From: Trypanosoma brucei | Lineage: Eukaryota | Reading direction: 5' to 3' | DNA length: 64,000 nucleotides | Assembly (NCBI GenBank): GCA_000002445.1 | Contig: CP000071.1 | Location: forward strand, 480,001-544,000 | In this document: piece after piece, positions 1 through 64,000 of the stretch | How positions within the stretch are numbered: the first letter of the stretch is position 1 | Layout of the letters: every line of letters begins with the position of its first letter | Program-made: the position numbers and the translations under genes | The notes under the pieces: generated by a model | What the model saw: the letters and a program-made list of their open reading frames with translations, nothing else | The model's database searches: none | Told to the model about the DNA's origin: nothing

Positions 1-12
1 TGCCCTGAAAAG

Positions 13-3000
13 TTGCACATGCTTCCGGTGCTTTTGAAAGCTTGTGGCGGTGACGCGAGGAAGCTTCTGAGGCAGCTCACTGCAAAGTACGGCTCCCCTA
101 CCCCCGCCGCTTTCTCGGACAAGACCATCCTTGACGAAGGGCGTAGCTGTGATGGTTCTGGAGATCGTTCAAAGAATGGGCGATTCAATTCTGTGACACC
201 GTCGCTGCTCCCGTCGGCTTTGAAGGTAGGCGCGCTGAGGCTAACCACTGGGGGTATTCGTTGCTGTGTCGAAATGTCTGTGAAAGACACCGACAAGCCA
301 CATCATCACCAATGGTGGTACATTCCCGCCACACCTCTTGCGAGTGTTGTGGGTGAGTGGGACAGTTTGATTGCTCACGGCGTGCTTCCACCCTCCACCG
401 CGCTAGTGCAGTGCTTGGACGCCCCTCTTCCTGCTGAGCTCCTCCGTGAACGGCGACCCAGCCGAGACGGACTGGCGTGTGTGAGCTGGTCTACGAGCGC
501 ACAGTCCCTTGTTGTGCAGTCTCGGCTGCTGCCGCACGAAACCCCACTGAAGTTCCGTCCATTCGAAAGTATGGCACAACCCTACAACCCCGTTCGAGTT
601 GACTGTGTAAAGCTTGTGAACAACGTAATTGTTGTGTGTGTGATGGGTGCGACACGTGATGAGGAGATTAAGACTGTATTGATGGTTTATGTATTGGATG
701 CTCTCCGCGACGTGGCAACGCAACCGGTGTTCGAGCAGGAGTTGGTAATACATAACGTGGCGACTTTTTTCATGTGTGATACCGGTGGTCTTTTTGTACT
801 ACGGCGGGACTCGAAATCCATCGTGCGCTGGATGCGTGTTACCACCAATGGCGTTGGAAGCGGACACTGCTGGAGGGAGTATTGTGTTCGCGGAGGTTCT
901 GAGTCACAAGAGGCCATTACCACGATGGCCCCGCTGTATACAAAAAGTTCCGGAATGAATTGTCATTGCTACGAGGGTGCTTCCTGTACGCACTTTGTGT
1001 ATGTTTCATCCGAGGAGGGATTGATCAAAGTGTGTGAAACGAGCCCTAAAAAGGACTTGCGGTCCGCTTTGAAGGGGGAGATCATCGTAGAAGAAGGTGG
1101 TAGCTGCCCATATACCGAGGTGGGTCGCACTAGCACCCGGTGTGCTAAGGTGGAATTGTATCATCCTACGGTAATAACACTACTGTTAGCCATGCACCGG
1201 CCTCGAGTGGCGCGGGCTGCACTCGAGGGTATATTGGAGAGTGCAGCTGAAGCATCGGTGGCTTCGCAGAGCGTGGACGACAGCGGACCACGGCGGGTGG
1301 CGGAAGTACTATGCCAAAATTCCACAAAAGGACCACTCGACGCTTGGCCCGTGCCTGCTGCCACCGAAGAGATCGCTGGGGTGGCGGTGAGGACCCACCA
1401 GCTGGAGGGAGGCGAGGAGGAAAATTTGTGTGATTATGCTGCAGCATTCGGGCTGGATATTCCGCTGGAGCTCCTTGATCAAATGACGGAGGTTGTCATG
1501 CATGCGAAACTGAGAGGTCTCAGCAGCCAGGAGCAGTTGACACTTCTTTGCACTGTGGAGAGTCTGCGGGCGGTTAGGGTGTCTGGCGTTGCTAACGACG
1601 CAGGGGCCTCTCGTTGTCTCTTTTCGCATAAGTTCCTCCAGCTTCAACAACGGAGGCGTGCTGCTGTAGCGTCCGCTGAAAGTCTTCCCGCGAACCACAC
1701 CAGTTTTTTGTGGGCAGCTCTCTCCGACTGCCAACCTCAGCTGCTGGATGTTCTGTCAGCCACAGATGGAAACGTTTTGTCATGGGCAAACGTGGAGGTT
1801 TCTGGGGTGCCATTTTGGTTGGATTCAGTTCATCGTCTCCGCGCAATTGCAGAACGCGTGGCCCGAGAGCAGTACCAGCGAAGTCGTGACGTGCGGGAAT
1901 GTGCACTTATGTATTGCCTTGCGCGGAAACCCGGCGTCATCTCTGCGCTCTGCAGAACTTGCGGGAACACCAAATTAGAGATGTTTTTCTCTCGTGACTT
2001 TAACGAGGCGAAAAATCGCTCTGCTGCGTCGGCCAACGCATTTGCTGCCGTCAGCAAGAATTTGATTGAGTACGGTGCTGCCTTTTTCGTGCTGGCCGCC
2101 GAACCGCGAAATGCAGCCCAGGTCTTGTTGCAGCGCGAAGGCAACGTCTCTCTTGCCCTCTTTCTTATACGTATCGCGACTGATGATAATCCCGATGATT
2201 TGTCTTGGTTCATCGAGCAGCGCAGGCTTGAGGAGACTTCTTGTGGAGCAATGAGTAAGTCAGAGGAGGCGTGCCTTCTCTGGCGAGGCGGCCGGAAGCA
2301 CGAAGCACTGTCGTTGCTCACAGTGCAAGCACCGCTCCACGTCTTGGAGGGCGCCGACCGACTCGCACTGCTCAAGTTTGCCAGGCGGCGTACCGGCGCA
2401 GAAAGAGGGCCTGCACAGCGGGAAATGCTCCGATTGTTGATGCACACCGTGCGACTGTCGCATGCTGCTGGGATGAGGTTGCCTACATCACTGTTTTGCC
2501 AGGAAGCATTATCGTGGTTACTGGGGTTGTCGAAAGAAGACGCCGGGGATGACCCAACAGCACAGGGGAACGGATCGGCTGCCAATAGGGTGGCCACCTC
2601 AGGGATTGTTGCTGATTTCAATTCAGGTACGCTAGCGTTCAACGCATTCGATATGGACGGTGACGACGGGGAGCGGGGAGAGATGGCGGCGTCATCGCAG
2701 TCACCTGAAGTAGCCGTCGCCTCCCCTATGTCTGAAGCAGTGTCAGTTCCAACGGTGAGGGCGGGTGCGGGGGAGATTTACCGCATTGATCCCGCCATTG
2801 TCTACTCATTGTTGCGAGAACTGGATTTCATTAGGGAGGAACTTCAGAATTCGGTGAGTACTCAGCCGCAGCAACAGGTGCAGAAGCACCAGAACACTGC
2901 AGTATGTGACATTCTATCGTGTGCGGCGCGCCTGCTGGTTGCCGTCGGTGGACGAGACCCGGCTGCCGGTGCGTTTTCCTGCTTACAACAGATGCTGGAA

Positions 3001-5529
3001 TGCCTACCGCAGGGACAGTGGGGTAAAAGTTGTGTTGACCGTCTTTCTGAATCCCCTCGTTATGCGGAGGGGGAAGGCAATGGGATGGGGCTGTGTACCG
3101 TTATCATCGCGTTGCGCGTGTCATTGATGTCTGTCGCCACCTATAATAAAGACTGTGCACTGGCAACTGCGCTTCTCGGTCTTCCGATGATAGATGACAT
3201 CCTATTGGTGGAGGGTGCGCAAACGGTAACAGTGAATACTATTGCTGTGTATGTGCGCACGGTATGCCACGTTCTGGAGAATCTGAGGTCGCAGACGGCA
3301 GAGTGGGCGCAGGAGGAAGAAAAGAGGGAAACATCTATGGGCAGTGACATGCATGGGGTAGATGGTTCCGAGTCGCTTAATTTTGCTCTATATAACCCGT
3401 TTGAGGGGAGCGGCAGCGCCGGCAGCGGCGTTAGACCTAACGATAATAGTGGGAGGCTACGAAATGACAAGTTGCGTGCGATGCTGCTGGTTTGGTGCAC
3501 TGCGCGCTTACATTTATCCGCGCTTAAAGAGTTGCTCCTGGAGGCATCCGGTCTGCGTTCAGCATCACAAGATTCACAATCAACCCAAGTAGCGTTGCAG
3601 CAATGGCTCGTGAGCTATATGCTCTGTCGCGTAACGCTAGACTTCAATGCTGCAGCTGTGCAATTTGTGGGTGATGTCGTTTCCGTCCTGCAGCTGCGTG
3701 ACCCTTTGCCAGCGGACCCTAACGGTGTTTTCATTGAGGTAGAGCAACAGCTCCTCCAGATAGCCGGGGTATTAGGGCACAGTTTGCCCACTGCCACCAG
3801 TTTGCTGGGCGATAATGGTGTGTGTGAGTCGTGTGGTCAGCAGCAACGCTACGTAGATTTGTTGAAGTTATGCGTTTCCCACTCCGAGGTTTTTTGTCAG
3901 ACTACAACGTGCAATACGAGTCTGTCGGGTATGACGGAGTCTGCGCTTACCCTTTTGAGCAATACCGTAGCTCCGCGCACCGTGGAAAATTTGCTGCACG
4001 GTCGCTTAGTTCAAGGCACGAAGGAGGCGCTGCGGTTTGTTGAAGCCACATGGTTACAGCGCCATTTAACGCGTCACAACTACCGTGAGCAGTTTCTTTC
4101 ACCCTTGCGTGAGGGTCCGTCAGTGCTTAGACGTGACGAGAGCCTCGTGCTCCAGCAGTGTGGCCGTGCTGTCACAAGTGTGGATTATGATCGATCCTCC
4201 CACGATGTGATTGTTTGGGCAACGGCAGCAGACGTCTCTGTACGAGGTGGCTATTGTGGTATGCTTTCAAGACCCAATGACACTTCTCCTGTGGTGCGAC
4301 CACGGGCTGATAATGGCGGCCCATCCTTTCACCCGACACGTGAGGGAGGTGTGACGGGTTTGAGTCCGGGGGGATCTTCGAGGGAAGGAGTTTTGTTTGG
4401 ATCTCCGATACGATCCCTCACGAAACCGGCCGCTAGTCCAAATAGCACTCCGGGGAGTGACCGCAAACTACTTTCAAGGCGACCCAGTCTTCCGCTCCTG
4501 GATGGCAGCCGCGTTGCTGCACACCCGCGGCTGCCCTTTTTTTCCGCACCGCACTTGGATGGTTGCATCGACTTTTACTCGTTCACCGCTGCGGAGTGCG
4601 TAAAAACTTTTGATTGTGGAGACAGTCGGGCGGTGACAGGTGTCGCATACTCAACTGACGGTTGCACTTTTGTGGCCGGGTTGGAAGACGGCAGTGTTCG
4701 TGGTTGGCGTTTTGATCTGCAACCCGTGGACCGCGCTGTCCAACCCCTCTTTGTGTACCATGTGCTGCCCACCGGCGGTATCCGAACGGTGATGTTCTGC
4801 GGGGCGTCGCAGTCACATATTGCGGTTATTGGATTTTCCTATGATAGCCTTGCAACTGGCCAGCGGAATCCAGAGGAGGAAGAAGGTGTGTGTGGCCTGA
4901 GGGGTGAGCCTAAGCCAGCATCAGCAAAGCCTAAATCGAAGAAGGGTTTGCTCGGGTTTCCACGGTTTGGAAATTATGAGCGTAACACGACTGAACTCTT
5001 GCTGCTGGTAGACCTTGTCCTGCGTCCCGGAACTTTCGCATGGCAGGAGCTATCAGTTGTGCCTGAACACGCGGTGTACATAAAAGGCTTGGATAGCATC
5101 ATGTGCATATCAACTAATGGGGCCGTTGCCCTGTATGACATGTGGAGCTCCCGATTGTACACTTTTGTGCGGACGCCTAACGTAACTGTAACGTGCGTGG
5201 CCGCAAGTTATCATGATGATATTGTTGCTGTGGGTCTTGTGGACGGTGCTGTACTGCTTCTCCACTCCAACTCCATTCGCGGCGCGGTGCAGGCTTGTAA
5301 TGGGTCTACCTCACATGTGGCCTCAGAATGTGTGGCTGAGAAGGCGCTTGCATCGAAAGAGAGTCTGTTGCTCAAGGCATCCAGGTTGCAACTGATACCT
5401 TCGACTTCCCCTCGCTGTGATGTACACAGTGTCGTGTTCACGCCTTCCGTTATGCTCGCTGGTCTCGGAGACGGGAGAGTACTCGCGGTTGGTTTTCCAT
5501 TTAGTACCATCAAGTTCGGAAAGGCGTGA
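13..5529 (+). CDS. Large hypothetical protein, 5'-partial (frame open to window start), with WD40-like repeats near the C-terminus
   Basis: The 1838-aa ORF is open from the first base of the window; its apparent start is only a TTG. C-terminal segments such as 'VTGVAYSTDGCTFVAGLEDGSVRGWRFD' and 'DDIVAVGLVDGAVLLLHS' fit the WD40 pattern GxxDGxVxxW. Strand and spacing match the other genes. Confidence 0.6.
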   Translation: MHMLPVLLKACGGDARKLLRQLTAKYGSPTPAAFSDKTILDEGRSCDGSGDRSKNGRFNSVTPSLLPSALKVGALRLTTGGIRCCVEMSVKDTDKPHHHQWWYIPATPLASVVGEWDSLIAHGVLPPSTALVQCLDAPLPAELLRERRPSRDGLACVSWSTSAQSLVVQSRLLPHETPLKFRPFESMAQPYNPVRVDCVKLVNNVIVVCVMGATRDEEIKTVLMVYVLDALRDVATQPVFEQELVIHNVATFFMCDTGGLFVLRRDSKSIVRWMRVTTNGVGSGHCWREYCVRGGSESQEAITTMAPLYTKSSGMNCHCYEGASCTHFVYVSSEEGLIKVCETSPKKDLRSALKGEIIVEEGGSCPYTEVGRTSTRCAKVELYHPTVITLLLAMHRPRVARAALEGILESAAEASVASQSVDDSGPRRVAEVLCQNSTKGPLDAWPVPAATEEIAGVAVRTHQLEGGEEENLCDYAAAFGLDIPLELLDQMTEVVMHAKLRGLSSQEQLTLLCTVESLRAVRVSGVANDAGASRCLFSHKFLQLQQRRRAAVASAESLPANHTSFLWAALSDCQPQLLDVLSATDGNVLSWANVEVSGVPFWLDSVHRLRAIAERVAREQYQRSRDVRECALMYCLARKPGVISALCRTCGNTKLEMFFSRDFNEAKNRSAASANAFAAVSKNLIEYGAAFFVLAAEPRNAAQVLLQREGNVSLALFLIRIATDDNPDDLSWFIEQRRLEETSCGAMSKSEEACLLWRGGRKHEALSLLTVQAPLHVLEGADRLALLKFARRRTGAERGPAQREMLRLLMHTVRLSHAAGMRLPTSLFCQEALSWLLGLSKEDAGDDPTAQGNGSAANRVATSGIVADFNSGTLAFNAFDMDGDDGERGEMAASSQSPEVAVASPMSEAVSVPTVRAGAGEIYRIDPAIVYSLLRELDFIREELQNSVSTQPQQQVQKHQNTAVCDILSCAARLLVAVGGRDPAAGAFSCLQQMLECLPQGQWGKSCVDRLSESPRYAEGEGNGMGLCTVIIALRVSLMSVATYNKDCALATALLGLPMIDDILLVEGAQTVTVNTIAVYVRTVCHVLENLRSQTAEWAQEEEKRETSMGSDMHGVDGSESLNFALYNPFEGSGSAGSGVRPNDNSGRLRNDKLRAMLLVWCTARLHLSALKELLLEASGLRSASQDSQSTQVALQQWLVSYMLCRVTLDFNAAAVQFVGDVVSVLQLRDPLPADPNGVFIEVEQQLLQIAGVLGHSLPTATSLLGDNGVCESCGQQQRYVDLLKLCVSHSEVFCQTTTCNTSLSGMTESALTLLSNTVAPRTVENLLHGRLVQGTKEALRFVEATWLQRHLTRHNYREQFLSPLREGPSVLRRDESLVLQQCGRAVTSVDYDRSSHDVIVWATAADVSVRGGYCGMLSRPNDTSPVVRPRADNGGPSFHPTREGGVTGLSPGGSSREGVLFGSPIRSLTKPAASPNSTPGSDRKLLSRRPSLPLLDGSRVAAHPRLPFFSAPHLDGCIDFYSFTAAECVKTFDCGDSRAVTGVAYSTDGCTFVAGLEDGSVRGWRFDLQPVDRAVQPLFVYHVLPTGGIRTVMFCGASQSHIAVIGFSYDSLATGQRNPEEEEGVCGLRGEPKPASAKPKSKKGLLGFPRFGNYERNTTELLLLVDLVLRPGTFAWQELSVVPEHAVYIKGLDSIMCISTNGAVALYDMWSSRLYTFVRTPNVTVTCVAASYHDDIVAVGLVDGAVLLLHSNSIRGAVQACNGSTSHVASECVAEKALASKESLLLKASRLQLIPSTSPRCDVHSVVFTPSVMLAGLGDGRVLAVGFPFSTIKFGKA

Positions 5530-6194
5530 TCGTGAAGGGAAGCACTTGCGGTAATTTTCGACACTGATCTTTTGCCCCCATATTTTCTGTTCGGTGGGTT
5601 GTCGCGAACCTCTGCGTTTCGCATTCGCCGATACCTGTGTTGCTTTATCTGACTTTCCTCGATGGTGATATATATTTTGCCTTCCACGAGGCGAACGCGA
5701 CATCCTTTATTGGTGCTTTCCCTATTAGGCTGCCATTTTGTGCTTCTTTTTTCTTTTCGTGGGATTGACGCAGAGAAGACCCACTGCTGCTGCTTGTTTG
5801 AACGTTTCCGTGCCTATGATTCTATTTTTTTTTAAAATTCTTTCCTGTGATCCACATGTCCTTAGTGTGAGGTGTGTTGCTCGGAGCGCTGTGTTTTCCT
5901 TCTTTTCCACCAACTATCACCTTATTATTCTCGTTGCCTGAAATGTTCACTGTCAAAAAAAAGTACCACCAGGCAAGCCAACCCAACCGAACATTGGTGT
6001 AAGAACACGCAAAAGCACGTGTACGAATACGAATTCAGTCGCCTCAATTTACGTCTGGGCGCGCGTTCATCAACCGTGGTAGGCATTGGAAAAAGGACAT
6101 AGCCAAACAGGGAGGAGGGTGGAACAATAGGATCAGGTGTGAGGTTTCCTTGAGTTTTGCTTTTTCTCATTATTAGTTCGATTCAAAAGCCGCG

Positions 6195-6506
6195 ATGCGT
6201 CGTTCATTCTCACGCCTCATTGGGGCTGACGGCGGCATCTTCATGTCAGCTGTGCACGATAAGCAGTATCTTCAGCACCGTCTTGCTACGCTTGGAAAGG
6301 CAGAACAACAACAACCTCTGTCAGAGGAGACAATTCAACGACTCACCACTTCCACTGGCAGCGCAGAATCCCTCTTTAACAAAGCCGCGGGCGCTCAGCC
6401 AACGAATATTGTGGATGAAGCGACAGGTGTGCCGGTGGGGAGTGTGCAACTCGATCCGGTGCGGTACGGCGATTGGGAGAGTAACGGACGCTGCCACGAT
6501 TTCTGA
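6195..6506 (+). CDS. Small protein with a DUF1674/SDHAF4-like C-terminus (succinate dehydrogenase assembly factor 4-like)
   Basis: The ORF starts at an ATG and encodes 103 aa. Its C-terminus 'DPVRYGDWESNGRCHDF' matches the conserved SDHAF4/DUF1674 tail (…EPTRYGDWE+KGRxxDF). A polypyrimidine tract lies upstream. Confidence 0.5.
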   Translation: MRRSFSRLIGADGGIFMSAVHDKQYLQHRLATLGKAEQQQPLSEETIQRLTTSTGSAESLFNKAAGAQPTNIVDEATGVPVGSVQLDPVRYGDWESNGRCHDF

Positions 6507-7357
6507 GCAGCACGAGAGGTATTTTGTGTGTCCAGGATAAATGAGGTTGTAGTGGATTATTTAGTTTTTCGTAACTTCTGCATATATGATCACGCTTTTT
6601 GTGTTGTACTATCAAATATCGACTGTTGTGCGTGTCCTATTCGGCCTGGGTAGTTCCTATCATGCTTTAGTGTGTTGTGCCTCACTGCATCTGAGACGTC
6701 GCAAACGCAGTGGGGGATTGGAGTGGCTGTGTGACAAAGGGAGTGAGGTTGACCATGAGTAGCGAGCAGCCCCACCCTATGAGTTGGAATATGTGTATTG
6801 TCTGGTAGTACAAGTTTAAGCGGCATCAACAGCGAGTGGGGGAAAGGTGAGATGAATTCATCTTTGTCCACATTTTCACACATATACTTTTTTGCAAGTG
6901 CGCACAACGGGGGTTGTCAGCACCAGCAGGCACAGCAAATGGTAGGCGGATGCATTTTCTTCTTTTGGGCGCGTGGGGGGGGGGAGAAGAGGATCGTCCG
7001 CACACTTCTTTAAGCATCTCTCTGTAGTAGGGTTATGTGGCCAATATATGCTGTGGTTTGGATGTGCGTGTTTGTGTGTGGAGGCCGACTCGAGCACGAA
7101 GTGTTAAGGTGGAGAGAAATTGATAAAATAAAGGAAGCAAGGGCCAAAGGAGTGATTCGGCAAAATATATTAAGTACGTTGTTCTGTTTCTTCTTTTTAT
7201 CTCTTGGCCGAAGAAAGAGAAACTAGTGTGAGCAGAGGAAGTGTATACATACATTGTGTAGGGTGTGAGAGGGGACGACAAAACGTAGGTGGAAGCAGGA
7301 GTGCAGCAATAATCTCATTTTTTTTTCTACTACAGCGGATACAGCATCTTCTGGGCA

Positions 7358-9163
7358 ATGGCAATGCAGTTATTTACCTTTGGACACCCCTGCGAGCATC
7401 AGCTACGCCGTCAGTGCATCGGAGGAAAAAGTTGTCCGCTGTGTGGCTACCCGAATGAATGGTGCTGCAGCTACATAAAGGGGAAAATCAACTTCAAACG
7501 AGATAAGCCATGTGAGGGTTCGCGCTGCCGCTGGAACTACCAGCACCCTCCCCAGTCGCTGTTCGACGCCGTGACGCAAGTTCTCAATGAGAGCCGCCCC
7601 ATCGCCTTGAAGATTGACGAAGGTGATGATAAGGAGATCCTTGCACTTAGCATAGACAACCACCACATCGTGGACACAGTGCAGTGCGCACTGCAGATGC
7701 TGCGCAACCCACCAAGCACTTACAGTGCCCGTGTGGGCCAACTGCTTGCTTACGCGGCACTACGGGCTCGTGATACAAAGGTGTTCATGCAGCTTCTCAA
7801 GACGATGAAGAAACCTGTTGACGGGTATATACTAGGTGCATATGACTATCTGATGAGGGGCACAATACCTGCTCCTTTGAACAGCAGCAGTAACACCGTC
7901 GGTGGCAATGCTAACAATAATAGCGTCAACAGTGGTAATAACAATTCGGCCGGCTCCAATCAGGGGCGAGCGGCGGCAAAAAAGGCCGGTACTGGAAGCA
8001 ACGGCAACAATAGCAGCAACAACAATAACAATGACAAGAAGGAAGACATCGCAGATGAACTAAAGAGTGACATGGTGGACCTCATGAACGCTGCGCTCAG
8101 CTCCGGTGGGCAGCTGGTCGACAGGGAAGATCAGCATACCTTACAGGCAGTTTTCATACAGTCGCTTCGAAGCTACCCGAAAAGCAATAAGAAACGGCAG
8201 GAGATGCTGGAATCGGCCGTTGCTATGTTTGGCTCTAAACCAGGACCCAGAAGCACAACGGCTGCGGTGACTGCAGTGGAGCAAACGCCGCCAAACAATA
8301 TAAGTGGTAATTCCAACAGTCCCCCAACAACAGCAGCCGTCGTGACTAATGCCACCAATAACAATAATAATAACAATAACAATTCTGCTGCCTCAAGGGC
8401 AGGCTCAGTTGCCGCCGCGACAGGGGGTGCTGTACCCGGGGCCAGGACGGTGGCACGAGTGGTGGAGGCGGCACAGGATGAAAATGTCAGCGTCCCGCAG
8501 CGGTCCGGCAGTTTCAGCAATACCAACAATAGCAGTGGCAATAGTGGAAATGCTAGTTACGTCAATGTGTGCAGTGCCGGCGCTGGTGCCACTACTGCCG
8601 CTGCCGTCGTGGCCGCTGCTGTGGCTGCCGCGGGAGCTCCGTCCCGCCGACCTCAGGGCACCACCGGATCCACAACTCCCGTCACCCCGGTCTCCACGCG
8701 TTCGAAGGAGCCATGCGTCCCTACGACAACCATCGCCCCCACCACTACAGTCCAACCCACCCGGCAGCAGCAACAACAGCAACAACAACAACGGCCCCCG
8801 CCACCCATTGTCGGTATTAGTCAGTTGGTTCAGCAGCCGAGGCAACCTGCGGCCTGCCGTTACGAGCCAATCCGCACAGATTTGCCGCTACCGAATATCA
8901 CTTTGTTTGGCGGTCTCTTCGGCCTTACGACCCAGTCCGCTGCATGGGCGCCGCTTGGTGCCGCAACGTCACGCAAAACCTCACCACCGTCCCTCCCGGG
9001 TGTTGTGGTGGGTAGCGGGGCCGCGACCCCGGGTTTGGCCGCAGATATGGATGAGAAGGCATTTCGCTTTCTTTCCCCCACAACCTCCGGGGTGAACTTC
9101 TTCGGTGGCATCGATTCGCTGCCGCCAGAGCATCAATTACTCAAGGGAATCTGCGATGACTGA
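7358..9163 (+). CDS. Low-complexity N/Q/T/A-rich protein with an N-terminal Cys/His cluster (putative zinc-binding)
   Basis: The 601-aa ORF starts at an ATG (MAMQ…). The N-terminus reads 'CEHQLRRQCIGGKSCPLCGY…CC…CEGSRCRWNYQH'. Long poly-N, poly-Q and poly-A/T tracts follow. An ORF at 8349..9095 in another frame is probably a low-complexity artefact. Confidence 0.55.
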   Translation: MAMQLFTFGHPCEHQLRRQCIGGKSCPLCGYPNEWCCSYIKGKINFKRDKPCEGSRCRWNYQHPPQSLFDAVTQVLNESRPIALKIDEGDDKEILALSIDNHHIVDTVQCALQMLRNPPSTYSARVGQLLAYAALRARDTKVFMQLLKTMKKPVDGYILGAYDYLMRGTIPAPLNSSSNTVGGNANNNSVNSGNNNSAGSNQGRAAAKKAGTGSNGNNSSNNNNNDKKEDIADELKSDMVDLMNAALSSGGQLVDREDQHTLQAVFIQSLRSYPKSNKKRQEMLESAVAMFGSKPGPRSTTAAVTAVEQTPPNNISGNSNSPPTTAAVVTNATNNNNNNNNNSAASRAGSVAAATGGAVPGARTVARVVEAAQDENVSVPQRSGSFSNTNNSSGNSGNASYVNVCSAGAGATTAAAVVAAAVAAAGAPSRRPQGTTGSTTPVTPVSTRSKEPCVPTTTIAPTTTVQPTRQQQQQQQQQRPPPPIVGISQLVQQPRQPAACRYEPIRTDLPLPNITLFGGLFGLTTQSAAWAPLGAATSRKTSPPSLPGVVVGSGAATPGLAADMDEKAFRFLSPTTSGVNFFGGIDSLPPEHQLLKGICDD

Positions 9164-10032
9164 GTGCCAGTGACTCGTAACGACGGAATGTTAGGAAAGA
9201 AGGGGTGAGATGATGTCATCGGAATCGAAGTGGGTGTGATGAAGAGGTGAATGGGGAAAGAAGTTGGCGAGTAGAGACAGACGTAATGGGAGATGAAAAA
9301 GGTTTCATGATAATGGGGAGCTGTTTGAGTCACCGTAGGCTTTTCTTTGACCTTCTTGATGCTTAACTAATCTGCTAGAGGAAGTGTGGTGCTTCCTGAA
9401 GGGAAGTTCTTGTTTGTGGTCAGCGCTTTCACACCCATTTTTTCCCGTTTGCGTTTCTACAATGTCCGTTGGGCAGTGTAAGCGGTTCTTATTCACCCAT
9501 TTTGACTTTTTTTCCTTTTATGAGAGTGGAGCATGCGTGTATCCATATATTGGGGCGGGAGGGGGCCGGTGTATGAAGGGGGGAAGGGGGGAGGTGAGCG
9601 ACGGAGAAGAAGGAATGAGGAGGGGCAATGAAGGCAGTATTGTCAAGGCCAGTATTTAGAACCGAATTTTGTTCTGGCATTTCCATTCCGTTAGAGAGTC
9701 CGTATTGCGGTGTCACTGTGCAGTGGTGCCTCTAGTTCTCTTTTTCCTGTTTTCGCTGACTTCGTTGTAAATACTACTGTACTATGCAAATGCATCTGGG
9801 CTTTTCAGCATCTTCTTCCCCACAAAATGTCATACCAACACCACGAATCAGTCTCACTGCTTCCCCCTTTTGTGCTCTTTCATGTGTTTGACTGCCTCCG
9901 AAAGCCATGCTCGAGGTTACCCAAATGTGTGACAAAATGCAGGAGAGTATATATATACATATACATATAATTGTTGGTCGTTCCTTCTTACATTATTGCA
10001 CCTGAGGTGACCCGTTTAGGTACTCGTGTTTT

Positions 10033-10036
<4 letters not shown>

Positions 10037-10069
<33 letters not shown>
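10037..10069. repeat. (TG)n microsatellite in an intergenic region
   Basis: 'gtgtgtgtgtgtgtgtgtgtgtgtgtgtgtgt' read directly from the sequence. Confidence 0.95.
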
Positions 10070-10071
<2 letters not shown>

Positions 10072-10828
10072 GCGGCTGTAGGGAGTAAGGCAGCGAACTA
10101 CCTGAATGACTGCGTGTTCGTTTGTGGAATTTACATTGGCGTACCTACCACTCGTGTCTGGTGGACGAAAACACTCATTTTATATTCCTACGTTTCCGTA
10201 TTTTTCTCTTTGACATTTCCTCTCCTCTTACCACACCCACAACTTTTAGAGAGTGACGGGGGACCAACCCAGTTGACAAGCTTCACGCGTTTTTTTTTCG
10301 CCATCATTATTACAATATAATTGAAGTGGTACCATCCATCGCAGGTAACCGCTGAAGTATTAGAAGCAGGGGAGCAGAAGGCCCACATCGGCGCGTACTG
10401 GCAGAAGAAAAAGCAACTAAATAATTAATTAATTTTAAATAACAAATAATAGGTAGTAGGTGGGTGTGGCTTAACTTTGCACTGTTTTCCTTTGGAAACG
10501 TGACAACAGGTTCAGCTAGTCCTCGGGGACGAGGAATTAAAAGGCACAGGGTCGAAAGACGGGCAGGGTGAATATAATAGGCGATTAAGGAGAGTAAAAC
10601 TAATATAAGTAAACAGAAATAAAAAGGAGGCGCCACTAAGAACTTGTCAGGAGAGGGCGACATACACACGCGTGCGTTCACTCATACACGTAAAACACGA
10701 TAGGGCCATCCGTTACACCGACATCGATAAAGACAACACCTGCGACGTGAAGTTAGGAGGATAGCCAGCAGAAACCGAGAAAAAAAGGTCAAAAAGGAGG
10801 CTGGGGAGTACTTGGAAGTAGAGAGAGA

Positions 10829-12053
10829 ATGTATGGGATGAACAGAGGAGGAGGCGGTGGATACCGCAACGACCGGATGGGTGCACTCGGTGCCAACCTA
10901 CAGGATGTAAAGTGGGACCAGGTGAATGTTGTGGCTCCTCAGTGGAACTATTACAAACCCCAGGAGCGTTGCAGTGACGAGGAGGTGGCACAATACATGC
11001 GCGACAACCACATTACTATTTATGGTGATTCCGTGCCCCAGCCAATGCTCAAGTTCTCTGACCTCGTTGCGCCGGACACCATTCATCAGGCATTCATAGA
11101 CCTCGGCTACAAGAGCCCGACCCCAATTCAGTCTATCGCCTGGCCAATCCTTCTCAACTCACGCGACCTTGTCGGCGTGGCGAAGACCGGATCCGGCAAG
11201 ACCATGGGTTTCATGGTCCCTGCCGCCCTTCATATAATGGCGCAGCCGCCCATCCGCGTGGGTGAGGGTCCCATTGCTTTGGTGCTCGCGCCGACGAGGG
11301 AACTTGCGGTGCAGATCGAAGAGGAGACGCGTAAGGTGCTACGACGTGTGCCGACCATCACGACGGCGTGTTTGTATGGCGGTACACCAAAGGGGCCGCA
11401 AATCCGTGCCCTTCGAGCTGGGGTACATGTCTGCATTGCAACTCCCGGCCGCCTCATCGACCTGCTGGAGATTCGCGCTGCCAATCTTCTGCGCGTGACG
11501 TTCCTTGTGCTTGACGAAGCGGACCGTATGCTTGATATGGGGTTCGAGGTGCAAATTCGAAAGATTTGCCAGCAGATTCGCAAGGATCGGCAGACGCTTA
11601 TGTTCTCGGCAACGTGGCCCCAAGAAATAAGGAACCTCGCTGCTAGTTTTCAACGTGACTTCATCCGTGTTCATGTTGGATCTGAGGACCTAATTGCGAA
11701 CGCTGATGTTACTCAGCACGTGAGTGTGGTGGAAGATTACGACAAACAGCGGCGGCTGGAGGAGATTCTGCAAAAGGTTGGCAAGCAGAGGGTTCTCATC
11801 TTTGTAAAGACGAAGCGTACCGCTGATTCCCTGCACCATTCGCTACAGCGCCTCATTGGAGGCTCAGTGATGGCCATCCATGGTGATAAGGAACAATCGC
11901 AGCGCGATTATGTGCTTGACCGCTTCCGTCGCGACGAAAGGTCCGTGCTGGTAGCAACGGACGTTGCCGCCCGCGGGCTTGACATTAAGAACCTCGATGT
12001 GGTGATTAACTTCGACATGCCCACAAACATAGAAGATTACGTGCATCGTATTG
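10829..12053 (+). CDS. DEAD-box ATP-dependent RNA helicase (DDX5/DDX17/Dbp2-like), exon 1, ending inside motif VI at a 5' splice site
   Basis: Motif order is Q-motif, 'AKTGSGKT' (motif I), 'PTRELA', 'GG', 'TPGRL', 'VLDEADRMLDMGF' (DEAD), 'SAT', 'ARGLD', then 'HRIG'. The genomic ORF then reads M-stop at 12059-61. The sequence G|GTATGTGAAT at 12053/12054 is a canonical 5' splice site. Confidence 0.85.
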
Positions 12054-12178
12054 GTATGTGAATTGCAATCCGGTTGAGTTCAACTACGTGCTTTCCCCTC
12101 TTCGCTTTGCTTCCCCTTCTCTCACCCCCTCTCCACTGCATAGGCGCAAAACATAGGCACATTCCACAACGCCAGAAG

Positions 12179-12180
<2 letters not shown>

Positions 12181-12227
<47 letters not shown>
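12181..12227. repeat. (CA)n microsatellite, about 24 units, inside the putative helicase intron
   Basis: 'acacacac…' read directly. The ORF track shows (HT)n and (CV)n translations on the two strands. Confidence 0.95.
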
Positions 12228-12232
<5 letters not shown>

Positions 12233-12430
12233 TTACACGTATGTACAGTGGTGTGTAAACCTATATATGGGTTTCTGCCACTGTATTCTTCTCTGTTTTC
12301 GGTTGTGCGTTTTGTTCTTACCCCCGATTTGGTTCTCATGTCTTCCATGCACACGTGCAGCAGGCACTAGGGGAATTAGACGTAAATACTGGTAGGTTAA
12401 CGCAATAGGAAGCTTCTACTGATTTTTTTG

Positions 12431-12450
12431 ATATATATATATATATATAT
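12431..12450. repeat. (AT)10 microsatellite inside the putative helicase intron
   Basis: 'atatatatatatatatatat' read directly. Confidence 0.9.
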
Positions 12451-13377
12451 GTATATGCGTATGTGTGTGCTGCCTATCTCTGTATATAGGGTGTGACGCG
12501 GGGATAGCCAAAGAAGTAGTGTGTTTCGACGCGTGTGTAGGATGTGCCTTTATGTTTGTGTTTGTGTATGTGTCTTTCCCCTCCCCGCCTCCTCTCTCCG
12601 TGGCAGTCGGCTAACGGCAGGCGACTCACTTTCGCTTCAGTGCAGCGCGTTGTGCACGCGCAATGGGTTAGTGGTAGTTGCCAGGCGCTTAGGGAGTAAA
12701 TTGTTGCACATCTATCGTTTTGGTACTTCAGTTATACATGTGTGTGTGTGGAGATAGTTTCTCCCACTTTACGTATGTAGGGATGCTTCCACGTGGGAAT
12801 ATACGTGCGAACGTACCGTGCCTGAAGTAGTGCGGTAGCAACAATCCCTTTGTTCGTGCATGTGTGCGTGTTTGGTACATCTGAATGAATGAATTCTCTG
12901 AAGTGGCTATACGCAAGGAAGTGTCCCATAGGTTTGCAAGGATGAGGGTCGCTCGGGCCTGTACCTGTGGCACATTTCCCTCTGTGTGTGTGTGTATGCG
13001 TTTTTGTTTTGCGTCGGCCACAGAACCAGAGTTCACATGTACCATTAATGCGCAAGCACATATGGCACTCCGCTCTCTTTCCGCTTGTTGGATACAGAGT
13101 CTCCCCCTGCGCGGCGCAGCGAAGTGAGGTAGTACGCTGGTGTCGCCGGCTGTCACGATGCTCCCTTCTTCAACAACTTTTAGAAGTTGGTTACTTCTGT
13201 ACATTTGCTGAAAACTTTCTTTTCTCTTCTCCTTTCTCTAATTTCACTTCCCCTTGACATTGCCGTTGCTCTCATTGTGATGTGGTGTTGTTGTGCGCAA
13301 CGATACCATTTCAATTGGCGACATGTTTGACAAACTGCCGCACATCAATGTCAACTTCCTTACTGTCATATGAAAAG

Positions 13378-13862
13378 GGCGTACCGGTCGTGCCGGGCAG
13401 CGTGGTGATGCTTACACATTTGTTAGCGGTGCCGATCCGTCCAAGACTGTTCGTGACTTGATCGACATTCTTCGCCGCGCCAATCAGGAGATTCCACCAG
13501 GGCTTCACTCGCTTGCTGGCCGCGGTGGCGGTGGCAGTGGCGGTGGCGGCTTCCGTGGGGGCCGTCGCGGAGGGTACGGTGGGGGCGGTGGCGGTTACGG
13601 CTACGGCCGCTCTGGTGCGCAGTACGGCTCTGGGCCCACATACGGCAGGGATTACCGTGGCGCTCCATCCCACCATCAATCGGGTATTTCTGTTGGTGGC
13701 AATACATCTGATGCCTATTGGAGAGGGGGAGCGCCACCGCCTGGTCAACAGCCTTACTATCCGGTGTGCGGAGGTAATAAACGGACCCGTGAGGTGTCCG
13801 GCGGCTTTCACTCAGATCCTCAGAACTCGTACCGTCAGCAACCGACGGGTGGTTCTTATTAG
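13378..13862 (+). CDS. DEAD-box RNA helicase exon 2: end of motif VI plus an RGG/Gly-rich C-terminal tail
   Basis: The in-frame translation is '[43 protein letters not shown]…' followed by '[33 protein letters not shown]…'. An RGG tail like this is typical of DDX5/Dbp2. The stop is at 13860-62. The assembled protein is about 569 aa. Confidence 0.75.
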
Positions 13863-15040
13863 ACTTTTTCTTTAGGGTCTTGATGACATTATAGGATTTT
13901 TTTTTAGTGTACCGAAAGAGAGATGACGGTGAAAGGGGAAGTGGACATCAACTCCTTTGCTTATTCCCTGATGCCAATGGCACTACCACTGTTTCTGACA
14001 CTAGCTTTTGCTCGCACCGAAAGGCATTGCCAAGGTTGGCAATGAATTGAGGTAGTTGCGGTGCCGAGGTTAGTGGTTGGCCGCGTGTGTGGCGTGTTAG
14101 AGAAGGGAAAGGGAGATATTAAATGACAGGTAATAATTGTATGGACGATACGCATGCATATATCTCTATTTACCTATGTTAGTGCGTTTGCGCGCTTAGC
14201 ATGTCCGTCCCTTTCGGCTGTAAGGATGCGGAGAGGCAAGATGTGGGTTAGGCAGAAGCTTCAGTTATGCTACCTTTTTGGGTGCGGTTTGTTGTCTGGA
14301 AGCTTACCAACCCTTGCCCAACTTTTCGTATGCTTTTAATTTATTTTTCCAAATTAAAGTTGTGCGCCCTTTTGTTTTGCGTTTGTCCCCGTTCCATTCC
14401 ACTCGGCTTCACCTCGTTTTTGTTTTCAATTTTACTCTCGTCGGCGGCCGTCGCTGCATCTAGCAGACTCCACATACCTGCGGGAAGGGCGCAGTCTTTT
14501 TGCTTCCACACACTCACTCAAAACAGGCGATGAAAGGGATGAAAAACAAAGTTGGGAAAGCAAAACGTGTGTGTGTTTGCGCTCTTTAAAAATCATTCTG
14601 CGTTCATTCTGTTGACAACCAATTTTGTAAGCGGAAGAGAGTAGCTTGAATTTTGGCTGATGCAAATCCTTGTTCACGTACAACCCTCCGCTTTTTTTGA
14701 CTAAATATATATTTATTCTTTTCCCATTGACTCGTTAACTCTTTGTAGGTGCTGGGGGAGTATGGTAAAGCGTGACGCCGCTACTGTGTGAAGGTGCGGG
14801 GGAGGGTTATTTCTTATTCCCCATTTCTTTTGCGTGCCGTGAATATCTTCAATCTATTTTCCCTTCCCTCTCCTTCATTTATCTCTTTGTGCGGCTGTGC
14901 GATCTTCCGTTTCACTTCTTCACCGTCATTTGGGCCGTGATGTTATCGGATATTGAAGGGAGCGGCCGAGTGGAACCGCGTGAAGAAGGGACAGTAGGAA
15001 GGACCTGATACAAGGGAGGAAGAGTAGGTGAGGGAAAGTG

Positions 15041-16219
15041 ATGTCGCTCCCCGCTGTGGATCTTAAGTTCCTTTCGAACGTTTCCCGACGGCTGCAGGAA
15101 CGCGCTCTCCACGTTTACGTGCCGGGGGATTCGCGATCTTCCGTCGCCATCATCTTCCGCTTCGGAGATGACCGGCAGCAGCACGCCGTACGCCGCCTAC
15201 TTGCGGGTGCAAAGGAAGTGCAACAGGTGTTCCAACGACATTTATCGGCTGGTATAGGTATGGACCTCCCATCAACATTACAAGTACTGCTGGTAAGGCG
15301 ATTAGATTTAGTTAAGGACCGGTGGAGTGGGAGTGTTACGTACCCGGGCGGACGTCGCGACAGGGGTGACGCAGACGACTACAGCGCACTGTGCGCAAGG
15401 GTGAATGAAATGCTTGGAATTCCTCTGACTTCCTCAGAGTTTCTTCTTCTTGGTCGTCTCCGTGACTATCCGATCCGGAGCCGCCGCTTGCAGTTGGGAG
15501 GTATGGTGCAGTCCCGCTTCGTATTCTTGCACATTGGTGAGCTTGCCCCAACACTGCGTTTCGCCTCGCATATGGTAGAGGCTGCACGGTGGATTCCCTT
15601 CAGTGCTTTAGAGGTGAATCAGCGTTGCGCGCGAAGCACCGTGTCTCATCCGTTAAGGTCTTTTGTCCACCCCTCTGATGCTGAGACACGTTTGTTATTG
15701 ACGGAGCTGTTCCCTCATGCGTGTCTGTCTTTTCCCGCTGTGCAGGTGCCGGACCAGCAATGGAAGGTGTGGGGTTTGGCTCTGCGTTCCGCAAGTGAGT
15801 TGATGGCTCTCGATGACCGCTCAACCGCGGACTGGCCACTGGTATCATCAAATAATGCCCTCCTACAGCATTTTGTTATTGACCCGTTGCATGGGTACTA
15901 TGAACTTCTGTACACTTACCACCGTGTGAGGGGGCAGTGGGGGCGCAAAGGTAATGAGCTGCGAAACCTCTCGAGGTGCGACGTGATTCCGCCCACTTGC
16001 CACCCGATTCTTTGGGCCGTATCGGATGAGGCGAACCCACGGCACGTTTTTTTTCTGCTCCTATGTGCAGCCTTTGTGACTATGATGGCGTATGCCATTG
16101 CTACTGTCGTTCATGGTGCATGCACTGTGGTCCGCTTGGCTTTTGGTTGTAACGAGGGGGATGGGTTTGAGAGGACGTTGGGGTATTGCACAGCATCAAA
16201 CAATGATGGAGAGGTGTAG
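15041..16219 (+). CDS. Nudix-family protein, CoA-pyrophosphatase-like, with a degenerate Nudix box
   Basis: 'VTYPGGRRDRGDADDYSALCARVNEMLGI' aligns to the NUDT7/8-type box 'FPGGKxDxxDxxxxxTALREAQEEVGL'. The catalytic REx2EE appears as RVNEM. The first ATG is at 15041; the ORF track began at the GTG at 15038. Confidence 0.5.
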   Translation: MSLPAVDLKFLSNVSRRLQERALHVYVPGDSRSSVAIIFRFGDDRQQHAVRRLLAGAKEVQQVFQRHLSAGIGMDLPSTLQVLLVRRLDLVKDRWSGSVTYPGGRRDRGDADDYSALCARVNEMLGIPLTSSEFLLLGRLRDYPIRSRRLQLGGMVQSRFVFLHIGELAPTLRFASHMVEAARWIPFSALEVNQRCARSTVSHPLRSFVHPSDAETRLLLTELFPHACLSFPAVQVPDQQWKVWGLALRSASELMALDDRSTADWPLVSSNNALLQHFVIDPLHGYYELLYTYHRVRGQWGRKGNELRNLSRCDVIPPTCHPILWAVSDEANPRHVFFLLLCAAFVTMMAYAIATVVHGACTVVRLAFGCNEGDGFERTLGYCTASNNDGEV

Positions 16220-16661
16220 CGAGTCGTTTTTTTTTTTTGTCATGTCCGAACACATATATGAGTGTTGGTGTAGCCGTGGGGTACATCTTTTCCTCCGGGC
16301 TTGTTTTGGGCGTCTAGTACGGAGATGAGGAGGGTGTCCACTTCTCCCCTCTACCCGTTGTCGCATTACTGAGCCTACATGGGCCTTCGGGTAGTCGCCA
16401 ATCTTCACAGATATGTACGGAGTAATAACCACCAATGCTTTCTTCTTTGCTCACTGTCTTTTCTGGTCGATAATTCTCAACGTGGATTATTATTGCCATC
16501 TCACTGTTTCTCTTCTTCTACACTTTCTTCACATGCTTCGCCCGTTTCGTGTGGTTTAGTCGCTCAGCATCCACCGATAGGCTTGTGGTGGATTACACAA
16601 CAGCTAAGCGTGGCAAAGCGTGTGAGTGAGCTGGGCTGGCTGGCTGGCGTCCCCCACGGCT

Positions 16662-18110
16662 ATGCTGTTGAAGCTTGGCGCTGTGTTACTTCTTCTTGTG
16701 CTGTATCATGTCGGCTCACTCTTTAGCCGGCTGGTGTTTGTGTACACAATTCAGCAGGGCACCACGAAATTTTGCTTTCGTTTTGTCTTCGCTTTATCGA
16801 CGTACGCGTTCATCCTGCTGCTGCTGGACGCCTCTCAGGTTAGTGAGCGCATCAAGAGCAACTTTAGTATCCAGACACTGCGCTGCGTGCTCGCGGTGGA
16901 TTTGGTCCTCATCGCACTCTTTTGTCCCTTTCTGGTAGTCCGGTCATTGCTGCCTAATGTGCGGTTGTATTATTTCTTTCTGGTGCTGCTTGCCTGTGGG
17001 CTGGTGAAGATGCTTTTTGGCGCTTCGGTGGCGGCATGGAGTTGGACGTTGAGTAGCACGCAGGGCATTCCCACCCTGTTTTCTTGGGATGTCGTGAGTG
17101 TAGCTGTTTCCACTACCGGGGTTGTTGTTGTGGGTCTCCTCTCAGGTTACGCTGCTGTTACAACGCCACTGGCATTTGTTGAGCCGCTGTTCGAGCATGG
17201 GAGTGGGGACCAGGCCCGCCTCGCCGTTGGTGTGTTGGCAAAACGACAAAAGCACCTCTTGGAACTATGGATGTTAAAACGGCAGCAAATTGCACGGGCG
17301 TATGGCGCGGTGTCGAGGGCAGATGGGGGTCGTGACGGTAGCAACCGTGGCTCGATAGCCGCTGGCCGCCGCATGTGGAATTGGGTCGCAAATTCCATTT
17401 ATTCAAGTGTTCGCGCGAGTGGCGCCGATATCGCAGCGATGGAGACGGAGAGTGATGGCATTCGGGCCGTCAGCATGGCGGTGTTTTTGCAGATGAGTGA
17501 GATGGACACATTGGTGCGGTCGGCGGGGAGTGGAGAAACGTGGCGCAGGCGGTTCAACGCACTGTTTGGCCTCATTCTGTTTACGCATGCTCTCGTTAAG
17601 TTTCTTTCTACCGTCATTAGTCTTCTAAGGTGGGGTGTGCTTGCAGCTGAAAACGCCGCCCCGCATAGGGAGGACACCGCCACCAAGGTGATGAACTTCT
17701 TAGAAGCGTATGGGCTTGCAACTCCTCATGGGGATGGGGCGGAGCAGCGAGTTGTGTGGGTGTCTATAGCGCTCAACGCCTGGATGATTGCCAGTGCGAT
17801 TCGAGGTTTCTTCCTGCTGGTGTTTCGGCTCACGACCCACATTGCATTTATTAGCCTGGACACTACCGTAACAATTTTGACGGCGGGAATGGGAGCCTTC
17901 TTCGTCGGGCAGTTAGTGCTGTTACGCTTAACTCCTTCACTCGAGCGAGAGAGTGTGCTGTACACCGCCCTGCGTGAACAACTGCCGCAGCACGGGGCAT
18001 ATTGCCATCTTAACGATTTAGTGTTTGTTGTAGCGGCCGCCCTTGTTGCCATGATGCGGCGATGCATGTTCTCATCTTCTGCCACTGCTTTGTGTGCCGC
18101 CGCAGATTAA
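16662..18110 (+). CDS. GPR89/Golgi pH regulator (GPHR/ABA-GPCR) family multi-pass membrane protein
   Basis: There are multiple hydrophobic helices. 'VGLLSGYAAVTTPLAFV' matches the GPHR hallmark 'ALLSGFGAVNCPYTYM'. 'ASAIRGFFLLVFRL' matches GPHR 'VTSIRGLLITLTKF'. A basic 'KRQKHLLELWMLKRQQIARA' loop is present. The ORF track began at the GTG at 16626; the first ATG is at 16662. Confidence 0.6.
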   Translation: MLLKLGAVLLLLVLYHVGSLFSRLVFVYTIQQGTTKFCFRFVFALSTYAFILLLLDASQVSERIKSNFSIQTLRCVLAVDLVLIALFCPFLVVRSLLPNVRLYYFFLVLLACGLVKMLFGASVAAWSWTLSSTQGIPTLFSWDVVSVAVSTTGVVVVGLLSGYAAVTTPLAFVEPLFEHGSGDQARLAVGVLAKRQKHLLELWMLKRQQIARAYGAVSRADGGRDGSNRGSIAAGRRMWNWVANSIYSSVRASGADIAAMETESDGIRAVSMAVFLQMSEMDTLVRSAGSGETWRRRFNALFGLILFTHALVKFLSTVISLLRWGVLAAENAAPHREDTATKVMNFLEAYGLATPHGDGAEQRVVWVSIALNAWMIASAIRGFFLLVFRLTTHIAFISLDTTVTILTAGMGAFFVGQLVLLRLTPSLERESVLYTALREQLPQHGAYCHLNDLVFVVAAALVAMMRRCMFSSSATALCAAAD

Positions 18111-19314
18111 TGGGGAATAACATTTCACGTTGTGTGTATAAGTTCTTCGCAGCGATATATGCTTATATGTGCTTGTGAGGGATGAAGGCCACAACAAGTA
18201 TTACTGGCGAAGCAACCACAGCTGGAAATGTCGTTTCTGGCCATCACTGTGCCGGGGGCTCATACGCCACTCTCTCTTACCGTATGGCGTCTTGCGGTCG
18301 TTGTTGTGTTCGCTGCTGTGCTGTTGTGTTTGTGGGTAGTTAGTAACAGCAGCGGGTACGTGGTGAAGATGGGAATGGCGGCGCTTATGTCCGTGGGTGG
18401 CCAGAGACAACAGCACCAATCGATGCACAAAGACGAGGAGGAGGAGGGAAGGGGGGCGTAAGCGGTTACCGGCAACAACTTCCCTAACTTCTTCCAATCT
18501 GTGATAAGTAGCTGCATTTATGGTTACCACATTCTTCTTGTAATTTATTGTTGAGGGGCTATAAGACCCCGACGCATGTGCGCGTATAGAAGGGGAGTGC
18601 CACATATGGATTCAGGCCACTGTACGGGCCACGTTGGAGTTTCGGTTCCGCCATTGGCTAGTGGTTTGCATACATCCAGTGGGCACAACATTCAGGTGGG
18701 TGTCGTTTCGTGTTGAAACATTACTTATTTCCCCTTCTTTGTTTGGTTTCTGAGTGCTGTCCCTCCTTTTCCTTTTCCTTTACAAAGAAATGAAATGGCC
18801 CAGCCCCCTTTGTTTATCTTCAAATGCCGCTCTCTTCTTGAAGGGTGACCGCGCGTTATCACTTTTACTTTTTTTTTTTTTGAAGATGTCTTAGTGTTAT
18901 CTCTTCTCGTTTGAGGTGCAGGCGTCGTTTTTTTTTTTCGTTTCGGTGTTCATTCGTTGTATTGCTTTCGGACCTTCGGTGTTGGTTCCGTTGAAGTGGT
19001 ACACCCGTAGCGAGTTGGTGTCTGACCTTCTCTTTGTTGTCGCTTTCCTCTTTCACATGATATTTATGTATCCCCTTTTTTCTGCTTTTCTCTTTCGGCC
19101 TGGCTCCGTTTGTTACTGATTTTAACAATCTTTTTCCCTTCATCCTTTTTGTTTCCTTTGGGCTCGCTACGAGCTTGCGTGAAGCGCACGTGCTGTTACA
19201 CATACACAAAAACACACAAACACGTGAGCACATCGTATCCAGGCCTTTATATATCACAAACAAAGGAACCATCGGCGGTTGGGGTTGTACCTGAAAGCTG
19301 ATAGACAGGCTCTA

Positions 19315-21987
19315 ATGTCAACTCCATCTGTGGTCGGTTCAGAGCAGCAACAGGACCGCAACCGAGTTGCGTACGGCATGCGCCGTGAGTGGAAGTTTTC
19401 CCTCACATTTGCTCATCAGGCCGCCCGCATTATTTTGCACTTGTCACCATATTGGGAAAGCACGTTTATTGACCCCCGTGAGCTTGAGCAGCTCAATCGT
19501 TTAGACCGCGACGTAAAGCACTGCCCAATGAGGCCTGCCCTCCGTTACAACGACCTCGGAACCACTCCGACGCGGATGGAGGAGGTGTGGACAGAAAATC
19601 TAAAGAAAGTGACGATTCTTTACTCTCACATCCCACCGGACACGACGCTCGTCGGGTATTGCGTTCGCAGCGTCCAGCACGTGCTTTCCGATCCACAGGT
19701 CGTTGACGTGGATGGGTGCACCGATTTTTCGCGTCTCCAGGTTGGAAACAAGCTTCGTTGTCGGCACAAGTTGGGGGGCCGGCGGAGCTTCCACTTCCGC
19801 TACACAACCTCGTCCAAGACGAAGACGAAGAGCACTGTGTATGTCATCGGCACGATCATCAACCAGCGCGGTTACCTCTGTACAGTGGAGAGTACGGGCG
19901 GCGAAGACTTAGACTCATATGTGAAGAAACACTTTTTACCTCATTACACGGACAAGGATAAGTTTATGATAGATCAAGACCTCGTCTACTCTGATGTTTC
20001 CAGTACTATCCTCAAGGAACAACAGGAGCTCTTCGGTGAGTTACGCTATTCAGACACAGACGCTGCTGTAGCCTTTACAATACCCATGCATCCTATGAGC
20101 ATCCGACCGGATTACTCACCGACGCAAACGGTTGGCGTTGGCTCTATAGCATGTATGACGTTGGAACTCAACGTGTACCAGAGGCCCGTTGAGAGCGATG
20201 AGATCGATATTGCTGGAGTAATAAATTTTAAGGTTAATCAGGCGCTTCTATTCCTCGACGTGGAGGACATGGTACGGATGGGTTACCCGCGCATTATGTC
20301 TACTGAGCAGTACAGTAACATGAAGATAAACCGTCTTCTCGACATTTTCAGCGATGCCAAAGTTGTAGGAACCCCTGGCACGAGTTACTTGGGCGTTCGC
20401 ACGGGCCGTAGCCGCACTTTGACATTTACATATGAACCCTTTAATGCAGTGGTAAAGGTAATGATGACTTCTGCCATCGTTTGTGGCCTCGGGGTGACGG
20501 CAGTGTTTATTACAAAGCTGGGTGGTGGCATCTTCGATGCTCATTTGTATCTCTACCAGCAGCTGCTGAGGGGGATTAAGTTTATGGAGTCTGACATCCC
20601 TCGAGGCTGTCTGAGTCGCTTCAATTCCACGTGTGTGCGTCTTGTTGAGCAGAACATAACCCGTTGTTACGCTGCGGCCCCAGCAGATGGGCGACACACG
20701 ATGGAACAGCACCTGAAGTTGTTGCGGGAGTCCTGCGACACCCGTGTAGAGGGTGGAATATCTGTCAACGTTCCGGTAAAGGAGGGTGGCCTCGGGAAGT
20801 TGCCAGGGGAGGGCCAACGTTGCTCTTCGGCCTCCGATGGCAATTTACGGACTGCGACACCCACCGAGGAGCTGGCCAGTGAGCAGGAGAAGGTTTCTTG
20901 TCATGAGGGCGACGCGACGGAGGATACTCCCACTTCTCCGGTGGGTTCGTCCACTGGGGGCTCACACTCTTCGTTCCATAGCACGCTTTCCATCAGTGTG
21001 ACGGGTATACGGACGAAACAGGAGGTGGTAGGGGGTGATGGTACCCCCACATACGGCAGGTCGCACCCGCAGCGGGCGAGCATTCTTGCGTCAGCGACGC
21101 CGGATGTAACGGATCTTAACGTCGAACCACCTGCAAGCCCTACCGTAACGGTGTTATTGCCGTCACCGCAGCCACCAACTTCGGCAGCTGCAATACCTTC
21201 ACCTGCCCAGGCAGTGGCGGCCGCGTCAGGCTCGCCAAGAACCAGTTCTGAGCAGGTGTCTGGCGGGGCCGATATGAGCCGCCAACTTTCAGTGGCAGTG
21301 CCTCCCTCCAGCAGTGTGGAGAGCAACGTCCGTGTTCCTTCCCCCGCAAGAAGCCCTGCAGATGGTGTAGAGGCAAATGTTGCGGGATCTCCGTCTTCCG
21401 TTGTGTTCCCGCAGATGCCGAAAGATGAGCTTGAAGAAGATCAAGATAGCAAAGTACAGGCGGTGCTCAAGGCGGACGATGCCGACGCATACTTCGGGCT
21501 CTCTATGTACGACGCGTACGTGCACAGTTGTGATATGCTGAAGTGCAAACCAAACAGTTATCTTCTGAAGAAGTTTCCAACGAACCCGCGTTTCTCCAAC
21601 CTTATCCACGAGGTAGACATAAGTTCCAATTACCTTGGACATGGTGGTTTCGTCGCAGTGCTCAACATTCTTCCGAACTTCCCTAATGTACATACGCTTC
21701 ACTTCAATGACATGTCACTTGACAACGAAGATGTTGAGCATCTATGTGAGGTACTGAAAGATAACAAGTCTGTTCGTGAGGTGCATTTGCGGGACAACGA
21801 CAAGATAACCCTCCCCTCCACGCGCTTCTTTTCGCGGTTGCTGAAAGTGAACCCGAACATTGTGACACTGTCACTGGAAGGCACGCGTTTGGGGCCTTCC
21901 GTTATTGGTCGGTTGCAGGAGGACGTAAAGAAAAACGCGGAAAAAAAGGGTGACGCTGAAGCGGCCAGCGTTTCCGACTCAAAGTAG
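19315..21987 (+). CDS. Hypothetical protein with an S/P/A-rich central region and C-terminal RNI-type leucine-rich repeats
   Basis: The ORF is 902 aa from the TTG at 19279; the first ATG is at 19315 (MSTPSVVG…). The C-terminal LRR-like segments read 'ISSNYLGHGGFVAVLNILPNFPNVHTLHFNDMSLDNEDVEHLCEVLKDNKSVREVHLRDN'. Confidence 0.55.
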   Translation: MSTPSVVGSEQQQDRNRVAYGMRREWKFSLTFAHQAARIILHLSPYWESTFIDPRELEQLNRLDRDVKHCPMRPALRYNDLGTTPTRMEEVWTENLKKVTILYSHIPPDTTLVGYCVRSVQHVLSDPQVVDVDGCTDFSRLQVGNKLRCRHKLGGRRSFHFRYTTSSKTKTKSTVYVIGTIINQRGYLCTVESTGGEDLDSYVKKHFLPHYTDKDKFMIDQDLVYSDVSSTILKEQQELFGELRYSDTDAAVAFTIPMHPMSIRPDYSPTQTVGVGSIACMTLELNVYQRPVESDEIDIAGVINFKVNQALLFLDVEDMVRMGYPRIMSTEQYSNMKINRLLDIFSDAKVVGTPGTSYLGVRTGRSRTLTFTYEPFNAVVKVMMTSAIVCGLGVTAVFITKLGGGIFDAHLYLYQQLLRGIKFMESDIPRGCLSRFNSTCVRLVEQNITRCYAAAPADGRHTMEQHLKLLRESCDTRVEGGISVNVPVKEGGLGKLPGEGQRCSSASDGNLRTATPTEELASEQEKVSCHEGDATEDTPTSPVGSSTGGSHSSFHSTLSISVTGIRTKQEVVGGDGTPTYGRSHPQRASILASATPDVTDLNVEPPASPTVTVLLPSPQPPTSAAAIPSPAQAVAAASGSPRTSSEQVSGGADMSRQLSVAVPPSSSVESNVRVPSPARSPADGVEANVAGSPSSVVFPQMPKDELEEDQDSKVQAVLKADDADAYFGLSMYDAYVHSCDMLKCKPNSYLLKKFPTNPRFSNLIHEVDISSNYLGHGGFVAVLNILPNFPNVHTLHFNDMSLDNEDVEHLCEVLKDNKSVREVHLRDNDKITLPSTRFFSRLLKVNPNIVTLSLEGTRLGPSVIGRLQEDVKKNAEKKGDAEAASVSDSK

Positions 21988-23215
21988 GGACGTCCCAACT
22001 TCTTTTTGCCTTTGGAAGTTAGAGTGTACATTTTGTTTTGTTTCCCGTCCGTTTTGTTTATTTAACTTTCCCTCAGCGTCACTTGCGCTTGTGCCTTCAT
22101 TACTTCCTCGTTTTATGCGCGAGGAGGCACCCAAGGAAACGTGGAAAGGCAACTGCGTGTTGTGTAGGGGTTTCTGAGATGTAAATAGCCTATTTTGCGT
22201 GCTGGGGTGCTGTGTCTTTGATTGTGTGTTACTTGCCTTTATTGCCGGCGGTGGCACAAAGGGGCACATGATTTGTGTTATAAGCCTAGCAGAGGGCTTT
22301 TATGTTTGCCCTCTTTTCACACAGCTGTTATTGTACATATCGCTTTTCCTCTCCAACTATCGTTGCGCACTGCCGCCGTTTTTTGACGATAGATGTGAGG
22401 TCGCTCTTTTTTTTTTTCTGCACACCTGCCTCACTACACATATATATATATATATATATATATATGTGCGGGCAATCATAAAAGGCAGCTAGGCAGATCT
22501 CTTCACGCTGTATTGTTCTGGTGTTTTCCCTGAAGTGAATGAGTGTGGAGGTGCGAATACGAATTTTTATGTGGGAAGGGATTGTGTCTTGAGTGTGCCG
22601 CTTGTCACTCTCTACTTCGTACTACCTTGCCTTCATAACAGGGCCCTTCTTCTTATTCCCCACAGCAGTAGCTCAGGGTTTTTCTTTTTTCCGCCTGGTT
22701 GATGTGTTTTGGGTGTGCTTGCCCTCTGCGACGGGAGGTGGGACAGTGGCTTTGTTTTCTGTGGTAATGTTGCCAGACGTTGGCATATTCCCACGCATTA
22801 CGTTTACCTCTTGGCCTTTGTGTGTATCCCCGTCTCGTCTTATTGTTCCATACTCCTGCCTTTGTCGCTGCCACTGCTGACGTGCCCTGCTGTTGCTATT
22901 GCTCCCCTTTTCATTTTATTTTTCCCCTTTCGGTTATACTTAGTTCACTTCACATAATTGTGATTGTGATTGCAATTGTGTTTTTAACAACAATCACAAA
23001 GCATAAGCGAGGTGTGAAAGGGAATTCGGCTCTAGAAAACGAACTGAGGGGGGAAAGTAGAGAAGAGATAGTGGGTGACTGAGGGAAGGTAAGAGTCAGC
23101 GGAGTTAAGTGAAACGCACCATTATCATTGCCGTCCTCTTAAACATTTAAGTTGACTTAGGGGACAAAGTACGTCAGCCAGAAACTTTTCCTGCCTTTGC
23201 CGCGCTTGTTAAGGT

Positions 23216-25552
23216 ATGTCGGCCACTTATCCAGAGCGGCGGCCATACGCCACCACAGTACCGCATAGTGGTTATCTTTCCAAGCCTACGCTGCCGCCCG
23301 TCGAGGCACTTCGTATCCTCAGCAGCACTGTTGGCATTGACCTGCCGCGTAGCGTTCGCCACAGTGCGAACACTCTCCTGCGGCGCTCCCCGACACCAAG
23401 AAGTGTATCACCGACTCGCGGTGTGCAACTCTTTAAGCCGCCTACGCTTGAGACCGCCACACCTTTCGAGTTCCAGGAGAAGGACTACCACAAGTCTCAG
23501 CAATCTGTGCTTAACGTGCAGCTAAGCAACGCGGTAGAGGAACTCTTCAAGGTGTGGCGTGTGAAGGTGAGGGATTTAATGCACTATCTCGATTCCTTTC
23601 CGTGTGAAGCAGGCCACTCATTTTCACGAACAAACGGCGCACTGAGCTCCTTCTTTGAAGGCTACCGCACCACTGACATCACTCCGATGACGGCCCATCA
23701 GCTTGTGAACGACTTTAAGCTTTGTACCTCGGTATCGATGCTTGACGAAATTCAGAACAGCCCCGAAGTCTTGGGAGATCAGGTTCGTGCTGCGCTCGAT
23801 GCGCTGCTGAATGCAAAGCATTTCCTCGCGCCACTTGAGAACTTTGTGGACCGGCTGGAGCCCATAGCAGCGTTCGCGCTGCCCGACAAGCGACCAGAGT
23901 GCTTAGACGGCACCCGCGGCCCGGTATGGCCAAGCAAGGTGGCCGTTGCCCTTCACGAGAAGTTTCACTACGACCCCTCAGAGTATGTTCTTGCTGAGCT
24001 CCGGAAGAGTGACCAACCGATAGAACGGCTGGAAAACCGCGTGCTGCAGGTGAAGGAAAGGAAGGAGGATGCAATCGATCGTGAGATACCGGGAGATGCA
24101 CTCAACTACCTCACTACGCAGGTGGACCTCAGTAATGACCTCCTCTTGATGAATAAAGCCCGTATGGAGTTGGTGTATCTACACGGCAAGGACATACAGG
24201 AGATGAAGAGGATGCTGGAAGATCTCATTGTGGATGCGCGACACAGCGTAGAGTTATTGAAGGGGCGTGTGGAGCGTGACATGCCGTTGGTAAAGAAGGA
24301 CATCGACGGTGTTTATCAGGATGTAGAGAATACTCAGAAGCACATTAAGGACTTAGATCAAAAGAACGCTGAGGCAAACAAAGCCGCCCACGAGGCGTAC
24401 TCAAAGCTGAACGACACAGAGGTTGAGCTGTGGGTCCTGTTAACAGACACGATACGCAAGTTGGTAGACATTGCTGGTGAGAAGGAAGCATTTGTCCGCA
24501 ACGAAATGCGCCTCCGTGAGCTCCGAGGTCGAGATATGGCAATTGCCGAGGAGCTACTCGCCGCACAGCAAAGCTACTTTTCTCGCCTTCGCAAGAGTGA
24601 GGACGTACTTAAGAGGTGGGAGAACGCAGCGGAGACGTATGAAGCCTACGTGCAGGCGTACGTGCCAACTCTGTTGAAGAAGATCCACGACGCTGAGGAG
24701 GCCGACAAGGATTTGTACAATCGTGAGGCACAAAACTATGTCCGACGGTACGAGATGTTCGAGTACGCCGTGGAAGAGGGCCGCGCGACCCGCAGCGTTC
24801 ATGTGGATCGTCTACAGACATTACAGCGGTCGAAATTGTTGGATGTGGAGCGGGCATTGTCGACCCTCGACCCCTTCGCAGACAAGTACCGAAAGGAGCT
24901 TGATGAGGCTCAAGCGCAGCTGGACGAAGGTTTGGCATTCATCCAGCTTGTCGAAAACCTTGCCAAGGAGCGTCGCGGGGAGGTGGAACCGATTCTGCAG
25001 CACGTCATCTCGTATAACCGCACACTGCAGACCAAAACATTGGAGATTGAAGCCGAGGCTGAAGCACAGGCGCTGCTGCTGCGTGATGGACCTGCAACGG
25101 AGGGCGCTCCATCCACGATGAACACTGTGGACGCCAAGGTGGACACAAGCCTTCTGCAGAGCGCACGTGGAAGCAGCGGCAAGCGTCCCGCAACGGCAGC
25201 AGTTTCCGAAGTAACGCACTTCTGCGATGCCCCACCAACGTCGGCTGCACTAAGACTGCGCAGTGTTGTTGATGCCAATAACATGATGTGCACCGTTTCG
25301 CACCCGCATGTCATGGCGCGCACTGTTGGAATTAATCATGAGGAGGCCTTCCTCGAGAAGTACCGTCGCTTCACAGATGAGGAACAGGTGGCTGTGGAGG
25401 GCGTGGCCGGTCGTGTTCGGCAGTCAAACACCAGTTTGGAGATGCTCGGTGAGAAGTACAACAATAAGGATTACATCCGAATGTTGCTTCTGAGCCCAGG
25501 GGCGAAACAAAGCAACAGCGCAACCGAGGCTGCTGTAGAGGAGTGCGCATAA
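23216..25552 (+). CDS. Hypothetical coiled-coil protein (778 aa)
   Basis: The ORF starts at an ATG. The composition is E/K/R/L/Q-rich with heptad-like periodicity through the middle and C-terminal parts. I recognise no catalytic motif. Confidence 0.55.
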   Translation: MSATYPERRPYATTVPHSGYLSKPTLPPVEALRILSSTVGIDLPRSVRHSANTLLRRSPTPRSVSPTRGVQLFKPPTLETATPFEFQEKDYHKSQQSVLNVQLSNAVEELFKVWRVKVRDLMHYLDSFPCEAGHSFSRTNGALSSFFEGYRTTDITPMTAHQLVNDFKLCTSVSMLDEIQNSPEVLGDQVRAALDALLNAKHFLAPLENFVDRLEPIAAFALPDKRPECLDGTRGPVWPSKVAVALHEKFHYDPSEYVLAELRKSDQPIERLENRVLQVKERKEDAIDREIPGDALNYLTTQVDLSNDLLLMNKARMELVYLHGKDIQEMKRMLEDLIVDARHSVELLKGRVERDMPLVKKDIDGVYQDVENTQKHIKDLDQKNAEANKAAHEAYSKLNDTEVELWVLLTDTIRKLVDIAGEKEAFVRNEMRLRELRGRDMAIAEELLAAQQSYFSRLRKSEDVLKRWENAAETYEAYVQAYVPTLLKKIHDAEEADKDLYNREAQNYVRRYEMFEYAVEEGRATRSVHVDRLQTLQRSKLLDVERALSTLDPFADKYRKELDEAQAQLDEGLAFIQLVENLAKERRGEVEPILQHVISYNRTLQTKTLEIEAEAEAQALLLRDGPATEGAPSTMNTVDAKVDTSLLQSARGSSGKRPATAAVSEVTHFCDAPPTSAALRLRSVVDANNMMCTVSHPHVMARTVGINHEEAFLEKYRRFTDEEQVAVEGVAGRVRQSNTSLEMLGEKYNNKDYIRMLLLSPGAKQSNSATEAAVEECA

Positions 25553-26487
25553 AAAGAAGAAACTCGGTAAGGTTTATATGTTTCTTCCACAGGAGTATTT
25601 CCTTCCATTCCCCTTCCTTTTTTTTTTTTTTACCAAAGTATGCACTTGTTGGTGTTGAAGCACTGGAAGAAGAATAAAAAAAAACCAGAGGCAAGAAAGC
25701 AAGAATATGGGGACCAGAATGGTATTATGAAGCTGTGACTGTGCTATTTGACTTGAGCTCTCTTTTCCTCTTGTCCTTTTGTTATCCAGTTCGCCCTCGT
25801 CTCCCATTTTATTTCATGCGGTTGTGATTATGTTTTAGCTTTATTCTTTGCAAAGCGTTTCCTACTTTTATGTTATTTGTCTCATCTTTAGATATGATTT
25901 ACATATTTCCCTCTCTTACTTTTTCTGCCTCTTTTTTTTTTCCTTCCTTCGCCCTTCAGTTCATCTTCTCATTCTCCTGATTCTTTTCGAACTTCCTCCG
26001 ATGGCCACCGTACGACTGGAGTGCTGCTTTTTAGCATGATTGTTCTTCTTCTTGTTTTTTTTCTTTATTTGTTTATTTGTTGCCGCTCTGCCAATGGTTC
26101 GGGAGGAGTGAAGCAAAGCAATGAAAGTTAATCATTAGACGCAACGGGCTAAAAAAAAAAAAGAGAGAAAGAGAGGGGGGGGGGAAAAAAAAAAGAAGGA
26201 ATAATTAAAGATTTACGCCAGGCAAATGAAATGAGGTGCAAAGAGGGATGAGGAGGAACACGGGGGAGTTGTGAGGAAAATTGAAGAGAGGCATTTGAGA
26301 ATATGTTGAGTTGATGTTGCACTGAGGTAACACAACAAAACAGCGTCAGAAATAAAAAGAAAGATGTTAAATGCATGAAAGAAGGTGAGAAGTGTGGAGA
26401 GTTGTGAGAACAGAAGCAAAGGTATATGAGGAAGAGAGATAACGAGAGGAAGGAAAGAACAAAAAGACTGTTGAGTACGTTACAGGC

Positions 26488-26521
<34 letters not shown>

Positions 26522-27585
26522 CTGTGTTTAATTGTGTCTGTAAGGGGAAAATGTATTTCCCTCTCGCCAACTGTGCCACAGTGAGTTCAAATATTTTAAA
26601 AAGAAAGTGAAGGAGGTTACGGAAATAAACCCCTTTCCTCATTTTCTTAATTTTTATCATTTTTGTTGTCATTATTCTCAGTGCGTGTGCTTTGAGCGCT
26701 CGCCAGCTAGAAACGTGGCTGTGCTTCACTTTTCTATTCATCTGTCTTTTTTTTTCTTTTTTCCCTCTCTTACCTCCTTCTCTCTGCTTCAATTTTCGTT
26801 TCCCTCCTCCTTTAACTCCCCAGTATCTGAAAAAGAAGGGAGTGAAAGGGGGAGATAGAGTTGACCCAACACTGCAGAGCAACCAGAGAAAAGAAAAAAG
26901 ATTAAAAAAAACAGTTTCTTTCTTTTTGGTCCCTTATACATATATATATGTGTGTGTGTGTGCGTGTGTGCATGTGTGTGTTTAATTGTGTTTGTATGTC
27001 TTTCTCTTTTAGAGAGAAAGAGGGGGCATGTAGGGAGAAGGAAGAGAGAGAGAGAAAGAGGAAGAAACAAGATGAAGACAAAGTAGATTGTTAAGGAGGT
27101 CAGGGACGCGCCTCCTTTTTTTTTTTTAAAAAAAAGATAATCAAAGAAGAGAAACGTTTCTTCCGTTTCTAACCACGCGCGCATATGCCTGTCCGTATGC
27201 AAGCGTGCCTCCGTAACGTGTATTTGACCCAAAAGCAAGAAGAAAAGATAAAGGGAGACGAGGAGGGCTGAGATGACGGAGTACAAGTAGAAAATAAGTA
27301 TGTTTGTGTGTTTGTATGTTTGAGGAAGAGGGGCTTGGAGCGCTTCTTATTTCATTTTTCAATGTATTTGTGACGATGTACAAAATCAGTTCTCACGTTT
27401 GCGTGCATGTATTCGTATACGTCTTCGTCTGTTTGTTCGTTTGTGCCTTAACTAGGGAGCGGGTGCGTTCATGTACATACCACATTATCTATATCTATAT
27501 ATGCATACACGCATACATCTACACATATACGCACACAAACGTATATGCATGTACATATACATATGCGTGCGTGCGTCTCTCTGTG

Positions 27586-27632
27586 TGTGTGTGTGTGTAT
27601 GTGTATGTATGTATGTATGTATGTTAACGCAG
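27586..27632. repeat. (TG)n/(TATG)n compound microsatellite in a long intergenic region
   Basis: 'gtgtgtgtgtgtgtgtatgtgtatgtatgtatgtatgtatg' read directly. Confidence 0.85.
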
Positions 27633-28256
27633 ATTCCCCAATCCATTGTGCTTTACTCTGTAACGCTTATTAGAAGCAGTGAGAAATAAGGAGAGTCTGT
27701 GAGGGATGTTTATGCGCGTGGAAGGGGGGAACGCGATGCCGATTCATCCCATTTTTCGCCAAATCTGCTTGTGATCGCTGTTCATCTTTTCCATTGACTC
27801 TTTATGCTTCCTCCCCTTATTTATCCTTTGTTCTCCATTTTTTTGTTTCTATTTTCATCAAGTTCACATCGAATCTAGAATTGAGGAAGCGGCCAGGATT
27901 TCCTGATCCACAACCCCAACCTCAACCCCCTTTCTCTTCTTTTTTTTTTCCTTGACGTGTTCGCGTACTTTTCCCTGCGGAACTGGAGCTGATCAGGTTT
28001 CGGAGCCTCAACGGGTTAAGGTGAAGTACGGGCGCGGACGACACAGAGAAAAGGTGGGAGGGTGCAGCAACGCCCTCCGGCACTTTGCGTTATAATAATT
28101 ATTTGTGCAGTTTGCATTCGTTAGACACCGCAGTTTTGAATTTCTTTGGGGTAGTCAATATTTTTATACGGGATCAAAAGGGTGGGGGCAAAAAGCGCGC
28201 TCGCGTGATCTTTCCAACCGCGGGTTTGAAGTTCTATCATTTAGTACAGTGCTGTA

Positions 28257-30107
28257 ATGGAGTTTGAGCAGCTGGAGATTGGCAAGAAGTCGATTACCAA
28301 CGCCATCGCGCGGCAGGAGGTTACAGACTATTATGACTTGCTGCACCCCAACGTCCTGCTCGTTTCCCACTTCCGCTACCCTCCTCTGTCGCCCGTTATT
28401 GCCGATACCATCCCCGCATTAGACCGTGTGTTGCGCAAGGAAAACAAAAACCTGTCAGGCGTGACTAAGGGCCATAACCCGTGGAAGGTGCCCGAGTTCC
28501 TGCAAACCGGCGCGGTCACAAAATCAGCACCTGTGGCAGCTCCAGCAGTTACAGCCACATCACCGACTACCACGTCAACGACAGTAACTACCCGAGCGAA
28601 TTCACCACACTTAGCAGGAACACCCACGAGAGCGTCGATTGTGCCTAAAGCGCCTGGGGGAAGGCCTGTTGCCCGTGGGTTTGCGGCTCGGAAGAGGAGG
28701 GGTACTTCCACGAATGGAAGATCCACTGCTACGGGTGATAGATCCACTTCTGCTGCCACACGGGAAAGGCGTGAGGATCCCAACAAAAAGAAGCAGCGGC
28801 AGTCCACCATTACGGGGCCATATGAGGCCGATATTGTCGAAGGCCCGCTCCTTGTTACGGCACGCTTTTACGCTATATTGCAATGGATGAATCAAGGTGC
28901 CCATATTGCAGATACGGTCTTTGATATGGAGGCACGAAAGGTTGTGCTACAGGAATCGGATGTCGTTTTACAGCTTCCAGCTCCGAAGACTGAGGCGGAG
29001 TGGTATGCGCAGCTTGGGCGGCAGCATACAGACCGTAACCAGCGGCTTAGCAGACTTACTGTAACTTATGGCCGCGATTTGTTACTGTTTCGTGACGAGT
29101 GCTACTTCGAGGATGGGTTCATTGTCACGATACACCGCTTTATGTTGACACAGCAGGAGATGCTCGACCTATCGTCCCTTGTTGAATACCACCAACAGGC
29201 GGAAATTAACCGTCGCATTGAGGCGATGAAAGTGGAGCGTGACAACTTCTACGCTGCTGAACAGAGGCGTGTGAACGCATTTCGTAGGTCAGTGGAACCG
29301 TTGCTTGACTTTACCTTCTGTGATGTGAGTGACCCCATTTTGCTTCTTTCTGTGGAGCCCGTTGCAGGGAAGCGTCATATCTGTAAGGATGTGCGGCCCA
29401 AAAATGTTACCGCACTGCCGCCGATGGGTTACGGAGCCCAGCAGAATGACGCACAACGCGGAAAAGATCAGCGCATTGTCGTGAAGGCACGCAACAAGGC
29501 TGGCGACGAGGAGGTGTATGAGTTCGTTGATAATTCCAAACCTCGCTACGACTTTCTCTACGACCCTAAGACCAATGCAGAGAGCACCTTGCAGAATCTT
29601 GCAGACAAGATGAAGTCGATGTTTTGCACCTCTAGTGTGCGTATCAGTAGCTGTGGCATGAGGTCAACAGATCAATTGGTGCCAGTCCTCCGGCGCCTTG
29701 TGGCAAATGCCATTATGACGATACGTGCGCTGGATCTAAGCGACAACGAGATCAGCACACTGCCGGACTTGTCGCTTCTTCCACTGCAGCGTCTACTGCT
29801 TCACAAAAACAAAATATCCGACTGGATGGAGGTAGAGAATCGCGTGTGTGTGCTTCCGCTGCTGGAGGTGGTGACACTGCACGGCAATCCCATTTCCGAA
29901 AGCAACGAGCAGTACCGGCAGGAGCTGCTGGCGAGGCTCTTACGGCACCCAAGGCGTGCAGCGCGTGTGCGACAAGTAGACTTCGTGACTCTGACAGCGC
30001 AGGACCTTAACATTGCAGGGACGTTTGAAATGTTCACCACAGGGAACACAAGTGTTTTGGAGAAGGCGCGGAAGTTCAATGTTTCTGACGTTAGGAAAAA
30101 AATATAG
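28257..30107 (+). CDS. Hypothetical protein with a basic/T-rich low-complexity region and C-terminal leucine-rich repeats (SDS22/LRRC-like)
   Basis: The ORF starts at an ATG. 'LDLSDNEISTLPDLSLLPLQRLLLHKNKISDWMEVENRVCVLPLLEVVTLHGNPI' fits the LRR consensus LxxLxLxxNxI. Confidence 0.55.
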   Translation: MEFEQLEIGKKSITNAIARQEVTDYYDLLHPNVLLVSHFRYPPLSPVIADTIPALDRVLRKENKNLSGVTKGHNPWKVPEFLQTGAVTKSAPVAAPAVTATSPTTTSTTVTTRANSPHLAGTPTRASIVPKAPGGRPVARGFAARKRRGTSTNGRSTATGDRSTSAATRERREDPNKKKQRQSTITGPYEADIVEGPLLVTARFYAILQWMNQGAHIADTVFDMEARKVVLQESDVVLQLPAPKTEAEWYAQLGRQHTDRNQRLSRLTVTYGRDLLLFRDECYFEDGFIVTIHRFMLTQQEMLDLSSLVEYHQQAEINRRIEAMKVERDNFYAAEQRRVNAFRRSVEPLLDFTFCDVSDPILLLSVEPVAGKRHICKDVRPKNVTALPPMGYGAQQNDAQRGKDQRIVVKARNKAGDEEVYEFVDNSKPRYDFLYDPKTNAESTLQNLADKMKSMFCTSSVRISSCGMRSTDQLVPVLRRLVANAIMTIRALDLSDNEISTLPDLSLLPLQRLLLHKNKISDWMEVENRVCVLPLLEVVTLHGNPISESNEQYRQELLARLLRHPRRAARVRQVDFVTLTAQDLNIAGTFEMFTTGNTSVLEKARKFNVSDVRKKI

Positions 30108-31165
30108 GGCTGCTTAGTTACGTACACGGTGTGTGCGTGTGCATGTTTCTGGGTGGCTACACCTACATATGTTTATATGCGTTTGTACACCATCTTGTCG
30201 CATTAGACTAGTGTTAATTTCTCTCGTTTCTTCCTCATTTTTTATCTCTTTAAAACATTCCGTTTGTGCGCGCCTTCCCTTTTCGCTATGCGCGTTTTTT
30301 TTTTTTGGTGGGTTGTCGTCGCAATGGTTGGTTTGTATAGTGCTGAATGGCCCATGTAAAGTTCTTCACTAAAGGAGGAAATGGACGGGGTGATGTAAAG
30401 GGATGTGGGGAGCGAATGGGGACTTCCCACTATCGTCCCGTTTCTTCCCGTCGTACAGGTGAACACTGTTAACTTCACCAAGTTAAAAGAACAAAGCAAC
30501 GAAAATGTTCAACTCTGTATTCTAAGGGCGTGCTGCCGGTAGGTGGCTAGTGCCTTGTTCTTATTGCTGTGCCGCGTCTTGGCAAACATCAATTTCTGAT
30601 TTTTCCCCCTTTTCATTTTCTCGTTGTTGCTGTTTTAATGTGCTGCATTTACGCTTGACAACCTCCCGCCTTGCGCTGATACGTTGTCCCGACCCGCAGA
30701 GAAACAGGAGGCGTTCGTGTACGGAGTTTGGAAGAGGTTTTATAAGGGGAACAATAAAGGAAAGAAGCAAAAAGTGTAATAGAAAGGAAGAGTTAGCTTA
30801 TCTGGTGGTTTTGTAATCATTTACTTGGTAAATAGGAGAGGCATAAATATCTTACTCTGTAGGATTGTGAGGGTGCGTAGAAGCTCCACCGGTTAGTCGC
30901 AGGGAGCCTGTCTGCACACGTATACATTTAAAAAAAGAACATATATATATATATATATACAAGCAAATACGCAAGCAGTCAACGGAGTGCAGTGTTTGCG
31001 AGGTACGTCAGCATCGTTACGTTTTATTCGCTGCTAGTGGCAGTTCTTTTGTTTTTCCAGCGGTACGGGACGCAGGAAGGACTTGTAGTTTCTTTTCAAT
31101 CTGGATAAGGGTTCAGGAGCTCACAGCAGTAACTGTAACTGCAGGATCAGCGTTAGTAAAGCAGA

Positions 31166-31984
31166 ATGCCCGGGCAGGTTTCTTCAGCGTCCTTGCCACC
31201 GGTCATTTCCTCCGTTCAGGCGTACGTTAAGGCGTTGCTCCATTGCCACAAGTACCCAACGCAGGCGGTTTCCGGTTTCCTCATCGGTAAACGCATCAGC
31301 GCCACCAGCAACACCAACGCCAGCAGTCCTGCTTCCAACAGCTCCGCCGCCGCAACGCCAACGACTGTACTTGGTGCTAATGCGATCCCTAACTTCACAG
31401 CCAATGCGATTAGTGCTACCAATGCTGACGGTAATAACGTTAACAGCTCCGGTAGCAGCAGTGACGAAGCTGAATGTATTTTTGTGGCAGATGCCGTGCC
31501 GCTTTTCCACACCATCATAATGACAGATCCACACCCAATGATGACGGTTGCATATGCGCAGGTTTCCAGCTACGCCCGTACAAAGGGTCTTGTACTCTTG
31601 GGATATTACATCGCAAATGAACGTACGGGCGATACGGCTGTCTGTTCCCTCACGGAAAATGTACTGCGTATGCTTCACAGCAGAAAATCCGGTGTTCATG
31701 AGCCCCTGCTATGGAGAATTGTTAGCACACCGTCTGGTGACAGCGTGGATGTTCGTGGGGCCTACTACAACAGCGGCAGCAGCTCCTTCACAGACGCGCC
31801 GTCGCTCACGTTTGGTCGCTGGAACTCCGACACGCTTTCGTGTGAAACGACAGAGCCTAAAGCAGCTGCGGTTGAGGCGTTTGAGAACTCAATGGATGCA
31901 TTAAAACAATTTCAGTTAGTGGACTTTGAGGATCATTTGGAGAGCGTACAATTGAACTACCTCGACCAAACAGTCTCCGCCTGA
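31166..31984 (+). CDS. UPF0172 / EMC8-EMC9-like (MPN-like) protein carrying a low-complexity insertion
   Basis: The N-terminus 'VQAYVKALLHCHKYPTQAVSGFLIG' matches the EMC8/9 signature '…AYCKM(V)LHAAKYPHCAVNGLLVAE'. An S/A/N/T-rich insertion follows. Confidence 0.45.
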   Translation: MPGQVSSASLPPVISSVQAYVKALLHCHKYPTQAVSGFLIGKRISATSNTNASSPASNSSAAATPTTVLGANAIPNFTANAISATNADGNNVNSSGSSSDEAECIFVADAVPLFHTIIMTDPHPMMTVAYAQVSSYARTKGLVLLGYYIANERTGDTAVCSLTENVLRMLHSRKSGVHEPLLWRIVSTPSGDSVDVRGAYYNSGSSSFTDAPSLTFGRWNSDTLSCETTEPKAAAVEAFENSMDALKQFQLVDFEDHLESVQLNYLDQTVSA

Positions 31985-34036
31985 GGTGCCCCTTCTTTAG
32001 TTTCCTTTCCTTTCCTTCTTTCGTTCTTTTCTTTGACCTCACCTCACCTCACCTTGTTCTTTTTTATAGTTTTCCTCAGCTTTTTTAAACTTCCAACACT
32101 TCTGATTCTTGTTGTGTGAAGGAAGAGGAGTTGGGAGGTGAAGGCAGTTCATGGAGGGAGGATTTGGCAATGGATGGCGTGAGAAAAAATAAATAAATAA
32201 AAAAATATATATATATATTTAATATGTGTTCGTGCGAATATACGTGTATGTGTCTCTGCGAATGTGTACGTATGTTTGATTTTTACATATCGGTGAAGGC
32301 CTCTGAAGTTTCCTCTTTTAGTTACGCACACAGTTCCGCTGTGGCAATTATTGCAAAGTTGCGGTGCGTTTGTGTACTAGTGGGTTACTTTTCTCACCAG
32401 ATACAGTCCTTGTCGTTTGTTGTCGTACTTTATCCCAATGAACTTCCTTTTTTTTCTTCTTTTACCGTGATTTTTTTTTTTCCTCGGATGTGTTTTTGGT
32501 GATAACGCCCGAGTGTCTGTTTAACTGCTTTTTCAGGACTGAAGGGGGGAGGGGGGAGAATTAAGAAAAAAAAAAGAAAGTGCGTGAGTGAGTGTAGCAG
32601 CTATGAGGGGCAGGGGAAATGACGGTGGCGGCGACATGATTGGGGGGGGGAGGCAAAAGGCGAAGGGGAGAAAATATGAGGGAAGAGCTCGCGTTAAAAA
32701 AGAAAAAAGGATACATTCAAGCATATATATATATATATATCTTTCATGACGTAGGATGTGTGATGAGAGAAAGAGGGAAGGGAATGACCATCGGATTAAT
32801 GAAAACATTTCATAGCACATGTGGAGCGGTGTAAATCCTTCTGTTTCTGAGGCGCATGTGTGTTTGTGTGTGTCCATCTGTAAAGGATATGGGGAGAGTT
32901 TGTGTTGTGCGCAAAGGGGCGGAGTGTAGCGAAGGTTTAAATTGGGGAGGGGGGTGCTGCCATCTGTGGGCCTCACCCGGGTGATTAATGCACTTTAAAA
33001 GTGGGGAACGTGACACCCAAAGGGAGAAGGCACATTTTTCTAATTTTACTTGTGCGTGCTTTTGAGCTGCTGCATCTCTCCCCGCTCCCCTTTTTTGTCC
33101 TTCCTTCTTCTGTTCAGGTAATTAGGTTTAAGAGGCATGCCATAGTCGTCTCACTTGGGAGTCAACTTGTGATCCGTAGCATGTGGAGCGGGATGTGAGA
33201 GTCACACAAACGAGGGACATCGTCGGGGGCTCTGATTCAACTTCTGTGGGGCCAAACCGAAACAACACCTTCGAAGATATACTTCGTGTATTGTTTTTGT
33301 TGTTCACACAATATTTGCTTTTTCTTCCGTTACTTGGGTCTAATAAGTTACCTGCCCTGCTACGCTCGCACCGTCTACCTTTACGTGCACATTTCACTTC
33401 CGCCTATGCGCACTTGCAAACTTACACTTATGTAGTATATGTGTACACGTTGTGCTTTTGTTTCATCTTTCTTATTTTCCAGTGTGCGTACACGTATGGC
33501 TTCAGCATATTTAACCTGGTACCTTTGGCAGTTAGTAAGGCCACCACCAGTGCCCAACCCCACTGCCTGAGGAGGGCTTTTACTGATTATAAAAATACAA
33601 AACCAGGAGCAAGAAGGAACAAAATATTAGAAAGAAAGCGGCAGGAGGGGGGGGGAGGTGAGAGGGAAAGAAAGATGGGAGTCTCTAACTCTGGCAGTCA
33701 TTAGTGATATCAACCTTTCTCATCGCTCTGAAAGGATTATGTTTGTGCGTGTGGAATTCGCTTTGAGGCAATACGCACCTCTGTGCTCCCTTCCTTTACC
33801 ACAATACCAAGGGGGTTCAGGTGGTTAGTCATTTATTCCCTCTTTTCTCCTTTTTTCTTTGTTTCACTTGACCACTTGCCTCTTTAGATTGGTGGGCGCC
33901 TCCTCCCTTACGAACCCCTAGTACCGTACATATATATATATATATATATATTGGACTACAGGAGGAGGGGGAAGGAATTGCGCAAATACATCCATCACAA
34001 AAGAAGACAAAAGAGTAAGACGGAGACGCACTCGTA

Positions 34037-34870
34037 ATGTTACGCTGCGCTACCAGTTTTCGATGTTACATGCGCGTGATTTGCCTCACGATGGCTCCTG
34101 ATGGCGCCATGACAAGTGCTTTGCGAAAATTGGACTACACGCCGTACACGCTGCGAAGCGCTTTCTCACAGGGCCGTGCCAACCGTCACCCGACTGAATG
34201 GGCTTCTGCTCTACGGGGCGAGCGGGACATTGACTTGTGCAAACTGATGGCAGATTTTGACGCTGCTGTGGGGCCTCCGGCCGCTATGTTGTATGCCAAG
34301 CTCCTGCGCGAATGCCCGGATTATACGAAAGTGATATTAGTGAAGGAGACGGACAAACAACAATGGGCGCGAGAACACGAGAGATGCGTTATATCACTTC
34401 TGAAGGGACACCGCCACCCACCCCAAAACCGTATTGCTAAGGCATTTTACACAATATTGAGCGAAATGGCACCGCACCCGATCGAACAGCCGTTGGGGGC
34501 GATTTCAGGGAATGGAGATGATGACACTCGAATTTCAGGACGCGTGGACGCGCTGGAACGTTATGAAGCTGAGGTTTGCCGGGAGGTGCCTTCCAGTCGC
34601 TTGTTGGTGTATCATCACGGCGATGGCTGGGAGCCCTTATGTAGTTTTTTGGGGAGGGAAGTCCCTGGTGAACCATTTCCGCCTTATGATGGTGGAATGC
34701 ACGTAATTCGTAATCTCCATGAACGTGTCGAGCGTACTGAGAAAATAGCGTATGTAGCCGTGCTATTACTTGGTGGTACGGCATTGTATGCCTTCTTTCC
34801 AGTTTTGCTAGACATGAAGGAATATTTTGAAAAGTTGTACAGAGACTACCAGATTGCGTATGGACAGTGA
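34037..34870 (+). CDS. Sulfotransfer_4-like (P-loop sulfotransferase fold) protein with a C-terminal hydrophobic helix
   Basis: 'ADFDAAVGPPAAMLYAKLLRECPDYTKVILVKETDKQQWAREHE' matches the family core 'DFDxxxDxPxAxxYxELxxxYPxxKFILTVRDxxxWxxS'. The N-terminal 'MAPDGAMTSALRKLDYTPYTL' sits where the 'SRTGTTSLxxALxxLGY' PAPS loop would be, in degenerate form. Confidence 0.45.
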   Translation: MLRCATSFRCYMRVICLTMAPDGAMTSALRKLDYTPYTLRSAFSQGRANRHPTEWASALRGERDIDLCKLMADFDAAVGPPAAMLYAKLLRECPDYTKVILVKETDKQQWAREHERCVISLLKGHRHPPQNRIAKAFYTILSEMAPHPIEQPLGAISGNGDDDTRISGRVDALERYEAEVCREVPSSRLLVYHHGDGWEPLCSFLGREVPGEPFPPYDGGMHVIRNLHERVERTEKIAYVAVLLLGGTALYAFFPVLLDMKEYFEKLYRDYQIAYGQ

Positions 34871-36816
34871 TCGTTCGCTTTCCCTCTTGCCATCCCCTTT
34901 TACAATTGTTTGGTTACACGTAAGAGGTAGTGGCTTCTATGCAAATTGGTTCCACTCCATTGCTGTTGGCATATTTGTAAGAATATTTTGAGCAGTTGGT
35001 GTTCTGTGGTTTTATGGAAGCCTGTTTGTCATACTCCATCTTTGTCGTTATCATTATTTTTGTTATTATGCAGAGACCACAATACCAAAATCTGATAGCG
35101 TGTTTTACACATTAAATTTATTTCGTCCTTCATAGCTCTTTTTTTTTCTTTTTTTTTGTTTCGTGCGTCAAGTCCACTTGCCAGCCTTTCATATCGTACC
35201 TTTTGTTTTACCCTACACTTGGCGGTGTGGCGACCTAAATGGGCCAACTTTTTGTGGGCTCGCTTTTGTTGTTGTGAGTGAAAAAGGTGCTTACGATTTT
35301 TCTTTTTTTTTTGTTTTACTCTCCAACCATTTGTTCTTTCCTCCTCTTTTTTTTTCTATTTTCTGCACATTTTTGTGGGGTCGGTAGTGTTCTTTCGTTT
35401 TGTTTTTGGTTCTTCCTTCTTTTAACACCGGCTGGGGTGAGGCCTCTCCACGTGTCATCCATTACCATTTCATTCAATGCTACTGGAATGTATGAAATTA
35501 CAAAATTGAGGGGTAAGAGAGTTGTTAGGATGGATGAGGCAAAGGAAAAAAACGCAGGGGGAAAAGAAAACAACAGCAACATAAAAAAAAGCGCAAATGG
35601 ACGATATCTGCTGCACATATTAGAGGACGAAGTGCCACGCGGTTGGTGCGTTTTGTATTAGTTTTCCCTGTTAAATAGCTTCTAATTATTTCTTGATTTT
35701 GAAGTTTATTGAGGCGTTGTTATTGTTATTGCTGTTGTTGTTATTGTTGTTCCTTCGGTTATCATTGGCCACTATCGCTTCCGAGATGAACAATTTTGAA
35801 TTGCCTTTGTTGGTGACCTCGATGTCTTTCCTTACACCACTCGAATGTGGTGGGCGCGGTGTAAACTTGACTGTAAAGTTTCAACTCTTCCTTCATCTCT
35901 TGTTTTCTGCATTTTTCCATTTCCATATGGACACGTTTATCTGTATGCATATATGTTTACTTATTTGTGTACATCTTCCTTCCTTCCTTCCTTCCCTCTT
36001 TTCTTTTTTTTTCCCCCATTCCTGTTTGCTGTGGCAGAGTAGCAGTGTGGGTGCGTGAAGGTTTGTGCGCATTGTGCAGCAGCAGCGTAGTGCTCAGGAG
36101 GAGGGGGGGGGTCCAGAGTATTTTTTTTCCCCCTTTACAAAAAGGAGAAAAAAGAAAGTACGGTGGGAAGAAGTGAGGAAGAAAGGTTACGAGACCTAGA
36201 AGGAAGAAAAGAGAAAGGAAGAGAAGGAGGTGAAACAAAACCCGAAGGTGTAGGTGGGGGAAAAAAGCAAAAGAAAAAAAGGACAAATATAAATACCAAT
36301 CAAGGAAGAAAGAAATAAAGAGGTCAGTGGAAGTGAGAGAAGAGAGGAGCACAAGTGGGTGCAACAAGAGGGAGTGTGTAAAAAGAGGTTTATTAAGCAC
36401 ATCAGAAGAAAGGGAAAGGTCAGCACGCATAGGTGAACTGCGGGAGAACAGGAACAAAAGCAGGTTGAAAGCAGAAGAGGGGGAAGGTTTTTCTTTTCCT
36501 TTTTTCCCCCTCTCAAAAAAAGAGGCTTCACAAGGTTCAAAGCGGTCGGCACAACCGAAAACGAAAGAGGAAGATAAGGGCGAGACAAAAAACTCGGGGG
36601 ACGGGTACAAAAGGCTGGTGATCAACACTGGAAGCCGAAGCTTCGAGTGGAAAGTTGAAGAGACCAAGTCATTGGACTGTAGGAAAGGGGCGTGACGACA
36701 TTGTGGCATTAAATACCGCAGGGGAGGGGTTCAATTCCGTTGGAAAGTAAAAGTAAAGACCAAATAGTTTTTTCCATTATTTATTATTTACCATTGGAAG
36801 CAGAAGAGAGACTTGA

Positions 36817-39800
36817 ATGTTGGCAGTACGAGGGCGTGCCGGTTCTTTTCGCAACCAAGGGGGTATGACATTTCAAGGAAATGAGTATCATGTTACTCAG
36901 CAGTTACAACTTCTTCCCCCCGTGCTTCAACGTTATGTGGGGCGTCTGCACGAGTGTTTGGTTGACTGCCGGCTAACACCACAGGTGTTCCATGAAATAC
37001 TGAACGACGAGGAGTTTTTTCGTGATGTAAGGGGCTCTTACAACAAGAGGTTTGGGGATATTATTAAGACAGTTGCTGGGGAGTGGTGGAGTACATGCAT
37101 GAAGGACATTTTGCAGAGAGTTAGTAGTGCAGCTGATGGAGTGGACAATGCCCCCGCTGCTTCGTGTAGCGCTGTTCGTGCAGCGAATGAAGAGACAACG
37201 GAGGGGACATCAAGTTTGGATCAAGTCCTGCCCGGGAAGTGTGACGATGAGGCTTCAAGCATTGAAGTTTGTAGAGACCTACGGGCTGTGTTGTTACTCG
37301 CGGTCGTGGTGTGTTCACCATACTGTGTGATCCGGGGACCAGACACTCCTGTCATTACATGTACCGCTCGTGTTATGCTTTGCCGTGACCCATCTATAAT
37401 TTACCTGGGTCTCCTCATAAACCTCGCGCAGTCAAACCAGGCCGAGAGGTCGCTTGATAGTGCCATGGTACTCCGCACACTTGCCCATGGGTGGGGTTCG
37501 TCCCCCACATTTGAAGATGTTGTAAAGTGCTGTCTCCGTGCCCGTCGTCGCAGACAACGCCGCTTAGCTGCTCCGAACGAGGAGGAACAAGTAAATGCAA
37601 TTTCTACTGAAGAGGATGATGCCGAGGAAGCGGCTGACATAGCACTCTTGCAGCTGCCTGGTTTGGTTAGGGACCCACTTCAGATTGTCCCCGACCGCAG
37701 TGCTGCCCAGTCTTCCGGTGGTGGAGGGAAGTGCATGTCCGACTCGCTGCACATTGGGCGGTGTGTTTTACAGAGCATGGCGAGCGCTGCAGGCAATCCG
37801 GAGCGTCTGCTTTGGTGGTGCCGTTGTCGGTTGCTCTGTATGCAGTTGTTATCGCCAGCTGACTGTGAGGAACTGTTGGCTGGACCATCATGCGATTTCT
37901 TTCGTAGCTTGTGGAAGGTAGAGCGCATGTTTGGTGACATTTTAGACCTTGCGGAACATGATGACGATGGGGAGGAGAGTGATGCGTGCTACGGTGGTAT
38001 TAGCAGTACTAGTGGCGTGGGCAGCGCCCCGACGGTGGCTGCTCTTGTTGGGATAGTAGCTGACATTGTGCGTGGGTGGCATAGGGCAGAAAATAGTGGT
38101 GGTGCAATGGGGAGTATTGTTTTAAACTACACGTCGCGTAACCCATTCGAAACAGTGAACCGAGTCGTGCCCGGGCACCGCAAGTTTCAGCAGCGGAGCC
38201 ACCGTTGCCTTGCGCGCGACTGGCAGTACGGACTCTTAGTGCAGTATCACAGTACACACTTGGCGGTTTTTCCGCACCCCAACTCGTCATATGCCACGAT
38301 GTTGCCTGTGATGGTCGCTCAGCTGACCGACGTGTTGCGGCATTACCCGCACTACAGCCCTATTCAGCTCATGTACTCCCTGGCGCTCACGCGGGAGAAC
38401 ACAAACACGTCAGTTGCACTGAACTCGGGTCTTGTGCCTGCTATAGTAACAGTGATGAGAACGTACATGGATGAGAAACAAGAATATGGGGAAAACGCTA
38501 GTGCAGACAATGGGACAGAAGGAATTCGATACGGCTGGTCGTATAAGGCGGCAGGTGTGCTTCACTGGTGTTTCACTGTGCTAGAGCAACTGGCGACACT
38601 TTCTACACATGAATCCGTGAACCCTATAGTGTTTTTGCTGTCTCCTGCAGAGGAAGACGGCTATGAGTTGTGTCATCATATTTGTAAAAAGATTTTCTAC
38701 CCCGGCGGACATCCCGTGCTATTGGTCGCCGCATTCCGCTTCTTTTCTGCGTGCATTCATCACAACGTACGGGATGTTGTTCCTGCACTGCAACAGCGTG
38801 GCGTGTTAGACACACTACTGAAGATTGGGGAGAGTACGGATATTCTCGAGAGGTACAATTGCCCTAGAGGTGAGGCGAATTCAGAGGAAGGAGTAGCGGT
38901 TCAGCAAGCGGGAGAGGGCCAACCACCGCTTGCTACGAGTGTGAAAGGAAATAAGGTAGCACCGATTACACTTGCCGAGTACTCTGCTTACTATGAGCAA
39001 GCAGTGCCAATAGTGTGCATATGCAGTATGCTACAAGCCTTCGCTGTGCACAATAGCACGCACGCGAGCCTAGTCAATCGGATGATCATGCGGCGTTTCG
39101 TATGGAGTCTTACTGTCCCGTATTTTCCGGAAGTGTCATCTCCGCTGTCGGTTCCGTCGTCTCCTTCTACTCTCGCTGTGCTTTGTGTGGAGAGGGTGGA
39201 GCCCCAGCGTGTATTCACAAGACTAGCTGCTGCCGCTGGTGTGGACCTGCTCGTGCTCATACGCACCCTTCCGCCGCTGCAGGACTACTTTTTCGAGTCC
39301 GTGGAAGAGACCCTGAAGTCTCTTATTGAGGAGGCTAAACAGAAGGGACCACCACTAAGGGATGTTGGCCTGTCTATGTGGAACATACTTGCATGTTTCA
39401 GTGACCTCGAGTACAAGCAACTCGCGCAACGTGGTTCAGGTCGCCGCGGGCGCAGCCAACGTGCAGATCAAGCCAGTGAAGCAGCTGATGCCTTGCTTGA
39501 CAAGTTTAAGAATTGCGGTAAGGTGGTAGCAGGTTCTTTAGGCACTCTTCTGAAGCTTTCGTCGACAGTCCCCTTTGCTAGTCCCGTATCCTTGCTCAGC
39601 AATGGCAATGTGTTGACTTCTAATCTCTTCGACGTTCAGTGCATGATGTTCGAATCGCTTACACGTGAGGTAATCCAGTTTGCATCTGATATTGTAAAGG
39701 ACGCTCTGCAAGGGGGGAACAATGGTGTTTTGACGGAGGAGCAGGCAGGAGCACTGTGGTCCTTGTTTTTCCTGTTCTTTCGAAAGACTTCTCACGGCTC

Positions 39801-42800
39801 GTCGTCTGCAAATGGCACAAACCACTTTCGTCGCGATCTGGCCAACGTTATTTTTGACGCGTTCATTGCACTTGAGATGGCGACCGGCACACAGAGGACA
39901 CAAGAAGAGTCTGCAGGGTCTGCGGTCCCTGCGCTTACCCCGGTAGCTGCTTCCCCAACGGTTGGAGACCAGGTTATTGGTTTGATGGACGCCCATTCAA
40001 TGTGGAGCTCGGATTTCGAGTTGTCCGCACTAGCGAACAACTTGCTGAGTAGCGCTTTGTCCATGGCTTTACCTCCGTCAGATCGGTCGCCTGCCAACAC
40101 CCCCCTAAACTTTTTTGCTGCTGTTGTTGATGGAGCCAACGCCGGTAACGATGCCTTCGGTGTCAGGCACGTTGATACGACGTCTGCTGATGCAGAAAGG
40201 GGGAATACGGAAACAGGCCCGAATGCCGTTAGTGGTTCGTCCAGTGCTGTGGAGCGATTCCGCAATGATGTGTCCAGGCTTCTCACTTCGTCGCAGACAC
40301 GGCACCGGCACTCTCTACCAACTTTCCATACACATTATCACGGGAGTGGGGTGCCGCTAAATCCTCATACATCTGGCTCGGGTCACATTATGTTAGTCGC
40401 CCCATCGTACATCCTTGGTGGAGTGCGGGAGCTGCTTCAGAAAGTGGCAAAATCTGTGACGGCTGCTGCAAGGGTGCGCAAAGAGGAGGAGGACATAAAG
40501 GAGGAGGGCGATACCAGTGAAGCCGGGTGTCCACCTCAGAAAATGCAGTGGGAACAAATGCATCACTTTGCGGCACTTGAGGCTGTGGATCTTGCGCCCT
40601 TGCGGGAGGCGGAAATGCGTTTGCAAGCCGCGGAGGCGGCGCTTTCCGTTGGTTGGAAGTACATTAGTGGGAACAGTGGTTTGGTAGCGTTTCTTCATAA
40701 TATTATAGGAAACCTCTGGCGAATTACGGAGTGTCTTTTGCCAGTGCAGAATAGCCAGTTGTTAACGGGACCGTTGTCGTCGACATCTTCTGCGTTGGTG
40801 AATAATCCTTGTAACTTCTGTGGTGTCGGCGGCGTGGCTGAAAGGGGGAGTGCGGTTGCCACGAGCGACACGACTGCGAACTCGGGTGCCACCGCAGGAC
40901 CACCATTAGATGCAGAAAAACTGAAGACAGTTGTTGGATACTTGACTGGCATCCTCGAGGCACTGCTGAAGCTACCTCCCGACCGTGGTCTCCAGCGATT
41001 TCCGTGGCAACCGAGGTTGCTTTACTTTGCACTCATTACCTGGCGGTCGCGTGGGCTCGAGCTGAGTCCGGCGATGATACTTGGAGCGCTTGCGCATCTG
41101 GTGGATCTGGGTAGTGAAGTTTTTAAGCGGGGTGCCACTGTGATATCTCCTTCGATCAGCGCTTGTGAAAGTGAAGTGGATGTGGAAGCGGTGGGGGATG
41201 ACCGATCGCCGCTCACTCTAGGCTCCCCACCGCGTCCCGATTCCCATCATCCCAATCGCAGTGAGGAGGACAGCATGGTGAGGATTCGTGTGGCTGGCGA
41301 CTTCGCCGATCTGTTTGGTGAGGTGCTGCCATCTGTGTCACTGCGATCGGAGCGGCTAGTGCAACTTTCCCTTCGAAATAGGACGTCGAGGTCAGACACC
41401 CCTGTCGCTCCAAGAACCCCTGAAGTCTCGGCAACGGGGTTCCCTCGCGACACGGAGGAGTGGAGGGGGTTTGGACCTGTCTCGTTGGCGGAGTACGCCC
41501 CCTGCTGGGTTCTTGAGGTTGCAGCCACCATGCACGCTAATGACAAATCTGTAGGGAAAATGTGGGTGCTCATACGTCGGCTCTGCAGCAAGTTGTGCTG
41601 GATTTACCACACGTACAGTTCGCCAGTTTCCGCTAACTCGGGTGCAGGTGATGATGACCAGCCAAAAAAGGGTATTTTACTGATAGAAAGAATAATTCGC
41701 CTTGTTCTTGAGGACCCTGTTCGCAACTATACTCTTTTGGAATTTCTAGCCGTCGTTTTGTCGCAGGATGAGACCACAGCTCAACGCGAGGCACTTGTCA
41801 CACGAACTCAGCTTCCGTACGCCATATTGGATTGCATTGTGAAAGAAGTCAGGCGGATTGAAAATGAGCAGAACGAGGATGCTTCCAAGAGAAAGGAAAA
41901 GTGGTCTCTTCGAAACTCTATGCTAGGCCAACTCTTCTGTTTCCTGTCGTCGTGTTCAGTAGGCGCGCTGACGGAGAAGGGAACCGGGGCCTGTCCGCAT
42001 TACCGCGGTAATTCCACCAGCTTCTGTTGGATGGGGCACCTTTGTCCTCATCCCCACGTTGGCGATAAGTCCGGCTCGCACATGAGACGAGGATCTGCGA
42101 GGTCGTCAAAGGTGACGCGACAAATAGCAAAGGTGCTTGAAGAGTTTGGTTACAAAGGGGATGTTTCTCCTCAAGCCCCACCTAGTGAACTAGAAACGGT
42201 GACGTCGGACGCCGTAACCGGTGCGACATCACGGCGCGCCACTGGTCGCAACATGCGGGGCACTGAGGCACCAGGGCAAAACCCTGCTGAAAATGCAAGA
42301 AACGATGGGGATGAGACTGCCACTCACCAGGACGATGCAGTATCTGGAGTTTCTTCTGTCACGAAAAAGTGTGTTGATGTGAAGCTCAAACTGTCATCCG
42401 TCGTTGGAGGCACGTCGTCACTTCCAAAGTCTATGCTGTCTGAGTGCGCAGTGCTTGTTCTAGATTATCTTGCCGATGATGATGAAACAAACGAAGCTGA
42501 GAAGTGGGAGTCACTGAATACGGAGGATACGAGAAGCGACACCCTCTGTACCCCACGTCACGTTGCTCGCCGTGCCGCCAAAGTGAGCGGTGAAACGAAC
42601 GTATTGGAAACACCCATAATATGCATTGCTGTGGCGTTGTTGGCCCAGTTGTTGGACGCGGGTGATACCACACTACTGTCTCACATATACAAACTTAACG
42701 AAACATCGAAGAAGGGCTTTGTTATGCGGGCTGTTTCCCGGTTGCTGAGGGAGGATATGATACCCACCTCGGTTTGTGTGCATGTGCTTAAAGCCCTCGT

Positions 42801-45800
42801 TGACCAGTCGGACCACACCGAGTGGGTGGTGTACTCAGCCATGGTCAGCGCGGTTCAAAATTGTATTCGCGCTGGTGTCACGGTGTTGTTAAAGGAGACA
42901 GATGTCCGCGACATGTACGCGAGTAGCGTGCTTGGTGCCGGGCGAAAGGCCATCGCTCCCCGTGTTGGCGGAGATGTGTACCGCCACTCGGTGCCTATGG
43001 ATGAATTTGTTACGTGCCTTCGCACTGTTGTTGATAAGCATCCAAAGGCTTTTTGTACCGTGTTTAATAGCGCTTGCATTGTGCACATTGTTTCTGCGGA
43101 GGGGAACCCCAAGGGAGACACCAGGAGTGCCGTATTACTAGCTCCGCGTAAGCCCCCACGCATCCATGCAATGGGAAGTGCCCCGTCGCCTCAACGCACC
43201 ACTGTGGAGTATGTGTTGGACACACTTCTGCGCCGTCTTGCACAAAAGCAGCTGCCACCAAGTTTTGTTGCAGCAGTGCTGAACAACATCACCACTCTCC
43301 CTGCGGTGGCATCTATTGTAACGACTTATTGCGTAAACGTTCCAGTTCCGGAGAGCATGCGGGGTGCCTTTCTGGACCAGAAGGCTGAGGAGGATGAACC
43401 CACGCTAAACCAGAAACAGGAGTTTGGTGACAGCTTTTTATTGCATGAGGCGACGCCTCGGCCACTTACCCCGTTCCTTGCCGTGCTCCTATTTATGGAC
43501 GAGCGGCAATTGGAGTGCCTCGAGCCGTTTCTTTCTAATGTTGCGCAGAAGGCACCATCGCGTATGGCGCATATTCTCCTCCAGGCACTTGATGTAACAC
43601 TTACGGCGCTTTCTTCGGAGAACAGCGGGGGTAACTGTCTTGTTACCCGAAATGAAGAAATGGAACTTGTGCACCGTGCGTCAAGTAGGCCTTCGCCGCG
43701 TACCATGGCCTGTAGCTTGCTGCATGCGCTTCGGCTGCTGCTCGTGGTGACCTCCAGTTCGCTAGTTTGGCGCCTGTGCGAAGAGCTGTGGCAGCGTGGC
43801 GCACTTGACTTATTGTATCGGATGGTTGAGCAGAAGTGTTATTCAACAGAGAAAGATGCGGCCACACTGATCCTCGTCATCCGGCGCCTGCTTCTGGCCC
43901 ACAGCAAGTGCGCCGGACGGAGCAACGGGAAGGTTTCACCGGCTGCCGGCCATGGTGTTACAGCTGGCAGCAGCGTGAGCAGGGGGACAATGACTGGCTT
44001 GCAGGGCGCAGAACTGTCGGATGCCCATCTGGGACTAATGCGGCACCGACAGAGACGGCAGCAGCAGCAGAGCGGTGCAGAGGAGGATGAAGAGGATTCA
44101 CAGACCCCTCCACCAGATACTGGAAGGGAGGAGGGACGGACCCTGGGCGAGGCGGGCATGAGCCCCCTACCAACCGGTATGCAGCAACCCCATCGGCAGC
44201 AGTTTTTGCAGTCAGGCAGTGTTGATGACTCTTTTTACCTCAACGCACTTGTTAATGGAAATGACTCACGACGGGAGGCAAGTGATTCAAACAACAGACG
44301 TCGGCGGTCGCTTGAGGAGGGGACCTTCAGCGGGTTTTTATTGGGTCTTGGCGAACTGCTGCGACCTACCCAGGATATTGTATCATTTGAAAGTCGCAAT
44401 ATTTCTGACAGCACTCACGATGAGGATGAAAGTGATGTGACGGGGGATGGGGATATCGGCGGAGTTTCACCCGGGCAGCAAGCGATCCATCTGGTAGTGG
44501 GGAGAATTGGAGGTGGGTTTACTCCGAGAGGTTCCGGTGATGGCGATGACAATAGCGGCCACAATGAGGGGGGTGAAGGGAACATCGCGCGGGGGGCGCG
44601 TAGCGAGAGTGGGTTTGATATGAGTGGTGTCGATGACGATGACATGGGTGGTAATGATGATGGCGGGCCTCACAGTGATGGTGGCGATGACGACGATGTG
44701 GAGGGTGCGGATTTCGATCTCAATGACACAGATGACGACGACGATGATGATGATGATGATGACGACGACGACGACGATGATGATGACGATGATGATGACG
44801 ATGATGATGACGATGAAGAGCTTCTTAACTTCGACAGCGAGTATTATGATGATGAGATGGAGCGGGGCTCCGTTTCGTTTTCTCTTCACAACCGCTATCC
44901 ACCAGGTGGCCTTCTGGGGGGTACTGGGCCACAAATCCCCTTCGACTCCTTCACAGTGGGTAACGAACCACGTATGGATGGGCGACCAGCCTCAATAGAG
45001 GCATGGGATTTTAGCTCGGTCCGCAGGGACCAAAGGATACGCCTTGAGGATCTTCACCCGCATGGCGAAGGGTGGTCGCTCCCCAGTGCTGTTCCTGATC
45101 CTGCTGACTTTTGGAGCGTCTTTGCTCATGGTCGTTTGGAAGGTGCAGACCATATGTTTCACACTCTTTATGGAAGTAGTCGTCATAGCAGTACGTCCCG
45201 GCTTGTGAACATATGTTCAATTGTGAACATGGAGGTGAGAGAACAATGGGAGAGTGCTCAAGCTCTTCACCCGGTGAGGCAAGTTTTGCGTGAAACAAGT
45301 GAGGCTCCTCCGGACCCTGAGGTGACACCACCGGCACCAGAGGCGGCGGGTGAACCCAGAAACGGTGATGAAACCGCTGCGTGGAATGCTGGAGGTGACG
45401 ATATTACTTTAATTGGAGGCAATGGTGATACCCAACCGCTGTTATATGAACCTGGTCATGGTGAAGGCCAGCTACAGCAACAGGTGAACGACCGCACGGG
45501 CACTGACATTGCTACGATGGCAGAGGCAAATGTGGCACACGTACCGGGGGAAACCGCGACTCAAGGATTCTCCAACAGCGAATCGAGTGGTGCTACTCGT
45601 ATACTTGCTTCCCCCGGTTCTGCCACCGATGATGTGGGGGCGGGTCTCGCTTTGCTGGACTTTGGCGGTCAAAGCGTTGCCCCTCAGGCAGACCCTGCCG
45701 AAACTCATATTGCCTCGGATGCTGGCGTTACCAGTTCTGTGGTTGCGAGCGCGGGGTCGGCGTTAACTGCCCCACCAACCGCTATCGCAGAACCACCGAT

Positions 45801-48800
45801 GGAGGAACAACCGTGGTTTAATGTGATTCGGCCGCACTTCTTGTTGGAGCTTCCAGAGACGCTACGTCGGGAGTTGTTATTCGACCACATGAATGTGCTG
45901 CTCGGTAGTGAAACACGGGAATTGGAGGGACATCAGACACGGATCTTTGCCGCGTTCTTCACACAATTACCGGCTGATGTGCAACGGGAGGCGGCTGAGG
46001 TGGAGCAGCGGTGGCGGCAAGTTACCGGTGACGTGCCTAGCAGTGCTGGGAATGAAACCCCAAGCCGGAGTGTGCTGTTAGATTTACTGGCCACTGTCGA
46101 TACGGAGTTGCGCCAGGAGATATTGGCAACATGTGACCTCGGAGATCTTGAGGAATACCCTGAGCTCCTCCGAGAGGCCAACAGGGCCCGCCAATCTCGA
46201 GCTGTGGAGGCTGTGAGTGAAGGGGACGCCTCGGTACCACGTCAGCTACGGCGACGCGAGGGAGCGTTAACAGTGATTCGAGGGCGGCGCCCTGCGGATG
46301 CAGAAGGGGCTAATGCCGCTGTCTCAGTATTTGGGACTGATGCTCTGTCCACACTCACATTACCCCGCATACCCCCCGTTTTGCGTCGCATTCGGGGACT
46401 GGGTCCAGTGGCGTACCATCAACACCGTGACAATTCACTTTCCTGGTTCACCAGTAACATGAGTGGAAACCATCACCCCAGGAATTTGGGCCGCAGGCAA
46501 AACAGCCGTATTCGTGACGAGAGCAGTGATGATGATAACGTCAACAGGCGAGGGTACTCGTCACGAGGTTTCGCCTTCATTACGGAGGCGCATCTTGTGT
46601 CGTGTATCCGTGCACAACAAAGCCGTGTTGTGCGTGACGAGAGAGTGACCCCGCCACCGAACCGACAGAATGGTGCAGCGGGTGTGGAGAATGCCGTCCC
46701 CGCGATACCCAGTGCAATTCTGAAACAGCTTGTAGAACTCATATGGCTCAGCAAAGCTTCCTATTCGCCACTCGACCGTCCAACTTCATCGTCAACCGAC
46801 CTCTATGTTGGCTCCCAATTGGTGCAACTGCTAGTGACTGCTTGTAGAAAACCGGAGACAGCGGCGGAGGCGATGCTTTTTCTTGTGGACACAGTTCTAG
46901 AAAGAATACCTTCAACGTCGTATTCGCTATCGCATGAATCCGTTGGTTCGGAATCATCCCAAACTGGCCCTCATGGTGTCACCGACTCGGGCCGCAACGC
47001 ACTGCCTACAGCTTCGCTAGTTACTTCCACCAGTGGGGTTGGTCGTGCTGTTGGTGCTTCTGTGGATGTAATCCGTGACTGTGGTCGTGTCGCACTGCGG
47101 ACATTGCTTGTGATTGGTCAGTTGATTGAGCGCTGCCGTGCTGCTGGTCTGAGCGTTACAACCCTCCCCGATTCTGTGTACATGAAGGTTACTCAAAGTT
47201 CGGCTGAGTCACCAATTACTGCGCAAGAAGAGACCACTGGTTCTCGCTTATTTAAGAAGCTTGTTGAGCTCGTGCTCCGTGTTCCTCTGCCCCGTGTGGA
47301 GGCTGCATTCACACGTGTATTGTGTCGGCTTAACCAGCAGCTCCAACGATTGGAAGAGATCGCACCCGTGTCGCGACGTGCTCCGCGTGATGTGGACCTC
47401 GAGTCTCAGGGTGACAACGTAATTTTCCATTTACGTCACCCACATCCTCTGCGGTGGCAGAATTTGCACCGCTACCCCTATGTTGATAGTGGCTACATTT
47501 GCAACAGGTGCAACACAACATTCCACACCGAAACTGTTGCTTTCCACTGCGAGATGTGCCGATTTGATATTTGCCCAGCCTGCAGTTTCGTGTCGTTGAC
47601 GGTAGAAGAAGAGAGGGTACGAGGGCGGCATTGGGGCTATTCTCTTGTGTCGTCGAAGGGGACAATGGAGGCCGCGTTGCAGCTGCTGCGTCACCCGAAC
47701 TGTACAGATGATATGGCGCAGGAGGTGATGGAGTTCTTTCGCCGTGGTATCAAGGAAAGTGCACACCGTGACAAGGGCGTCGCTGCAGCCAACACTAGCG
47801 CCGCCATCGCGATGGTTGAGCGCGTCATCATTGACCTTGCAAATAGTATTACGGTGGAAATACATGAGTGCGTTAACGCATTACGGGCTGCTTTTCCACA
47901 CAAGGTATTCCAGTCGTTTTTCTTAAGTGCTACTTCTAATGAGGATGGGAACAGTGGTGGAACGGAGAGTCAACAATGGACAGCTCAGGAGGCAAGTGTC
48001 GCGTTGTCCTACATGTGTCTAAACTCAACCTCGAATAAGTTACTCGCTTTATTCCACCCATACGCCGAGTCCCACCGTCCAGAGCCACGTGAAGTATCAT
48101 TGATGTGGCATGCCGTGCAAATGTACTTGGCGGAAGTAGCCTTCATCCTTCAACACATACAAAACCGTTCCTCTGTTCTGCTGCCCCAGGCTGTGCTTCT
48201 TCTGCTCAGCACCTTCTGTCAGTTTCACATGGCGGAGCCCCGTAGGGATTCGTCTGCGAGTACCGCCTCAGAGAGTGTGAGTAGTTTGAGTTTGGAGAAA
48301 ACCGACACAGAACGCTTCATGTTGGATTCAACACATGCCTCGTCGACAGTTTCGGATGCCGCGGACGCTGCAGCAAAGTTGGCCAATAGCGAGCAGCGGC
48401 AACACCGGGATCCTCCCCCTCACGAAGGCCCAGATGTTGGAAGTACCGACAGCGACGGTTCGGGTGATGAGCGCCCAATGATGCCTCGCGTCGTAAGGCA
48501 GTTTGTAGAGCGCAACAAGTTAACTATCAATGCGCTCATCCAATATGACCCAAAGGTTCTTGAAGGAGGCTTCAAGTTTCTTAGGTCGGAGCCTGGGTTT
48601 GTTGACTTCAATATACGTTTGAATGACTTTCATCGCCAGATCAGCTACGCTTCACAGGGCCCTCGAATTAGTCTGAGCATCAACCGTGGCCAGTGCCTCC
48701 GTGATAGTTTCGCGCAACTTTCCAAATTGAATAATTTCCATGGATCAATCAGTGTTCGCTTCAGTGGAGAGGAGGGGGCTGACGCGGGTGGTCTCACGCG

Positions 48801-49731
48801 GGAGTGGTTCCAATTGATCGCGGAGGAGATGGTAAATGATAACTACGCCCTCTTTATTCATTCACGCGAGGGGATGACTTACCAGCCGAATCCCCTCTCC
48901 GGTGTGAATCCTCTTCACCTGCAGTACTTCCGTTTCGCTGGAATTGTCGTTGGTATGGCTGTGGCGCACCGCGTGGCCATTGATGTCCATTTTACACGGG
49001 CTGTATACCGCCACATGATTGGCATACAACCCACATTCGGTGACCTCAAGAGCGTGGATCCCGAGCTGTACGAAAATCTCAAGTGGCTGTTGGTGAATGA
49101 TGTCAGTGATCTTGGTCTCTTCTTCACCGTGAGTTGCGAAAAGTTCGGTGTGACTGAGGAGGTTGAACTTATTCCCAACGGCTCGCAGGTGGCGGTGACA
49201 AATGCAAACAAATCACAGTATGTTCGCCTACGTTGCGAGTTCTGCATGACACGACAGATTGAAGAGCAGTTGCAGGAGTTTCTCAAAGGATTCTATGCTG
49301 TCATTCCCCGGAAGGAGATTCGAAACTTTTCAGCGCAGGAACTGGAGCTTGTGATTTGCGGCATGCCAGATATCGATGTTGAGGACCTTCGTCTCAACAC
49401 CACATATGATGGCTACACCTCCACATCGCTGCAGATCCGCTGGTTCTGGGAAGTGGTAGCGGCGATGAGCAAAGAAGACCGGGCAAATCTCCTGCAGTTT
49501 GCGACGGGCGCCTCGAGGGTGCCACACGGCGGCTTCAGCAATTTGGAGTCATCGAATGGTTCGCCTCAGCGCTTTACCGTCTCCCGGTGGGCGGACAGTG
49601 CGGAACTGCTTCCACAGGCCCACACGTGTTTCAACAAAATTGCGCTACCGGAGTACAGCAGTTGTGAGGAACTACGCAAAAAGTTAATGGTTGCCATCAC
49701 ACTTGGGAGTCGGGGCTTCACCATGACGTAG
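36817..49731 (+). CDS. Giant HECT-domain E3 ubiquitin-protein ligase (4304 aa) with a poly-Asp acidic tract and a ZZ-type zinc finger
   Basis: The ORF starts at an ATG. The C-terminal roughly 400 aa form a canonical HECT domain: 'FSGEEGADAGGLTREWFQL', 'NPLHLQYFRFAGIVVGMA', 'TGASRVPHGGFSNL', and the catalytic 'PQAHTCFNKIALPEYSSCEELRKKLMVAI'. A ZZ finger 'YICNRCNTTFHTETVAFHCEMCRFDICPACS' lies at about 47494..47590. A (GAY)n tract at about 44731..44814 encodes roughly 30 consecutive Asp. Confidence 0.85.
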   Translation: MLAVRGRAGSFRNQGGMTFQGNEYHVTQQLQLLPPVLQRYVGRLHECLVDCRLTPQVFHEILNDEEFFRDVRGSYNKRFGDIIKTVAGEWWSTCMKDILQRVSSAADGVDNAPAASCSAVRAANEETTEGTSSLDQVLPGKCDDEASSIEVCRDLRAVLLLAVVVCSPYCVIRGPDTPVITCTARVMLCRDPSIIYLGLLINLAQSNQAERSLDSAMVLRTLAHGWGSSPTFEDVVKCCLRARRRRQRRLAAPNEEEQVNAISTEEDDAEEAADIALLQLPGLVRDPLQIVPDRSAAQSSGGGGKCMSDSLHIGRCVLQSMASAAGNPERLLWWCRCRLLCMQLLSPADCEELLAGPSCDFFRSLWKVERMFGDILDLAEHDDDGEESDACYGGISSTSGVGSAPTVAALVGIVADIVRGWHRAENSGGAMGSIVLNYTSRNPFETVNRVVPGHRKFQQRSHRCLARDWQYGLLVQYHSTHLAVFPHPNSSYATMLPVMVAQLTDVLRHYPHYSPIQLMYSLALTRENTNTSVALNSGLVPAIVTVMRTYMDEKQEYGENASADNGTEGIRYGWSYKAAGVLHWCFTVLEQLATLSTHESVNPIVFLLSPAEEDGYELCHHICKKIFYPGGHPVLLVAAFRFFSACIHHNVRDVVPALQQRGVLDTLLKIGESTDILERYNCPRGEANSEEGVAVQQAGEGQPPLATSVKGNKVAPITLAEYSAYYEQAVPIVCICSMLQAFAVHNSTHASLVNRMIMRRFVWSLTVPYFPEVSSPLSVPSSPSTLAVLCVERVEPQRVFTRLAAAAGVDLLVLIRTLPPLQDYFFESVEETLKSLIEEAKQKGPPLRDVGLSMWNILACFSDLEYKQLAQRGSGRRGRSQRADQASEAADALLDKFKNCGKVVAGSLGTLLKLSSTVPFASPVSLLSNGNVLTSNLFDVQCMMFESLTREVIQFASDIVKDALQGGNNGVLTEEQAGALWSLFFLFFRKTSHGSSSANGTNHFRRDLANVIFDAFIALEMATGTQRTQEESAGSAVPALTPVAASPTVGDQVIGLMDAHSMWSSDFELSALANNLLSSALSMALPPSDRSPANTPLNFFAAVVDGANAGNDAFGVRHVDTTSADAERGNTETGPNAVSGSSSAVERFRNDVSRLLTSSQTRHRHSLPTFHTHYHGSGVPLNPHTSGSGHIMLVAPSYILGGVRELLQKVAKSVTAAARVRKEEEDIKEEGDTSEAGCPPQKMQWEQMHHFAALEAVDLAPLREAEMRLQAAEAALSVGWKYISGNSGLVAFLHNIIGNLWRITECLLPVQNSQLLTGPLSSTSSALVNNPCNFCGVGGVAERGSAVATSDTTANSGATAGPPLDAEKLKTVVGYLTGILEALLKLPPDRGLQRFPWQPRLLYFALITWRSRGLELSPAMILGALAHLVDLGSEVFKRGATVISPSISACESEVDVEAVGDDRSPLTLGSPPRPDSHHPNRSEEDSMVRIRVAGDFADLFGEVLPSVSLRSERLVQLSLRNRTSRSDTPVAPRTPEVSATGFPRDTEEWRGFGPVSLAEYAPCWVLEVAATMHANDKSVGKMWVLIRRLCSKLCWIYHTYSSPVSANSGAGDDDQPKKGILLIERIIRLVLEDPVRNYTLLEFLAVVLSQDETTAQREALVTRTQLPYAILDCIVKEVRRIENEQNEDASKRKEKWSLRNSMLGQLFCFLSSCSVGALTEKGTGACPHYRGNSTSFCWMGHLCPHPHVGDKSGSHMRRGSARSSKVTRQIAKVLEEFGYKGDVSPQAPPSELETVTSDAVTGATSRRATGRNMRGTEAPGQNPAENARNDGDETATHQDDAVSGVSSVTKKCVDVKLKLSSVVGGTSSLPKSMLSECAVLVLDYLADDDETNEAEKWESLNTEDTRSDTLCTPRHVARRAAKVSGETNVLETPIICIAVALLAQLLDAGDTTLLSHIYKLNETSKKGFVMRAVSRLLREDMIPTSVCVHVLKALVDQSDHTEWVVYSAMVSAVQNCIRAGVTVLLKETDVRDMYASSVLGAGRKAIAPRVGGDVYRHSVPMDEFVTCLRTVVDKHPKAFCTVFNSACIVHIVSAEGNPKGDTRSAVLLAPRKPPRIHAMGSAPSPQRTTVEYVLDTLLRRLAQKQLPPSFVAAVLNNITTLPAVASIVTTYCVNVPVPESMRGAFLDQKAEEDEPTLNQKQEFGDSFLLHEATPRPLTPFLAVLLFMDERQLECLEPFLSNVAQKAPSRMAHILLQALDVTLTALSSENSGGNCLVTRNEEMELVHRASSRPSPRTMACSLLHALRLLLVVTSSSLVWRLCEELWQRGALDLLYRMVEQKCYSTEKDAATLILVIRRLLLAHSKCAGRSNGKVSPAAGHGVTAGSSVSRGTMTGLQGAELSDAHLGLMRHRQRRQQQQSGAEEDEEDSQTPPPDTGREEGRTLGEAGMSPLPTGMQQPHRQQFLQSGSVDDSFYLNALVNGNDSRREASDSNNRRRRSLEEGTFSGFLLGLGELLRPTQDIVSFESRNISDSTHDEDESDVTGDGDIGGVSPGQQAIHLVVGRIGGGFTPRGSGDGDDNSGHNEGGEGNIARGARSESGFDMSGVDDDDMGGNDDGGPHSDGGDDDDVEGADFDLNDTDDDDDDDDDDDDDDDDDDDDDDDDDDDDEELLNFDSEYYDDEMERGSVSFSLHNRYPPGGLLGGTGPQIPFDSFTVGNEPRMDGRPASIEAWDFSSVRRDQRIRLEDLHPHGEGWSLPSAVPDPADFWSVFAHGRLEGADHMFHTLYGSSRHSSTSRLVNICSIVNMEVREQWESAQALHPVRQVLRETSEAPPDPEVTPPAPEAAGEPRNGDETAAWNAGGDDITLIGGNGDTQPLLYEPGHGEGQLQQQVNDRTGTDIATMAEANVAHVPGETATQGFSNSESSGATRILASPGSATDDVGAGLALLDFGGQSVAPQADPAETHIASDAGVTSSVVASAGSALTAPPTAIAEPPMEEQPWFNVIRPHFLLELPETLRRELLFDHMNVLLGSETRELEGHQTRIFAAFFTQLPADVQREAAEVEQRWRQVTGDVPSSAGNETPSRSVLLDLLATVDTELRQEILATCDLGDLEEYPELLREANRARQSRAVEAVSEGDASVPRQLRRREGALTVIRGRRPADAEGANAAVSVFGTDALSTLTLPRIPPVLRRIRGLGPVAYHQHRDNSLSWFTSNMSGNHHPRNLGRRQNSRIRDESSDDDNVNRRGYSSRGFAFITEAHLVSCIRAQQSRVVRDERVTPPPNRQNGAAGVENAVPAIPSAILKQLVELIWLSKASYSPLDRPTSSSTDLYVGSQLVQLLVTACRKPETAAEAMLFLVDTVLERIPSTSYSLSHESVGSESSQTGPHGVTDSGRNALPTASLVTSTSGVGRAVGASVDVIRDCGRVALRTLLVIGQLIERCRAAGLSVTTLPDSVYMKVTQSSAESPITAQEETTGSRLFKKLVELVLRVPLPRVEAAFTRVLCRLNQQLQRLEEIAPVSRRAPRDVDLESQGDNVIFHLRHPHPLRWQNLHRYPYVDSGYICNRCNTTFHTETVAFHCEMCRFDICPACSFVSLTVEEERVRGRHWGYSLVSSKGTMEAALQLLRHPNCTDDMAQEVMEFFRRGIKESAHRDKGVAAANTSAAIAMVERVIIDLANSITVEIHECVNALRAAFPHKVFQSFFLSATSNEDGNSGGTESQQWTAQEASVALSYMCLNSTSNKLLALFHPYAESHRPEPREVSLMWHAVQMYLAEVAFILQHIQNRSSVLLPQAVLLLLSTFCQFHMAEPRRDSSASTASESVSSLSLEKTDTERFMLDSTHASSTVSDAADAAAKLANSEQRQHRDPPPHEGPDVGSTDSDGSGDERPMMPRVVRQFVERNKLTINALIQYDPKVLEGGFKFLRSEPGFVDFNIRLNDFHRQISYASQGPRISLSINRGQCLRDSFAQLSKLNNFHGSISVRFSGEEGADAGGLTREWFQLIAEEMVNDNYALFIHSREGMTYQPNPLSGVNPLHLQYFRFAGIVVGMAVAHRVAIDVHFTRAVYRHMIGIQPTFGDLKSVDPELYENLKWLLVNDVSDLGLFFTVSCEKFGVTEEVELIPNGSQVAVTNANKSQYVRLRCEFCMTRQIEEQLQEFLKGFYAVIPRKEIRNFSAQELELVICGMPDIDVEDLRLNTTYDGYTSTSLQIRWFWEVVAAMSKEDRANLLQFATGASRVPHGGFSNLESSNGSPQRFTVSRWADSAELLPQAHTCFNKIALPEYSSCEELRKKLMVAITLGSRGFTMT

Positions 49732-50535
49732 CGTAAGAAAGGGAAGGAAAAAGGAAAAAGAAATTCGTTGATTGTGTAAGAATTGAAGGAAGAAAAGAAA
49801 GAAAGAGCCAAAGTGAGATTAAGCAAAGTGAAGGGAACGACACCGGAAACTCCCTTCACTCCTTTTTTTAAAAAATTGTCTCAAAAGTCAGCGGCTGCAA
49901 GAAGACATACGGAATAATAAACAACACAAGTAAGGGATATATATGATGTGGGTGTGTTGGACTGTGGAAAATAAAGCGTGATTAATTTGACAATGAAAGA
50001 CGTGAGGGAGGAGAGTTTTTTTGTTTTTGTTGTTGTTGAGGGATGGGTGAGCGGAGGAAAGTGTGGCGAGCACACAAAGTAGATGCGTAATATTGGTGTA
50101 TGTCTGTTTTAAATACGCGTTGACAAGTTCAAGAGAAAATGCAATTTTTCTTTTTAAAGTAATCTTAGTGTAAGTAAAGAAATGAGAGTGAGTGTGTCCT
50201 TTGTCTTAGGAATATTTTAATTTTTAAAAGAATTAAAGAGAGAGAGAGATAGAGAAAGAAAGGGCTGCGGCGTATTACAGCCATGTGTGTGTGTGTGTGT
50301 TATAAAGGAGATGCAAATGAAAGGACCGAGTGGATGTAGTGGTATGGCCGGACGTGTGTGTAAGGAAGAAAAGCAAAAAGCAAAAAAAAAAGATGCTCTT
50401 CCTTTTTTGCTTTGTTTTGTTTTTAAGGAAAAAAATTATGTAAAAAGTATGTCTTTTAACATACACATTTCTCTTGTGCTTCTTTGCATCTTTCATTCTA
50501 CTGCTCTCCCTCAAAAAGAAAGAATAATCCACATC

Positions 50536-50566
<31 letters not shown>

Positions 50567-51196
50567 TTGTATATCGGCCTTTTATCTTTCATTTATTTGC
50601 GGATTGACTGGCCTTAACCCCCCGACCTCGATACCCAATTCTTTCCCTCCTAAATAAATTTGCATTCGAATGCACAAGTAATTACACCTTGAAACGTCTG
50701 TCGGTGTTGCTGCTGTTGGTACACGCAAAAATTATAGTGGAAAATACGCTTGTTTGTGTATTGGACAGTTTCTGTTTCACTTTTTTTTTTTGTTGACTAT
50801 CAAATGCTACTCTTTTTTTCTTCTTTCTTCTTTTTTTTTTCCTCATTCATGCAAGCCACTGCTTCTGCCTCCTCTGTTTCGCCACACGTCCAGCTATTAT
50901 CAGTATCTCATATGTGGCAGGAAAAGAGAGGAGAGGGAAGATTGGATAAGTTAGTTTTTCTAAAAATTCCCTTGGTTGTAGGTTAAGATAAATGTTGCAG
51001 CCGGTTTATTTGTTGGGGAGATGCGTATACGTATGTGTATATGTTTGGCTGCTTGTGCGTTGGAGTGGCTCCCGTGCAGCTCTTCCATTATCTATTCATT
51101 AACACATAGCGGTCATACGGTAGCGATGTGAGTTTTGGAGGAAATTAAACACTTCGGTAGAGGGGGAGTTAGTTTCTGTCATATGTGGATTTGTGT

Positions 51197-51211
51197 ATTT
51201 TTTTTTTTTTT
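51197..51211 (+). promoter_or_regulatory. Poly(T) polypyrimidine tract, a candidate trans-splicing/polyadenylation signal, upstream of the lysyl-tRNA synthetase
   Basis: T13 is followed by AG dinucleotides. A second tract 'cctctcttttttttttaccctcacc' lies at 51262..51290. Both precede the start ATG at 51411. Confidence 0.5.
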
Positions 51212-51410
51212 GAGACCTGAAGTTGAGGTTCGTACCTTGCAATTTTACTCATTGGCGCCAACCTCTCTTTTTTTTTTACCCTCACCGTTGCTACTGATAG
51301 TGGTGGTCTTCTTTACTATTGGCAACGTTGCCATTCACAAACCACGGTTCTACCTTTGTACAGTAGGAAAAGGAAAAAAAAAACAAGAGAATATACGCGC
51401 GCAAGAGACG

Positions 51411-53165
51411 ATGTCGGCTGTGGAGGAGCTCCGAGCTCAAATCGATGCGCTCGCGTCGCAGATCTCTGCGGTTAAAAAGGAACAGGGCGCCTCTAGTGAG
51501 GCGTGCAAATCCCTTGTGGCTAAAATGACTGAACTTCGAAAGCAACTTCCTCAAGAAAAGAAGGAAAAGAAAGCGGAGAAGGCCCCGGAGATCAGTTACT
51601 ACGATACACGTCTCGCAATGGTGAAAGAAATGGGCCCTCTCGGTGCCGCCTACCCTCATAAGTTCCACCGAGACTACACCTTACCCGCCTTCCGAGAGTG
51701 TTTCAAGCCAATGTTGCAGGAAAAGGGTCAACGCCTCGATAAGGTCGTGACGATTGCCGGACGTATCGTCGTGAAGAGAAGCTCGAGCTCCAAACTGCAT
51801 TTTTTGGCTCTTCAGGGTGATGGGGAGGTACTGCAGGTTATATCCATGGCGAGTGACTACGTTAATGATGGTTTTGCGGACATTCACAGCAAGATCAAGC
51901 GTGGCGATATCATTGGTGTGCGAGGTGTGCCATCGTTTTCAAACACGGGGGAGTTCTCCATGAGTGCCTACGAAATCACGCTGCTCTCCACATGTTTTCA
52001 CATGTTGCCAGATGAGCATTACGGGCTGAGCTCAGTCGAACAGCGCTTCCGTCAGCGATACCTCGACCTGATTGTGAATCGAGAAAACGCGAAGACTTTT
52101 ATCCTCCGCTCCAAGATCATAAGCTACATCCGCAGTTTCTTTGACCAGAAGGACTTCCTAGAGGTGGAAACGCCCATGTTGAACCAGATCGCCGGTGGTG
52201 CTGCTGCGCGGCCTTTTATCACACACCACAATGAGCTCAACCAGACAATGTACCTGCGAATTGCACCGGAGTTGTACCTAAAAAAACTTGTTGTTGGTGG
52301 CTTGGATCGTGTATATGAGATCGGCAAACAGTTCCGCAACGAAGGTATCGATCTCACGCATAATCCGGAGTTCACGAGTGTGGAGAGTTATTGGGCGTAC
52401 GCAGACTACAATGATTGGATGGAGACCACTGAGGAGTTACTTTACGGTATGGTCATGCATCTTTACGGATCTCCTATTGTGAAGTACTCCCCGAGGGATT
52501 CAGAGGGCCGTCAGTTACCTGAGGTAACTTTTAACTTCAACAGGCCCTTCAAACGCCTGCACATTGTTCCGAAGTTGGAGGAGATACTAGGACTTAAATT
52601 CCCTGCTGATTTCTATTCCTCTGAGGCAAACAGTTTCTTTCTGGACATTTGCAAGAAGAACCAGGTTGAGTGCAATCCCCCCTTCACAACGACACGCCTA
52701 CTAGATGCGCTTGTCTCCCACTATCTTGAGCCACAGTGCCACGACCCGACATTTCTGTGCGACCACCCGCGTATAATGTCTCCGTTGGCAAAGTGGCACC
52801 GTAAAGACCTTCGGCTCAGCGAGCGCTTCGAGCTGTTTATTAACAAAAAAGAGATCTGCAATTCATATACGGAGTTAAACAGTCCCCTCGTGCAGCGAGA
52901 GGAGTTTGAAAGGCAACTGCGTGACCGCGAGAAGGGTGATGACGAGGCAATGGATATTGATGAGGGTTATGTACAAGCATTGGAATACGCGTTGCCTCCC
53001 ACTGGTGGTTGGGGTTTGGGTATTGATCGACTCGTCATGTATCTCACAAGCCAAAACAACATCAAGGAAGTCCTTCTATTTCCAGCTATGAAACCTGAAG
53101 GGACATCCTCTGCCACATTCCCACCAGGAACAATGTTGAATGGACAAGGGGTGCCACTTCTTTGA
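51411..53165 (+). CDS. KRS: Lysyl-tRNA synthetase (class II) with a eukaryote-type Lys-rich coiled-coil N-terminal extension
   Basis: Class II motif 2 is '[23 protein letters not shown]'. Motif 1 is 'FLEVETPML'. Motif 3 is the region '[17 protein letters not shown]'. The ORF track extends upstream to 51135. That extension contains long poly-T splice-acceptor tracts (51197..51211 and 51262..51290). I therefore take the start as the ATG at 51411 ([10 protein letters not shown]…). Confidence 0.88.
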
Positions 53166-53364
53166 AGGGTCTCAGGCACTACACGCGAGACAAATAGGCA
53201 GCTGAGCAACATGCAAAGGAAAAAAAAAGGTAAGACAGAACGGAGGATCACAAATGAAAAAGCATTAATCCCTACGAAAAACAACACAGCATGATTTAAA
53301 AAAAAAACAGAATTCGGATGGCGTAATAAATTACACATTTCAGGAGCAGTGTTAACATAATGTC

Positions 53365-56300
53365 AATTCTATTCGGTTACTGATGCAGTAAATTATACCA
53401 CTCTCTTTCTGCAGCGAATACGTGCTATCTCTCTGTTCAATTAACCTTCTTTTTTCCTTGCTCTTCCCTCTGCAACAGTGAGGCTCGCAGATGTTTATGT
53501 TCCTTTGAACCCTTGTGAGACTGTTGGGTCCCTTGATGATTGTGGCAACTCTCCACGGAACTTATCTGACAAAATTTGCCTACGAACCTATTACCAAGGC
53601 TGAGGTCTCTACAGTACCCTTGCTTTAAGCTCTGTGTGTGATGTATATACGACTATGAACAACTCGTCAGAGTGCTATCTTTGATGATCACATACATTTT
53701 GCTTCCTCACTGACAACATACCTGCATTTGCAATCACTCCTGTAAACATACATTTTTTGGCTCCTCTTTCTATTTCTTGAAACTCTATGCTCGATTGCTC
53801 GGCGACTCCACGGTGATGTTCAATACAATAACTGATGTAATGAGACCTAGTGGAATACTGCGGACACTTCTTGTTCTGAGCGAGTTTCGTCGATGAGGCA
53901 CAACATGATCTTTGACTACACATGATGAGCAGCAAAGAAAGGGAATCTCTTGTCGAGCTCAGGGAATGAATCCCAGTGGCGGTGACATGACAAACTTTGA
54001 TATTACTATAATCCATTCTATTCTGTTACTGATGCAGTAAATTATACCACCCTCTTTCTGCAGCGAATACGTGCTATCTCTCTGTTCAATTAACCTTCTT
54101 TTTTCCTTGCTCTTCCCTCTGCAACAGTGAGGCTCGCAGATGTTTATGTTCCTTTGAACCCTTGTGAGACTGTTGGGTCCCTTGATGATTGTGGCAACTC
54201 TCCACGGAACTTATCTGACAAAATTTGCCTACGAACCTATTACCAAGGCTGAGGTCTCTACAGTACCCTTGCTTTAAGCTCTGTGTGTGATGTATATACG
54301 ACTATGAACAACTCGTCAGAGTGCTATCTTTGATGATCACATACATTTTGCTTCCTCACTGACAACATACCTGCATTTGCAATCACTCCTGTAAACATAC
54401 ATTTTTTGGCTCCTCTTTCTATTTCTTGAAACTCTATGCTCGATTGCTCGGCGACTCCACGGTGATGTTCAATACAATAACTGATGTAATGAGACCTAGT
54501 GGAATACTGCGGACACTTCTTGTTCTGAGCGAGTTTCGTCGATGAGGCACAACATGATCTTTGACTACACATGATGAGCAGCAAAGAAAGGGAATCTCTT
54601 GTCGAGCTCAGGGAATGAATCCCAGTGGCGGTGACATGACAAACTTTGATATTACTATAATCCATTCTATTCTGTTACTGATGCGGTAAATTATACCACC
54701 CTCTTTCTGCAGCGAATACGTGCTATCTCTCTGTTCAATTAACCTTCTTTTTTCCTTGCTCTTCCCTCTGCAACAGTGAGGCTCGCAGATGTTTATGTTC
54801 CTTTGAACCCTTGTGAGACTGTTGGGTCCCTTGATGATTGTGGCAACTCTCCACGGAACTTATCTGACAAAATTTGCCTACGAACCTATTACCAAGGCTG
54901 AGGTCTCTACAGTACCCTTGCTTTAAGCTCTGTGTGTGATGTATATACGACTATGAACAACTCGTCAGAGTGCTATCTTTGATGATCACATACATTTTGC
55001 TTCCTCACTGACAACATACCTGCATTTGCAATCACTCCTGTAAACATACATTTTTTGGCTCCTCTTTCTATTTCTTGAAACTCTATGCTCGATTGCTCGG
55101 CGACTCCACGGTGATGTTCAATACAATAACTGATGTAATGAGACCTAGTGGAATACTGCGGACACTTCTTGTTCTGAGCGAGTTTCGTCGATGAGGCACA
55201 ACATGATCTTTGACTACACATGATGAGCAGCAAAGAAAGGGAATCTCTTGTCGAGCTCAGGGAATGAATCCCAGTGGCGGTGACATGACAAACTTTGATA
55301 TTACTATAATCCATTCTATTCTGTTACTGATGCAGTAAATTATACCACCCTCTTTCTGCAGCGAATACGTGCTATCTCTCTGTTCAATTAACCTTCTTTT
55401 TTCCTTGCTCTTCCCTCTGCAACAGTGAGGCTCGCAGATGTTTATGTTCCTTTGAACCCTTGTGAGACTGTTGGGTCCCTTGATGATTGTGGCAACTCTC
55501 CACGGAACTTATCTGACAAAATTTGCCTACGAACCTATTACCAAGGCTGAGGTCTCTACAGTACCCTTGCTTTAAGCTCTGTGTGTGATGTATATACGAC
55601 TATGAACAACTCGTCAGAGTGCTATCTTTGATGATCACATACATTTTGCTTCCTCACTGACAACATACCTGCATTTGCAATCACTCCTGTAAACATACAT
55701 TTTTTGGCTCCTCTTTCTATTTCTTGAAACTCTATGCTCGATTGCTCGGCGACTCCACGGTGATGTTCAATACAATAACTGATGTAATGAGACCTAGTGG
55801 AATACTGCGGACACTTCTTGTTCTGAGCGAGTTTCGTCGATGAGGCACAACATGATCTTTGACTACACATGATGAGCAGCAAAGAAAGGGAATCTCTTGT
55901 CGAGCTCAGGGAATGAATCCCAGTGGCGGTGACATGACAAACTTTGATATTACTATAATCCATTCTATTCTGTTACTGATGCGGTAAATTATACCACCCT
56001 CTTTCTGCAGCGAATACGTGCTATCTCTCTGTTCAATTAACCTTCTTTTTTCCTTGCTCTTCCCTCTGCAACAGTGAGGCTCGCAGATGTTTATGTTCCT
56101 TTGAACCCTTGTGAGACTGTTGGGTCCCTTGATGATTGTGGCAACTCTCCACGGAACTTATCTGACAAAATTTGCCTACGAACCTATTACCAAGGCTGAG
56201 GTCTCTACAGTACCCTTGCTTTAAGCTCTGTGTGTGATGTATATACGACTATGAACAACTCGTCAGAGTGCTATCTTTGATGATCACATACATTTTGCTT

Positions 56301-57086
56301 CCTCACTGACAACATACCTGCATTTGCAATCACTCCTGTAAACATACATTTTTTGGCTCCTCTTTCTATTTCTTGAAACTCTATGCTCGATTGCTCGGCG
56401 ACTCCACGGTGATGTTCAATACAATAACTGATGTAATGAGACCTAGTGGAATACTGCGGACACTTCTTGTTCTGAGCGAGTTTCGTCGATGAGGCACAAC
56501 ATGATCTTTGACTACACATGATGAGCAGCAAAGAAAGGGAATCTCTTGTCGAGCTCAGGGAATGAATCCCAGTGGCGGTGACATGACAAACTTTGATATT
56601 ACTATAATCCATTCTATTCTGTTACTGATGCAGTAAATTATACCACCCTCTTTCTGCAGCGAATACGTGCTATCTCTCTGTTCAATTAACCTTCTTTTTT
56701 CCTTGTTCTTCCCTCTGCAACAGTGAGGCTCGCAGATGTTTATGTTCCTTTGAACCCTTGTGAGACTGTTGGGTCCCTTGATGATTGTGGCAACTCTCCA
56801 CGGAACTTATCTGACAAAATTTGCCTACGAACCTATTACCAAGGCTGAGGTCTCTACAGTACCCTTGCTTTAAGCTCTGTGTGTGATGTATATACGACTA
56901 TGAACAACTCGTCAGAGTGCTATCTTTGATGATCACATACATTTTGCTTCCTCACTGACAACATACCTGCATTTGCAATCACTCCTGTAAGCATACATTT
57001 TTTGGCTCCTCTTTCTATTTCTTGAAACTCTATGCTCGATTGCTCGGCGACTCCACGGTGATGTTCAATACAATAACTGATGTAAC
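53365..57086. repeat. Tandem array of a 649-bp unit, about 5.7 near-identical copies, directly upstream of the GP63 array
   Basis: The same sequence recurs with exact 649-bp period; for example, 'tgatgcagtaaattatacca' is at 53381, 54030, 54679 and onward. The first copy is diverged. The array ends at 57086, where the sequence 'tgtaaTGAGACC' becomes 'tgtaaCATTATTG'. Each unit holds an identical 113-aa minus-strand ORF. Confidence 0.95.
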
Positions 57087-57141
57087 ATTATTGTTTTCTC
57101 TCTTCCCCTTGTTCCTCCCATGTGTCAAAAGGAAGCGGTTG

Positions 57142-58806
57142 ATGATGCTACCGGCGTGTGTAATCCCGATGCATGGCGCATTGAAACTCGCCATACTGCT
57201 GATGTTGGTATGGTGCTGTTCCTTGTGTCTCGCGAAGTCAGGTGGCCGCTGCATGTTCGATGAAATTGCGGCGAAAGCTGGACGTCCACGGGTTTTGGCG
57301 CTGCGAAGGACTAAAGCAGGCATGGAGAATGTAAAGTATGACAGGACAGGTTCCGTTGACCCTGAGTGGCAGCACATCCGTATTGTTGTTTTCGCAGAAG
57401 ACATGAAGGACCGGTCGCGATATTGCACGTCTGCAGGGCAGGAACGACCAACGTTTTTCGGAGAAACAGCGACATGTTCACAAGAAGACATTTTGACAGC
57501 CGCTAAGAGAGATATTGCCGTCACGAAGCTTCTTCCTTCAGCTGTCCAGATGCATATGGATAGGTTACTCGTCGACCCTATAACTGAACCCCTTGTCTTT
57601 CCTCCATTTGATGGTTCGGTGTGCTCTGAGTTCAAAGTACCGTCAAGTCATTTCTCAGAGGGCGTACCTGACGCTGATATGGTAATGTATGCTGCAGCGG
57701 GTCCAACGCCGGAGGGTGTGGCTGCCTGGGCTACGGGTTGCATAACTCTTGACGATGGGCGTGCTGTGGCTGGCGTAACTAACCTTGGCCCCGGTTCCAT
57801 TAGCCTGTCGGAGACCAGCATTCGCACAGCTGCTCATGAGATTGCCCACGCCCTTGGGTTCGATTTCGAAGCGATGAACGATGCCGGTATGGTGCAAAGA
57901 ATTCCCGGTGTTCGTGGAAAGGTTGATGTGACACTCATTTCGTCACCCAGGACACTGCAGAAGGCCCGCGAACACTACAATTGTCCCGATGCCCCTGGAA
58001 TGGAACTGGAGGACGAAGGTGGTAGTGGCACCGCATTATCACACTGGGAGCGGCGCAATGCGAAGGATGAGATCATGTCTGGTATTTCTTCACCTGGTCG
58101 ATACACAGCGCTAACGATGGCGGCGTTTGAGGATCTGGGATATTACCGTGGTGCCTGGGGGAGCGAAGAACCTATGGGTTGGGGAAACAACTCTGGTTGT
58201 GAGCTACTCAACGAAAGCTGTTTGGTGAACGGTGTGACAGCGCACCCGGATATGTTCTGCAACGAAACCGTGAGCAAGCTGGTTTGTAACTCGGAGCGAG
58301 ATGGTCTTGGAAGGTGTAATGTAATTAAGCATGAAAATCCACTTCCACCGCAATACCATTACTTTTCTGATCCTTCACGTGGTGCCCCCTCCCATCTCTT
58401 GATGGACTACTGCCCGTCCATTGACGCGTTCTCCAACACGCCTTGTGCCGACGGCGAAACGAAATTCATGCGTGGAAGTTTGATAGGACCGTCGTCAATG
58501 TGTCTGAAGGCCGAGGGACTCCGTGACAGTCAGGGCGTCATTGGCGATGTTTGTGCGGATGTGCGGTGTGATGGTGGTGAAGTAAGCATTCGTTATCTTG
58601 GGGATGATGCATGGCATCCGTGCCCAGAAGGCAGTCACATCAAACCGACTACAACATTCACGGATGGCGTCATTGTTTGCCCGACTTACAGTGAGGTTTG
58701 TATCAAAGCAACAGTGGTTGTACGCCCTTCTTCAGCCAGCTACCGTTCTTCAGTGCCGCAATCGCTGCTTCTCACCCTATTCGCTATAGTTTATGCTGCC
58801 TGTTAA
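57142..58806 (+). CDS. MSP-B: Leishmanolysin/GP63 (major surface protease, M8 zinc metalloprotease), tandem copy 1
   Basis: The zinc-binding 'AAHEIAHALGFD' (HExxH) is present. The signal peptide reads 'MMLPACVIPMHGALKLAILLMLVWCCSLCLA'. There are many conserved Cys. A C-terminal hydrophobic GPI-type signal reads 'SLLLTLFAIVYAAC'. The ORF track began at 57022 inside the 649-bp repeat; the MML start is taken by analogy with copies 2 and 3. Confidence 0.85.
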   Translation: MMLPACVIPMHGALKLAILLMLVWCCSLCLAKSGGRCMFDEIAAKAGRPRVLALRRTKAGMENVKYDRTGSVDPEWQHIRIVVFAEDMKDRSRYCTSAGQERPTFFGETATCSQEDILTAAKRDIAVTKLLPSAVQMHMDRLLVDPITEPLVFPPFDGSVCSEFKVPSSHFSEGVPDADMVMYAAAGPTPEGVAAWATGCITLDDGRAVAGVTNLGPGSISLSETSIRTAAHEIAHALGFDFEAMNDAGMVQRIPGVRGKVDVTLISSPRTLQKAREHYNCPDAPGMELEDEGGSGTALSHWERRNAKDEIMSGISSPGRYTALTMAAFEDLGYYRGAWGSEEPMGWGNNSGCELLNESCLVNGVTAHPDMFCNETVSKLVCNSERDGLGRCNVIKHENPLPPQYHYFSDPSRGAPSHLLMDYCPSIDAFSNTPCADGETKFMRGSLIGPSSMCLKAEGLRDSQGVIGDVCADVRCDGGEVSIRYLGDDAWHPCPEGSHIKPTTTFTDGVIVCPTYSEVCIKATVVVRPSSASYRSSVPQSLLLTLFAIVYAAC

Positions 58807-59288
58807 ATGGCGTGACTATAGGTGTGGGGTTAAGCATCCGTTACTGTCCTTGGATGTTGCGTCAGAAATGGTTACTACATGCGATACGCAGGTTTTCCTT
58901 TTATACGAGTATTTTCCATTACCACTTTGCAAGGTTGTTGTATTCCTTTCTTTTGTCTTTGTACACGTTTTTTTTAAATACTTTGTTTATTATACGCACA
59001 GAACCCTATGACTCCAGAGGTTGTATGGGGAGAATGTGTGTGCGAGCGTTATCGTCTGTTATTTCTTAGTCCAGTTGTCTGCGTTCTCACGGCAGAATCG
59101 TGGCAGCAGCGGGCACCTAAACGATTTTAGGCCGCCACGTCGCGGTTTTCTGTATTGTTTTGTTGATTTCCTATTTAGAAACTCCCTGTAGATAATGTTT
59201 ACCTTTTTTTTTCCATTGTCCTCTTATCTACCTATATGTTAACAACACACTTCCGTTGTTGCATTTCACCACGGGTTTCGGGCGCTTA

Positions 59289-59312
59289 TTCTCTCTTCCC
59301 CTTGTTCCTCCC
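59289..59312 (+). promoter_or_regulatory. Polypyrimidine tract upstream of each GP63 copy (candidate SL trans-splice acceptor signal)
   Basis: 'ttctctcttccccttgttcctccc' lies about 20 nt before the ATG-ATG start. It recurs at 61482..61505 and 63675..63698, and a variant is upstream of copy 1 at 57097..57119. Confidence 0.5.
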
Positions 59313-59334
59313 ATGTATCAAAAGGAAGCGGTTG

Positions 59335-60999
59335 ATGATGCTACCGGCGTGTGTAATCCCGATGCATGGCGCATTGAAACTCGCCATACTGCTGATGTTG
59401 GTATGGTGCTGTTCCTTGTGTCTCGCGAAGTCAGGTGGCCGCTGCATGTTCGATGAAATTGCGGCGAAAGCTGGACGTCCACGGGTTTTGGCGCTGCGAA
59501 GGACTAAAGCAGGCATGGAGAATGTAAAGTATGACAGGACAGGTTCCGTTGACCCTGAGTGGCAGCACATCCGTATTGTTGTTTTCGCAGAAGACATGAA
59601 GGACCGGTCGCGATATTGCACGTCTGCAGGGCAGGAACGACCAACGTTTTTCGGAGAAACAGCGACATGTTCACAAGAAGACATTTTGACAGCCGCTAAG
59701 AGAGATATTGCCGTCACGAAGCTTCTTCCTTCAGCTGTCCAGATGCATATGGATAGGTTACTCGTCGACCCTATAACTGAACCCCTTGTCTTTCCTCCAT
59801 TTGATGGTTCGGTGTGCTCTGAGTTCAAAGTACCGTCAAGTCATTTCTCAGAGGGCGTACCTGACGCTGATATGGTAATGTATGCTGCAGCGGGTCCAAC
59901 GCCGGAGGGTGTGGCTGCCTGGGCTACGGGTTGCATAACTCTTGACGATGGGCGTGCTGTGGCTGGCGTAACTAACCTTGGCCCCGGTTCCATTAGCCTG
60001 TCGGAGACCAGCATTCGCACAGCTGCTCATGAGATTGCCCACGCCCTTGGGTTCGATTTCGAAGCGATGAACGATGCCGGTATGGTGCAAAGAATTCCCG
60101 GTGTTCGTGGAAAGGTTGATGTGACACTCATTTCGTCACCCAGGACACTGCAGAAGGCCCGCGAACACTACAATTGTCCCGATGCCCCTGGAATGGAACT
60201 GGAGGACGAAGGTGGTAGTGGCACCGCATTATCACACTGGGAGCGGCGCAATGCGAAGGATGAGATCATGTCTGGTATTTCTTCACCTGGTCGATACACA
60301 GCGCTAACGATGGCGGCGTTTGAGGATCTGGGATATTACCGTGGTGCCTGGGGGAGCGAAGAACCTATGGGTTGGGGAAACAACTCTGGTTGTGAGCTAC
60401 TCAACGAAAGCTGTTTGGTGAACGGTGTGACAGCGCACCCGGATATGTTCTGCAACGAAACCGTGAGCAAGCTGGTTTGTAACTCGGAGCGAGATGGTCT
60501 TGGAAGGTGTAATGTAATTAAGCATGAAAATCCACTTCCACCGCAATACCATTACTTTTCAGATCCTTCACGTGGTGCCCCCTCCCATCTCTTGATGGAC
60601 TACTGCCCGTCCATTGACGCGTTCTCCAACACGCCTTGTGCCGACGGCGAAACGAAATTCATGCGTGGAAGTTTGATAGGACCGTCGTCAATGTGTCTGA
60701 AGGCCGAGGGACTCCGTGACAGTCAGGGCGTCATTGGCGATGTTTGTGCGGATGTGCGGTGTGATGGTGGTGAAGTAAGCATTCGTTATCTTGGGGATGA
60801 TGCATGGCATCCGTGCCCAGAAGGCAGTCACATCAAACCGACTACAACATTCACGGATGGCGTCATTGTTTGCCCGACTTACAGTGAGGTTTGTATCAAA
60901 GCAACAGTGGTTGTACGCCCTTCTTCAGCCAGCTACCGTTCTTCAGTGCCGCAATCGCTGCTTCTCACCCTATTCGCTATAGTTTATGCTGCCTGTTAA
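59335..60999 (+). CDS. MSP-B: Leishmanolysin/GP63 (M8 metalloprotease), tandem copy 2
   Basis: The translation is identical to copy 1. The unit period is 2193 bp. The polypyrimidine tract 'ttctctcttccccttgttcctccc' lies 20 nt upstream of the ATG-ATG. Confidence 0.85.
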   Translation: MMLPACVIPMHGALKLAILLMLVWCCSLCLAKSGGRCMFDEIAAKAGRPRVLALRRTKAGMENVKYDRTGSVDPEWQHIRIVVFAEDMKDRSRYCTSAGQERPTFFGETATCSQEDILTAAKRDIAVTKLLPSAVQMHMDRLLVDPITEPLVFPPFDGSVCSEFKVPSSHFSEGVPDADMVMYAAAGPTPEGVAAWATGCITLDDGRAVAGVTNLGPGSISLSETSIRTAAHEIAHALGFDFEAMNDAGMVQRIPGVRGKVDVTLISSPRTLQKAREHYNCPDAPGMELEDEGGSGTALSHWERRNAKDEIMSGISSPGRYTALTMAAFEDLGYYRGAWGSEEPMGWGNNSGCELLNESCLVNGVTAHPDMFCNETVSKLVCNSERDGLGRCNVIKHENPLPPQYHYFSDPSRGAPSHLLMDYCPSIDAFSNTPCADGETKFMRGSLIGPSSMCLKAEGLRDSQGVIGDVCADVRCDGGEVSIRYLGDDAWHPCPEGSHIKPTTTFTDGVIVCPTYSEVCIKATVVVRPSSASYRSSVPQSLLLTLFAIVYAAC

Positions 61000-61527
61000 A
61001 TGGCGTGACTATAGGTGTGGGGTTAAGCATCCGTTACTGTCCTTGGATGTTGCGTCAGAAATGGTTACTACATGCGATACGCAGGTTTTCCTTTTATACG
61101 AGTATTTTCCATTACCACTTTGCAAGGTTGTTGTATTCCTTTCTTTTGTCTTTGTACACGTTTTTTTTAAATACTTTGTTTATTATACGCACAGAACCCT
61201 ATGACTCCAGAGGTTGTATGGGGAGAATGTGTGTGCGAGCGTTATCGTCTGTTATTTCTTAGTCCAGTTGTCTGCGTTCTCACGGCAGAATCGTGGCAGC
61301 AGCGGGCACCTAAACGATTTTAGGCCGCCACGTCGCGGTTTTCTGTATTGTTTTGTTGATTTCCTATTTAGAAACTCCCTGTAGATAATGTTTACCTTTT
61401 TTTTTCCATTGTCCTCTTATCTACCTATATGTTAACAACACACTTCCGTTGTTGCATTTCACCACGGGTTTCGGGCGCTTATTCTCTCTTCCCCTTGTTC
61501 CTCCCATGTATCAAAAGGAAGCGGTTG

Positions 61528-63192
61528 ATGATGCTACCGGCGTGTGTAATCCCGATGCATGGCGCATTGAAACTCGCCATACTGCTGATGTTGGTATGGT
61601 GCTGTTCCTTGTGTCTCGCGAAGTCAGGTGGCCGCTGCATGTTCGATGAAATTGCGGCGAAAGCTGGACGTCCACGGGTTTTGGCGCTGCGAAGGACTAA
61701 AGCAGGCATGGAGAATGTAAAGTATGACAGGACAGGTTCCGTTGACCCTGAGTGGCAGCACATCCGTATTGTTGTTTTCGCAGAAGACATGAAGGACCGG
61801 TCGCGATATTGCACGTCTGCAGGGCAGGAACGACCAACGTTTTTCGGAGAAACAGCGACATGTTCACAAGAAGACATTTTGACAGCCGCTAAGAGAGATA
61901 TTGCCGTCACGAAGCTTCTTCCTTCAGCTGTCCAGATGCATATGGATAGGTTACTCGTCGACCCTATAACTGAACCCCTTGTCTTTCCTCCATTTGATGG
62001 TTCGGTGTGCTCTGAGTTCAAAGTACCGTCAAGTCATTTCTCAGAGGGCGTACCTGACGCTGATATGGTAATGTATGCTGCAGCGGGTCCAACGCCGGAG
62101 GGTGTGGCTGCCTGGGCTACGGGTTGCATAACTCTTGACGATGGGCGTGCTGTGGCTGGCGTAACTAACCTTGGCCCCGGTTCCATTAGCCTGTCGGAGA
62201 CCAGCATTCGCACAGCTGCTCATGAGATTGCCCACGCCCTTGGGTTCGATTTCGAAGCGATGAACGATGCCGGTATGGTGCAAAGAATTCCCGGTGTTCG
62301 TGGAAAGGTTGATGTGACACTCATTTCGTCACCCAGGACACTGCAGAAGGCCCGCGAACACTACAATTGTCCCGATGCCCCTGGAATGGAACTGGAGGAC
62401 GAAGGTGGTAGTGGCACCGCATTATCACACTGGGAGCGGCGCAATGCGAAGGATGAGATCATGTCTGGTATTTCTTCACCTGGTCGATACACAGCGCTAA
62501 CGATGGCGGCGTTTGAGGATCTGGGATATTACCGTGGTGCCTGGGGGAGCGAAGAACCTATGGGTTGGGGAAACAACTCTGGTTGTGAGCTACTCAACGA
62601 AAGCTGTTTGGTGAACGGTGTGACAGCGCACCCGGATATGTTCTGCAACGAAACCGTGAGCAAGCTGGTTTGTAACTCGGAGCGAGATGGTCTTGGAAGG
62701 TGTAATGTAATTAAGCATGAAAATCCACTTCCACCGCAATACCATTACTTTTCAGATCCTTCACGTGGTGCCCCCTCCCATCTCTTGATGGACTACTGCC
62801 CGTCCATTGACGCGTTCTCCAACACGCCTTGTGCCGACGGCGAAACGAAATTCATGCGTGGAAGTTTGATAGGACCGTCGTCAATGTGTCTGAAGGCCGA
62901 GGGACTCCGTGACAGTCAGGGCGTCATTGGCGATGTTTGTGCGGATGTGCGGTGTGATGGTGGTGAAGTAAGCATTCGTTATCTTGGGGATGATGCATGG
63001 CATCCGTGCCCAGAAGGCAGTCACATCAAACCGACTACAACATTCACGGATGGCGTCATTGTTTGCCCGACTTACAGTGAGGTTTGTATCAAAGCAACAG
63101 TGGTTGTACGCCCTTCTTCAGCCAGCTACCGTTCTTCAGTGCCGCAATCGCTGCTTCTCACCCTATTCGCTATAGTTTATGCTGCCTGTTAA
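61528..63192 (+). CDS. MSP-B: Leishmanolysin/GP63 (M8 metalloprotease), tandem copy 3
   Basis: The translation is identical to copies 1 and 2, and the 2193-bp period holds. Confidence 0.85.
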   Translation: MMLPACVIPMHGALKLAILLMLVWCCSLCLAKSGGRCMFDEIAAKAGRPRVLALRRTKAGMENVKYDRTGSVDPEWQHIRIVVFAEDMKDRSRYCTSAGQERPTFFGETATCSQEDILTAAKRDIAVTKLLPSAVQMHMDRLLVDPITEPLVFPPFDGSVCSEFKVPSSHFSEGVPDADMVMYAAAGPTPEGVAAWATGCITLDDGRAVAGVTNLGPGSISLSETSIRTAAHEIAHALGFDFEAMNDAGMVQRIPGVRGKVDVTLISSPRTLQKAREHYNCPDAPGMELEDEGGSGTALSHWERRNAKDEIMSGISSPGRYTALTMAAFEDLGYYRGAWGSEEPMGWGNNSGCELLNESCLVNGVTAHPDMFCNETVSKLVCNSERDGLGRCNVIKHENPLPPQYHYFSDPSRGAPSHLLMDYCPSIDAFSNTPCADGETKFMRGSLIGPSSMCLKAEGLRDSQGVIGDVCADVRCDGGEVSIRYLGDDAWHPCPEGSHIKPTTTFTDGVIVCPTYSEVCIKATVVVRPSSASYRSSVPQSLLLTLFAIVYAAC

Positions 63193-63720
63193 ATGGCGTG
63201 ACTATAGGTGTGGGGTTAAGCATCCGTTACTGTCCTTGGATGTTGCGTCAGAAATGGTTACTACATGCGATACGCAGGTTTTCCTTTTATACGAGTATTT
63301 TCCATTACCACTTTGCAAGGTTGTTGTATTCCTTTCTTTTGTCTTTGTACACGTTTTTTTTAAATACTTTGTTTATTATACGCACAGAACCCTATGACTC
63401 CAGAGGTTGTATGGGGAGAATGTGTGTGCGAGCGTTATCGTCTGTTATTTCTTAGTCCAGTTGTCTGCGTTCTCACGGCAGAATCGTGGCAGCAGCGGGC
63501 ACCTAAACGATTTTAGGCCGCCACGTCGCGGTTTTCTGTATTGTTTTGTTGATTTCCTATTTAGAAACTCCCTGTAGATAATGTTTACCTTTTTTTTTCC
63601 ATTGTCCTCTTATCTACCTATATGTTAACAACACACTTCCGTTGTTGCATTTCACCACGGGTTTCGGGCGCTTATTCTCTCTTCCCCTTGTTCCTCCCAT
63701 GTATCAAAAGGAAGCGGTTG

Positions 63721-64000
63721 ATGATGCTACCGGCGTGTGTAATCCCGATGCATGGCGCATTGAAACTCGCCATACTGCTGATGTTGGTATGGTGCTGTTC
63801 CTTGTGTCTCGCGAAGTCAGGTGACCGCTGCATGTTCGATGAAATTGCGGCGAAAGCTGGACGTCCACGGGTTTTGGCGCTGCGAAGGACTAAAGCAGGC
63901 ATGGAGAATGTAAAGTATGACAGGACAGGTTCCGTTGACCCTGAGTGGCAGCACATCCGTATTGTTGTTTTCGCAGAAGACATGAAGGACCGGTCGCGAT
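63721..64000 (+). CDS. MSP-B: Leishmanolysin/GP63, tandem copy 4 (3'-partial; runs off the window)
   Basis: The start and flanks match copies 2 and 3. One A at 63824 changes codon 35 from Gly to Asp (LAKSGDRCMF). Confidence 0.75.
   Translation, partial: MMLPACVIPMHGALKLAILLMLVWCCSLCLAKSGDRCMFDEIAAKAGRPRVLALRRTKAGMENVKYDRTGSVDPEWQHIRIVVFAEDMKDRSR

What the first reader, a model, noticed from the sequence alone, without database searches (positions are those of the whole stretch)
12054..13377. DEAD-box helicase gene interrupted inside motif VI by a GT…AG intron
Seen in sequence: the helicase ORF stops one codon after 'HRIG', and the stop is created by the sequence G|GTATGTGAAT. After 1324 nt, the bases immediately following a 'ttccttactgtcatatgaaaAG' read in frame '[23 protein letters not shown]…', the rest of motif VI. 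The usual post-motif-VI block and an RGG tail follow. The break falls exactly between the first and second nucleotide of the Gly codon, with GTATGT and AG at the two boundaries. A frameshift or pseudogene would not do this. Established knowledge: kinetoplastid genes almost never have cis-introns; only poly(A) polymerase and one DEAD/H helicase are known to. This appears to be that helicase, or an orthologous case.
Basis: partly seen in the sequence, partly recalled or inferred. Interest (0 to 1): 0.85.

Follow-up and report, generated by a model that had tools for sequence, protein, structure and literature searches.

The report
Known intron in trypanosome DBP2B helicase

Summary
ORF 10829-12061 ends HRIGM*. 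G(12053)|GTATGT opens a 1324-nt interruption that closes with AG at 13376-13377, and exon 2 runs 13378-13862. Joining 12053 to 13378 gives a 569-aa DDX5/Dbp2-type DEAD-box helicase with an intact motif VI (HRIGRTGRAG) and an RGG tail.

[quoted passage not shown] The window is 98.7% identical to T. b. gambiense chromosome 8 over 23 kb. The gene is therefore Tb927.8.1510 (DBP2B). Its intron was reported with the genome in 2005, confirmed by RNA-seq split reads in 2010, shown to depend on U1C in 2014, and surveyed across Kinetoplastea in 2024.

I found the same phase-1 split of the same Gly codon in T. cruzi, T. vivax, T. melophagium and L. donovani. The syntenic Angomonas orthologue is precisely intron-less.

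Two additions:
- It is not the 'conserved DBP2/p68 intron' of yeast, which lies 24 codons upstream.
- Trypanosoma species share a U1-complementary box at intron +17..+27, which coincides with a published U1 crosslink at +22.

Verdict: real, correctly interpreted, already known, low interest.

The parts
10829..12053 (+). Exon 1 coding part of DBP2B (Tb927.8.1510 allele): 408 codons plus the first base of Gly409. It holds the DEAD domain and Helicase_C up to HRIG.
   Evidence: (PF00270 at residues 98-269, PF00271 at 306-415)
12054..13377 (+). Cis-spliced spliceosomal intron, 1324 nt, phase 1, GT...AG.
   Evidence: The same codon is split in five other kinetoplastid loci. It is 94.9% identical to T. 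b. gambiense with 33 gap positions, against 99.4-99.8% for the exons. Published split reads: PMC2926603.
12054..12061 (+). 5' splice site GTATGTGA. GTATGTGA with the preceding exon bases GTGCATCGTATTG is identical in the four Trypanosoma species; L. donovani shares GTGCATCGTATTG|GTATGT. A is at -4 and T at -2. The sequence contains the in-frame TGA that ends the unspliced ORF.
   Evidence: motif described in PMC11613528
12070..12080 (+). Conserved box CCGGTTGAGTT at intron +17..+27. TGAGTT is the exact complement of the U1 snRNA 5' end AACUCA, and GG(T)TGAGTT pairs with U1 nt 1-8 with one bulge. The box also reads as a cryptic 5' splice site G|GTTGAGT at +20.
   Evidence: Conserved in T. brucei, T. 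cruzi, T. vivax and T. melophagium, not in L. donovani. It gives the best U1 duplex within -10..+50 in all four species, -8.0 to -11.6 kcal/mol. Published U1C/U1-70K iCLIP crosslinks lie at +11 and +22 (PMC4041458).
12092..12140 (+). Pyrimidine-rich stretch just downstream of the 5' splice-site region. It is pyrimidine-rich in all four Trypanosoma introns.
12182..12228 (+). (CA)n microsatellite inside the intron. With the (TA)n at 12431-12451 it is a likely contributor to the length difference from T. b. gambiense (1324 vs 1301 nt); the indel positions were not mapped.
   Evidence: The weak Rfam miRNA/scaRNA hits here are low-complexity artefacts far below gathering score.
13216..13275 (+). 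Polypyrimidine tract, 77-90% pyrimidine in 30-nt windows, about 100-160 nt upstream of the acceptor.
13187..13375 (+). AG-free zone of 189 nt between the last upstream AG and the acceptor AG. The corresponding AG-to-AG gap (13185 to 13376, 191 nt) is the longest in the window.
   Evidence: In the three other Trypanosoma introns the previous AG lies 84-169 nt upstream of the acceptor AG.
13376..13377 (+). 3' splice-site AG.
   Evidence: homologous AG|G in the other species
13378..13862 (+). Exon 2 coding part: the last two bases of Gly409, then RTGRAG (the rest of motif VI), the post-motif-VI block, the Gly/Arg-rich tail (about 13519-13611) and the stop TAG at 13860-62.

Best explanation
This is the single U2-type (GT-AG) cis-spliced intron of the Trypanosoma brucei DBP2B gene (Tb927.8.1510), a nuclear DDX5/Dbp2-subfamily DEAD-box RNA helicase.

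The gene is transcribed within a polycistronic unit. Exon 1 receives the spliced leader by trans-splicing. The U1 snRNP recognises the 5' splice-site region (G|GTATGTGA plus downstream intronic sequence). The first AG after a long AG-free, pyrimidine-rich stretch serves as acceptor. Removing 12054-13377 joins G to GG, which rebuilds the Gly codon of HRIG-RTGR and yields the 569-aa helicase. Unspliced RNA would encode a protein truncated after HRIGM, which lacks the motif VI arginines and the RGG tail.

Shown here: the junction, the identity with the annotated protein, and the conservation of position and phase across trypanosomatids.
Shown in the literature: split reads, and a cis-splicing defect for this pre-mRNA on U1C knockdown.
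Inferred only: any regulatory role of the intron.
For: - Junction and frame.
- The spliced protein is 100% identical over 100% of its length to the annotated T. b. gambiense helicase.
- It aligns gap-free to yeast Dbp2 (E = 2.5e-139) and human DDX17 across HRIGRTGRAG.
- Helicase_C is matched end to end only when the gene is spliced.
- Locus identity and synteny (Rav1p_C, DUF1674, hypothetical, DEAD helicase, GPHR).
- The same Gly codon is split in phase 1 with G|GTATGT...AG|G in T. b. gambiense, T. cruzi, T. vivax, T. melophagium and L. donovani.
- Intron sequence is otherwise unconserved and evolves about 10 times faster than the exons between T. brucei subspecies (about 5.1% against 0.5% divergence), with zero amino-acid changes.
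- The syntenic Angomonas orthologue is contiguous exactly at the junction, CAC CGT ATC GGT CGT ACC, as expected for precise intron loss.
- Literature: 22 RNA-seq tags exactly span the intron and none shows trans-splicing of exon 2 (PMC2926603). TopHat confirmed the junction (PMC2936537). U1C/U1-70K crosslink near the 5' splice site and U1C knockdown impairs cis-splicing (PMC4041458). Phase 1 and pan-kinetoplastid distribution are reported in PMC11613528.
Against: Nothing in the sequence argues against it.

Caveats:
- The exact strain is not established. The window is 98.7% identical to T. b. gambiense, not 100%.
- No branch point can be named, because kinetoplastids lack a branch-point consensus.
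Confidence: 0.97

Rival explanations
1. A pseudogene, or a gene disrupted by an insertion, frameshift or assembly error. On this view the 1.3-kb block is junk that inactivated the helicase.
For: The genomic ORF stops inside motif VI. The inserted block holds microsatellites and no coding signal.
Against: - The interruption sits at the same nucleotide of the same codon in six loci from five species, with unrelated intron sequences of 1301 to 4457 nt.
- Both exons are under purifying selection: 8 synonymous and 0 non-synonymous differences from T. b. gambiense.
- The boundaries are GT/AG, with a polypyrimidine tract and a record AG-free zone.
- Spliced reads are published.
Confidence: 0.01
2. 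Two independent products. Exon 1 is polyadenylated in the intron to give a truncated helicase, and exon 2 is expressed on its own by spliced-leader trans-splicing at the same AG. Cis-splicing would be a minor pathway.
For: - The acceptor has the standard trypanosome trans-splice signal, a polyY tract followed by the first AG.
- SL-exon2 isoforms were recovered for all three intron-containing genes in L. mexicana, and for PAP1 and RBP20 in T. brucei (PMC11613528).
- RNA-seq coverage falls only incompletely in the intron.
- Several public annotations call exon 1 and an exon-2 ORF as separate genes.
Against: - In T. brucei, 22 tags span the cis-junction and none shows SL on exon 2 of this gene.
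- Exon 2 alone begins in mid-motif and its first in-frame start gives only a low-complexity peptide.
- A helicase without the motif VI arginines should be inactive (established DEAD-box knowledge).
- The intron-less Angomonas orthologue encodes the fused protein.
Confidence: 0.03
3. A different in-frame junction, for example donor 12048 with acceptor 13377, giving VHR-RTGRAG (567 aa).
For: It is open in frame with GT and AG at the ends.
Against: - It deletes the invariant Ile-Gly of HRIGR, which is present in every homologue aligned.
- The annotated protein is 569 aa and identical to the 12054/13377 product.
- The conserved GTATG motif starts at 12054 in all species.
Confidence: 0.005

Closest known systems
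Tb927.8.1510 / DBP2B cis-spliced intron of Trypanosoma brucei (Berriman 2005; Siegel 2010, PMC2926603; Kolev 2010, PMC2936537; Preusser 2014, PMC4041458; Kostygov 2024, PMC11613528)
   Same: It is the same gene. The protein is identical to the T. b. gambiense annotation. The chromosome-8 synteny, the phase 1, the GTATG 5' motif with A at -4 and T at -2, and the GT/AG borders all match.
   Different: Nothing of substance. The intron is 1324 nt here against 1301 nt in T. b. gambiense DAL972; the indel positions were not mapped, though the intron holds (CA)n and (TA)n repeats.
The 'conserved DBP2/p68 intron' of S. cerevisiae DBP2, S. pombe dbp2 and human DDX5 (Iggo 1991 and Barta & Iggo 1995, as cited in PMC4695336)
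   Same: - The helicase subfamily is orthologous.
- The intron is long, about 1 kb, and lies in the 3' part of the helicase core of a gene in an intron-poor genome.
- Both are phase 1.
- The donor context is nearly the same: ATC G|GTATGT in yeast against ATT G|GTATGT here.
   Different: - The position differs. The yeast intron splits Asp425 of ARGI-D-VKG (end of motif V), 24 codons (72 nt) upstream of the Gly of HRIG-RTGR that is split in kinetoplastids. Yeast is contiguous at the kinetoplastid site, and the kinetoplastid gene is contiguous at the yeast site.
- Autoregulation by Dbp2p or Mmi1-dependent decay is shown for the yeasts, but nothing of the kind is known for DBP2B.
PAP1 (Tb927.3.3160) and RBP20 (Tb927.8.6440) introns, the other two kinetoplastid cis-introns
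   Same: Shared GTATG 5' motif, dependence on the U1 snRNP, and location in genes for RNA-interacting proteins.
   Different: They are different genes with different phases (PAP1 phase 2, RBP20 phase 0). The DBP2B intron is the longest of the three and has been lost at least five times in Trypanosomatidae.

Membership tests
Kinetoplastid DBP2B cis-spliced intron | The host gene is the DBP2B orthologue (DDX5/Dbp2-subfamily DEAD-box helicase) at the conserved syntenic locus. | tested here: met
   100% identity to the T. b. gambiense annotated protein. The best solved-structure relative is yeast Dbp2. Neighbouring genes are shared with T. b. gambiense, T. cruzi, T. vivax, T. melophagium, L. donovani and Angomonas.
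Kinetoplastid DBP2B cis-spliced intron | Phase-1 intron at a fixed position, here the Gly codon of HRIG|RTGR. | tested here: met
   phase 1 is stated in PMC11613528.
Kinetoplastid DBP2B cis-spliced intron | GT/AG borders with the conserved GTATG at the 5' end, A at -4 and T at -2. | tested here: met
   ATTG|GTATGTGA...AG; motif as described.
Kinetoplastid DBP2B cis-spliced intron | The intron is removed from mRNA in vivo. | not testable with these tools
   No RNA data could be queried. Published evidence: 22 spanning tags, TopHat confirmation, and a U1C-knockdown splicing defect.
U2-type spliceosomal intron | A polypyrimidine tract followed by the first downstream AG as acceptor. | tested here: met
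   PolyY at 13216-13275, then no AG until 13376. The 191-nt AG-to-AG gap is the longest in the window.
U2-type spliceosomal intron | Complementarity of the 5' splice-site region to the U1 snRNA 5' end. | tested here: inconclusive
   With the consensus AACUCACCUGCA, the splice site itself gives only -6.6 to -7.3 kcal/mol. The box at +17..+27 gives -8.0 to -11.6 kcal/mol. A perfect duplex gives -19.8 kcal/mol. In T. brucei, 3.4% of shuffles do as well.
U2-type spliceosomal intron | An identifiable branch point. | not testable with these tools
   Kinetoplastids have no branch-point consensus (PMC11613528).
Conserved DBP2/DDX5 autoregulatory intron (yeast to human) | The same intron position relative to the protein. 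| tested here: not met
   The yeast intron splits Asp425, 24 codons upstream. Yeast and a moth orthologue are contiguous at HRIGRT.
Conserved DBP2/DDX5 autoregulatory intron (yeast to human) | The intron mediates negative feedback by the helicase, or regulated retention and decay. | not testable with these tools
   The only hint is an incomplete fall-off of RNA-seq coverage in the intron.
DEAD-box helicase, DDX5/Dbp2 subfamily | Complete motif set (Q, I, Ia, Ib, DEAD, SAT, IV, V, VI) and a C-terminal RGG tail. | tested here: met
   Pfam DEAD (4.6e-47) and Helicase_C (6.8e-35) are matched end to end. AKTGSGKT, DEAD, SAT, ARGLD and HRIGRTGRAG are visible in the alignment to Dbp2.

The most novel reading that the evidence does not exclude
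In Trypanosoma, U1 snRNP may dock not only at the cleavage site but also at a conserved intronic box 17-27 nt downstream (CCGGTTGAGTT, 12070-12080). The box is also a cryptic 5' splice site (G|GTTGAGT at +20), and its use would retain the in-frame TGA. The box could act as a remote U1 anchor that helps a weakly complementary GTATGT site. Alternatively it could act as a decoy that throttles productive splicing. The second option would give DBP2B a regulated, inefficiently spliced intron that works like the autoregulatory DBP2 intron of yeast, although it sits at a different position. The published U1C/U1-70K crosslinks at +11 and +22 fit the predicted T. brucei duplex (U1 nt 9-12 with +11..+14, U1 nt 1-8 with +19..+27). 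I found no paper in the held library that makes this point for DBP2B or links it to the yeast DBP2 intron.
Probability: 0.2. Interest if true: 0.4.

Novelty: already known. Interest (0 to 1): 0.12.

Why it matters
Kinetoplastids process nearly all mRNAs by trans-splicing, and only three genes keep a conventional intron. These introns are the reason the organisms retain a U1 snRNP. They are also the only natural substrates for studying cis-splicing and its interplay with trans-splicing and polyadenylation. The feature is therefore biologically notable, but it has been annotated since 2005 and analysed repeatedly, so re-finding it adds no new knowledge.

What the check does show:
- The first-stage reader can recognise a true intron from raw sequence.
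- Several public assemblies (T. cruzi, T. vivax, T. congolense entries) still annotate only the exon-1 ORF.
- There is a small, testable lead: the conserved U1-complementary box.
- One question is closed: this is not the yeast/human DBP2 intron position.

Tried and rejected
1. Non-coding RNA hosted in the intron. Rfam at gathering score found nothing in the intron. The sub-threshold hits (mir-3149, SCARNA7, mir-297) sit on the (CA)n and (TA)n repeats and lie far below their cut-offs. Rejected.
2. Conserved intronic elements. A MAFFT alignment of four Trypanosoma introns shows conservation only in the first ~46 nt, in pyrimidine runs, and in one T. brucei/T. vivax block (12590-12612). The rest does not align.
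3. A conserved hairpin sequestering the 5' splice site. RNAalifold gives -2.0 kcal/mol with no compensatory pair. Not supported.
4. Homology of position with the yeast/human conserved DBP2 intron. I fetched the S. cerevisiae locus, and the intron is 24 codons upstream. A moth orthologue has no intron at HRIG|R. Rejected.
5. Cryptococcus p68-like gene structure. The protein was not on record for DNA look-up.
6. Supplementary tables of PMC11613528 (species-by-species intron lengths, U1 pairing figures). They are not held.
7. Barta & Iggo 1995 and Moore 2011. They are not held.
8. ORFs inside the intron, for example the 158-aa ORF on the minus strand at 12728-13204. No gene is called there in T. 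b. gambiense, and I did not pursue them.
9. Loci L003-L007 and L009 never appeared in the Python sandbox, so their splice sites were read by eye from get_sequence output rather than by script.

Full report
**1. Observation**

- The + strand ORF 10829-12061 encodes 410 aa ending ...NIEDYVHRIGM*.
- The bases read ATT G|GT ATG TGA. G12053 is the first base of a Gly codon, GTATGT occupies 12054-12059, and the stop TGA lies at 12059-12061.
- After 1324 nt, the sequence ...ttccttactgtcatatgaaaAG ends at 13377.
- GG at 13378-79 completes the Gly codon. The frame then reads [22 protein letters not shown]..., a Gly/Arg-rich tail, and a stop at 13860-62.
- The interruption has 13-16 stops in every frame and a lower G+C than the exons (47% against 55-62%).

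I enumerated every GT donor in 11990-12120 against every AG acceptor in 13000-13520.
- 17 pairs keep an open frame, but only 12054/13377 restores HRIGRTGRAG.
- The acceptor AG is the first AG after a 189-nt AG-free stretch. The AG-to-AG gap of 191 nt is the longest among the 3752 AG dinucleotides of the 64-kb window (median gap 10). It is preceded by a polypyrimidine tract at 13216-13275.

**2. What the gene is**

- The spliced 569-aa product has complete DEAD and Helicase_C Pfam domains.
- It aligns without a gap across the junction to yeast Dbp2 (PDB 8ark, E = 2.5e-139) and human DDX17.
[quoted passage not shown] It is 569 aa, 100% identical, with 100% coverage.
- The DNA around that gene in T. 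b. gambiense chromosome 8 (FN554971) aligns to window 828-23853 at 98.7% identity.
- An Rfam gathering-score hit to the trypanosomatid snoRNA TB8Cs4H2 at 33208-33277 fits chromosome 8 of T. brucei.
- The gene is the T. brucei DBP2B locus, Tb927.8.1510.

**3. Comparative evidence**

Using proteins, I fetched the orthologous loci.
- The gene order Rav1p_C, DUF1674, hypothetical, DEAD helicase, (NUDIX), GPHR is conserved.
- In each of the following, the exon ends GTGCATCGTATTG and the intron starts GTATGT. The intron ends AG and is followed by G(A/T/G) CGN ACN GGN CGN GC. This is the same Gly codon split in phase 1.

| Species | Intron length (nt) |
|---|---|
| T. b. gambiense | 1301 |
| T. cruzi | 1451 |
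| T. vivax | 1501 |
| T. melophagium | 1814 |
| L. donovani | 4457 |

- The 13 exonic bases before the donor are identical even in GC-rich Leishmania. The intron-less Angomonas orthologue uses other synonymous codons there (GTC CAC CGT ATC G). This suggests a splicing constraint on exon bases, as noted by Kostygov et al. (A at -4, T at -2).
- The syntenic Angomonas gene is contiguous exactly at the junction. This matches the reported repeated precise loss of this intron.
- Apart from the first ~46 nt and pyrimidine runs, the four Trypanosoma introns do not align.
- Between the window and T. b. gambiense, the exons are 99.4-99.8% identical with no amino-acid change. The intron is 94.9% identical with 33 gap positions.

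**4. Literature**

- Siegel et al. 2010 found 22 76-nt tags exactly spanning the Tb927.8.1510 intron, 18 tags for the trans-splice site of exon 1, and none for trans-splicing of exon 2. RNA-seq coverage fell 'significantly but incompletely' in the intron.
- Kolev et al. 2010 confirmed the junction.
- Preusser et al. 2014 found U1C and U1-70K crosslinks at +11 and +22 of this intron, and a cis-splicing defect on U1C knockdown.
- Kostygov et al. 2024 named the gene DBP2B and reported phase 1. They also reported a median intron length of about 3350 nt, at least five independent losses, and a third intron-containing gene, RBP20.

The feature is therefore already known in detail.

**5. Mechanism**

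Shown or published:
- GT-AG spliceosomal removal that depends on the U1 snRNP.
- An acceptor defined by a polyY tract plus the first AG.

Inferred:
- Unspliced RNA would give a helicase truncated after HRIGM. It would lack the motif VI arginines and the RGG tail, and so should be inactive.

No branch point can be assigned, because kinetoplastids have no consensus.

**6. Two small additions**

(a) *Relation to the conserved DBP2/p68 intron of yeasts and human*. That intron is autoregulatory in S. cerevisiae and promotes decay in S. pombe.
- I fetched the S. cerevisiae DBP2 locus.
- Its intron reads ...GGT ATC G|GTATGT...TTTTCAG|AT GTC AAA. This is phase 1 in Asp425 of ARGI-D-VKG, 24 codons upstream of the Gly that is split in kinetoplastids.
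- Yeast, a moth orthologue, Bodo's paralogue and Angomonas are all contiguous at HRIGRT.
- The two introns share phase, donor sequence, size class and host gene family, but not position. Membership in that 'conserved intron' is not met.
- I found no paper in the held library that compares them.

(b) *A conserved U1-complementary box.*
- Immediately downstream of the donor, Trypanosoma species share a box at +17..+27: T. brucei CCGGTTGAGTT (12070-12080), T. cruzi and T. melophagium CCGGTTGAGTC, and T. vivax CAGGCTGAGTA. L. donovani lacks it.
- TGAGTT is the exact complement of the U1 5' end AACUCA (consensus AACUCACCUGCA).
- In all four species the most stable U1 duplex within -10..+50 is with this box (-8.0 to -11.6 kcal/mol), not with the cleavage site (-6.6 to -7.3 kcal/mol).
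- In T. brucei the optimal duplex pairs U1 nt 9-12 with +11..+14 and nt 1-8 with +19..+27. This is where the published crosslinks at +11 and +22 fall.
- The energy difference is modest, and 3.4% of shuffles reach the T. brucei value. I treat this as a lead only.
- The box also reads as a cryptic donor G|GTTGAGT at +20, whose use would keep the in-frame TGA.
- A consensus hairpin over the region is weak and shows no covariation.

**7. Verdict**

The feature is the textbook DBP2B intron of T. brucei. Novelty: already known. Interest is low (0.12). The score reflects only the minor U1-box lead and the clarified non-identity with the yeast DBP2 intron.

Noticed in passing
window 12070-12080 (intron +17..+27): The box CCGGTTGAGTT is conserved in four Trypanosoma species and is complementary to the U1 snRNA 5' end. 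It coincides with the published U1C/U1-70K crosslink at +22, and it also reads as a cryptic donor G|GTTGAGT.
   Followed up: partly
L008 (S. cerevisiae DBP2) 1768-2748: The yeast DBP2 intron has the same phase (1) and nearly the same donor context (ATC G|GTATGT) as the trypanosome one, but it lies 24 codons upstream, in Asp425. The two are parallel long introns in the same helicase family, not the same position.
   Followed up: yes
L002 8001-9221 and 10799-11296; L004 8001-9203 and 10834-11223: Public annotations of T. cruzi and T. vivax call only the exon-1 ORF (406 and 400 aa) and a separate downstream ORF overlapping exon 2. The T. congolense entry is similar at 409 aa. The intron is not annotated in those assemblies.
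   Followed up: partly
L006 7297-7325 (Angomonas deanei): The syntenic DBP2B orthologue is intron-less and contiguous exactly at the junction. It uses different synonymous codons in HRIG (CAC CGT ATC GGT) from the intron-containing species (CAT CGT ATT G|G.).
   Followed up: partly
window 12590-12612: An intronic block CCTCTCTCCGTGGCAGTCGG is shared almost exactly with T. vivax (CCTCTCTCCGTGTCAGTCGG) but not with T. cruzi or T. melophagium. Its meaning is unknown.
   Followed up: no
window 33208-33277 (+): H/ACA snoRNA TB8Cs4H2 (Rfam RF01551, 91.8 bits, full length).
   Followed up: no
window 53363-57256 (+): Six tandem copies of a 649-bp unit at 99% identity, lying between a lysyl-tRNA-synthetase-like ORF (51135-53165) and a leishmanolysin/GP63-like ORF (57022-58806). 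There is no long ORF, but there are several TGATGA...CTGA pairs, so it looks like a repeated C/D snoRNA cluster. Rfam gives only sub-threshold hits.
   Followed up: partly

What the first reader, a model, noticed from the sequence alone, without database searches (positions are those of the whole stretch)
53365..57086. 649-bp tandem array (about 5.7 copies) rich in C-box/D-box-like motifs: candidate snoRNA cluster between KRS and GP63
Seen in sequence: a 649-bp unit repeats in near-perfect tandem. Each unit holds three exact UGAUGA hexamers: 'ccTTGATGAttg', 'cTTTGATGAtcac' and 'acATGATGAgcag'. About 0.16 would be expected by chance. Several CUGA motifs lie 25 to 75 nt downstream of them. One example is TTGATGA…(26 nt)…CTGA…(~40 nt)…CTGAGG, flanked by GAGAC/GTCTC that could form a terminal stem. 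Established knowledge: trypanosomatid snoRNAs (C/D and single-hairpin H/ACA-like) are encoded in tandemly reiterated clusters of about this size, on the coding strand of polycistronic units. The alternative is a non-functional satellite at the GP63 array boundary.
Basis: partly seen in the sequence, partly recalled or inferred. Interest (0 to 1): 0.65.

Follow-up and report, generated by a model that had tools for sequence, protein, structure and literature searches.

The report
Known trypanosome snoRNA gene cluster TB8Cs1

Summary
A 649-bp unit repeats 5.73 times at 53363-57085 with 99-100% identity, between a lysyl-tRNA synthetase gene and a GP63 array, on the coding strand.

The snoRNA interpretation is supported, and the locus is already known. 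Published probe and RNAi primers for T. brucei snoRNAs TB8Cs1C1 and TB8Cs1C3 (Chikne et al. 2019) match every unit exactly.

Each unit holds four box C/D snoRNA genes in the order C4-C1-C2-C3. All four are listed as abundantly expressed in that paper.

Applying the +5 rule to my box assignments gives SSU A97, SSU G2199, a G in LSU-alpha and LSU-beta A588. These agree with the published sites SSU_125, SSU_2227, LSUa_1709 and LSUb_588.

Arrays with the same gene order lie directly after LysRS in T. cruzi and T. melophagium, and a shorter set lies there in T. vivax. Across these species 49% of snoRNA columns are invariant against 8% of spacer columns.

The second UGAUGA is the C' box of C1, and the C boxes of C1 and C2 are GUGAUGU. 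One CUGA lies inside the C2 guide. There is no H/ACA member.

One point stays open. TB8Cs1C4 is the most conserved and most abundant member, yet it has no box-adjacent rRNA complement.

The parts
53363..57085 (+). Tandem array of the 649-bp TB8Cs1 unit, 5.73 copies. It starts inside a degenerate 3' fragment of C3 and ends inside the sixth C2 copy.
53363..53386 (+). Degenerate 3' fragment of TB8Cs1C3 at the upstream array border. It has two substitutions and no C box, so it is presumably non-functional.
   Evidence: variants at 53365 and 53375; sequence
53526..53609 (+). TB8Cs1C4, copy 1 (about 84 nt; ends inferred). C box UGAUGA 53534-53539, D' CUGA 53566-53569, D CUGA 53600-53603, terminal pairing GGGUCC/GGUCUC. 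Conserved elements are UGUGGC..CUCUCC..GGA and GCC..CGAACCUA.U.CCA.GG. No rRNA target was found.
   Evidence: negative target tests
54175..54258 (+). TB8Cs1C4, copy 2
   Evidence: 649-bp register
54824..54907 (+). TB8Cs1C4, copy 3
55473..55556 (+). TB8Cs1C4, copy 4
56122..56205 (+). TB8Cs1C4, copy 5
56771..56854 (+). TB8Cs1C4, copy 6
53634..53716 (+). TB8Cs1C1, copy 1 (83 nt, delimited by the published probe primers). C box GUGAUGU 53638-53644, D' guide GAACAACUCGU 53657-53667, D' CAGA 53668-53671, C' UGAUGA 53682-53687, D guide UUUUGCUUCCUC 53697-53708, D CUGA 53710-53713.
   Evidence: primer matches; targets; literature
54283..54365 (+). TB8Cs1C1, copy 2
54932..55014 (+). TB8Cs1C1, copy 3
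55581..55663 (+). TB8Cs1C1, copy 4
56230..56312 (+). TB8Cs1C1, copy 5
56879..56961 (+). TB8Cs1C1, copy 6
53808..53885 (+). TB8Cs1C2, copy 1 (about 78 nt; ends inferred). C box GUGAUGU 53813-53819, D' guide CUGAUGUAAUGAG 53832-53844, D' CCUA 53846-53849 (CCGA in T. cruzi and T. vivax, CUGA in T. melophagium), probable degenerate C' UGCGGA 53859-53864, D CUGA 53876-53879.
54457..54534 (+). TB8Cs1C2, copy 2
55106..55183 (+). TB8Cs1C2, copy 3
55755..55832 (+). TB8Cs1C2, copy 4
56404..56481 (+). TB8Cs1C2, copy 5
57053..57085 (+). Truncated sixth C2 copy. It keeps the C box and the first five bases of the guide (CUGAU) and has no D' or D box. The array ends here.
53918..54035 (+). TB8Cs1C3, copy 1 (118 nt, delimited by the published probe primers). 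C box AUGAUGA 53922-53928, D' guide AGGGAAUCUC 53940-53949, D' UCGA 53953-53956, invariant UGACAUGA 53983-53990 (probable C'), accessory rRNA-complementary element UAAUCCAUUC 54009-54018, D CUGA 54029-54032.
   Evidence: primer matches; targets; literature
54567..54684 (+). TB8Cs1C3, copy 2
55216..55333 (+). TB8Cs1C3, copy 3
55865..55982 (+). TB8Cs1C3, copy 4
56514..56631 (+). TB8Cs1C3, copy 5
51135..53165 (+). Upstream flank: lysyl-tRNA synthetase. The annotated protein is 584 aa and is 100% identical to the T. equiperdum/T. brucei-group protein. This gene is the synteny anchor for the cluster across Trypanosoma.
57095..58806 (+). Downstream flank: first GP63 (leishmanolysin) repeat. Homology to the 2193-bp GP63 unit starts about 10 bp after the snoRNA array ends.

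Best explanation
The array is the Trypanosoma brucei chromosome-8 snoRNA cluster TB8Cs1. Each 649-bp unit encodes four box C/D snoRNAs in the order C4, C1, C2, C3.

The cluster lies on the sense strand of a long polycistronic unit, between the LysRS and GP63 genes. From published knowledge of trypanosomatid snoRNA clusters, it is transcribed by RNA polymerase II as part of a long precursor. The individual snoRNAs are then cut out and trimmed, and copy number (6, 6, 5 and 5 intact copies here) sets the dosage.

Each mature RNA assembles on its C/D and C'/D' boxes with the fibrillarin (NOP1) methyltransferase complex. The 10-13 nt stretch just upstream of a D or D' box pairs with rRNA, and the rRNA nucleotide opposite the fifth guide position is 2'-O-methylated.

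The assignments shown here, which agree with the literature, are:
- C1 D' guide to a G in LSU-alpha (published Gm1709).
- C1 D guide to SSU G2199, near the 3' end (published SSU_2227).
- C2 D' guide to SSU A97 (published SSU_125).
- C3 D' guide to LSU-beta A588 (published LSUb_588, or Am590 in the NAR text). A second 10-nt element of C3 pairs with rRNA only 2 nt upstream of the methylation duplex (their starts are 12 nt apart). I infer that it stabilises the guide-target interaction.

Published knock-downs show that C1 and C3 are also needed for normal LSU precursor processing and for release of srRNA1.

C4 has intact boxes, a conserved terminal stem and the highest conservation and abundance. 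It has no box-adjacent rRNA complement, so its target is unknown.
For: Identity. Eight published oligonucleotides match every unit exactly and in the expected order. They are the northern probe ends and the RNAi-construct primers for TB8Cs1C1 and TB8Cs1C3 (PMC6411936 Table S1; positions). The window is from the T. brucei group: its LysRS is 100% identical to the T. equiperdum/T. brucei cluster, and Rfam finds TB8Cs4H2 at 33208 with 91.8 bits.

Expression. TB8Cs1C1 to C4 are all listed as C/D snoRNAs with high read counts. C4 has 222131 RPKM (99th percentile). In that same PRS experiment 1, C1, C2 and C3 sit at the 90th, 89th and 84th percentiles.

Function from the literature. Silencing C1 lowers LSU-alpha Gm1709, and silencing C3 lowers the LSU-beta A methylation. 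Both cause LSU precursors to accumulate and srRNA1 to fall. NOP1 silencing lowers LSUa_1709 (fold change 0.58, p=0.0001) and LSUb_588 (fold change 0.21, p=0.019).

Guide-target pairing tested here. Exact complements occur on the sense strand of kinetoplastid rDNA from metagenomes. C1-D has 12 nt in 29 loci, C1-D' 11 nt in 8 loci, C2-D' 13 nt in 12 loci, and C3-D' 10 nt in 6 loci. The adjacent C3 accessory element has 10 nt in 9 loci. These sites lie in SSU or LSU rRNA.

A matched-species test used T. vivax snoRNAs against T. vivax rDNA. Box-anchored duplexes of 13, 14 and 12 bp were reached by 1, 0 and 0 of 200 shuffled guides.

The +5 rule gives SSU A97, SSU G2199 and LSU-beta A588 (plus primer numbering). 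SSU_125 and SSU_2227 both differ from my SSU numbering by the same +28.

Conservation. The same C4-C1-C2-C3 order in tandem arrays lies directly after LysRS in T. cruzi (541 bp, about 12 copies) and T. melophagium (about 744 bp, about 8 copies). T. vivax has about 1.3 units there. 179 of 365 snoRNA columns are invariant against 22 of 284 spacer columns (Fisher p=2e-32). Degenerate T. brucei D' boxes align with CUGA or CCGA in other species exactly where the +5 rule places them.
Against: Rfam has no family for these four RNAs. Only sub-threshold C/D-like hits appear: SNORD100 at 15.9 bits (E=7) over C4 and SNORD47 at 20.2 bits (E=1.1).

The 10-bp C3 D' duplex is not significant alone (17 to 29 of 200 shuffles reach it). 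It rests on the adjacent accessory match, its invariance in four species and the published site.

The D guides of C2 and C3 and both guide regions of C4 show no box-adjacent rRNA complement.

The mature ends of C2 and C4 are inferred, not measured. I could not read the original cluster description (Liang et al. 2005), so unit size and copy number were not compared with it. I had no T. brucei rRNA sequence. The targets were tested on T. vivax and environmental kinetoplastid rDNA and on T. brucei primer fragments.
Confidence: 0.97

Rival explanations
1. The array is a non-functional satellite or junction repeat at the boundary of the GP63 array, and its C/D-like motifs arise by chance.
For: The array abuts the GP63 repeat within about 10 bp. 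The copies are nearly identical, as in satellites. Rfam curated families do not hit it.
Against: The same four-gene unit follows LysRS in T. cruzi, T. melophagium and T. vivax, where the called downstream genes carry no Peptidase_M8/GP63 hit. Conservation is confined to four blocks that carry the boxes and guides (49% against 8% invariant, p=2e-32). Published expression and knock-down data exist for these exact sequences.
Confidence: 0.01
2. The repeat encodes a protein, the 113-aa minus-strand ORF present once per unit (for example 53675-54016), or a repeated coding domain.
For: One 113-aa ATG ORF per unit lies on the minus strand. tblastn finds about 35% identical stretches in the T. cruzi and T. 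melophagium arrays. An automatic annotation of T. melophagium calls ORFs in its array.
Against: There is no Pfam match. Variable alignment columns are spread evenly over codon positions (47/90, 50/90, 49/89), so there is no third-position excess. The tblastn hits break into different frames, and the longest open frames in other species lie on varying strands and frames. The ORF is antisense to the polycistronic unit. The peptide similarity is what translating conserved RNA genes would give.
Confidence: 0.01
3. The cluster is a mixed C/D plus H/ACA-like cluster, with an additional single-hairpin AGA-box snoRNA hidden in a spacer.
For: Most trypanosomatid clusters mix both classes (PMC3273796). 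The longest spacers (53717-53807 and 54036-54174) are long enough to hold a 70-nt hairpin RNA.
Against: The published list gives only C1 to C4 for TB8Cs1. Rfam holds many T. brucei H/ACA-like families and finds TB8Cs4H2 elsewhere in this window, yet it gives nothing in the unit even at E up to 10. Spacer columns are 8% invariant and mostly gapped across species.
Confidence: 0.02

Closest known systems
T. brucei snoRNA cluster TB8Cs1 (TB8Cs1C1, C2, C3, C4; Liang et al. 2005 RNA 11:619; Michaeli et al. 2012; Chikne et al. 2019)
   Same: It is identical. Published probe and RNAi primers for C1 and C3 match every unit exactly. The published targets (LSUa_1709, SSU_2227, SSU_125, LSUb_588) follow from the boxes and guides mapped here.
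   Different: No difference could be established. Unit length and copy number in the original description could not be checked because that paper is not held.
Other reiterated trypanosomatid snoRNA clusters (for example TB6Cs1, TB9Cs2, TB11Cs2 with SLA1; Leptomonas collosoma and Leishmania major clusters)
   Same: They share tandem repetition of a sub-kilobase unit holding several snoRNA genes, a position on the sense strand inside a Pol II polycistronic unit, and processing from a long precursor (PMC3273796).
   Different: TB8Cs1 holds only C/D snoRNAs, whereas most clusters interleave C/D and H/ACA-like genes. This cluster follows LysRS in four Trypanosoma species but not in Leishmania donovani.
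Yeast snR51 and human SNORD57 (guides for 18S Am100 and Am99). This equivalence is recalled from my own knowledge, not tested with a tool.
   Same: The C2 D' guide pairs with GGCUCAUUACAUCAG and selects the A of CUCA. By my count of the yeast 18S sequence this is the position homologous to yeast Am100.
   Different: No sequence homology outside the guide was shown. Rfam does not match C2 to either family. The D' box is degenerate (CCUA) in T. brucei.
Polycistronic snoRNA gene clusters of plants and intronic snoRNAs of animals
   Same: The snoRNAs lack their own promoter, are released from a longer transcript, and use the same C/D RNP chemistry.
   Different: Here the unit is repeated head to tail about six times and sits between protein-coding genes of one polycistron, not in introns.

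Membership tests
Box C/D snoRNA (2'-O-methylation guide) | A C box (RUGAUGA) near the 5' end and a D box (CUGA) near the 3' end, 60-120 nt apart | tested here: met
   C4 has UGAUGA and CUGA (84 nt). C1 has GUGAUGU and CUGA (83 nt). C2 has GUGAUGU and CUGA (78 nt). C3 has AUGAUGA and CUGA (118 nt). The boxes are invariant or nearly so in four species.
Box C/D snoRNA (2'-O-methylation guide) | A short terminal stem that brings the C and D boxes together | tested here: inconclusive
   C4 has GGGUCC/GGUCUC in T. brucei, GGCCC/GGGCC in T. cruzi and UUCC/GGAA in T. melophagium, so pairing is kept with different sequences. For C1, C2 and C3 only 2-4 possible pairs are seen. Mature ends were not measured here.
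Box C/D snoRNA (2'-O-methylation guide) | An antisense element of at least 10 nt ending 1-3 nt upstream of D or D', with the target nucleotide opposite guide position 5 | tested here: met
   This is met for C1 (both guides), C2 (D') and C3 (D'). Duplexes are 10-14 bp in T. vivax and environmental kinetoplastid rRNA. C1 and C2 are reached by 0-1 of 200 shuffles. Position 5 falls on the published modified nucleotides. It is not met for C4.
Box C/D snoRNA (2'-O-methylation guide) | Accumulates as a discrete small RNA bound to fibrillarin/NOP1, with target methylation depending on it | not testable with these tools
   Literature only. RNA-seq counts are given for all four. Northern blots and snoRNAi for C1 and C3 show loss of Gm1709 and the LSU-beta Am. 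NOP1 silencing lowers LSUa_1709 and LSUb_588.
Trypanosomatid reiterated snoRNA cluster | A tandem repeat of a unit holding several snoRNA genes, on the sense strand of a polycistronic unit | tested here: met
   There are 5.73 copies of 649 bp with four genes per unit. The main ORFs from 13 to 63192, including every one with a domain hit, are on the + strand, as are the snoRNAs.
Trypanosomatid reiterated snoRNA cluster | Orthologous cluster in related species, with genes conserved and spacers free to diverge | tested here: met
   T. cruzi, T. melophagium and T. vivax carry the same gene order after LysRS. Invariant columns are 49% in genes and 8% in spacers.
Cluster TB8Cs1 specifically | Sequence identity with the published TB8Cs1C1 and TB8Cs1C3 oligonucleotides | tested here: met
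   All eight primer sequences match exactly, once per unit, in the expected order and orientation.
Trypanosomatid H/ACA-like snoRNA (single hairpin, AGA box) | A hairpin of about 70 nt with a pseudouridylation pocket and an AGA box 3 nt from the 3' end | tested here: not met
   There is no Rfam H/ACA hit in the unit even at E up to 10, while TB8Cs4H2 is found at 33208. No conserved block lies outside the four C/D genes. None is listed for this cluster. No dedicated AGA-box hairpin scan was run.

The most novel reading that the evidence does not exclude
TB8Cs1C4 may not be a canonical rRNA methylation guide. It is the most abundant member (99th percentile) and the most conserved (57% invariant columns), and it has intact C/D boxes and a co-varying terminal stem. 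Its two conserved internal elements are UGUGGC..CUCUCC..GGA and CGAACCUA. Neither has a box-adjacent complement in a complete T. vivax rDNA unit, spacers included, or in environmental kinetoplastid rDNA. It is also absent from the published table of rRNA Nm sites and their guides. It could act on a non-rRNA target, or serve as a folding or processing chaperone through pairings placed away from the boxes. One example is the 9-nt match (AUAGGUUCG; 8 nt of it is the invariant core) to LSU-beta around nt 385.
Probability: 0.25. Interest if true: 0.35.

Novelty: already known. Interest (0 to 1): 0.1.

Why it matters
As a discovery it does not matter, because the cluster was described in 2005 and two of its four RNAs have been studied by knock-down.

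It has some value as a calibration case. A reader working from raw sequence alone recognised a snoRNA cluster correctly from box statistics and repeat architecture.

The exercise also yields practical annotations:
- Exact coordinates of 22 intact snoRNA gene copies and their boxes and guides.
- The corrected boundary with the GP63 array.
- The observation that several Trypanosoma assemblies break at this array, and that automatic annotation calls spurious protein genes inside it.

The one open point is the target of TB8Cs1C4.

Tried and rejected
1. TRF found nothing because its period limit is 500. I used the repeat finder and a lag comparison instead.

2. Rfam at gathering threshold, and at E up to 10, gave no family for the unit. 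These T. brucei C/D snoRNAs are apparently not in Rfam.

3. The original descriptions were not held: Liang 2005, Liang 2007, Barth 2008, Eliaz 2015 and Rajan 2020. A full-text search for C4 sequence strings found nothing.

4. C4 and srRNA1. The best RNAduplex hit of the C4 5' element in an environmental rDNA unit was the srRNA1-equivalent region (-22.8 kcal/mol, against -21.2 for the next hit). I rejected it for three reasons. The duplex has internal mismatches. The published TB9Cs2C5 guide implies that T. brucei reads about CUCGGAGCGAAAG there, not GGAGAGUUGCCACA. T. vivax rDNA shows no such match.

5. A 13-nt perfect match of the T. brucei C4 element to the T. vivax intergenic spacer lies at L110:17123. 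It sits 2.4 kb beyond the rRNA, the T. vivax guide itself has a mismatch there, and with 24 guides tested I treat it as chance.

6. The invariant C4 core CGAACCUA lies within a 9-nt match (AUAGGUUCG) to LSU-beta around nt 385 in T. vivax. It lies 9-17 nt from the D box, and an 8-mer match with wobble is expected about 0.4 times by chance in 6 kb. It is not accepted as a target.

7. The D guide of C2 pairs with AGAACAAGAAG in environmental SSU only when two D-box bases are included. It is not conserved in T. vivax, so it is not accepted.

8. The minus-strand 113-aa ORF was tested and rejected as coding.
Full report
**Observation**

The repeat is real. The repeat finder reports six in-register copies with a start-to-start spacing of exactly 649 bp and 99-100% identity. 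A lag-649 self-comparison places the array at 53363/53366 to 57085, which is 5.73 units. TRF missed it only because its maximum period is 500.

Each unit carries three TGATGA hexamers. Shuffled units carry 0.155 on average, and 3 or more occurred in 4 of 5000 shuffles. Each unit also has six CTGA and three TGATGT.

A class II lysyl-tRNA synthetase lies at 51135-53165, and three leishmanolysin/GP63 genes follow from about 57100, all on the + strand. The main ORFs of the window also lie on the + strand, so the array sits inside one polycistronic unit.

**Identity**

Rfam at gathering threshold finds only the T. brucei H/ACA-like snoRNA TB8Cs4H2 at 33208-33277 (91.8 bits). That hit, together with a LysRS 100% identical to the T. 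equiperdum/T. brucei-group protein, places the window on chromosome 8 of the T. brucei group.

The decisive result came from the primer table of Chikne et al. 2019 (PMC6411936, Table S1).
- The northern-probe primers for TB8Cs1C1 are GTGTGTGATGTATATACGAC and the reverse complement of TTGTCAGTGAGGAAGCAAAA.
- Those for TB8Cs1C3 are ACACATGATGAGCAGCAAAG and the reverse complement of GCATCAGTAACAGAATAGAA.
- Both pairs match every unit exactly, as do the four RNAi-construct primers. C1 is at 53634-53716 and C3 at 53918-54035 in the first unit.

The same paper's Table S2 lists four C/D snoRNAs for this cluster, TB8Cs1C1 to C4, and no H/ACA member. Their read counts are high. C4 has 222131 RPKM (99th percentile). 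In that same PRS experiment 1, C1, C2 and C3 sit at the 90th, 89th and 84th percentiles. The array is therefore the known cluster TB8Cs1, first described by Liang et al. 2005, a paper I could not open.

**Anatomy of one unit**

Four blocks carry box C/D architecture.
- C4 (53526-53609): C box UGAUGA at 53534, D' CUGA at 53566, D CUGA at 53600.
- C1 (53634-53716): C box GUGAUGU at 53638, D' CAGA at 53668, C' UGAUGA at 53682, D CUGA at 53710.
- C2 (about 53808-53885): C box GUGAUGU at 53813, D' CCUA at 53846, D CUGA at 53876.
- C3 (53918-54035): C box AUGAUGA at 53922, D' UCGA at 53953, invariant UGACAUGA at 53983, D CUGA at 54029.

The array starts inside a degenerate 3' fragment of C3 and ends inside the sixth C2. 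There are therefore 6, 6, 5 and 5 intact copies of C4, C1, C2 and C3. All seven substitutions among copies fall outside the intact genes.

**Targets**

No T. brucei rRNA sequence was available, so I took kinetoplastid rDNA from metagenomes using a 5.8S pattern (101 loci). One of these, L018, holds a complete SSU-5.8S-LSU unit. I also obtained a T. vivax rDNA unit, reached through a spurious ORF called in its SSU.

Exact sense-strand complements were found as follows:
- C1 D guide UUUUGCUUCCUC, at the SSU 3' end (GAGGAAGCAAAA), in 29 loci.
- C1 D' guide GAACAACUCGU, in LSU (ACGAGUUGUUC), in 8 loci.
- C2 CUGAUGUAAUGAG, in SSU (CUCAUUACAUCAG), in 12 loci.
- C3 AGGGAAUCUC, in LSU-beta (GAGAUUCCCU), in 6 loci.

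In a matched-species test (T. vivax guides against T. vivax rRNA), the box-anchored duplexes for C1-D', C1-D and C2-D' are 13, 14 and 12 bp. They were reached by 1, 0 and 0 of 200 shuffled guides.

The 10-bp C3 duplex is not significant alone (17 to 29 of 200 shuffles). However, C3 carries a second 10-nt element, UAAUCCAUUC at 54009-54018. It is complementary to GAAUGGAUUA, which ends 2 nt upstream of the first target, and it is invariant in four species. I read it as accessory pairing that stabilises the guide, an inference from the published idea of extra base-pairing in yeast snoRNAs.

**The +5 rule reproduces the published sites**

With the boxes as assigned, the nucleotide opposite guide position 5 is:
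- SSU A97 for C2.
- SSU G2199 for the C1 D guide.
- The last G of ACGAG in LSU-alpha for the C1 D' guide.
- LSU-beta A588 for C3.

These come, with numbering taken from the published primers. The published table gives SSU_125 (A, TB8Cs1C2), SSU_2227 (G, TB8Cs1C1), LSUa_1709 (G, TB8Cs1C1) and LSUb_588 (A, TB8Cs1C3). Both SSU values differ from mine by the same +28, so only the numbering differs.

For C2 this forces the D' box to 53846-53849. T. brucei has CCUA there, T. cruzi and T. vivax have CCGA, and T. melophagium has CUGA.

**Function**

This part comes from the literature. Silencing TB8Cs1C1 lowered LSU-alpha Gm1709, and silencing TB8Cs1C3 lowered the LSU-beta A methylation. Both knock-downs caused LSU precursors to accumulate and srRNA1 to drop. 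NOP1 (fibrillarin) silencing lowered LSUa_1709 (fold change 0.58, p=0.0001) and LSUb_588 (fold change 0.21, p=0.019). Trypanosome snoRNA clusters are transcribed polycistronically by Pol II and processed from the precursor (PMC3273796).

**Conservation**

Loci encoding LysRS orthologues were fetched from other Trypanosoma species.
- T. cruzi has a 541-bp array of about 12 units directly after LysRS.
- T. melophagium has a roughly 744-bp array of about 8 units.
- T. vivax has about 1.3 units.
- All three keep the order C4-C1-C2-C3.
- L. donovani has no such cluster there.

In a four-species alignment, 179 of 365 snoRNA columns are invariant against 22 of 284 spacer columns (Fisher p=2e-32), and most spacer columns are gapped. 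This excludes a neutral satellite. It also leaves no room for a further conserved RNA in the spacers, such as an H/ACA-like gene.

**Rivals**

The minus-strand 113-aa ORF present in each unit has no Pfam match. Variable columns are spread evenly over its codon positions (47/90, 50/90, 49/89). Its weak tblastn similarity to the other arrays breaks across frames. It is a by-product of translating conserved RNA genes.

**The open point**

C4 is the most conserved block (57% invariant) and the most abundant RNA. Its terminal stem is kept by different sequences in different species. Yet neither conserved internal element has a box-adjacent complement in environmental rDNA or in the complete T. vivax rDNA locus, spacers included. 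C4 is also absent from the text of the paper that tabulates Nm sites and their guides.

Three suggestive matches were examined and not accepted (reasoning under Tried and rejected):
- The srRNA1-equivalent region.
- A 13-mer in the T. vivax intergenic spacer.
- A 9-nt match (AUAGGUUCG), containing the invariant 8-nt core, in LSU-beta domain IV.

The 5' element could also form a small internal hairpin (GUGG/CCAC) whose changes between species are wobble-compatible.

**Verdict**

The feature is already known. Interest is low, apart from the unresolved target of C4.

Noticed in passing
window 33208-33277 (+): A single copy of the H/ACA-like snoRNA TB8Cs4H2 (Rfam RF01551, 91.8 bits, full length) lies between ORFs 31166-31984 and 34037-34870. 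It is about 20 kb upstream of TB8Cs1 on the same strand.
   Followed up: partly
window 57085-57145: The snoRNA array ends at 57085. Homology to the 2193-bp GP63 repeat begins about 10 bp later, with a polypyrimidine tract at 57090-57119 followed by an in-frame ATGATG near 57142. The mechanical ORF start (TTG at 57022) of the first GP63 copy lies inside the snoRNA array and is an artefact.
   Followed up: yes
window 53526-53609 and its five repeats: TB8Cs1C4 is the most conserved and most abundant member of the unit. It has no box-adjacent rRNA complement in T. vivax or environmental kinetoplastid rDNA. Its 5' element could also fold into a small GUGG/CCAC hairpin.
   Followed up: partly
window 54009-54018 (C3) and repeats: C3 carries a second 10-nt element, invariant in four species. 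It is complementary to LSU-beta 2 nt upstream of the methylation duplex, but it sits 11-20 nt from the D box. It looks like accessory pairing rather than a second guide.
   Followed up: partly
L103 (T. theileri), L106 (T. rangeli), L107 (T. conorhini), L109 (T. equiperdum): These contigs all end less than 1 kb after LysRS, so the assemblies break at the snoRNA array. The T. rangeli contig ends with a C3-like 3' half. This suggests the array starts in the same phase as in T. brucei.
   Followed up: partly
L108:12433-18307 (T. melophagium): The public annotation calls a series of 81-179-aa genes with no Pfam hit inside the orthologous snoRNA array. These are almost certainly spurious protein calls.
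   Followed up: no
window 27497-27627: An AT-rich palindromic stretch matches several miRNA models on both strands, well below their gathering scores. It lies in a GC dip (0.40) at 26-28 kb and is most likely a low-complexity artefact.
   Followed up: no
window 50536-50574: [quoted passage not shown]
   Followed up: no
window 36817-49731 (+): This 4304-aa ORF has no Pfam family on record. It is conserved upstream of LysRS in T. equiperdum, T. theileri (4560 aa), T. melophagium (4611 aa) and T. rangeli (4068 aa).
   Followed up: no
L110 (T. vivax rDNA), 10001-10543 and 16695-17033: Hypothetical proteins are annotated inside the SSU rRNA gene and the intergenic spacer of T. vivax. These are spurious ORFs, which happened to give access to a Trypanosoma rDNA unit.
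   Followed up: partly
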